Assembly (NCBI GenBank): GCA_965250285.1 | Contig: OZ252299.1 | Coordinates: forward strand, 6,176,001-6,240,000 | From: Myxococcota bacterium | Lineage (GTDB): Bacteria; Myxococcota_A; UBA9160; UBA4427 | Direction of reading: 5' to 3' | Length of the DNA stretch: 64,000 bases | In this document: piece after piece, positions 1 to 64,000 of the stretch | Layout: the number at the start of each line of letters is the position of its first letter | How positions within the stretch are numbered: position 1 is the first letter of the stretch | The notes under the pieces: model-generated | Databases searched by the model: none | What the model saw: only the letters and a program-made list of their open reading frames with translations | Told to the model about the DNA's origin: nothing | Translations under genes and position numbers: made by a program

Positions 1-26744: not shown

Positions 26745-27250
26745 AGAGCTCACGCCGAATGAAGCGCATGGCGCGCAACCGGAAGAAGCCGACGCCCCTG
26801 AACCTGACGTCGCTCATGGACGTGTTCACGATCCTCGTCTTCTTCCTGCTCGTGAACTCGGCGAACACCGAGGTGCTCGAGACGCCCAAGCAGATCAAGC
26901 TGCCCTCGTCGGTGGTGGAGGACAAGCCCCGCGAGACGGTGGTGATCTTCATCAGCCCCGAGGAGGTGACGGTGCAGGGCGAGCGCGTGATCGCGATGGA
27001 TGAGCTGCTGGCCAGCGAAGACGCCCACATCTCCTCGATCGGGGAGCGTCTCGAACAGGTGAACGACAGCGTCATCGGGCTGAACACGAGAAAGGTCGCC
27101 GAGCGCCAGGAGGTCACGATCCTGTCGGACAAGGCGGTGCCCTTCCATGTCGTGCGACGGGTGATGACGACGTGCACGAATCATGGGTTCGAACGCATTT
27201 CACTGGCGGTGCTGCAGAAGGCGCCGCAGAAGCTCGTGAAGAACGGATGA
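26741..27250 (+). CDS. ExbD/TolR family protein 2
   Basis: LNLTSLMDVFTILVFFLLVN with the conserved Asp; ILSDKAVPFHVVRRVMTTC. Confidence 0.9.
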   Translation: MKSSRRMKRMARNRKKPTPLNLTSLMDVFTILVFFLLVNSANTEVLETPKQIKLPSSVVEDKPRETVVIFISPEEVTVQGERVIAMDELLASEDAHISSIGERLEQVNDSVIGLNTRKVAERQEVTILSDKAVPFHVVRRVMTTCTNHGFERISLAVLQKAPQKLVKNG

Positions 27251-27256
27251 GAAGCC

Positions 27257-28627
27257 GTGAGTGCTGAATTCTCTCAGGAGCAGCAGGTCCTCCGCGCGGA
27301 GCTCGACGAAGCGCGCGAGCGACTGGATGGGCTGGCCACCGAGCTGCGCGGCATCGACGCCGAGCTCGATGCGCTCGCAGTCGAACGCCGTCAGTTCGAG
27401 ATTCTCGATGACGTCTGCACGTCGATCGAGAAGCTTGGCGAGGCGGGTGGAGCGGATCTGTTCTGGGGTGGACTCCCGGGTGCGAACTTCGACGCGCACG
27501 TTCGTGCCGTGCGGAGCCGAGCCGAGGAGTTCCATCACCGAATCGCCGAGATCGATGCGAGACGCAGCGCACTCGTCGGTCGGATCGCTGACGCCGAGGA
27601 TGCCTCGTTCGTCCTCGAGGACGACCTCGCAGAGGCCGAGCACCAGGAGGAGATGAAGAAGCTCGAGTGGGTCATCGAGCGCGAGGACGACTCGCCGATC
27701 TTCCAAGCCGGCCGCATGCCGTGGGTGCACGGTGGAGAGGACGATGTCCGCTTCCGCAAGGCGCTCTTGCTCGCGATGCTGCTCAGCCTGGTGTTCGGGA
27801 TCATCCTTCCGATCATTCCCCTGCCCGAACCGGATCCGTGGCAGGTGGTCGAGGTGCCCGAGCGTCTCACGCGGCTGATCAAGGAAGAGCCGCCCCCGCC
27901 GCCGCCGGTCGTGCAGGAGAAGCTCGAGCCGCAGAAGACCCAGGCGGAGACGCCCGAGGAGCCCGAGAAGCTCGCGACGGATACGAAGCCGAAGGCGGCC
28001 CCGACGCCGACGACGTCGGAGGTGGTTGCTTCGGCCGGCATCCTCGCGCTCCGCGATCAGTTCGCGGGGCTCGCCGATGGCGAGACCAGCTCGCGGCTGG
28101 GGACGAGCGCTCGCATCAACCGGACCGGTGAGTCCGCATCGGGCCAGGCTGGCCGATCGCTCGTCACTACGCAGACGCCGGGTGCGAGTGGTGGCATCGA
28201 CGTCGGCTCGCTGGGTCGCGACGCGGTCGGTGGTGGCGGTCAGGCCCTTCAGGGCGTGCAGGTCGCCCGGGCCACGAGCTCGATCGGCGTGGGCGGCGGC
28301 AACGATCGCCCGCTGAGCGACGGCCCGGGGCTCTCGCGAACCGACGAAGAGATTCAGATCGTCTTCGATCGGCACAAGGCAGCGCTCTACCGGCTCTACA
28401 ACCGCGCGCTGCGCTCGAACCCGACGCTGCAGGGGCAGATCGTGCTGAAGCTCGTGATCGAGCCCGACGGAAGCGTGTCGCTGTGCGAGGTGAAGTCGTC
28501 GGACATGGATGCGCCTGGCCTCGCCGCCAAGGTCGTCGAGCGCGTGAAGGTCTTCGACTTCGGCGCCAAGGAAGGCATTCCGCCGGTCTCGATCCTGTAC
28601 CCGATCGACTTCCTGCCGGCGGCATAG
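27257..28627 (+). CDS. TonB-like energy transducer with AgmX/PglI C-terminal domain (GltG-like)
   Basis: N-terminal coiled coil, single TM (ALLLAMLLSLVFGIILPII), PPPPPP linker, C-terminal RTDEEIQIVFDRHKAALYRLYNRALRSNPTLQGQIVLKLVIEPDGSV. Confidence 0.85.
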   Translation: MSAEFSQEQQVLRAELDEARERLDGLATELRGIDAELDALAVERRQFEILDDVCTSIEKLGEAGGADLFWGGLPGANFDAHVRAVRSRAEEFHHRIAEIDARRSALVGRIADAEDASFVLEDDLAEAEHQEEMKKLEWVIEREDDSPIFQAGRMPWVHGGEDDVRFRKALLLAMLLSLVFGIILPIIPLPEPDPWQVVEVPERLTRLIKEEPPPPPPVVQEKLEPQKTQAETPEEPEKLATDTKPKAAPTPTTSEVVASAGILALRDQFAGLADGETSSRLGTSARINRTGESASGQAGRSLVTTQTPGASGGIDVGSLGRDAVGGGGQALQGVQVARATSSIGVGGGNDRPLSDGPGLSRTDEEIQIVFDRHKAALYRLYNRALRSNPTLQGQIVLKLVIEPDGSVSLCEVKSSDMDAPGLAAKVVERVKVFDFGAKEGIPPVSILYPIDFLPAA

Positions 28628-28719
28628 CAGGGCGAAGGATGAGTGCGCACGGTGTGCGCGAGAACGAGAAGAAGGTGAAACGAGGAGAATCCGCGACGTA
28701 GGTCAGACGACGTCAAAGA

Positions 28720-28812
28720 GATTCAGACAAAGGCAAAGCCGTCGAAAGGCGGCGACGCAAAGTCACCGGTCTAACGGGCACACCGCCCCAGGACAGCGGG
28801 ACTGCCGGAATC
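28720..28812 (+). ncRNA. Cyclic di-GMP-I (GEMM) riboswitch aptamer
   Basis: GGCAAA-GCCGTC-GAAA-GGCGGC-GACGCAAA-GTCACCGGTCTAA...GACAGCGGGACTGCC follows the class I consensus (P2 with GAAA tetraloop, P3 with receptor); P1 GATTCAG/CGGAATC. Confidence 0.9.
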
Positions 28813-28887
28813 GCGCTCGATGGTCGAGCGGTCTCGGTGGGTCTTCGCAGGTGCATTGCGAGAAGACGAGCACCGAGGCAGAACACC

Positions 28888-31800
28888 TTGCAGCATCAGA
28901 GCGACATCCGGGAGCAGAGGGGCTCCACCGAACGGGCGGCCACGCCGGTTCGGGCGGGGATCCGGCGCGCGATTGCGATCGCGAGCTGGGCGATCGCGCT
29001 GCTCTGTCTCTCGGGGGCCAGCGCTCAGGCGCAGCCGGTGCCAGCGACGTGTCCTGCCCAGCTCGGGACGGAGACGCTCGTTCGGCACGACATGTCGGTG
29101 AGCTTCTGCGAGCTGTGCGATGTCGGCCAGGCGACGATCGTCGTCGAGAACCCGCTGAGTACCTTCCCGGGCGACGTCGACTTCTCGGACATCACCGTCG
29201 TCGAGAATCTCCGCAACACGGGTCTGACCTACGCCGGTAACCCGCAGTTCTCGTTCAACAACGCGATCCCCACCGGCGCATTCGCGCCGACGGTATCCGG
29301 GACCGACGACGAGATCCTCACGTGGGATCTGCCGGCGGGCTTCACCCTGCCCGAGGTGCCCGGCTTCGGCACCAGCTCGTCGATCACGATTCAGTTCGAC
29401 GTCGAACGCCAGAGCTCGTTCACCGAAGAGGGGCTCGTCACCTCGACGCCCGACCGCGACATCCAGGCGTCGGTCATTCTCGAACCGTCGTGTGCGCCCG
29501 GTGAGATCTACGGACAGTCGACCGGCTTGAACGAGCTGCCGCTGCAGGAGCCCGAGCTCAACCTTGCGCTCTCGGGTCGCAACCTCGACGCGGCGCAGGG
29601 CGGCTGGTCCGACCCCGTCTACGGTCACGAGGGTGACGACATCATCTGGCGTCTGCGCGTGCGCAACGATGGCGAAGCGCCGCTCCAGGATTTCGTCTTC
29701 GACATGGCCCTGTTCGACAGCGTCGGCGGCCCGGGCGACTTCGAGCTGACCCACATCTGTACGACGAACGGCGCGGCGGCCGCGGCTTCGGCGGGCGCGA
29801 GCCCCGCGAACTGTCGGTCGCTCGCGGGCACCAGCAGCTCCCCGAATCTCGACATTGCGGCGCTCTTCGGCGGCGGCGCGAACCCCTACATCGTGCTCGG
29901 ACCGAACTCGCAGCGCTTCTTCTACTTCGCGGGGCGCGTCAACACGAGCTGTGACGAGCTCGATGCGCTGGCCGACAACGCTCAGTGGGGCTGCCAGAGC
30001 GAGCCTCCCGTGGGCGGGATCTCTCAGAGCTCGACGGGCATCACCGACGACGGGACAGGTCTGCTGCGCACCGAGTCTGAGGAGGCTCGGCTCGACTTCG
30101 ATGTCGACTTCCAGGGCGTGAACGACCCGAGCCAGCCGCTCGGCGCCCGCGGCAACGTCGTCGTCACGATCAACAACGTGAGCCGCGGAACGATCTACGG
30201 CGACACGGACGGCATCGAGCTGCAGGTCGATCTGCCGGCGCAGTACGTGGTCGACCCCTCGCTGCCGCCGATCTTCGACATGGATCCGGCGTACGGCAAC
30301 TACCAGGGCATGATCGACACCATGTCCTGGGACAACCCCGACCCGGGGACCGATCCCGATCCGTCGGCCGATCCGAACGCCCAGCTGAACAACGACAGCC
30401 TGCAGTTCACGCTGACGAGCTCGAGTCAGAACGCGCCCGGCGGGCCTTATCCGATCCAGGAGCACCTGATTCGCCACGGCGACGTCGTGACGATCACGAT
30501 CCGCGTCGTTCAGATCGATCCCACGTACTACGACCTCGACGCCGACCTCGACATCCGTCTCGAAGATCCGGCGAGCACGCCGATGCCCAACACCGACCCG
30601 ACCCAGACCTTCGGGGTCACGGGCCAGGCCGATGTGTCGTACGAAGAGTTCTGCACTGGCAACAACCACCTCGTCAGCGACGTCGAATTCGATACGGCGA
30701 ACCCCGAAGACCTCGACGTCGACATGACAGGCGGCGAGCTCGTCTTCATCCTGACCGACTCGGGCGATCCGTTGCCCCTGTCCGTCGAGCTGACCAACAA
30801 CGGTGGCCACGACGCCGACGACTACCAGGCCTACGTCACCTTTGGCCAGGCCATGCAGGTCTCGACGGTGGCGCCTGGCTGTACGCTCACGACCAATCCG
30901 CCGCCGTTGCCCGAGTGGCAGCTGCCCGATCCGCTGCCCGCCACAGGGACAGTCTACATCTGTGATCGCGGAACGATCGGGCCAGGGGACACCGAAGTCT
31001 TCAACTTCGAGGTGGTGAAGAACCCCACGCCACCGTTCGACGACGACCTGACGTTCCGTGCCGACGTGATCGGCGAGAGTCATCTGGCCGACGGCACGCC
31101 GCTGTGGTTCCCCGTGCCTCAGCCTCGCGGCGACGGCATCACCGATCGCGGCAACAACTACACGGTCGACGGCTTGCGGGCCCGCGTGGTCGGCTACAAC
31201 CTGCTCAAGACCCAGCTCGGCGACTGCAACGAGAACAACCCGCCGCCGGGTACGCCCGATGATCTCGTGCAGATCGGCGAGGAGTGTACGTTCCGAGTCG
31301 AATCGGGCGGATGGTTCGGCTTCGAGACGCCGGGCTTCACGTACATCGCAGTCCAGAACGTTCAGGTCGTCGATCAGAACCCCGACGGTCAGACCTACAT
31401 CAGCTCGACCGATCCGCTCATCGAGAGCACGACTCAGATTCAGGGCGTGACGTTCACGCCCCCGGCGGTGCCCCTGACGGACGACTGGTTCGACTGGACC
31501 TTCAACACCGATCCGTTGACTCAGCGCATTACCGAGCTCGATCACTGGTTCCGTACGAACTTCGTGACGCGCATGATGAACGACCCGATCGACGCAGCCG
31601 GGGCGCCGAACCAGCACGCAGCGACGAGCTCGAACGTGCTCACGTCGACGTTCGAGGCGGTCTTCTTCAACCCGTCGATCGGCGGCGAGGAGATCTTCAC
31701 CCTCGGCCCGTCGACGATCGGCTTCCCGCGTGAGGTCTTCCGTCGGGTCGACGTCACGGTGACCGAGCCTCAGCTGACTCTCGTCAAGGAGGTCTGCAAC

Positions 31801-34800
31801 GAGACCCGCTATGGCGTGGGTGCGGCGTGCACGAACTTCGTGCCGCTCGCCGACGACGGCGACGCCTTCGACGAGTACGTCTACCGGATCACCGTCACCA
31901 ACGAGGCAGCGGCCGGCGGCGTGCCCCGTGCGCCCGCCTACGACGTCACGGTCACGAGCGTGACCGACGCCAGCGACCAGCTCGAGGTGCTCGCGCTGAC
32001 GGGCGACACGCTCGACAACGACGGCGACGCACTCGTCGACGGCGCCGATGCGGCCGGCGAAGGCACGATCACGGACACCGTGGTCGAAAACGGCGTCCCT
32101 GCCGAAGTGATCGCATCGTACACACACAGTGACGCGCTGTTGCGCATCGATCCCGGCGACAGTGTAGTGCTGTACTACCGCGTCGACCCCGACGACGACG
32201 TGGCGCCGCTCCAGCAGCTGATCAGCAGCGTGTCCGCGACGTACGACAGCCTCGAAGGCGACTTCGGAAGTCAGTCGACGCCGCAGCAGCCGAACGGCGA
32301 CGAGGCGGGTGCGCGCCAGTACACGTCCGCTCCGGTCGAGGCGACGATCCAGATCATTCCGGTCGAGGTCAGCCCGAAGGAGGTCATCAGCACCTCGAGC
32401 ACGGCCGTCTCGGGGCCGGGCGTCGACCAGCCCGCGGTGATCGGCGAGGAGCTCGAGTTCGAGCTGCAGGCTCTGATCCCCGTGTCGCAGCTGCGGAACT
32501 TCACGATTCGCGACGAGCTTCCGGCTGGCCTCACCTGCGCCGAGGCTCCCGACGTCGATCTCGACGCGGCGCCCTACGACGCAGCGGGCTTCGTGCCGGG
32601 CGGCGTCTTCACGCCGACGTGTACGGCGAACGACGTCATCTGGGACTTCGGCAATCAGACGGTGACGACGTCGAACCGCGTCGACCGACGATTCGACTTC
32701 CGCGTGCAGTTCATCGGCCGCGTCGAGAACGTGGTCGCGAACCAGGATGGGGTGTCGATCGTCAACGGCGGCGGTGGCACCGTCGCGAACGTCGAGTACA
32801 TCAACGAGAGCGGTGGCGCCGTCGTGCTGCCCATCGGGGCGGCGACGGTGATCGTGACCGAGCCCCAGGTCGATCTCGTGAAGGCCTTCTCGGTCGCACA
32901 GGCCGACGCGGGGGATCTGACTCGGGTCACCGTGACGGCGACCAACAATGGCACGGCGACGGCCCACAACATCCGCGTACTCGAAGATCTCACGCATCCC
33001 GAGCTCTCGTACGCCGGCGACGTGCAGGGCACGCTGCCGCCGACCGCTGACACGGTCACGTTCGGTCCCGATCAGCCGCTCTTCACCTGGACGCCGGGGC
33101 TGACGCTCGCGCCGGGCGCCTCGGTGAGCTTCTCGTTCGCCGTGCAGGTGGGAACTGGCGTCACGCCTCATGAGGTGCTCGACAACACCATCCAAGCCGA
33201 CTGGACTTCGCTGGCCGCGAATACGACGGCCCTCAACTCGACGGGGAGCATCGGCGCCGACGGCGCGGCCGACGGCATGCGCATCGGTGCGCTCCCGAAC
33301 GCGGCCGACCCGCTCAACGACTACGAATCCGAAGCGGACGCCTCGATGGAGGTGCCGCCCCTCGCGTTCACGAAGACCGATCTCGACCCCGCGCTCGCGG
33401 CGGAGATCGGCGTTCACAAGAGCTACGAGCTCGCGATTCAGCTGCCCGAGGGCGTCACGCAGAACGTCATCATCAACGACGCGCTCGACGCGGGCGACGT
33501 CAGCTGGGTGCTCGCGCACAACGCGACGTACGACGTCACGTATCAGTTCGATGGCATCTCGCAGGTCAATGGTCAGCCGCCGGCGGAGGCCGCGCTGCTC
33601 GCCTTCCCGAGTGATGGTGAGAGCGGGACCATCACCTGGAACATCGGCGAAGTCGTCACTCTGAGCGAAGACGACCTTACCGTGAACGCGATCACGCCGA
33701 CGATTCGCGTGACGTACTTCGCACGGATCAACAACGACACGGCGACGGACGCGGGCGATTCGCTGCAGAACATCGCGACCACCGACTATACGAACGGCGA
33801 GACGGCGGTGACCGAGTCGCTCGTGTCGGCCGCCGCTCCGATCATCGCCACCGAGAGCACGCTGACGGCGACGAAGGTGCTGGCGAACGTGACCGGCGGC
33901 AAGCTGCCGACCGATCCGCCGGCCTTCAACGACCTGCTCGAGTACACGGTGACGATCGTCAACGCCGGGATCGCGACCGCGTACGACGTCAACGTCGTCG
34001 ATACGTTGCCCCCCGAGCTGACGCTCGAGGTCGCGACGACACCGACCGCGACGCTCAACTCTGTGCCGATCGCAGGTTTCGTGGCCGTGCCCGCGGGCTC
34101 ACCGAGCGGCCCCTTGATCTGGGGCAACGGCAACGGTGATGGTTCGATCGACATCCCGTCGGGCGGCTTCGTCGACCTGACGTATCGCATCCGCGTCACC
34201 ACGCCGCTGCCCGACCCGAGCGTGCTCGCGAACCGCGTCTGGGTCGACTGGACGTCGCTCGATGGTGCCGACGTTCATGAGCGCACGGGCGCAGGCTGCC
34301 CCACGACGACCGCGCCCAACGACTACTGCTTCGGGCCGGCCGTCGCGAGCGGCACGTCCGTCCCCGTCCCGCCGCCCTCCGCCGTGCTGAAGGAGATCAG
34401 TCAGGCTACGGCTTCGGTCGGCGAGTCGTTCACGTACCGCATTACGGTGCCGTCGACGCCCTACGCCTTCCCGATCTACGACGTGCGCATCACCGACGAT
34501 CTCGGCGCCTCGGCGGCCGATCTGCGCTTCGTGCAGGTCGACAAGGTCTCGGTCGCCGGCACCTGGACACCCGTCAACACGGGCACGCCCACGGCGCTGG
34601 TCATCGAGGACACGACCAGCGGAATCGATATCCCGGCCGGTGAGCAGATCGTCGTCGACGTGACGGTGGTGCTCGAAGACACCCCGACGAACGCAACCGG
34701 GCTGTCGTTCACCAACGCCGCCAGCCAGACGTACAACTGGGTCGATGGCGATCCGCTGAGCCAGCGCGCAGGCTTCCCCGGCGTGTCGCCTCCGATGACG

Positions 34801-37800
34801 ATCGTCGGACCCGACACGATGCTCATGGACAAGAGCGGTCCGACCCAGGCGACTGTCGGCGTGCCGGTGACCTACACCCTCGACGTCACGAACACGGGCG
34901 ACGGTCCGGCGTTCGGGATGACGCTCTCGGATCTGCTCCCCGACACCGTCGACGGCGGCACATGCGACGTCGCGCCGACGAACTTCGGCGCGGGCGTGTT
35001 CGAATCGAACGGCACGACCCCGGTCTCGGGTCCGCTCGCGGAAGGCGCCGACTTCACGGTGACGTTCACCCCGGCGCCGACGTGCCGAGTCGACATCGCG
35101 TTCACGGGGACCAACGCCGTGGTCGGTGCGACCGAACGTCTGATCGTGACGTATGACGCCGCGCTCGACCTCGATACCTCGGATTCGGCCGCGCTCACCA
35201 ACGTCGCCGGCGCCACCCAGTGGTTCAGCGCCGAAGGCGCCGACGCGCGGTCGTACACGGGTGCGCTGACCGACGGCACGATCGGCACCGACGACGAGCA
35301 GGATGCGACGACCGTCGCGACGGCACTGCCGCTCTACCGCTTCGAAAAGACGGTGATCAACGTGACGACGGGCCAGGATCCCGCCGTCGACGCGTCGCCG
35401 GGCGACACGCTGCGCTACCGCCTCGAGGTCGAGAACCTCGGCAGCGTCGCAGGCAGCCCGTTCACCCTCGTCGACGAGCTCGATGCGCTCAACGTCGCGC
35501 CCGTCTTCGCACCGGGCAGTCTCACGATCGTCTCGGCGCCGGGTACCGACGGTTCGAGCGCGACGGGGGGTGCCAACGGCACTGGCCTCGTCAGCATCGC
35601 CGACCTGAGCCTGCCGAACCTCGGCGATTCGCTCTTCGTCGAGTTCGAGGCGACGCTCGCACCCGTGGTGGCCGCAGGCACGGTGGTCACCAATCAGGGT
35701 CAGCTCGTGGTGGGCGGAAGTCCGTTCGCCCTGAGTGACGATCCCAACGTCGGTGCGCCCCCCGATCCGCTCGTGTTCGGCGACGAAGATCCGACGACGG
35801 TGACGATTCAGTCGGCCCCTGACTTCCTCATCCAGAAGACCTCGGCGTACCTCGACGGTGACCCGGCGGTGCTGCTCGCGGGCGAGCGCATCCAGTACAC
35901 GATCACCGTGAAGAACGTCGGCAGCGACGACGCCGCCGATGCGACGCTGCGCGACGCGGTCCCGGCCGGCACGACCTACGTGCCGGGCAGTACGACCTTG
36001 AACGGGACGGCGGTGACCGATGGAGCGGGCGGGACCTCGCCACTCGCGACCGGTCTCTTGATCTACGCGCCCGAGGATCCGACGCCGGGCGCCATGCGCG
36101 CCGACGACTCGGCGACGACGACCAACGTTGCGACGCTCGTCTTCGAGGTGCTCGTCGACCCGGCCGCCGCGGACGGCACCGTCATCGCCAACCAGGCTTT
36201 CGTGAGCGCCGTTGGTGGAGGCGTCGTCGATCAACCCTCGGACGATCCTTCGACGCCGCTCGCAGACGATCCGACCCGAGATGTCGTCGGCAATCTGCCG
36301 CTGCTCTTCGCGTCGAAGGATGTCGTGATCGTCGTCGATGGCGGTACGGTCGGTGTCGCCGATCCGGGCGACCGGCTCCGCTACACGATCGCGGTGCAGA
36401 ACACCGGCTCGATCCCGGCGACCGTCGCTCAGCTCGTGGACGCCGTGCCGGCGAACACCACCTATGTGGCGGGCAGCACGACGCTCAACGGCCTGGCCGT
36501 ACCGGATGGCGCCGGCGGGACGTCGCCGCTCATCGCGGGCATCGACATCGCGTCGACGTCGGGTACGCCGCCGCTCCCGGCAGCCGGGGCGGGCGTGCTC
36601 GCGCCCGCTGAGACGGCCACGATCGTGTTCGATCTCGACATCGATGCCGGCGTCGCGTCGGGGACGATCATCAGCAATCAGGCGACGGTCCAGACGGCCG
36701 AGCTGCCCAACCTGCTCACCGATGGCGACGGCAACCCGTCGACCGGCCCCGAGCCGACGGTCATCGTGGTCGGGGACGCGCAGGTGCTCACGATCTCGAA
36801 GAACGTCATCGTCGTGGGTGGCGGCGCAGCCCTCGCGGGCGCTGACCTCGAGTACGAGGTCATCGTCAGCAACCCGGGTACGCTGCCGGCGCAGAACGTC
36901 ATCATCACCGACGATCTCGGGTTGCCGGTGCCGGGTCAGCTGACCTACGTCCCCGCCAGCGCGACCATGAACGGCCTGCCGGCCGGCATCGCCGTCGTCG
37001 GTTCGCTGATCACCGCCGACTACTCGACCCTGAATGGTCCGCTCGGACCGGGTGAATCGATCACTCTGCGCTTCCGCGCGACCCTCGACGGCGCACTCGC
37101 CATCGGGACCGTCGTCTCGAACACGGCGACCGTCGCCTGGAATGCGCCGGTCCAGACCGAAAGCGCGACCGTGACGATCACCGTTGGTGGCATGCCCGGG
37201 GCAGGTGTGTTGTCGGGTGCGCTCTGGCAGGACATCGACTTCGACCTCGTCCAGGGCGGCGCCGAGCGCGCCCTCGACGGCTGGACCGTCGAGCTGCTCC
37301 GCTCGGGCGTGGTGGCGTTCACGACGCTCACCGACGCAGCCGGCGGATGGGCGATGTCGGGGATCCAGCCGAACGACATCACGGGCGAGGCGTACGCCGT
37401 TCGCTTCAGCGCGCCGCAGGCGGTCGCGACGACCGCGTCGTTGGGCAACACCGATTCCGCGTTCACCGATGGCCCGCAGCTGATCAGCAACGTGCTGGTT
37501 TCGTCGGGCTCGGTGCTCGCCGATCTCAACCTGCCGATCCAGCCGAACGGCGTCGTCTACGACTCGATCGAGCGCGTTCCGATCCCGGGCACGGTGCTCC
37601 AGATGCGCAACGCCAACACGGGCGTCGCGCTGCCGAGTGCATGCTTCGACGATCCGGCGCAGCAGGGGCAGGTGACCCTGGCCGACGGCCTGTACAAGTT
37701 CGATCTCAACTTCTCCGACCCGGCGTGTCCGAGCGGAGGGGGCTACCTGATCGACGTGACGGGCGCGGCGACGGGCTACTCGCCCGGCCTCTCGCTGGTC

Positions 37801-40800
37801 AACCCGCCGACGACCGACGCGGCCACGGCGCCCTTCGACGTGCCCGGCTGCCCGGGTGGTCTGGGTGATGCGGTGCCGGGCACCGGCGGCGTGTGCGAGA
37901 TCCAGGCCTCGGAGAACCTGCCGCCGGCCACGGTCGCGCCGCGCACCGCGGGCAGCGTCTTCCACGCGCACCTGGTGCTCGACTCGAGCCTCGGCGCTTT
38001 CTCGGCCCAGGCCTTCAACAACCACATCGCGATGGATCCGGCCCTCGACGCCGCGGTGGCCGTCACCAAGACGACCCCCAACACCGAAGTGGTGCTGGGT
38101 CAGCTCGTGCCCTACGAGATCACCGCGACGAATCAGCTGACCACCGATCTGCTCGACGTCGTGATCGTCGATCGCTACCCGGCCGGTTTCAAATACGTCG
38201 ACGGCTCGGCCCGCATCGATGGCGTCGCCATCGAGCCGACTCGGAGCGGTCGCGAGCTGCGATGGCCCGCGATCGACATCCCGCCGGCGGGCAAGGTCAA
38301 CCTGCAGCTGATCCTTGCGGTCGGTGCGGGCGTCCGTGAAGCCGAATACGTGAACCGCGCCCAGATCGTGAGCGGCACGGGCGACGTCCCGCTCTCGGGT
38401 ACGGCGACGGCCACGGTGCGCGTCGCGCCCGATCCCGACTTCGCGTGCACTGACGTGATTGGCAAGGTCTTCGACGACCACGACCGCGACGGTCACCAGG
38501 ACGGCGCGGAAGCGGGCCTCTCGGGCGTGCGCCTGGTGACGCCGCGGGGCCTCGTGGCCACGACCGACGATCACGGTCGCTTCCACATCACCTGCGCCAT
38601 CGTCCCGGCCGACGGCCGCGGCAGCAACTTCGTGCTGAAGCTCGACGACCGCACGCTCCCGAGCGGCTATCGCATGTCGACCCGAGCCGTTCAGGTCAAG
38701 CGCGCGACGCGCGGTAAGGCGCTGCGGTTCGGCTTCGGCGCTTCGATCGACCGCGTGGTCGGCCTCGACGTCGCCGACGCGGCCTTCGAGCCCGGCGGTA
38801 CGGCGCTGCGCCCGCAGTGGGAAGGCCGCATCGCGCTGCTCGTCGACGAGCTCGAAGAAGACGACTCGACCCTGCGCATCTCGTACATCGGTGACGTCGA
38901 GAGCGCCCGCCTCGTCGATCGCCGCATGTCGGCTCTGGAGTCGCGCGTGCGCGATGCCTGGCGCGAGCGCAGCGATGCGGCGCTCACGATCGAGAACGAG
39001 ATCTACTGGCGGCGTGGCGCGCCGAGTGATCGCTGGAGCCGCTTCGTCCGGCGCCTCAATCCCTGGTCGGGCGACGCCGGCGTGCCGCCCAATGCGGGTG
39101 AGATCCTCGAGGCCAGCAACGGTCAGGCGATCGAGCGCCATCTGCCGCACGACTCCAGCCCGGGTCAGTGGATGACCGATCCCGAGCTGTTCGACAAACA
39201 GCGGGGCGACCGCATCGAGCAGCGCGAGGTCATGAAGGAAGAGGCACGGACCGTCAAGCTGCGCAACGTCGTGCCGCCGATCCGCTTCGACACCGGCGAG
39301 GCCGATCTGCCGCCGAGCTACATCGACAATCTGCGCCGCGTCCTCGACGACATGCAGCACCTGTCGAATGTGCGACTGCACTTCGTGGGCCATGCCGACT
39401 CGCAGCCGCTCTCGGGCCGGCTCGCGAGCGAGTACGGCGACAACGTCGGCCTCTCGCGGGAGCGTTCGGGAGAGGTGGCCGAGTTCGTCCAGCAGGCGCT
39501 GGATCTGCAGCCCGAGTCGATCTCGTTCGCGTGGGCCGGCGACAGCGAGCCGGTCGCGACCAACTCGACGGTCGAGGGCCGCGCGCTCAACCGCCGCGTC
39601 GAGGTCGAGGTCTGGTACGACGAGTACGACGAGAAGGTCGCGGTCGAAGACGTCGTCGTGAGCGATGACATCAAGCGGGTCAAGGTCTGCCGCGTCGAGA
39701 CCGTGTGCAAGATGCGCTTCATCGAGGGGCACAACCGCCGCGCCCGCGTGCGCAACCTCGTCCCGCCGCTGCGCATCGGCGACCGCGGTCTCAGCGTGCC
39801 GCAGAGCTTCGTCGATGAGATCTCGGAGGCACTCGGCAACCTGAGCGACCACAACAACGTGACGGTGAAGCTCGTCGGCTACACCGACTCGGCACCGCTC
39901 GCGGGGCGTGAGGCACGCATCTACGGCACGCACCTCGCGCTGTCGAAGGCCAACGCCCACCGCGCGGCGCTCGCGATCAAGGATGCCCTCGGCCTGCCCA
40001 ACGCAGCCGTGGCGAGCGATGGCCGCGGCTCGAGTCGGCCGGTCGCCTCGAACGAGTCGGCGCGCGGTCGCACGCTCAACCGACGCATCGAGGTCGAGTT
40101 CTGGTACGACGACCCGCTGCAGGAGCTCGATGACGATCTGCAGATCTGTCCCGAGGCACTCGGCGACACGATGATCACGAAGGTCTACGACCCGCCGTGG
40201 GGTCGCATCCCGTCGCTCTCGATCGAGGGTGGTGAGCCGAGCATCCCGGTCGATCTCGAGGGTGCGCTGCTGCGCGCGATGAACGACCTCGATGATCGCC
40301 AGAACGTGCGGCTCCGCTTCGTCGGCTATACCGGCAACGAGACCCTCGATCGGCGCACGGCGCTCGTCTACGGCGACGACGTGGGTCTCTCGACGGCGCG
40401 CGCGCGCCGCTCGATGGATGCCGTCGTGGCCCTCATGGCGCTCGAATCCTCTCAGGCGGAGGCCGAGGGTCGGGGCTACGTCCATTCGGACGACGTCGTG
40501 AATGCGGGCTTCACCCAGGAGGCCGACTCGCTGGTGGTCGTGCAGGTCGTCTACGACGAGCCGGCCGCAAGTGACGACTACGAGGGCGTCGAGATCACGC
40601 GGATCACCCGCGAGCTCGAGCCGCAGGATCCGCTCGCGCTCAACCTGATGCGCATCACCGTCGACGGTGAGCCGGTCGACGATCGCAACCGTAGCTCGGC
40701 CGACGTGCAGCGCTGTACCGATGTGGCGCTCGAGCGCGCGGCCGTCGAGTTCCGATTCGACTCCCTCACGGCCGACCGGCGCCTTTCGGTGGCGTCCGAC

Positions 40801-43800
40801 GCGCGCATGGTGGCCGCCGGCACGGCGGGCGCCGAGGCGGGCGCCGACGCGGCGATCCGATTCAAGGCCTACACCAACTACGGCCACTACATCGAACGCA
40901 CCGAGGTGCGCGTCTTCGAGCGCTCGGCTTCGCTCGAGTCGAAGCCGCTGGCCGTGATCGAGGTCGGACCCGACGGCATCGCCGAGTGGCGACCCGAGCC
41001 GCGCAACCTGAGCGGCCCGGTCGAAGAGTTGAAGTTCGTCCTGCGCGCGTATAGCGAGAAGGGTCGCTTCGACGAGACCGTGCCCCAGAGCCTCTGGATG
41101 GTGAACGGCACGAGCCGGGAGATGGCGGCGCGGGCTCCGGGGTCGCCCGCGAACGCCGCCGAGATCCGCGAGGCCGACAAGATGCTCCGCGCGGGTTACG
41201 GCGAGACCGACGTGGCGATCGCCAACATCGATCTGGGCGGCGCCGGTACCGTGCGCGTGCTCGGGGGCGGCGTGCCCGAGGGCCACAACGTGTGGATCGC
41301 AGGCGAGCCCGTGCCAGTGGCCGAAGGCGGCGAGTTCATTGCCGAGGCCGTGGTGCCCCAGGGCCTGCAGACCGTCGAGGTCGCCATGCTCGACGAAGAG
41401 GGCAACGGCGAGCTCTTCCTGCGTGATCTCGAGGTGAAGAAGAGCGACTGGTTCTACGTCGCGATGGCCGACGTGACGCTTCAGGCCAACCTCGGTGACG
41501 GACCGTCTGAGGAGCTGCAGGGCGAGAATGGGACGATGGATCCCGATTCGTTCGCCGACGGACGCTTCGCGTTCTTCCTGACGGGTCGCTTCGGCAACGA
41601 CTGGCGGCTGACCGCCAGCGCCGACACCGAAGAAGGCGAGCTGAAGGATCTCTTCACGAACTTCATGGACAAGTCGCCCGATGCGCTCTTCCGCCGCATC
41701 GATCCCGACTATCACTACCCGACTTTCGGCGACGACGGCACGGTCGACCAGATGGCACCTTCGTCGGGCAAGTTCTTCGTGAAGCTCGACCAAGGGCCGA
41801 ACCACGCGATGTGGGGCAACTTCGGCGTGAGCTACGTCGACAACGAGCTGGCCCGCGTCGAGCGCGGCCTCTATGGCGGTAACCTGCACTACGAGACCGA
41901 CGCCACGACGAGCTTCGGCGAGCGGCGCGTGCAGGTCGACGGCTTCGCGGCCGACCCGGGCACGATCTCGAGCCGAGAGGACTTCCGCGGCACGGGCGGC
42001 TCGCTCTACTACCTCAAGCACCGCGACCTGCTGATGGGCTCGGAGCGGCTGCGCATCGAGATTCGTGACAAGGTCACGGGGCTGGTCACGGCGGTCACGT
42101 ACCTGCAGCCCGACGAAGACTACGACATCGACTACTTCCAGGGTCGCATCCTGCTGGCGAAGCCGATCTCGGCGACCGCCTCCGACGGGTTGCTGGTGCG
42201 CAACGACGGTCTCTCGGGCAACGAGGCATGGCTCGTCGCGCAGTACGAGTACGCCCCGGGGATCGACGAGATCGATGCGCTCGCGGCCGGTGGTGAGGGC
42301 CAGTTCTGGGTCAATGACTTCCTGAAGCTCGGCGTCACCGCGTATCGCAACAGCGAGCAGAGCGCCGACAGCAGCCTCTACGGCGCGCATCTGGTCGCGC
42401 GGCTCAGCTCGGCCTCGTGGATGAAGGTGCAGGCGGGCTATAGCGACGGCCTCGTCGGCGCGCAGCTGAGCTCGAACGACGGCGGCTTCGACTTCGACGG
42501 CACGACCGCATCGTCGTTCGCGAATGACGACGCGCTCGCCTTCCGTGGCGATCTGAGCCTCGGGCTCTCCGACGTCTCCGAGGCGCTCGAGGGCGGCCTC
42601 ACGTTCTACTTCCAGCGACTCTACGCCGGCTACTCGGTGCCTGGGCTGTCGGCGCAGAACGACACCGACTTCGTGGGCGGCACGCTCTCGGTGCCGGTGG
42701 CCGACCGGCTCGCCGTCGAGATCAAGGCCGACTACGTCGCCGAGACCGACGGGCTCGTGACCAATACGCAAGAGCTCGACGCGCACTTCGACCTCACCGA
42801 CGAGATCACGGTGTCGGCCGGCGTGCGCAACGACGAGCGTGAGGACGACAGCCCGGCGCCGCCCGCGACCCAGCGCGAGGGCGGTCGCACCGACGTCATC
42901 GTCGAGGCCGGGTTCGACGCCGGTGCGGTCTGGAGCGCCTACGCGTTCGGTCAGGCGACGGTGCGCAAGAACGGCGACCGCGAAGACAACCACCGCGGTG
43001 GCGTGGGCGGCCGGGTGCGCATCAACGATCGGCTCGAGGCCGAGGGTGAGGTGTCGTACGGTGACCAGGGGGCCACGGTCGAGGTGGGCACCAACTACCA
43101 GCAGACCGCCGAGACGAGCCGCTACCTCAGTTACTCGCTCGACAACGAGCGGGCGACGACCGGAGCGAACTCACGCCGCGGCAACCTCACGAGTGGGGCG
43201 CGCACGCGACTGTCCGACAGCGCGAGCGTGTACCAGGAAGACCGCTACCAGCACAGCGCGTCGGCGAACGGTCTCAGCCGGGCCATCGGTCTCGACTGGG
43301 TCGTGAACGAGCGCTGGACGCTCGGTGCCGAGTGGGAGTACGGCACGCTGATCGACCCGCAGACGCTCGCCGAGACGAGGCGCAACGCGGGTGGCGGACG
43401 CGTGAGCTACCGGTTCGAAGACCTCTACGTCTCGAGCGGCGTCGAGTACCGATCCGACGACACCCAGCAGCCCGACTCGAGCTGGTCGAAGCGGACGACC
43501 TGGCTCTTCCGCAACGACGCTCGGCTGCAGGTGACGGACGACTGGCGTCTGCTCGGCAAGTTCAACCACTCGTTCAGCAACAGCTCACTCGGTGAGTTCT
43601 TCGACGGGGGCTTCACCGAGCTCGTGCTGGGCTACGGCTACCGCCCCGTTGCGAACGACAAGCTCGACGTCCTCGCGAAGTACACGTACTTCTTCAACCG
43701 CCCGACGACCGACCAGGTGGGCCAGAACGGGCAGTCGACCCTCTATCTGCAGCGCAGCCACGTCATGTCGGTGGACGTCACCTACGATGTGGCCCGCGAC

Positions 43801-44130
43801 TGGACGTTGGGTGGCAAGTACGCCTACCGGCTGGGCGAGCTGAGCCTCGACCGCGAGAACCCCGACTTCTTCGACAACAGCGCCCATCTCTACGTCGGGC
43901 GCGTCGACTGGCAGTTCCTGTCGAAGTGGGAGATCTCGGCCGAGGGTCGCATGCTGCACATGCCGAGCCTGGGCGAGCGCAAGGGCGGCGCGCTCTTCAC
44001 GCTCTACCGCTACCTCGGTAAGCACTTCAAGGTCGGCGTCGGGTACAACTTCACCGACTTCTCCGAGGATCTCACCGACCTGAGCTACGACCACCACGGT
44101 CTGTTCTTCAACATCATCGGTACGCTCTAG
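28888..44130 (+). CDS. Giant (~5,080 aa) surface protein: DUF11/isopeptide Ig repeats, SdrD-B-like, OmpA-like domains and C-terminal beta-barrel-like region
   Basis: Uninterrupted ORF (track start 28837; TTG 28888 has a GAGG RBS); signal peptide ending SGASAQA; repeated K-x(n)-GD-x-L-x-Y-x-I-x-V-x-N units; FVGHADS...NRRVEV OmpA motifs; alternating beta-strand pattern to the C-terminus GLFFNIIGTL. Confidence 0.88.
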   Translation: MQHQSDIREQRGSTERAATPVRAGIRRAIAIASWAIALLCLSGASAQAQPVPATCPAQLGTETLVRHDMSVSFCELCDVGQATIVVENPLSTFPGDVDFSDITVVENLRNTGLTYAGNPQFSFNNAIPTGAFAPTVSGTDDEILTWDLPAGFTLPEVPGFGTSSSITIQFDVERQSSFTEEGLVTSTPDRDIQASVILEPSCAPGEIYGQSTGLNELPLQEPELNLALSGRNLDAAQGGWSDPVYGHEGDDIIWRLRVRNDGEAPLQDFVFDMALFDSVGGPGDFELTHICTTNGAAAAASAGASPANCRSLAGTSSSPNLDIAALFGGGANPYIVLGPNSQRFFYFAGRVNTSCDELDALADNAQWGCQSEPPVGGISQSSTGITDDGTGLLRTESEEARLDFDVDFQGVNDPSQPLGARGNVVVTINNVSRGTIYGDTDGIELQVDLPAQYVVDPSLPPIFDMDPAYGNYQGMIDTMSWDNPDPGTDPDPSADPNAQLNNDSLQFTLTSSSQNAPGGPYPIQEHLIRHGDVVTITIRVVQIDPTYYDLDADLDIRLEDPASTPMPNTDPTQTFGVTGQADVSYEEFCTGNNHLVSDVEFDTANPEDLDVDMTGGELVFILTDSGDPLPLSVELTNNGGHDADDYQAYVTFGQAMQVSTVAPGCTLTTNPPPLPEWQLPDPLPATGTVYICDRGTIGPGDTEVFNFEVVKNPTPPFDDDLTFRADVIGESHLADGTPLWFPVPQPRGDGITDRGNNYTVDGLRARVVGYNLLKTQLGDCNENNPPPGTPDDLVQIGEECTFRVESGGWFGFETPGFTYIAVQNVQVVDQNPDGQTYISSTDPLIESTTQIQGVTFTPPAVPLTDDWFDWTFNTDPLTQRITELDHWFRTNFVTRMMNDPIDAAGAPNQHAATSSNVLTSTFEAVFFNPSIGGEEIFTLGPSTIGFPREVFRRVDVTVTEPQLTLVKEVCNETRYGVGAACTNFVPLADDGDAFDEYVYRITVTNEAAAGGVPRAPAYDVTVTSVTDASDQLEVLALTGDTLDNDGDALVDGADAAGEGTITDTVVENGVPAEVIASYTHSDALLRIDPGDSVVLYYRVDPDDDVAPLQQLISSVSATYDSLEGDFGSQSTPQQPNGDEAGARQYTSAPVEATIQIIPVEVSPKEVISTSSTAVSGPGVDQPAVIGEELEFELQALIPVSQLRNFTIRDELPAGLTCAEAPDVDLDAAPYDAAGFVPGGVFTPTCTANDVIWDFGNQTVTTSNRVDRRFDFRVQFIGRVENVVANQDGVSIVNGGGGTVANVEYINESGGAVVLPIGAATVIVTEPQVDLVKAFSVAQADAGDLTRVTVTATNNGTATAHNIRVLEDLTHPELSYAGDVQGTLPPTADTVTFGPDQPLFTWTPGLTLAPGASVSFSFAVQVGTGVTPHEVLDNTIQADWTSLAANTTALNSTGSIGADGAADGMRIGALPNAADPLNDYESEADASMEVPPLAFTKTDLDPALAAEIGVHKSYELAIQLPEGVTQNVIINDALDAGDVSWVLAHNATYDVTYQFDGISQVNGQPPAEAALLAFPSDGESGTITWNIGEVVTLSEDDLTVNAITPTIRVTYFARINNDTATDAGDSLQNIATTDYTNGETAVTESLVSAAAPIIATESTLTATKVLANVTGGKLPTDPPAFNDLLEYTVTIVNAGIATAYDVNVVDTLPPELTLEVATTPTATLNSVPIAGFVAVPAGSPSGPLIWGNGNGDGSIDIPSGGFVDLTYRIRVTTPLPDPSVLANRVWVDWTSLDGADVHERTGAGCPTTTAPNDYCFGPAVASGTSVPVPPPSAVLKEISQATASVGESFTYRITVPSTPYAFPIYDVRITDDLGASAADLRFVQVDKVSVAGTWTPVNTGTPTALVIEDTTSGIDIPAGEQIVVDVTVVLEDTPTNATGLSFTNAASQTYNWVDGDPLSQRAGFPGVSPPMTIVGPDTMLMDKSGPTQATVGVPVTYTLDVTNTGDGPAFGMTLSDLLPDTVDGGTCDVAPTNFGAGVFESNGTTPVSGPLAEGADFTVTFTPAPTCRVDIAFTGTNAVVGATERLIVTYDAALDLDTSDSAALTNVAGATQWFSAEGADARSYTGALTDGTIGTDDEQDATTVATALPLYRFEKTVINVTTGQDPAVDASPGDTLRYRLEVENLGSVAGSPFTLVDELDALNVAPVFAPGSLTIVSAPGTDGSSATGGANGTGLVSIADLSLPNLGDSLFVEFEATLAPVVAAGTVVTNQGQLVVGGSPFALSDDPNVGAPPDPLVFGDEDPTTVTIQSAPDFLIQKTSAYLDGDPAVLLAGERIQYTITVKNVGSDDAADATLRDAVPAGTTYVPGSTTLNGTAVTDGAGGTSPLATGLLIYAPEDPTPGAMRADDSATTTNVATLVFEVLVDPAAADGTVIANQAFVSAVGGGVVDQPSDDPSTPLADDPTRDVVGNLPLLFASKDVVIVVDGGTVGVADPGDRLRYTIAVQNTGSIPATVAQLVDAVPANTTYVAGSTTLNGLAVPDGAGGTSPLIAGIDIASTSGTPPLPAAGAGVLAPAETATIVFDLDIDAGVASGTIISNQATVQTAELPNLLTDGDGNPSTGPEPTVIVVGDAQVLTISKNVIVVGGGAALAGADLEYEVIVSNPGTLPAQNVIITDDLGLPVPGQLTYVPASATMNGLPAGIAVVGSLITADYSTLNGPLGPGESITLRFRATLDGALAIGTVVSNTATVAWNAPVQTESATVTITVGGMPGAGVLSGALWQDIDFDLVQGGAERALDGWTVELLRSGVVAFTTLTDAAGGWAMSGIQPNDITGEAYAVRFSAPQAVATTASLGNTDSAFTDGPQLISNVLVSSGSVLADLNLPIQPNGVVYDSIERVPIPGTVLQMRNANTGVALPSACFDDPAQQGQVTLADGLYKFDLNFSDPACPSGGGYLIDVTGAATGYSPGLSLVNPPTTDAATAPFDVPGCPGGLGDAVPGTGGVCEIQASENLPPATVAPRTAGSVFHAHLVLDSSLGAFSAQAFNNHIAMDPALDAAVAVTKTTPNTEVVLGQLVPYEITATNQLTTDLLDVVIVDRYPAGFKYVDGSARIDGVAIEPTRSGRELRWPAIDIPPAGKVNLQLILAVGAGVREAEYVNRAQIVSGTGDVPLSGTATATVRVAPDPDFACTDVIGKVFDDHDRDGHQDGAEAGLSGVRLVTPRGLVATTDDHGRFHITCAIVPADGRGSNFVLKLDDRTLPSGYRMSTRAVQVKRATRGKALRFGFGASIDRVVGLDVADAAFEPGGTALRPQWEGRIALLVDELEEDDSTLRISYIGDVESARLVDRRMSALESRVRDAWRERSDAALTIENEIYWRRGAPSDRWSRFVRRLNPWSGDAGVPPNAGEILEASNGQAIERHLPHDSSPGQWMTDPELFDKQRGDRIEQREVMKEEARTVKLRNVVPPIRFDTGEADLPPSYIDNLRRVLDDMQHLSNVRLHFVGHADSQPLSGRLASEYGDNVGLSRERSGEVAEFVQQALDLQPESISFAWAGDSEPVATNSTVEGRALNRRVEVEVWYDEYDEKVAVEDVVVSDDIKRVKVCRVETVCKMRFIEGHNRRARVRNLVPPLRIGDRGLSVPQSFVDEISEALGNLSDHNNVTVKLVGYTDSAPLAGREARIYGTHLALSKANAHRAALAIKDALGLPNAAVASDGRGSSRPVASNESARGRTLNRRIEVEFWYDDPLQELDDDLQICPEALGDTMITKVYDPPWGRIPSLSIEGGEPSIPVDLEGALLRAMNDLDDRQNVRLRFVGYTGNETLDRRTALVYGDDVGLSTARARRSMDAVVALMALESSQAEAEGRGYVHSDDVVNAGFTQEADSLVVVQVVYDEPAASDDYEGVEITRITRELEPQDPLALNLMRITVDGEPVDDRNRSSADVQRCTDVALERAAVEFRFDSLTADRRLSVASDARMVAAGTAGAEAGADAAIRFKAYTNYGHYIERTEVRVFERSASLESKPLAVIEVGPDGIAEWRPEPRNLSGPVEELKFVLRAYSEKGRFDETVPQSLWMVNGTSREMAARAPGSPANAAEIREADKMLRAGYGETDVAIANIDLGGAGTVRVLGGGVPEGHNVWIAGEPVPVAEGGEFIAEAVVPQGLQTVEVAMLDEEGNGELFLRDLEVKKSDWFYVAMADVTLQANLGDGPSEELQGENGTMDPDSFADGRFAFFLTGRFGNDWRLTASADTEEGELKDLFTNFMDKSPDALFRRIDPDYHYPTFGDDGTVDQMAPSSGKFFVKLDQGPNHAMWGNFGVSYVDNELARVERGLYGGNLHYETDATTSFGERRVQVDGFAADPGTISSREDFRGTGGSLYYLKHRDLLMGSERLRIEIRDKVTGLVTAVTYLQPDEDYDIDYFQGRILLAKPISATASDGLLVRNDGLSGNEAWLVAQYEYAPGIDEIDALAAGGEGQFWVNDFLKLGVTAYRNSEQSADSSLYGAHLVARLSSASWMKVQAGYSDGLVGAQLSSNDGGFDFDGTTASSFANDDALAFRGDLSLGLSDVSEALEGGLTFYFQRLYAGYSVPGLSAQNDTDFVGGTLSVPVADRLAVEIKADYVAETDGLVTNTQELDAHFDLTDEITVSAGVRNDEREDDSPAPPATQREGGRTDVIVEAGFDAGAVWSAYAFGQATVRKNGDREDNHRGGVGGRVRINDRLEAEGEVSYGDQGATVEVGTNYQQTAETSRYLSYSLDNERATTGANSRRGNLTSGARTRLSDSASVYQEDRYQHSASANGLSRAIGLDWVVNERWTLGAEWEYGTLIDPQTLAETRRNAGGGRVSYRFEDLYVSSGVEYRSDDTQQPDSSWSKRTTWLFRNDARLQVTDDWRLLGKFNHSFSNSSLGEFFDGGFTELVLGYGYRPVANDKLDVLAKYTYFFNRPTTDQVGQNGQSTLYLQRSHVMSVDVTYDVARDWTLGGKYAYRLGELSLDRENPDFFDNSAHLYVGRVDWQFLSKWEISAEGRMLHMPSLGERKGGALFTLYRYLGKHFKVGVGYNFTDFSEDLTDLSYDHHGLFFNIIGTL

Positions 44131-44137
44131 CGCCCGC

Positions 44138-44159
44138 GGAGGGGGGATCGCCCCCCTCC
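44138..44159 (+). terminator. GC hairpin just after the giant gene
   Basis: GGAGGGGGG-ATCG-CCCCCCTCC 9-bp stem; no U-tract, so its role is uncertain. Confidence 0.45.
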
Positions 44160-44263
44160 CGGCCGTGCACACAGGGGCCGGACGCACCCAGGGTGCGCTG
44201 AGCGTGGCACGGCACGGTGCGCGGCCGAATCTCGATGTCGTCACACGAAAGACGCCACCCGAG

Positions 44264-44272
44264 TGATAGGAT
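44264..44272 (+). promoter_or_regulatory. Extended -10 promoter candidate for the devBCA-like operon
   Basis: TG-A-TAGGAT followed by a GGAGG RBS and TTG 44300. Confidence 0.45.
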
Positions 44273-44299
44273 CGAACTCCGGTCACCGGGAGGTCGATC

Positions 44300-45124
44300 T
44301 TGATTCGTGTTGCCCGCTTGTTTGGTTCGGTCCACTCGCGCGTGTGTCACCGGGCGGGTCGTTCGATCTTCCTCGTCCTCGCCTTCGGCCTGCTCGCAGC
44401 GACGGCGCAGGCCGATTCGCGGTCGGTCTCGTGCCTCGGCCGCCTCGAACCGGGGGAGGGCGTGCGCCGCCTCGCGAGCCCGACCGGCGGCGGCGTCATC
44501 GGCCAGCTGCGGGTGAGCGAGGGCGAGTGGGTCGAAGAAGGGCAGATCCTCGCCACCCTCGTCTCGCGCCCACGACATCAGGCCGTCGTGACTCGACTCG
44601 AAGCCGAGCTCGAGCAGGCGCAAAGCGAGGCGACGCGCCTCGGCAAGCTCGCGACCGGCAATGCGGCGTCGGCGGCGAAGTACGACTCGGCGATCATCGA
44701 CGTGCGCGTCGCCGAGGCCGCGCTCGCGGCCGCAATGTCCGAGGTCGCGCTCTCGGAGGTGCGCGCGCCGATCGCGGGCGAGGTGCTCGAGATCCACGCC
44801 CGCGCGGGTGAGCGCATCGGGCCCGAGGGCGTGCTCGAGCTCGGTGAGACCGACCGCATGGTCGCCGTCGCCGAGGTCTACGAGACCGACGTCGCGCTCG
44901 TCGAAGTCGGCCAGACGGCGACGATCAGCAGCCCGGCCCTCGGCGAGCCGCTCACCGGCCGCGTCGAGCGCGTCGGCCACAAGATCGGCCGCATGGACGT
45001 GATCGGCACCGATCCGATCGCCAAGACGGATGCGCGTGTCGTCGAGGTGCGCATCGCGCTCGACGACGTCGAGCGCGCGCGCGCCCTCACGCACCTGCAG
45101 GTCGAGGTCGAGATCGGTCCGTGA
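44300..45124 (+). CDS. DevB-like membrane fusion (HlyD family) adaptor
   Basis: VSCLGRLEPGEGV, VRAPIAGEVLEIHARAGE, VAEVYETDV, DARVVEVRIALD, LTHLQVEVEI. Confidence 0.88.
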   Translation: MIRVARLFGSVHSRVCHRAGRSIFLVLAFGLLAATAQADSRSVSCLGRLEPGEGVRRLASPTGGGVIGQLRVSEGEWVEEGQILATLVSRPRHQAVVTRLEAELEQAQSEATRLGKLATGNAASAAKYDSAIIDVRVAEAALAAAMSEVALSEVRAPIAGEVLEIHARAGERIGPEGVLELGETDRMVAVAEVYETDVALVEVGQTATISSPALGEPLTGRVERVGHKIGRMDVIGTDPIAKTDARVVEVRIALDDVERARALTHLQVEVEIGP

Positions 45125-46278
45125 TCCGTCGGGTCCCCATCGCCTGGCTTCAGCTGAAGCGAGAGAAGCTGCGACTGCTCGCGGCGATCGCCGGCGTGAC
45201 GTTCGGCGTGATCCTGATCTTCGTCCAGCTGGGGTTCCAGGAGGCGCTCTTCGCGAGCTCGGTTCGGTACCACGAGACGCTCGGCTACGACCTCGCGCTG
45301 GTCAGCCCGAAGACCGAGTTCATCGTTCGGCCCGCGAGCTTCCCTCGCAATCGGCTGCATCAGGTGACCGGCTTCGAGGGGGTCGAGCGCGTCACGCCGG
45401 TCTATCTGGGGTCGGCGCGCTGGCGCAATCCATTCGCGCCCACCGATACACGCAGCATCTTCGTCGTCGGCTTCGACCCCGCAGACGAGGGCTTTCAGGC
45501 GCTCTTCGACCAGGCGCTCTTGGGTGAGATCACCAAGCCCGATCGCCTGCTCTTCGACGCGGCTTCGCGCCCCGAGTTCGGGCCGGTGCCCGATCGCGTG
45601 CGCGAGGACGGCTGGCTGGGCGCCGAGGTGAACGACCGCGCGGTGCGCGTCGTCGGGCTGTTCGACCTCGGCACCTCGTTCGGCATCGACGGAAGCCTGC
45701 TGACGAGCGACCTCAACTTCATTCGGTTGTTTCCTGACCGGACGCCATCGCACATCGATCTCGGGCTGATCCACCTCGCACCGGGCGCCGACCCGGTGAC
45801 GACCCGCGACGCGATCCTCGAGACATTGCCGCGTGACGTCGTGGTGCTGACACGGGACGACTTCGTCCGACACGAGATCGAGTACTGGAGCAGCTCGACT
45901 CCGATCGGCTACGTCTTCAGCTTCGGCGTGGCCATGGGTCTCGTGGTCGGAATGATCATCGTCTATCAGATCCTGTTCTCGGACGTACAGGACAGTCTGC
46001 GCGAGTACGCGACGCTCAAGGCCATGGGGTACACGCACGGCTTCCTCGTCGGCGTGGTGCTCAGAGAGGCGTCGCTGCTTGCCGTCTTCAGCTACTTGCC
46101 CGCCCTCGCGCTCTCGGTCGTGATCTACAAGCAGGCGGGTGCTGCGACCCACCTGCCCGTGGCCATGAGCCCCGAGAGAGCCGTCGGCGTCTTCGCACTC
46201 ACGCTCCTCATGTGCTGTGCGTCCGCGGCGCTCGCGATTCGCAAGCTGCGGTCGGCGCAGCCGGCGGAGATCTTCTAG
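45121..46278 (+). CDS. DevC-like ABC exporter permease
   Basis: IAWLQLKREKLRLLAAIAGVTF, LIFVQLGF, YWSSSTPIGYVF, IVYQILFSDV, EYATLKAMGY, ends LRSAQPAEIF. Confidence 0.92.
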   Translation: MIRRVPIAWLQLKREKLRLLAAIAGVTFGVILIFVQLGFQEALFASSVRYHETLGYDLALVSPKTEFIVRPASFPRNRLHQVTGFEGVERVTPVYLGSARWRNPFAPTDTRSIFVVGFDPADEGFQALFDQALLGEITKPDRLLFDAASRPEFGPVPDRVREDGWLGAEVNDRAVRVVGLFDLGTSFGIDGSLLTSDLNFIRLFPDRTPSHIDLGLIHLAPGADPVTTRDAILETLPRDVVVLTRDDFVRHEIEYWSSSTPIGYVFSFGVAMGLVVGMIIVYQILFSDVQDSLREYATLKAMGYTHGFLVGVVLREASLLAVFSYLPALALSVVIYKQAGAATHLPVAMSPERAVGVFALTLLMCCASAALAIRKLRSAQPAEIF

Positions 46279-47370
46279 GTGACCGCCGCCGATCCCACCG
46301 TCTCGATCGCGTTCGACGACGTGTCGTACTTCTACGGTCGCGGTGCGCTCGAGAAGCAGATCCTGTTCGGCGTCAGCGACGCGGTGCGACAGGGTGAGAT
46401 CCTGATCCTCACGGGCCCGTCGGGCTCGGGCAAGACGACGCTTTTGACCCTGATGGGCGCCCTGCGCGCGGCGCAGAGCGGCAGTATCCGGATCCTCGGC
46501 GAAGAGCTGCGCGGTGCAAAGGAAAAGACGCTCGTCGGGGTCCGAAGACAGATCGGGTACATCTTTCAGTCACACAACCTGCTGCCCGCGCTCTCGGTCG
46601 AGCAGAATGTCCGCATGGCGGTGCAGCTCGGCGAGCTGCAGAAGCTGTCTCGCGCCGAGCAGCGCGCGCGCATGGAGGAGGTGCTGGGGCGTGTCGGGAT
46701 GGCCGAGCACATCGACAAGCGCGTCGATCAACTGTCGGGCGGCCAGCGGCAGCGGGTCGCGATCGCCCGCGCGCTCGTCAACCGCCCGAAGATCATCCTC
46801 GCCGACGAGCCGACGGCCTCGCTCGACAAGCAGTCGGGCCGCGACGTCGTCGATCTGATCCAGCAGCTTGCGCGAGAAGAGGGGGCGAGTGTCGTGCTCG
46901 TGACGCACGACAATCGTATCCTCGACGTCGCCGATCGCATCCTGCACCTCGAAGATGGCCGCATCCGCCCGCTGGCCGACGCAGTGGCTTCGGACGCAGG
47001 ACGCATGCTGCACATCCTGTCCGAGCAGGATCCCGAGTCGCATGCGCACCTGCTCACCTTCGCGATCGCGCTGGCCCGCGTGGCGCACGCCGACCGCGAC
47101 GTGTCGGACGCCGAGGTCGAGGTGATTCGCGGTGTCTTGAACGAGACGGCCGGGCTCGGTGTGGGTGAGACCGAGTTCGTACTCGAGCTGGCGCTCGCGC
47201 AGCCGGCGAGCGGCGACCAGGGCGGCAGCGCCTTGTCGTGTCTGCCGCCCGATCGGGCACGCCAGCTCATTGCGGCACTCGAACGGGTCGCCGAAGCCGA
47301 CGGCGAGCTGACGGCCGACGAGCGCGAAGAGATCGACCGCATCGTCGCCGAGGTCGGGGGCGCGGCCTAG
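46279..47370 (+). CDS. DevA-like ABC ATPase fused to a C-terminal TerB-like domain
   Basis: Walker A GPSGSGKTT, LSGGQRQRVAIARAL, ILADEPT, LVTHDNRILD; extra ~125 aa with VAHADRDVSDAE and VAEADGELTADE. Confidence 0.9.
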   Translation: MTAADPTVSIAFDDVSYFYGRGALEKQILFGVSDAVRQGEILILTGPSGSGKTTLLTLMGALRAAQSGSIRILGEELRGAKEKTLVGVRRQIGYIFQSHNLLPALSVEQNVRMAVQLGELQKLSRAEQRARMEEVLGRVGMAEHIDKRVDQLSGGQRQRVAIARALVNRPKIILADEPTASLDKQSGRDVVDLIQQLAREEGASVVLVTHDNRILDVADRILHLEDGRIRPLADAVASDAGRMLHILSEQDPESHAHLLTFAIALARVAHADRDVSDAEVEVIRGVLNETAGLGVGETEFVLELALAQPASGDQGGSALSCLPPDRARQLIAALERVAEADGELTADEREEIDRIVAEVGGAA

Positions 47371-47499
47371 CGGTCCGAGCCGCTACACCCCCGCAAACCC
47401 GATACGGATCGTGCGGGATCGTCTCGAGACCGGGCCTGGCCCGGCGCTACGCTGTTCGGCCCGACCCGACGGTCCAGCCGTCGCAGCCCCGGAGAGAAC

Positions 47500-48537
47500 G
47501 TGATGGAAGCAGCCCTCGTCACGGGCCATCACCAGATCGAGCTGACCGAGTTTCCCGATCCCGAACCGAGCGCGGGCAAGCCGGTCGTGCAGATCACGAG
47601 CTGCGGCATCTGTGGCACCGACCTCCACGCCTACCACACCGGCGAGCCCTACAACCCGGCGATCTGCGGCCACGAGTGGACGGGGACGGTGTCGGCGGTG
47701 CCGAACGACGTGTCCCACATCAAGGAGGGCGATCGCGTCGCGCTCGGCGTGCAGCCAGCCTGCGGTCAGTGCAACGAGTGCAAGGCGGGGGACCCCGCGC
47801 ACTGTGTCGCCGTGATGATGGGCATGATCGGCGTCGGTCCGCTTGCAGCGCCCCACGGCGGGTTCGCTCCGGCCATCGCGATCGACGGCAAGCGACTGTA
47901 TGCGGTGCGCGATGGTCTCTCGGACGTCGAGGCCTCGATGCTCGAGCCGTCGAGCATCGCGATCCATGCGCTTCGGCGCACGCCGCTTCGGCTGGGTGAC
48001 GCGGTGCTGGTGATCGGAGCGGGCCCAGTCGGTCTGCTCGTGCAGCAGTGTGCCAAGGCCGCCGGAGCGGGCATCGTCGTCGTGATCGAACCGAACGCGT
48101 CGCGCGGGGCGCTGGCGAAGCAGCTCGGCGCCGAGGCCGTGATCGATCCCAAGACCGAGGACGTGCAGACGCGTGTCGCCGAGCTCTGCGGCCCCCTCGG
48201 CCCCGACGTCGTCTTCGAGTGTGCCGGGATCCCGCAGACCGTCGATCAGTCGGTGAAGCTCGCGCGCCGGGGCGGCGTCGTCTCGCTCGTCGGCATGGCG
48301 ACGGTGCCGGCCGAGATCTCGCCCGGCGACTGGCTGATCAAGGAGGTGCGGCTCGTCGCCAGCCTCGGCCAGCTGCACGACGAATTCGACACGGCGATGC
48401 AGCTCGTCGCCGACGGCCGCCTGAAGCTCGAGCCGCTGCACACGAAGACCGTCAAGCTGACGGACATCGACCAGGGGTTCCAGGATCTGCTGGGCGGCGG
48501 GGATCAGATCAAGATCCTCGTCGATCCGCGTGGCTGA
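47500..48537 (+). CDS. Zinc-binding medium-chain alcohol/polyol dehydrogenase
   Basis: CGICGTDLH, GHE, structural-Zn CGQCNECKAGDPAHC, GAGPVG. Confidence 0.93.
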   Translation: MMEAALVTGHHQIELTEFPDPEPSAGKPVVQITSCGICGTDLHAYHTGEPYNPAICGHEWTGTVSAVPNDVSHIKEGDRVALGVQPACGQCNECKAGDPAHCVAVMMGMIGVGPLAAPHGGFAPAIAIDGKRLYAVRDGLSDVEASMLEPSSIAIHALRRTPLRLGDAVLVIGAGPVGLLVQQCAKAAGAGIVVVIEPNASRGALAKQLGAEAVIDPKTEDVQTRVAELCGPLGPDVVFECAGIPQTVDQSVKLARRGGVVSLVGMATVPAEISPGDWLIKEVRLVASLGQLHDEFDTAMQLVADGRLKLEPLHTKTVKLTDIDQGFQDLLGGGDQIKILVDPRG

Positions 48538-48561
48538 CGCGCCACGTTCGAGGGGACTTCG

Positions 48562-48951
48562 ATGTACAGCCACCTCACCGTCGGGTACACCGATTTCGAG
48601 CGGGCGCGCGCGTTCTACGACGCGATCATGAGCGTGCTGGGGCATCCGGTGCTCTTCGTCTTCGACGAGCAGGGGCTCGTCGCGTACGGTGACGCCGCGG
48701 GGCCGAAGCTCTTCGTGGTGCCGCCCTTCGATGGCAATCCCGCGCGGCCCGCCAACGGGATGCACGCTGCGTTCCTCGCCGAGAGCCGCGAGGTCGTCGA
48801 CGCGTTCCACGCGGCGGCGCTCGCCCACGGCGGTAGCGACGAGGGCGAGCCCGGGCTGCGCCCGCACTATCATCCCAACTACTACGGAGCCTACGTGCGC
48901 GATCCCGACGGCAACAAGCTCCAGGCCGTCTGCCACCGCAAGGTGGATTGA
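48562..48951 (+). CDS. VOC/glyoxalase family protein
   Basis: HLTVGYTDFERARAFYDA, NGMHAAF, PGLRPHYHPNYYGAYVRDPDGNKLQAVC. Confidence 0.92.
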   Translation: MYSHLTVGYTDFERARAFYDAIMSVLGHPVLFVFDEQGLVAYGDAAGPKLFVVPPFDGNPARPANGMHAAFLAESREVVDAFHAAALAHGGSDEGEPGLRPHYHPNYYGAYVRDPDGNKLQAVCHRKVD

Positions 48952-49006
48952 GGTCGATCTCTCTTCTGGGTCGCGGCAGGCGGCCATGTCCCAGCGCAGG
49001 TCCACG

Positions 49007-49657
49007 ATGACGCGGACGCTCCTCTTCGACCTCGACGGTACGCTGACCGACTCGGCGCCCGGGATTACCCGCTGCATCGCGCATGCGCTCGAACGCCACG
49101 GCCTCGACCCCGTGCCCGATGAGCGGCTTCGCGCCTGTGTGGGCCCACCGCTCGCCGATTCGTTTCGCGACCTGTCGGGCGGCGGCGACCAGATCGAGTC
49201 GCTGATCGCCGCGTACCGCGAGCGCTACGTCGAGACCGGGATGTTCGAGAACGTGGTCTACGCGGGCGTCGAGGCGCTGCTCGACGCGCTCGTCGATCTC
49301 GGCATCGAGATTCACGTCGTCACGGCGAAGCCGGGCGTGTACGCCGAGCGGGTGCTCGACCACTTCGAGCTGCGCGATCGGTTCGGCGGCGTGCATGGCC
49401 CCGAGCTCGACGGCTCGAAGACCACGAAGGCCGAGCTCATCGAGGCGGCGCGCCGTCGTCACGACCTCGATCCGGCGCGCACCATCATGATCGGCGACCG
49501 CGGAGTCGACATGGCGTCGGCCCGGGCGCACGCCATGGGCGCTTGGGGCGTGCGGTGGGGATACGGCTCGGATGACGAGCTGCTCACCGCCGGCGCAGAG
49601 GCATTGGTCGACCGACCGGCTGACGTGTTGTCGAGCCTCGTTCGGCTCGGGCACTGA
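49007..49657 (+). CDS. HAD-superfamily hydrolase (phosphoglycolate phosphatase-like)
   Basis: LLFDLDGTLTDS, VVTAKP, MIGDRGVDM, WGYGS; start 49007 or 48986. Confidence 0.9.
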   Translation: MTRTLLFDLDGTLTDSAPGITRCIAHALERHGLDPVPDERLRACVGPPLADSFRDLSGGGDQIESLIAAYRERYVETGMFENVVYAGVEALLDALVDLGIEIHVVTAKPGVYAERVLDHFELRDRFGGVHGPELDGSKTTKAELIEAARRRHDLDPARTIMIGDRGVDMASARAHAMGAWGVRWGYGSDDELLTAGAEALVDRPADVLSSLVRLGH

Positions 49658-49848
49658 GGACGCGCCGGCTCGGGCGGCGCGCTGGGCGAGGGCGCCCGCG
49701 AAGGCGATGCTCCAAGCGAACGACCAGGGAGAAGGTCTGGCGTTCGCCGGGATGCGGCAGGGCCTTCGCGGGCGCGGCGTGGCGGCACACGCCTGTTGAC
49801 TCCCCCCAACGTCACGACCCCGACAGGCGTGGGTCGTAGCTCGATGCG

Positions 49849-51453
49849 TCAGCCCAGCGTCGCCGGGCCCTCTGAACCTGCTGCGCTCACGGCCACCGTG
49901 GCGCTGTGCGGCGGTGATTCGATGTCTGGTACGGCCACGGGCTCGGGCGACTTGCTGCTCGAAGCGCCATCGCCCTTCGCCGGCGTCACGTCTTCGACGG
50001 CCACCGGCGTGCGCTTTCGCGCGGCCGGCGCCGTCGACTTCTCGTCGTGCAGCTCGACCCCGGCCGCATCGGCCAGGGCCATGAAGGCCTGGGCGAAGAG
50101 CGCCGTGAACGTGCCCAGATCGGGCACCAGGTCGTAGTCTGCATTCAGGCCCACGTGCAGCTTGCCGTCGTAGCTGAAGAGCGCGATGCCGAGCCCCGTG
50201 CCGTCGAGCAGCGGGACGAGCGGCTGGAGCTCGAGGAGCTTCGCGCCGAGCATGTAGAGCGGAAACTGCGGCCCCGGCACGTTGGTGACGATCATGTTCA
50301 CGGGCCCGGACGCCAGCCGCGCGCCGAGACTCAGCAGGCCGGCCGGCGCGTACTCGGCGGCCTGCATGACCATCTCGAGCCCGAGCGCCTGGTTCGACGA
50401 CTTGCACTCCTCGGTGGCGGCGCGGACACCGTTCAGCCAGTCGGTGGGCTCGTCGCGTTCGATCGGGAGACGCACGATCCACGTCGAGACGCGATTGCCC
50501 ATGCGCTCTTCGCCGCTGCCCCGCATGCTGACCGGCGCCGAAACCCGGAAGTCGGTTGTCGCCGGGCGCTCCCCGCGACGGATCAGGTAGTGGCGAACCG
50601 CGCCTGTGACGGTCGCGAGCACGACGTCATTGATCGTGCTGTCGAGCGCCTTGCCGACCTGCTTCACGTCACCGAGGGGCAGGGTCAGCCAGTCGGCGCG
50701 GCGATGCGGGCCCAGGTCGCCGTTGATCGGCGTCTTGGTCGATCGCGTGACGCCCCAGGTCGCGAACTCGGTCAATGCCTTGACGCGCGTCTGCAGATCC
50801 TTCGCGACATCCTTCGAGTCGACGACGAATTCGGAGAGTCCGCGCAGCGCTCGCATCGGCGCGGCCGTGAGGCGCTCGGCGGCGTCGAGAGCGAGCTCGA
50901 GGCCGCTCGGCACCGGTCGCGGCTCGAAGGCCGCCGGCTCGGCGATCTCGAATTCGGGGCTCATGCTGAAGAGGATCTGCGCGACGTTCGCCCCCGCGTC
51001 CCCGTCGATCATGCAGTGATGAATCTTGCTGACCATCGCGAACCGGTCACCCTCGAGGCCTTCGATGACCCAGATCTCCCAGAGCGGTCGGCTGCGGTCG
51101 AGCCCGCGTGTGGTGATGCGCGCGGTCAGCTTCTTGAGCTCCTCGAGGCCACCGGGCTTCGGCAGGGCGGCGTGTCGAATGTGGTAGTCGATGTTGAAGT
51201 GCGCATCGTCGACCCAGACGGGTCGGCCTTCGAGTGGCACGTACGCCAGCTTCTGGCGGTAGCGCGGAATGCGGTGGAGCTGCGCTTCGATGGCGCGCTT
51301 GAAGGTGCGGATGTCGACCCCGCCGTCTCGCGTGACGAGGTTGCCCGTTTCGAAGATGCCTACGGCGGCGACGTGCAGCGGCGAGTGTTCGCTCTCGGCG
51401 ATCAGGAAGCTGTTGTCCTGGGCCGTGAGTCGGTCGAATGCAGCGTGGAACAT
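49849..51453 (-). CDS. Wax ester synthase/diacylglycerol acyltransferase (WS/DGAT)
   Basis: Catalytic KIHHCMIDG (HHxxxDG), LDRSRPLWE, TINDVVLA, TNVPGPQFPLY; GGAGG RBS before ATG 51453. Confidence 0.94.
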   Translation of the reverse strand: MFHAAFDRLTAQDNSFLIAESEHSPLHVAAVGIFETGNLVTRDGGVDIRTFKRAIEAQLHRIPRYRQKLAYVPLEGRPVWVDDAHFNIDYHIRHAALPKPGGLEELKKLTARITTRGLDRSRPLWEIWVIEGLEGDRFAMVSKIHHCMIDGDAGANVAQILFSMSPEFEIAEPAAFEPRPVPSGLELALDAAERLTAAPMRALRGLSEFVVDSKDVAKDLQTRVKALTEFATWGVTRSTKTPINGDLGPHRRADWLTLPLGDVKQVGKALDSTINDVVLATVTGAVRHYLIRRGERPATTDFRVSAPVSMRGSGEERMGNRVSTWIVRLPIERDEPTDWLNGVRAATEECKSSNQALGLEMVMQAAEYAPAGLLSLGARLASGPVNMIVTNVPGPQFPLYMLGAKLLELQPLVPLLDGTGLGIALFSYDGKLHVGLNADYDLVPDLGTFTALFAQAFMALADAAGVELHDEKSTAPAARKRTPVAVEDVTPAKGDGASSSKSPEPVAVPDIESPPHSATVAVSAAGSEGPATLG

Positions 51454-51527
51454 GGGGCCTCCGTCGAGCTGCGCGCGACGGGCCACGATCAGGGCTGCCG
51501 CGACGCTGCGGTTGCCTCTATTGGAGA

Positions 51528-51543
51528 TGCAACGCGCGTGCCA
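51528..51543 (-). promoter_or_regulatory. Sigma54 (-24/-12) promoter upstream of WS/DGAT
   Basis: Minus strand reads TGGCAC-GCGCG-TTGCA, an exact TGGCAC-N5-TTGCW match, about 75 bp before the start codon. Confidence 0.8.
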
Positions 51544-51627
51544 GCCGGAGAGTGCACGAGGGTGGACCCGAGTCCGGTGCTGCCTCATCGGCGGGCAGGG
51601 GGCTGCCGGATGGCCGGGCCAGCGGAG

Positions 51628-51900
51628 TCAGCCGCCGATGGATCCGACCCGCGGCGCGCGTCCGGCGCCCGGCTCGAGGGGGTGGCGCGAGCACCAGCGC
51701 AGCTCGCCCAGCTCGTAGATCGCGGCCACCAGATCCTGACCGCGGCGGGCCGTCGCCGAGAAGCGGATCGAGAGCGCGAGTGGCTCGACGGTGCAGTCTT
51801 CGAGGTCATCGGCTTCGAGCAGCGTATGGAAGGCCTTCGTCAGACCCTCCTGGGCATCGAACTCGAGCTGCCAGACGTAGGTCGAACGGTCGGGCTTCAT
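51628..51900 (-). CDS. Small hypothetical protein (90 aa)
   Basis: GGGAGG upstream, non-shadow composition (YVWQLEF...LRWCSRHPL), fills the gap between two minus-strand genes. Confidence 0.55.
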   Translation of the reverse strand: MKPDRSTYVWQLEFDAQEGLTKAFHTLLEADDLEDCTVEPLALSIRFSATARRGQDLVAAIYELGELRWCSRHPLEPGAGRAPRVGSIGG

Positions 51901-52103
51901 CCCTCGGCACCTCCCTGCCTTCTGGGCATTCGACTTAGCAAGGACCGAGCCAGTACGAGCGCGCCCATGGCTGCGCCTCGGGCCACCACGTTGGGCGGAC
52001 CGGCGCAGGCTGCACCATTCGTGGGCAGCGCGATGAATTCGTGGGCGAGCGGCGCGACACGCGCGCCGAATTGCGCGCGGATCGGGGGGGATCGCCGGCG
52101 CTG

Positions 52104-52994
52104 CTAGCCGGACACGAGCGGCAGCACGTTCTCGATCTCATCGAGCTCGGCGCTCGTCGGCACGAGGAAGATTTCTTCACTGCCAGCGCGACGCAGGTTC
52201 TCGATCGCCTCCGCGACGGCTCCGGGCTCATGTCGGGTCATGGTGCCTGCCACACCGTTGGCCATCGGGTCCCCGAAGACCTTCAGGTATTCGTACACGT
52301 ACGTGCGTAGTCGATGCTCGGCGTCAGAGGCGAGCGAGTACCAGAAGCCGCCGACGAGCCGCGGGGGTGTGCTGCGCCCGGCCTTCTCCCACGCCTCGCG
52401 CGCCAGATCGAACATGCGCCGGGTCTCGTCGTACTCGCCGTTCATCGAGAACGAGTAGACGCCGTCGGCCCACTCGGCCGCCCGCGCCATGGCCTTCGGG
52501 CCCATCGCGCCCGCGAGAATCGGGGGGCCTTCCTTCTGCACCGGGTTCGGGCCCACGATGTCGGCGCCGTCGAAGGGGGGCTCGCCGGCCCAGATCCGCC
52601 GCATGCGCGCGATCTGTGCGTCCATCCGGGCGTGCCGGCGCGCGAACGAGGCGCCCACGGCGCGGTAGTCGACCTCACGTCCGCCGACGCCGACGGTCAG
52701 CGTCACGCGCCCGCCGGACAGGACGTCGAGGGTCGCGATCTCCTTGGCGGCCCAGACCTCGTCGTGCATCGGCAGGACGTAGAGGCTCGGGACGATCCGC
52801 ACGCGCTCCGTCACCGCTGCGGCGGCCGCGAGCAGGCCGCGCATCTCGAGCGTGTAGCCGGTGATCCGTTCGCCCGTCGAGAGGCTCGAGAAGGGGCCCT
52901 CGTCGATCGCGCGACACCAGGCGAGGACCTCCTCGCGTCCATAGTCGCGCTCCATGTAGGGCAGGCACACACCGACGTCCATCTCGTCCTCCAT
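52104..52994 (-). CDS. LLM-class flavin/F420-dependent oxidoreductase
   Basis: LAAAAAVTERVRI, AKEIATLDVLSGGRVTLTVGVGGRE, PPILAGA, MARAAEWADG. Confidence 0.9.
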   Translation of the reverse strand: MEDEMDVGVCLPYMERDYGREEVLAWCRAIDEGPFSSLSTGERITGYTLEMRGLLAAAAAVTERVRIVPSLYVLPMHDEVWAAKEIATLDVLSGGRVTLTVGVGGREVDYRAVGASFARRHARMDAQIARMRRIWAGEPPFDGADIVGPNPVQKEGPPILAGAMGPKAMARAAEWADGVYSFSMNGEYDETRRMFDLAREAWEKAGRSTPPRLVGGFWYSLASDAEHRLRTYVYEYLKVFGDPMANGVAGTMTRHEPGAVAEAIENLRRAGSEEIFLVPTSAELDEIENVLPLVSG

Positions 52995-53214
52995 TCGCTC
53001 AGGCCGGTGCTCGGGGCCGAGCTTCGCCCCCGAGCGGCTCCCGATGGTAGGTCAGGGCGGCCCGCGCCGAGCCCCCGAAGCCGTGTCGCCGATCACGCGG
53101 CCGAGGCGCCGTTTCGCCGCTTCGAAGGGGGCGGGCGTGGGCCCGGAGAGCCTCAAGATGATCGGGTGAAGACCCGATGAGCAGGCCGCGTCAGTGCGTT
53201 TCTGGGAGATTCCG

Positions 53215-55059
53215 ATGATGCAGTATTTCTGTCGATGGGCCGTTCTCGTGGCATGGGCCGCCGTGCTCGCCAGCATCGGCTGTGCCGGTGGTGCGTGGGA
53301 GAGCGCGCTGCGCGAGGACACGCCGGCGGCCTACTACCGCTACATGCGCGACAACCCCGACGGCGACCACGCCGGGGCCGCGCAGGAGCGGATCGACTTT
53401 CACAAGGTCAAGCGCAACCTGACGCTCGTGAACTATCGCTGGTTCGAGACCAAGTACCCGCACAGCGTGCTGCTCGACGATCTGCGACCCGCGATCGAGC
53501 CGAAGGCTTTCGAGGGCGCGCGGGCCGTGGGCACCGCCGAGGCCTACCGCGATTTCGCCGTCGAGTTTCCGCACGGCGAGTACGCGGCGCGGGCTGAAGC
53601 GAATGCGATGTTCCTCGACTCGGATGGCTTCGGCGGCGACGTCCAGGCGCTCGAGCGATTCGCGGCCCAGCACCCCGAGAGTGATTTTTCGGCCGAGGCG
53701 ATCCGGAGCGCCGAAGCGGCGAAGCTGCGTGCGAGCTCGCGCATCCAGCGGCTCGCGCTCGAGGTTCGCATCGATTCGAAGTCGCCCGAGCCGCGCCGCC
53801 TGACCCTGCTCTTCACCGACGCCGCCCGCAAGGCGTTCGACGGGTCGGGCATCGAGCTGATGATCGTCCCGGCGGGCAAGCGCGCCGTCGACATGCACAC
53901 CCTCACGATCGAGCACCGCGAGGTGCCGGTCAGCGCCGAGATGGCCGGCCGCGAGATGTCACGTTCGGGCTGGATGGCGCAGACGCGCCTCACGATCTCG
54001 CCCCCCGATCGCGAGAGCGATCCGATCTTCCGCCGCACGTTCGATCTGCGCGTCGATGAGGACGAGCACGTCGATGGACGATCGGTGCTCTTCGGCAAGA
54101 GCGGCCCGGTCTACTGGTCGTCGTTCTTCGTGCCCGTCGCGAAGTGGGCATCGAACGCGACGGTGCGACCGCCGGTTGCGTTGAACGGGGAGGAAGAGGT
54201 AGTCGCCGTCGACGCCGCCGGCGACCGCGCGGTCGTGCTCTATGAAGACGGCCGTTTCGATCTGCTCGAGCTCTCCGACCCGCTCGAGCCCAAGGTGCTC
54301 GCGACGTATCGCCGGCCCCGCGACTTCAAGAAGTACAGCGACGTGCGCATCGTGGGGGCCCGCATCGCGATCTTCGGCGAAGACGGCATCGAGCTGATCG
54401 AGTTCACCGACGAAGGCCCGGTGGCCGTGGTGTCGCGCGATCGAGGCGACGTCGGGTCGGTGCTCGCGCTGACGCCGTATCGCGGCGGCTTCGTCGTGGC
54501 CACGGCGACCGGTCTGTACTGGCTGCCCAGCGACCGGGATCGCCCCGAGCGACTCATGCGGCGGGTGATCCGCGGTGTCGACGTCGTCGGTGACGACCTG
54601 CTGCTGACCGATGGCGAGACCGTCTTCGTGACGAACGTCGAACTGATCAAGCAGAAGCGCGTCAAGGCGCAGCTCAAGCTCGGCAAGACCTTCGGGCCGG
54701 AGCGCGTGCGCGCCGAGGGCCACCGCGCGGTGGTGATCGGCAAGGATGGCATCCTCGCCATCGATCTGCGCGACGCGTCGAAGCCGAAGGTGACCGCCAA
54801 GATCCACAACCAGTATGTCGGCAACGTGCTCGATGCGACGCACGTGGGGCACCGGATCTTTCTGATCGGCGATCACGGTTTGCTCGTGATGGATCCGAAC
54901 GCGCGCACCGTGACCGAGACCGTCGACCTGCAGCCGCGCGCGCGCGTGGCCACCATGGGACGCCACGTCGTCGCGGTCGGTGATGCGAAGCTCCAGGTCA
55001 TGGATGCAACGCCGTGGCTCGGCGCAACCGCAACGAGGCCGGCTCGATCGAAGCGTTGA
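53215..55059 (+). CDS. Hypothetical lipoprotein with helical repeats and a C-terminal beta-propeller-like (LVIVD-like) region
   Basis: Lipobox-like ASIGC; repeated Y-x-x-[YF]-x-x-x-x-P-x-[GS] helical units; LLELSDPLEPKV and LAIDLRDASKPKV blades. Confidence 0.65.
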   Translation: MMQYFCRWAVLVAWAAVLASIGCAGGAWESALREDTPAAYYRYMRDNPDGDHAGAAQERIDFHKVKRNLTLVNYRWFETKYPHSVLLDDLRPAIEPKAFEGARAVGTAEAYRDFAVEFPHGEYAARAEANAMFLDSDGFGGDVQALERFAAQHPESDFSAEAIRSAEAAKLRASSRIQRLALEVRIDSKSPEPRRLTLLFTDAARKAFDGSGIELMIVPAGKRAVDMHTLTIEHREVPVSAEMAGREMSRSGWMAQTRLTISPPDRESDPIFRRTFDLRVDEDEHVDGRSVLFGKSGPVYWSSFFVPVAKWASNATVRPPVALNGEEEVVAVDAAGDRAVVLYEDGRFDLLELSDPLEPKVLATYRRPRDFKKYSDVRIVGARIAIFGEDGIELIEFTDEGPVAVVSRDRGDVGSVLALTPYRGGFVVATATGLYWLPSDRDRPERLMRRVIRGVDVVGDDLLLTDGETVFVTNVELIKQKRVKAQLKLGKTFGPERVRAEGHRAVVIGKDGILAIDLRDASKPKVTAKIHNQYVGNVLDATHVGHRIFLIGDHGLLVMDPNARTVTETVDLQPRARVATMGRHVVAVGDAKLQVMDATPWLGATATRPARSKR

Positions 55060-55197
55060 GGAATGTGCGCGGCAGCGCATGACGAACCATCCAGGATCGT
55101 CTGACGCGCCCCTGCATGGTGGATCGACCGATCAACGCAACGAACTGTGTCCGAATCGTCGTCGGCAGCAGAAGGGCCTGCGCGCTAGCCTGAGGCC

Positions 55198-56292
55198 ATG
55201 AGTTCCGTCGGATCGAGAGCCGCTGGCGCCGCCGGACGCGTCGCTCGCTCGCCCGACCGACGCTTCCCCGAAATCCACCAGATCACCCTTCCTACGCCCT
55301 GGGAGCGCATTCCGGCGGTGGCCGTCTACCTGATCGAGTCCGAGCCGCTCACGCTGATCGATGCCGGCCTCGACGACGATGCCAGCTTCGCTGCGCTCGA
55401 AGCCGGCCTCGACGAGCTCGGTCACAGCATCGCTGACATCAGGCGCGTCGCGCTCACGCACTATCACGTCGATCGTCTCGGCGGCGTCGGTGCGCTGCGG
55501 CGTCGCGGCGTCGAGCTCGAGCTCTGCGCCCACGCCGAAGCGGTGCCGTCGATCGAGCACTTCACGGTCGAGCGCAGCGAAGACATGGAAGCGGTCGATG
55601 CGCTCTTTCACGACTACGGCGTACCGCGCGACGTGCGGGCCACCTTCGTCTCGCACCGGCGCCGCCGACTCGCGGTGCAGCCGCCCTGGGCCGAGGCCAC
55701 GACGGTCGAGCGGGCCCTGCACGACGGCGACGGCCTCGACTTCAAGGCGTTCTCGCTCGAGGTGATCCACGCCCCGGGCCATACGGCCGGGCACGTGGTC
55801 TTCCACAACCGGGCGTCGGGCAGCCTCGTCTCGGGCGACACGATCATGGACGGCGCCGTGCCGCACACCGAGAACTACTACCTCGACGGCCTGCCCGATC
55901 CGGCCGACCCCGCGCGTCGCCGGCCGCGCTTCAAGGGGCTCGTCGCCTACCGCAATTCGCTGAAGCGCCTCAAGCGCGAGAGCCTCAAGACGATCCTCCC
56001 GGGCTACGGCGGCGTGATCAAGGCGGCCGACCGCGCGATCCGCGACGCACTGCTCTTCTACGACGTGCGCATCCAGCGCATCGAGCGAAGCCTGCGTTCG
56101 GTGACGGCGATGGGCCAATCCGTCACCGCGTACGAGATCTGGCACGGCATGTACCCGAACGACGACGTGCGCACCGAGATGCGCGACAAGCTGCTGATGG
56201 TGATCGGGGCCCTCGACGTGCTCGAAGCCGAGGGGCTGTGCGTGACGCGCCGCCGCGACGACGGTGTGCTCGTCCACCAACACGCCGACTGA
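55198..56292 (+). CDS. MBL-fold hydrolase with an altered metal site
   Basis: LIDAG, THYHVDRLG, HAPGHTAGH, SGD, LPGYG. Confidence 0.85.
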   Translation: MSSVGSRAAGAAGRVARSPDRRFPEIHQITLPTPWERIPAVAVYLIESEPLTLIDAGLDDDASFAALEAGLDELGHSIADIRRVALTHYHVDRLGGVGALRRRGVELELCAHAEAVPSIEHFTVERSEDMEAVDALFHDYGVPRDVRATFVSHRRRRLAVQPPWAEATTVERALHDGDGLDFKAFSLEVIHAPGHTAGHVVFHNRASGSLVSGDTIMDGAVPHTENYYLDGLPDPADPARRRPRFKGLVAYRNSLKRLKRESLKTILPGYGGVIKAADRAIRDALLFYDVRIQRIERSLRSVTAMGQSVTAYEIWHGMYPNDDVRTEMRDKLLMVIGALDVLEAEGLCVTRRRDDGVLVHQHAD

Positions 56293-56317
56293 GGGCGCGG
56301 CCCCTGGGCGCCCCCGC

Positions 56318-57838
56318 TCAGCGAGAGAGCAGGTAGACCGCCACCGCCCGTCGTCCGGCGTCATCGAGATCGGGCATCGGCATGGGCGACGGCGGCGTCG
56401 CGAGCAGTGCCTCGAGGTCGCTCAGGCCGTAGCGCGTCGCCAGGCCGTCGAGCGGCTTCACCACGACCCCCTCGCCTGCGAGCTCGACCTCGTGGCAGAC
56501 CCCGCACTGGTTCTCCATGTAGAGCGCTTCGCCGCTGGCCGCGAGCCGGGCGCGCTCCGGGGCCGCGAGGTCGGCGAGCGGATCGGTCTCGGCGGCCGCC
56601 ATCGCGTCGCCGCCGGGCGACGCCGCGCCCTGGCCGTCCCGGCTCACCCGCCAGATCACGTTGGCGTAGTCGTCGCTCACGTAGATGGCGCCGTCGGGCC
56701 CCTGTGCGATGTCGACGGGCCGACCGATCACGTCCTCGTCTTCGAGGAAGCCCGTGAGGAAGTCGCGTTCGGTGATCGTGCCGTCGGGCAGGAAGTGCAG
56801 CGAGACGACCTTGTAGCCATCCTTCCGGCTGCGGTTCCATGAGCCGTGCAGCGCCGCGATCGCGACGTCGCCGTCTGCGGTCAGCGGGCCGAGCCCCTCG
56901 ACGAAGGCGATCCCGAGCGGCGCGTTGTGGGCGCGAAACGCGTGCACGGGGGGGATCGCCGCCGCGACCTTGGCCGGATCGCGATCGCCGAAATCGGGGT
57001 CGGGGTCGTTCATGCCGTTCACGAAGGGCCAGCCGTAGAAGCCGCCCTCGACGATCAGGTTGAGCTCGCACGGGGGGTAGTTATCGCCGAGCAGGTCGCG
57101 GCCGTTGTCGGTGCCGTAGATCTCGCCCGTCGACGGTCGCCAGTCGAAGCCGACGGTGTTGCGCAGGCCCGACGCGAAGGTCGTCTCGTTCGATCCGTCG
57201 AGGTCGAAGCGCAGCATCGCGGCGCGACGCTCGGGCTCGTCTTCGAGGCAGACGTTGCAGCTCGAGCCGACGGTCACGTAGATCTTCTCATCGGGACCGA
57301 CTCGGATCGTGCGGGTCCAGTGGTTCTTGCCGGCGGGCAGATCGTCGACCAGGCGCTCGTAGGCGCCGCCCAGCCCGGCCTGGCCGCCTTCGCCGCCCGA
57401 GCCAGGCTCGAAGGCCACGCGCCCGAAGCCGTCGGTCTCGGCCACGTACAGCCAGCCGTCGTGGATCTCCATGCCGTGGGGGCGGTTCAGGCCCTCCATC
57501 AATACGCGCTGGCCGTCCGACCGGCCGTCGCCGCTTCGGTCGGCCTCGAGCAGCACCACCTGGCCGGCGCGGGGCCGCGTCACGAGCAGATCACCGGCCT
57601 CGGTGAACCTGAGCCCGCGGGCGCCCTTCACGTCGGTCGCCCAGAGGCCCACGCTGAAGCCCTCGGGCACCCGCATCCGATCGCTCACCTGCGCCGCGGC
57701 AGGGGTCTCGGCGCCGTCGCCCCCGAACATCATGTGCATCACCGGCGCGTTCACGGCGAAGCGCTCGGGCAGCAGATAGCGACAGGCGCCGACGAAGAGG
57801 AGGGCGCTGAGAGCGACGACGATCAGGATGCGACGCAT
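56318..57838 (-). CDS. PQQ-dependent sugar/sorbosone dehydrogenase with C-terminal cytochrome c
   Basis: NHWTRTI, VGSSCNVC, GLRNTVG, NGRDLLGD, HGSWNRS, GRPVDI; C-terminal CGVCH heme motif. Confidence 0.88.
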   Translation of the reverse strand: MRRILIVVALSALLFVGACRYLLPERFAVNAPVMHMMFGGDGAETPAAAQVSDRMRVPEGFSVGLWATDVKGARGLRFTEAGDLLVTRPRAGQVVLLEADRSGDGRSDGQRVLMEGLNRPHGMEIHDGWLYVAETDGFGRVAFEPGSGGEGGQAGLGGAYERLVDDLPAGKNHWTRTIRVGPDEKIYVTVGSSCNVCLEDEPERRAAMLRFDLDGSNETTFASGLRNTVGFDWRPSTGEIYGTDNGRDLLGDNYPPCELNLIVEGGFYGWPFVNGMNDPDPDFGDRDPAKVAAAIPPVHAFRAHNAPLGIAFVEGLGPLTADGDVAIAALHGSWNRSRKDGYKVVSLHFLPDGTITERDFLTGFLEDEDVIGRPVDIAQGPDGAIYVSDDYANVIWRVSRDGQGAASPGGDAMAAAETDPLADLAAPERARLAASGEALYMENQCGVCHEVELAGEGVVVKPLDGLATRYGLSDLEALLATPPSPMPMPDLDDAGRRAVAVYLLSR

Positions 57839-58098
57839 GAATCCCCCTGGGGCAAGGCGCCCCCGCAGTGCTCGGATGCCGCCTGCCCCGTCGAGTGATC
57901 GCAGGCGCCTCGGTGGCCCGCTTCCGGGTGCTGCGCCCGACGAAATTCCCGTTTCGCGGTCTTGACTTGGAGCCCCAACTGGCGGATACCTAGCGGCCCG
58001 ATTTTCTCCGCGCCGGGCCCCATCGCCCCGAGCGCGCGGAGGGGCGCTCGCGCGGGTGGGCCATCGTCGCCCGCAGCCCCCTCGGAGGCAACAGTACG

Positions 58099-58425
58099 AT
58101 GAACAAGATTCGCAAGGGTGACCTCGTGCAGGTCATCTCGGGAGCCGACCGTGGCAAGCAAGGCCGCGTGATCGCGCTCGATCCCAACAAGGGCCGCATT
58201 CGCGTCGAGAAGGTGCGGATGCAGAAGCGCCACCTCAAGCCGGGCCGCCGCGGTGCCGCGCAGGGCGGCATCATCGAGGACGAGGGCTTCATCGAGCTCT
58301 CGAACGTGATGCTCGTGAACCCGTCCGACGGCCAGCCGTCGCGGGTGCGCATCGAGGATCGCGACGGTGAGCGCGTGCGTGTGTTTGCGCGCGACGGCGA
58401 GCCGGTCCCCGAACCCGTTCAGTAA
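58099..58425 (+). CDS. rplX: 50S ribosomal protein L24
   Basis: KIRKGDLVQVISGADRGKQGRV (KOW), GGIIEDEGFIELSNVMLV; GGAGG RBS. Confidence 0.93.
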   Translation: MNKIRKGDLVQVISGADRGKQGRVIALDPNKGRIRVEKVRMQKRHLKPGRRGAAQGGIIEDEGFIELSNVMLVNPSDGQPSRVRIEDRDGERVRVFARDGEPVPEPVQ

Positions 58426-58505
58426 CGATCTGACCCCCTCGAGCCCGGCGTCGCGCCGGGCCGACCCGGGTGGAGGCGGCTTCGGCCGCAGCGAGGAGCC
58501 ACGCC

Positions 58506-58676
58506 ATGGCCAAGAAGGGCAAGCGCGAGAAGATCAAGCTCGAGTCGACCGCCGGCACCGGCCACTTCTACACCACGTCGAAGAACCGGACGAACACGCC
58601 GAACAAGCTCGAGTTCAAGAAGTACGACCCCGTCGCCCGCAAGCACGTGGTCTACAAGGAGACCAAGCTCAAGTAG
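58506..58676 (+). CDS. rpmG: 50S ribosomal protein L33 (Cys-free form)
   Basis: [27 protein letters not shown]...[27 protein letters not shown]. Confidence 0.96.
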
Positions 58677-58685
58677 CCGTCCGGT

Positions 58686-58733
58686 CGACCCGAAACGGGA
58701 CCGGCCCGAAACGGGTCCGACCCGATTCGGGCG
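58686..58733. repeat. Three tandem 16-bp units, each containing CCCG-N3-CGGG
   Basis: CGACCCGAAACGGGAC / CGGCCCGAAACGGGTC / CGACCCGATTCGGGCG. Confidence 0.75.
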
Positions 58734-58877
58734 GATGGCGAGGGCGTGGTTTCGACCCTAACGTTCTCTGCAAGCGGCCTCGGGCCGCGTGGAAGCTGAA
58801 CCTGTGACCGGCTCGAACCCGACTCCGAGCGAGCGGCCTGAGAGCGAACGGCGAAGAGAGAAACAGAGGGAGTTTCG

Positions 58878-59231
58878 ATGGCCTGGGTGATCACGAGCTT
58901 GTGCCAGGAAAAGGTGGACATGGCCTGCGTCGAGGTCTGTCCCGTCGACTGCATCATCCAGTACACCGGGGACGACAAAGACACGTTCCCGAACCAGCTC
59001 TACATCGACCCCGATGAGTGCATCAACTGCGGCGTCTGCGAGCCCGAGTGCCCGTGGGAGGCGATCTTCGAGGACGAGCAGGTCCCCGAGGTGTTCGCGG
59101 CGACCGTCGAGCTCAACGCGAAGGTCACCGAGATTCGCGATCAGTTCGAGGTGCCCGAGCGCGCCGACGTCGACGCGCCCTCGCCCGAAGACGTCAAGGC
59201 GAACAAGGAGAAGTGGGGCTACGACGGCTGA
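58878..59231 (+). CDS. Ferredoxin (FdxA-like 3Fe-4S/4Fe-4S dicluster)
   Basis: [18 protein letters not shown] and [23 protein letters not shown]. Confidence 0.93.
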
Positions 59232-59278
59232 GCCGACGCCCCACTTGTCGCGCCCTCGATGCCGGGCGCAACGATCTT

Positions 59279-59317
59279 CCGCGCGGTCCCCTCACGGTGA
59301 CCGCGCGGTTTTCGTTT
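59279..59317 (+). terminator. Intrinsic terminator after the ferredoxin gene
   Basis: CCGCGCGGTC...GACCGCGCGG 10-bp stem followed by TTTTCGTTT. Confidence 0.75.
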
Positions 59318-60012
59318 CAGGGCCCGGATCGCCGACGCGGCCGCGATCGCGCGATCGCGAAGAGCCCTGCGCCGAGCAGGGCGGCGGTGCTGGGTTCGGG
59401 GATGACGGTGACGAGCGTGTCGCCGACGGTGGCGACCTGGTCTTCGATGTCTTCGAGCATCAGTGGATCGCCTGAGCCGATGACGAAGGCGTTCCCGGCG
59501 AACTGCAGACCGATGTCGAACATGAAGCTCCCCTCCCGGGTCGCCGTGAACGTCATGGTGCTCAGATACGCGTTCGTCGCCGTCGCGCGCGTGACGACGT
59601 CTTCGAGGATTCGCGATGAGACGAAGCCGGTCGCGACGTTCGGAGGCCCCGTGCCGGCCCAGATGGGCGGCGGATCGCAGCAGAAGTCACTGACGTCTGA
59701 TTCCAGCCACACGTCGGGATTGCCCACGCCGCCGCCCGGCGAATAGAGCACGTAGCTGGCTGCGCCCGAGAGTTCGGGTGCGTAGTCGAAGGCGCTCGGT
59801 TCGTAGCCGAGACCCACCTGAAACGCCCAGATCCCAGATTCGCCCTGGGTGTCGAGGAAGAGGTCGAAGCTGACCGGTTCTCCGATCGCGATGGTGGTCG
59901 ACGTCGTTGGGACGAGTCGCAGCTCGAACGCTGCAGCGTGGTGGGCGCAGACCAGAATGACTGCGAGCGCCACGGCGGGCAATGCGTTGAGCCTCATCGA
60001 GGGAGTTCGCAT
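59317..60012 (-). CDS. PEP-CTERM sorting-domain protein (paralog 2)
   Basis: Signal peptide; C-terminal VIPEPSTAALLGAGLFAIARSRPRRR; GGAGG RBS before ATG 60012. Confidence 0.88.
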   Translation of the reverse strand: MRTPSMRLNALPAVALAVILVCAHHAAAFELRLVPTTSTTIAIGEPVSFDLFLDTQGESGIWAFQVGLGYEPSAFDYAPELSGAASYVLYSPGGGVGNPDVWLESDVSDFCCDPPPIWAGTGPPNVATGFVSSRILEDVVTRATATNAYLSTMTFTATREGSFMFDIGLQFAGNAFVIGSGDPLMLEDIEDQVATVGDTLVTVIPEPSTAALLGAGLFAIARSRPRRRSGP

Positions 60013-60037
60013 CGTGCGGCCTCCGGGTTGATCGAGT

Positions 60038-60739
60038 TCAGCAGGTGCGGGCCTCACGCCAGCGCCGTCGCCCCAGGGCGTAGAGCCCGGCCCCGAGGAG
60101 GGCGGCGGTCCCCGGCTCCGGGATCACGGTGACGAGCGTACTGCCGACGGTCGAGACGCTCGACGTCACGTCTCGGGTCGTCGTCTCTCCGGGCGCCGGA
60201 GTGAGAAAAAAGCCGCTCCCACCAAAGTCGAGGGAGAGGTCGAACGCATAGTCGCCGGGCGTCGTTGCCTCGAACGTCATCGTGCTGATGAGCGTGTTCG
60301 TCGCGGTCGCGGTCGACCCGAGCCCGCCGATGATCTGGTTGGACACGAAGACCGTGATCACGTTGGGCGGCCCGTATCCATTCCAGATCTCGGGCGGGTC
60401 GCAGCAGCCGGCCGGGTCGCCTCCAGGGGTCGACGTGAGCCAGACCGCGGGTGATCCGGGGCCACCCGACGGGGTGTAGAGGATGTAGTCCGTCGCATCG
60501 GAGAAGTCGGGTCGGTAGACGAAGCCGGTCTGGTCGTATCCGAGACCGACCTGGAAGCCCAGGATCTCGGACTCGCCCTGCGTGTCGAGAAAGAGATCGA
60601 AACTGACGGCATCGCCGACTTCCACCGTCGTCGAGGTCGTCGGAACCAGCCGAAGCTCATACGCCGAGGCGTGGGTTGCGATCAGAAGTGTCAGTGCGAG
60701 AGCGGCCACCGCCGCGCGGACGTACGAATGCAGCATCAT
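60038..60739 (-). CDS. PEP-CTERM sorting-domain protein (paralog 1)
   Basis: Signal peptide ending THASA; C-terminal VIPEPGTAALLGAGLYALGRRR; GGGAGG RBS. Confidence 0.88.
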   Translation of the reverse strand: MMLHSYVRAAVAALALTLLIATHASAYELRLVPTTSTTVEVGDAVSFDLFLDTQGESEILGFQVGLGYDQTGFVYRPDFSDATDYILYTPSGGPGSPAVWLTSTPGGDPAGCCDPPEIWNGYGPPNVITVFVSNQIIGGLGSTATATNTLISTMTFEATTPGDYAFDLSLDFGGSGFFLTPAPGETTTRDVTSSVSTVGSTLVTVIPEPGTAALLGAGLYALGRRRWREARTC

Positions 60740-60822
60740 GAATCCTCCCCAGGATGCTTCGATTCTGCACGTTCGGTTCGATCGGTGTAAAGCGAATCCG
60801 CGACGTTCGAGTGAAGTCGCGC

Positions 60823-61641
60823 TCAGCCGGCCGCGTCGAATGCGTCGGCCATGACATCGGTCGGCGCCGACCTATCGGCCCAGGCTTCGAGCTGAAGCGC
60901 GCCCTGGTAGACGAGCATCCACTTGCCCCCCACGACGTGGGCACCGGCGGCGTCGGCCTCTCGCAGCAGCCGTGTCATCGGAGGGTCGTAGACCGCGTCC
61001 ATCACCACCGAGCCCGCGCGCAGCGCCGACGCCGGCACCGGCGATGCGTCGCTCTTGAGCCCGACGCTCGTCGTGTTGACGAGGATGTCGTGTTCGAAGT
61101 CGGCCAGCGCTTCGAGCGGACCCGACTCGGCACCGAATGCGCGGGCCAGCTCATCGGCGCGTGCGACCGTGCGATTCAAGACGGTCACGCGCGCGCCCGC
61201 CCGGCCGAGGCCGTAGACGAGGGCGCGCGCTGCCCCGCCCGCGCCGAGCACGACGGCGCGCTGGCCGCGCAGCTCGCCGGCGCGCTCGAGCGCGCGAATC
61301 GCGCCCGGGCAGTCGGTGTTCGACCCGATCAGGCGATCGCCGTCGCGGACCACGGTGTTCACGGCCCCGATGCGCCGCGCCGTCTCGTCGACGTCGTCGA
61401 GCAGCGCGAGGATCGACTCCTTGTGCGGGATCGAGACCGAGAGCTGGCGAATGCCCGCATCGCGCAGGGCCGCGAGCTTCGCTTCGAGGCCATCGGGGGG
61501 GACGTCCCAGACCTCGTAGCGCGCGTCGAGCCCGAGCGCGGCGTAGGCGGCGGTGTGCATCGCGGGCGAGCGCGTGTGGCCCGCAGGATGCAGCACGATG
61601 CCGCAGAGGGCGGGGCCGCTGTCGGCTTGGGCGTCGGGCAT
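60823..61641 (-). CDS. aroE: Shikimate dehydrogenase
   Basis: HTRSPAMH, SVSIPHKE, IGAVNTV, NTDCPG, LGAGGAARA, NTTSVG, DAVYDP, MLVYQGA; start at ATG 61641. Confidence 0.93.
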   Translation of the reverse strand: MPDAQADSGPALCGIVLHPAGHTRSPAMHTAAYAALGLDARYEVWDVPPDGLEAKLAALRDAGIRQLSVSIPHKESILALLDDVDETARRIGAVNTVVRDGDRLIGSNTDCPGAIRALERAGELRGQRAVVLGAGGAARALVYGLGRAGARVTVLNRTVARADELARAFGAESGPLEALADFEHDILVNTTSVGLKSDASPVPASALRAGSVVMDAVYDPPMTRLLREADAAGAHVVGGKWMLVYQGALQLEAWADRSAPTDVMADAFDAAG

Positions 61642-61939
61642 GGGACTCCGGGCGATCGGGTCGGTGCAGGGGGCGGCGCAAGCGCGTGCGGCGCTCGAAC
61701 GTAGCGCGGGCAGACCCGTGAATTGGCGAGTGCCGCCCGGCTGGCTCGCTGCGGTCGCGTTCCAGACGGACGGCTCCATGCGTCGCAGGCGAAGCGCACC
61801 CGGTGCCCGTTGCCCAACCGTGATCCCCCGAGTTGCCGGTGGGCTGCGTGCGCGAGAGCCCTCAAGACGGGGCCTCGTCCCCTCGATGTGAACCAAGAGG
61901 CCGCCCCCTTCTCCCCCCGGCCTCAGGAGACGCACGCCC

Positions 61940-63163
61940 ATGCGCGTTCTCGTGGCCGTCGAGGGCACCCGCGGCGACGTTCACCCGATGCTCACCCTCG
62001 CGGCCTCGCTCGAGTCGGCGGGGCATCGCGTCGCGTTCTGCGCGCCCGAAGACGCCGGCCCCGACGTGCGCGCCCGCGGCTTCGACTTCACCTCGACGGG
62101 CGAGGACATCCAGGCGTTCCTCACCACGAACGCCGACGCGCTCCACACCCGCGGACCGCGCTTCTTCGCCGCGGTCAACGAGTGGACCGACCGCTCGATC
62201 GTCTCGCAGTTTCGCGTGGTGAGCGATCTCGCGACCGAGGCCGACTTCGTGATCGCCGCAGGCACGATGATGGCCGCGTCGTCGGCCGCCGAGCTGCGCG
62301 GTGTGCCGTATCGCTACGTGCTCTTCACGCCCGCGATGTTGCCGAGCGTGACGCACTCGCCGGCGCTGCTGCCGTGGCAGTCGTCGCGGCCTTGGGTGAA
62401 TCGACTGCTCTGGTGGTGCCTGCCCCACCTCGCGCGCTTCGGCGTCGGGCGGGTCGTGAATCGACAGCGGCGCGAGATCGGCCTCGACCCGATGCGCGAT
62501 GCGGTGCGCGAGCTGCTCTCGCCGCGTCCGATCCTCGCGACCGACGACGTGCTGACGCCCGGGCCCGCCGACAGCCCGATCCCGTTCGAGCAGATGCGTT
62601 GCTTCCATCCCCATACCCCGGGGCCCTTGCCCGCGAAGCTCGAGGCGTTTCTCGCCGCGGGCGAGCCGCCGGTCTACTTCGGCTTCGGCAGCATGACCGA
62701 CCCGCAGCCCTACGAGACGACGGAGTGCCTGCTCGAGACCGTCGACGCGCTCGGCGTGCGCGCCGTCGTCTCGAAGGGCTGGGCCGGGCTCGGAGAGACG
62801 AGCGTGCCCGAGGGCGTGTTCGTGACCGGGCCCGTGCCGCACGCCAGCCTCTTCGCTCGGTGCAGCGCCATCGTGCATCACGGCGGGTCGGGCACGACGC
62901 ATACGGCCGCGCGCGCCGGTGTGCCGCAGGTCGTCGTGCCCCACGTGCTCGATCAGTTCTACTTCGAGCGTCGCCTGAATGCGCTCGGCGTCGCACCGCC
63001 GGGCATCCCGCGCTGGCAGCTCACGACCCAGCGGCTGGTCGAGACCCTGCGGGCCGTGCTCGACGCCGAGATCGTCGGTGAGCGTGCGCGCGAGCTGGGG
63101 GAGCGGCTGGCGGCGCTGGGCGCCACGCAGCCCGACGCCGAGCGGGTCTTGCAGGGGGCGTAG
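61940..63163 (+). CDS. GT1-family glycosyltransferase (sterol/natural-product type)
   Basis: GTRGDVHP, VYFGFGSM, VPHASLF, HHGGSGTT, PHVLDQ. Confidence 0.9.
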   Translation: MRVLVAVEGTRGDVHPMLTLAASLESAGHRVAFCAPEDAGPDVRARGFDFTSTGEDIQAFLTTNADALHTRGPRFFAAVNEWTDRSIVSQFRVVSDLATEADFVIAAGTMMAASSAAELRGVPYRYVLFTPAMLPSVTHSPALLPWQSSRPWVNRLLWWCLPHLARFGVGRVVNRQRREIGLDPMRDAVRELLSPRPILATDDVLTPGPADSPIPFEQMRCFHPHTPGPLPAKLEAFLAAGEPPVYFGFGSMTDPQPYETTECLLETVDALGVRAVVSKGWAGLGETSVPEGVFVTGPVPHASLFARCSAIVHHGGSGTTHTAARAGVPQVVVPHVLDQFYFERRLNALGVAPPGIPRWQLTTQRLVETLRAVLDAEIVGERARELGERLAALGATQPDAERVLQGA

Positions 63164-63174
63164 CGCGTCGTCGC

Positions 63175-64000
63175 TCAGCTCGACTCGACGCGTGCGAGGA
63201 CGGCCTTGAGGTCGTCCCACACGGCGCGGCGGTTTTCGGGCGTGTACTGGCGCAGCACGTAGGCCGGGTGCAGGGTCGGCATCAGCGGAATGCCCTGGTA
63301 ATCGTGCCAGGTGCCGCGGATGCGCGTGATCGCGACTTCGCGCCCGAGCAAGAGACCCGCGGCGGGCTTGCCGAGAGCGACGATCACCTTCGGGTTCACG
63401 GCCTCGATCTGCCCATCGAGGAACGGTCGACACGCAGCGACCTCGTCGGGCAGCGGCGTGCGGTTTCGCGGCGGTCGGCACTTCACGATGTTGCAGATGT
63501 AGACGTCGCTGCGCGCGAGCCCCATGCCCTTCTCGATCATCTGCGTGAGCAGCTCGCCGGCGCGGCCGACGAAGGGCAGGCCCTGCTCATCTTCGCTCTG
63601 GCCGGGGCCCTCGCCGACGAACAGGATGTCGGCGTGCGGGTCGCCGTCGCCGAAGACGATGTGCTGGCGGCCGTTGTGGAGCCCGCATCGCGTGCAGTCG
63701 CCGAGCTCGGCGCGCACCTGTTCGAGGGTGAGGCGGGCGTTGCTCGGAGCCGGCGGCTCGGCCTCGCTCGCAACGGGCGGCGCACCGACTTCGGCGTCGC
63801 GCGACGGGCGCTGTTCTCGCGTCGTCATCGGCGTTGCCGCTGATTCGACGGGCGTGTCCTGGCTCGGGGCCGGGGCCGCCGACTCGGGCGCCTCCATCGG
63901 CGCTGCGGTCGAGGCGCGCGCGGCGTCGCGGTCGAACGACTCGATGCCTTCTTCGGCCCATTCGGCCACGACCGCGCGCGCGGCGGCGATCACGTCGCGG
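63175..64000 (-). CDS. Uracil-DNA glycosylase family 4 (5' end probably beyond the window)
   Basis: CTRCGL, VGEGPGQSEDEQGLPFVGRAG, NIVKCRPPRNRTP, PTLHPAYVLR. Confidence 0.92.
   Translation of the reverse strand, partial: RDVIAAARAVVAEWAEEGIESFDRDAARASTAAPMEAPESAAPAPSQDTPVESAATPMTTREQRPSRDAEVGAPPVASEAEPPAPSNARLTLEQVRAELGDCTRCGLHNGRQHIVFGDGDPHADILFVGEGPGQSEDEQGLPFVGRAGELLTQMIEKGMGLARSDVYICNIVKCRPPRNRTPLPDEVAACRPFLDGQIEAVNPKVIVALGKPAAGLLLGREVAITRIRGTWHDYQGIPLMPTLHPAYVLRQYTPENRRAVWDDLKAVLARVESS

Follow-up and report, generated by a model that had tools for sequence, protein, structure and literature searches.

What does a cyclic dinucleotide riboswitch regulate when it lies between a motor-like operon and a gene for a giant protein, which ligand does it sense, and in which direction does it act? 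This arrangement (Table 1) is found in the window, by which we mean the whole 64,000-nucleotide stretch of myxococcotal DNA that we analysed.

Table 1. Features of the operon, the riboswitch, and the giant gene, in window coordinates.
Feature	Position	Strand	Comment
Agl-Glt core-like operon	18980..28627	+	order kept in relatives; compared with PMC3169522
c-di-GMP-I (GEMM-I) aptamer	28720..28812	+	Rfam RF01051, 83 bits; P1/P2 covariation, 40 loci
P1	28720-28726/28806-28812	+	28720-28724 with 28808-28812, plus G28726-C28806
P2	28733-28758	+	GAAA loop 28744-28747
G20 equivalent	28732	+	G; invariant in the 40-locus alignment
A47 equivalent	28759	+	next after the G21-C46 pair; invariant in the 40-locus alignment
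P3	28761-28803	+	Rfam alignment
C92 equivalent	28805	+	invariant in the 40-locus alignment; predicted partner of G28837 in the ligand-free fold
Spacer hairpin	28814..28830	+	directly 3' of P1; covaries in 40 loci (0/500 shuffles)
Switching strand	28831..28839	+	predicted to pair with the SD region or the aptamer 3' strand
Shine-Dalgarno (SD) region	28871..28879	+	GAGG 28875-28878; complementarity to the 3' end of the 16S rRNA in the window
Giant gene	28888..44130	+	5080 aa from the likely TTG start; one 15-kb frame

The operon and the giant gene

The upstream operon encodes three TPR proteins, a MotA/TolQ/ExbB protein, two ExbD/TolR proteins, a GltG-like protein, and two small proteins without a family (one of exported type and one of 102 amino acids). 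The GltG-like protein, of 456 amino acids, carries an AgmX/PglI C-terminal domain and is weakly similar to GltG. TPR, MotA/TolQ, two ExbD/TolR, and GltG-like TonB-type components in a single cluster are also the composition of the Agl-Glt core (PMC3169522). The operon thus resembles the Agl-Glt core complex by composition, with scores for the GltG and GltE equivalog HMMs that are below the cut-offs. We found no paralogue of the operon in the genome. The known core (aglRQS and gltC/D/E/G) occurs in Gammaproteobacteria and delta-lineages and shows signs of horizontal transfer (PMC3169522). Its function in non-gliding bacteria was stated to be unknown, and it was deemed insufficient alone for motility (Luciano et al. 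2011, PMC3169522). The accessible part of that paper does not mention a riboswitch or, by name, a giant gene with DUF11, OmpA, and barrel regions. Similarly, a literature search that covered few subscription papers found no report of a riboswitch at this gene cluster. Upstream of the operon, by about 3 kb, is a complete rRNA operon (16S, two tRNAs, 23S, and 5S; 10348-15945).

The giant protein begins with a hydrophobic segment that is probably part of a signal peptide. It contains DUF11/Ig-like repeats, an SdrD-B-like domain, OmpA peptidoglycan-binding domains near residues 3466-3736, and a C-terminal beta-barrel-like region. (An atlas search with the C-terminal 776 amino acids returned unnamed clusters and one Porin_4 lead, present in 33% of members.) The 5,080-residue product is a predicted surface protein. 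No paralogue of its gene was found in the genome. The likely start codon is TTG 28888, which is 83 nt from C92, a spacing that is usual among relatives. We rejected GTG 28837, the start chosen by the ORF finder, because it is within the switching strand and has a weaker Shine-Dalgarno interaction (-3.1 vs. -5.9 for TTG 28888). Among relatives (L024, L027, L031, L033, L034, L025, and L026), the N-terminal region of the giant gene is swapped, so that the N-terminal domains encoded after the shared operon and riboswitch differ, as in modular adhesins. On the 3' side of the giant gene, on the same strand, are genes for an HlyD-like protein, an FtsX-type permease, and an ABC ATPase (44300-47370); the ATPase is fused to a TerB-like domain.

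The operon and the giant gene are probably transcribed together, because the 92 nt between the operon's stop codon and P1 contain no match to a + strand terminator or a sigma70 promoter. This bears on the original prediction that the giant gene is regulated separately from the motor operon. Separate control is plausible post-transcriptionally, but separate transcription is disfavored. We also considered an internal promoter and rejected it, as there is no sigma70 match and a TGA(C/A)A motif lacks a fitting -10 element. Of 51 loci, 11 have this motif between 20 and 34 nt ahead of P1, as compared to 2 with the motif in a control span of 35-49 nt; the window does not have it at such a distance. 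Just 5' of P1, about half of the related loci have a small hairpin (28686-28719 in the window, where it is weak), which is often preceded by TGACA or TGAAA, 25-31 nt before P1 (11/51 loci). Perhaps this hairpin is a stem that protects an RNA end, or a promoter element.

The aptamer

As first proposed, the RNA has the GEMM-I architecture. With cmscan and Rfam, RF01051 (c-di-GMP-I) matches 28722-28809 on the + strand at 83.0 bits (E = 7.3e-15), well above its gathering score of 35 bits. The alignment spans model positions 1-87 with zero non-standard pairs, and no other model of the Rfam clan scores higher for this segment. The limits that had been drawn by eye, 28720 and 28812, are exactly the two ends of P1. 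The position ahead of the giant gene is also correct; P1 ends 76 nt before TTG 28888. Across 40 related loci, the pairs of P1 and P2 covary (0 of 500 shuffles scored as high).

We then examined the ligand-contacting residues. In the riboswitch Vc2 from Vibrio cholerae, the pairs G21-C46, C22-G45, G14-C93, and C44-G83 have been published (PMC11705072), G20 contacts G-alpha's Hoogsteen edge, and C92 is the Watson-Crick partner of G-beta (PMC6140456). In the window, G21-C46 maps to G28733-C28758, G14-C93 to G28726-C28806, and C44-G83 to C28756-G28796. Since the published pairs and contacts map in this way, the original assignments of G28732 as G20 and of C28805 as C92 are right. G21-C46 is invariant in the 40 loci and G14-C93 is present in 39 of them. 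Both the GAAA loop and the inter-helix pair C28756/G28796 are present in the window. Sensors of cGAMP have an A in place of G20 (PMC6140456), and this hallmark of GEMM-Ib is absent, as position 20 is G28732. By every testable sequence feature, the RNA is a member of c-di-GMP-I and not of GEMM-Ib.

We found no other GEMM-I copy in the 6.25-Mb genome, either when 150 of 164 candidates were scored or with a regular expression and two nhmmer profiles. Contigs from three DNA runs of one study have the aptamer without variants; these are not independent evidence because the study may be the window's own source.

Conservation of the locus

Among 61 related genomes, 29 have RF01051 matches (52 in total). 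In the first set of loci that we fetched, the aptamer is directly 3' of the GltG-like gene in 17 of 29 relatives' loci. A stricter aptamer motif was found in 27 of 68 family genomes, and a reversed control gave 0. We also compiled loci from GTDB genomes (the best 80 of 575; some came from genomes already among the family hits and were de-duplicated). Within these 80 loci, the order of the six-gene operon is identical in all 56 with 5.9 kb upstream, and a homologue of the giant gene is 3' of the operon in all 58 with 2 kb downstream. The junction aptamer is present in 36 of the 80 (35 of the 75 with at least 400 nt downstream), always with G20. Of the 44 loci that lacked an nhmmer match, we rescanned 15 with Rfam and found no aptamer in those 15.

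When we built a quick tree of the GltG-like protein and rooted it at the midpoint, every carrier of the aptamer fell in one 72-row branch with a support of 100. Thirteen of its rows are aptamer-free, and there were several losses of the aptamer inside this clade. Relatives in the same family fall together with records that carry the label Myxococcota. Because the carrier branch mixes Gammaproteobacteria (Woeseiaceae and Steroidobacteraceae) with Myxococcota, the tree suggests that the locus was transferred together with its switch. In one locus from the same genus as the window (L025, at the start of a contig of genome G001), the aptamer and platform are nearer to those of gammaproteobacterial loci (L104 and L115) than to the window's, which indicates either recent transfer or mis-binning.

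A putative translational off switch

We consider it reasonably likely that this c-di-GMP-I riboswitch is a translational off switch on the giant surface protein, placed after the Agl-Glt core-like operon. The switch would be read from the operon's own transcript. If no ligand is bound, the switching strand, which is transcribed before the ribosome-binding site, would invade the 3' strand of the aptamer, including C92 and C93 (the on helix). The GAGG would then be open to ribosomes as it emerges, which is a kinetic prediction. If c-di-GMP is bound, P1 and P3 would be locked, and the switching strand and the SD region would form a 9-bp helix (the off helix) that would prevent initiation at TTG 28888. 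The costly 5,080-residue protein would be made only at low c-di-GMP, and this element would not gate the motor genes. The direction of control, off at high c-di-GMP, is likely and is new here, as the original prediction gave none. It would be the reverse of what is expected for an adhesin of the sessile state.

In the window, 28831-28839 can form nine base pairs with 28871-28879. In the fold with P1 locked, the Shine-Dalgarno sequence is fully paired (probability unpaired, 0.00), at -76.5 kcal/mol. Forcing it open gives -68.2 kcal/mol; C28805-G28808 then pair with 28834-28837 (with C28805 opposite G28837), which takes C92 and C93 out of the pocket. In ensembles computed length by length, C92 is in a downstream helix in RNAs that end at 28842-28872 (probability 0.79-0.97), and the SD helix has a probability of 0.99 once the RNA reaches 28878. 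At full length, the off fold is ahead at equilibrium by 6-8 kcal/mol, even ligand-free. The window has no U-tract after either helix (3 U in 8 nt after the on helix) and no + strand terminator, so we rejected an intrinsic terminator as its platform.

We then analysed the platforms of relatives. Of 51 distinct loci, we used 46, with 9 starts chosen by eye and with kin that are not independent. (The five dropped loci were one at a contig end, three without a called start, and one with a start directly after P1.) Compared with shuffled sequences, pairing of the Shine-Dalgarno sequence is more extensive in 37 of the 46. In 23 (4.7 expected), the strand that pairs best with the aptamer 3' strand overlaps the anti-SD strand, but the z-scores of individual loci are weak (6 below -2). 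In 40 of the 46 loci, invasion of the aptamer 3' strand exceeds that in shuffles (median 10.3 vs. 7.9 nt). Releasing the aptamer opens the Shine-Dalgarno sequence at equilibrium in 14 of 46 loci, has the opposite effect in 1, and leaves 31 unchanged. Since so few loci open at equilibrium, the off-switch model requires kinetic control.

Leaving out six divergent loci gave a 40-row alignment. In these rows, the off helix is 73% paired (35-50% in slid controls) and the on helix is 84-90% paired (at most 63% in slid controls), and the layout of the platform is conserved in about 40 loci. Of the 40 rows, 38 retain the C that precedes GAGG. More broadly, a C precedes GAG[GA] at 30 of 33 platform sites, as compared to 421 of 915 genome-wide, and this C is not needed for a Shine-Dalgarno sequence. 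All seven loci with a 2-nt insertion in the 3' strand of P1 also change the switching strand to UCGUU, which is possibly one event. In another locus (L103), the start codon is immediately 3' of P1 and there is no switching strand, which makes it a minimal variant of the platform.

Several observations weigh against the off-switch model. First, covariation is not significant for either helix: 46 of 500 shuffles were as high for the off helix (17 of 500 for pairing), and 93 and 159 of 500 were as high for the two registers of the on helix. Second, the ligand-free equilibrium is the off fold. Third, shuffled linkers also invade the aptamer. Fourth, 5 of 40 relatives have a U-rich stretch after the on helix that could be a terminator.

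Alternative modes of action

That last observation would fit an on switch, as in the adhesin paradigm: the helix between the aptamer and the switching strand would be a terminator or a decay signal in the absence of ligand, and binding of c-di-GMP would let the giant gene be expressed. At least 5 U in 8 nt follow the on helix in 5 of 40 loci, and at least 4 U in 11 of 40; these may be pauses, or terminators that make an on switch. The cGAMP switch of pilM works in this manner (PMC9262584), and predicted adhesins of Clostridioides difficile are raised by c-di-GMP via class II switches (PMC6366702). However, the window lacks both the U-tract and a + strand terminator, the Shine-Dalgarno sequence is buried in the 9-bp helix when the ligand is bound, and the C before GAGG, which is not part of the Shine-Dalgarno sequence, is conserved. 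We consider an on switch to be unlikely.

Alternatively, the aptamer might act mainly on the motor operon, with bound c-di-GMP shielding the 3' end of its RNA and the hairpin damping translation of the giant gene constitutively. Vc2 stabilises upstream RNA (bioRxiv 10.1101/617340), and in the window the aptamer is 92 nt after the last gene of the operon with no terminator between them. This precedent and this position make stabilisation of the upstream RNA a real alternative, and at equilibrium the Shine-Dalgarno sequence is buried whether or not ligand is present. But 3' protection does not need a conserved switching strand with complementarity to the aptamer as well as to the SD region, and as the main function it is improbable. 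The two effects, 3' protection and translational repression, could coexist.

The ligand

The aptamer, with G20 and C92, is predicted to bind c-di-GMP. The original prediction of c-di-GMP rather than cGAMP is supported by G28732 and by the G20 of all the junction aptamers. A caveat is that position 20 guides selectivity without fully fixing it (PMC9262584).

The G20/A20 distinction is not idle, because the host plausibly makes cGAMP too. The specificity site could be read in 11 GGDEF domains of its genome; ten are of the Asp type and one is of the Ser type, which is Hypr-like (L003:598-2010; G000:C1 near 6050041). The spacing in the Ser/GGDEF protein is like that of Asn339, Ser348, and Asp374 in GacA (compared using PMC6456294 and PMC9140294). 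Of the order's 61 genomes, 58 have orthologues; among 30 orthologues that we checked, 29 have Ser and one has Thr. (One orthologue's locus, L171, has an internal TAG.) Despite the Hypr-type cyclase, the window's genome has no A20 riboswitch, so any cGAMP that it makes would have to be sensed by another receptor.

Among the 52 RF01051 matches in relatives, position 20 is G in 39, A in 12, and U in 1 (which is below the cut-off). All 12 of the A20 aptamers are directly before genes for SLT lytic transglycosylases (L036-L040, L042, L043, L046, L196, L197, L200, and L202). Five genomes (G005, G008, G021, G027, and G036) have both G20 at the junction of the operon and the giant gene and A20 at an SLT gene. 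In the A20 aptamers, the 3' strand of P1 overlaps a GGAG ribosome-binding site 10-12 nt before the start, which suggests direct sequestration. Their unusual P3 sequence also occurs in many G20 aptamers of the same lineage. One contig (G018:C69; L040, L188, L190, and L201) carries four GEMM-I aptamers, including one with A20 and one with G20 within 2 kb. In the window's genome, the closest match to the SLT gene is directly 3' of another gene, with no aptamer seen.

Could the switch respond to 3',3'-cGAMP in vivo, or to both dinucleotides, despite G20? The Ser/GGDEF domain and its wide occurrence in the order would fit this. So would the riboswitch Cd1 of C. difficile, in which changing the equivalent of position 20 from G to A or from G to C had no large effect (PMC9262584), and the gliding of Bdellovibrio, which is driven by Hypr-made cGAMP (PMC9140294). 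On the other hand, wild-type Vc2, with G20, discriminates against cGAMP (PMC6140456). The lineage keeps its A20 aptamers at a different gene, five genomes have both forms at their separate sites, and the window's genome has ten canonical Asp-type domains. We judge a response to cGAMP to be quite unlikely.

Finally, the element might be a relic that has decayed or lost its function in the window's genome, but this is extremely unlikely. Among the 75 related loci (from the best 80 of 575) that extend at least 400 nt downstream, 40 have a junction without the aptamer, and there were several losses in the carrier clade. However, the window's match is full-length at 83 bits with all contacts and tertiary pairs intact, and its changes from the consensus in the switching strand and the SD region match each other (G37-C73 and G39-C71).

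Comparison to known systems

The window's aptamer shares with Vc2 the three-stem fold, G20, A47, C92, the pairs G14-C93, G21-C46, and C44-G83, and the GAAA loop. Vc2 is also an off switch (bioRxiv 10.1101/617340). Unlike Vc2, the window's element is inside a probable operon, before a giant gene of the secreted type, and it has its own platform of spacer hairpin, switching strand, and SD helix. Off switches are frequent in class I, and all seven functional class I switches in C. difficile are of this type (PMC6366702). In the C. difficile class I off switch Cd1, the ligand-free fold pairs the equivalent of C92 downstream, as in our model, and control is co-transcriptional, as we predict for the window (PMC9262584). 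Whereas Cd1 terminates the transcription of flagellar genes, the window's element has no U-tract and its helix would bury the ribosome-binding site. The GEMM-Ib switches of Geobacter (Gs1761, Gm0970, and pilM) have the same fold, and a Hypr-type cyclase is present in the host lineage of both. In contrast to these, the window has G28732 instead of A20, and the A20 form in its lineage is found only before SLT transglycosylases.

Implications

The original prediction tied the giant protein to the switch between sessile and motile states. This link did not find support: no flagellin was found in the 95% complete genome, the core complex was deemed insufficient for motility (PMC3169522), and only one gene with an AgmX/PglI tail is above the cut-off, so no separate GltJ-type gene is seen. 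(Beyond the core, the full gliding machinery has the modules gltA, B, H, I, J, and K.) The genome has five PilT genes above the cut-off. The sessile/motile reading is an extrapolation, and the direction that we predict is opposite to that of a biofilm adhesin.

A broader proposal, which we offer tentatively and which is doubtful as a whole, is that the giant protein is the outer-membrane partner or cargo of the Agl-Glt core motor of non-gliding bacteria. With an off switch in mid-operon, the orphan core would serve a low-c-di-GMP state, and the lineage would split its signals by one base (G20 here and A20 at the transglycosylases). If so, cells would keep the motor and build the surface part only at low c-di-GMP, and the orphan core complex would be for a roaming or dispersal state rather than for biofilm adhesion.

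The class of the riboswitch is textbook, and its address is the useful part. With a conserved c-di-GMP sensor at this site, the activity of the core complex can be sought under a defined condition (low or high c-di-GMP), and the giant protein becomes a candidate surface partner. The lineage has c-di-GMP-type and cGAMP-type aptamers that coexist at different genes, and the putative translational platform comes with about 40 natural variants that could be tested in E. coli.
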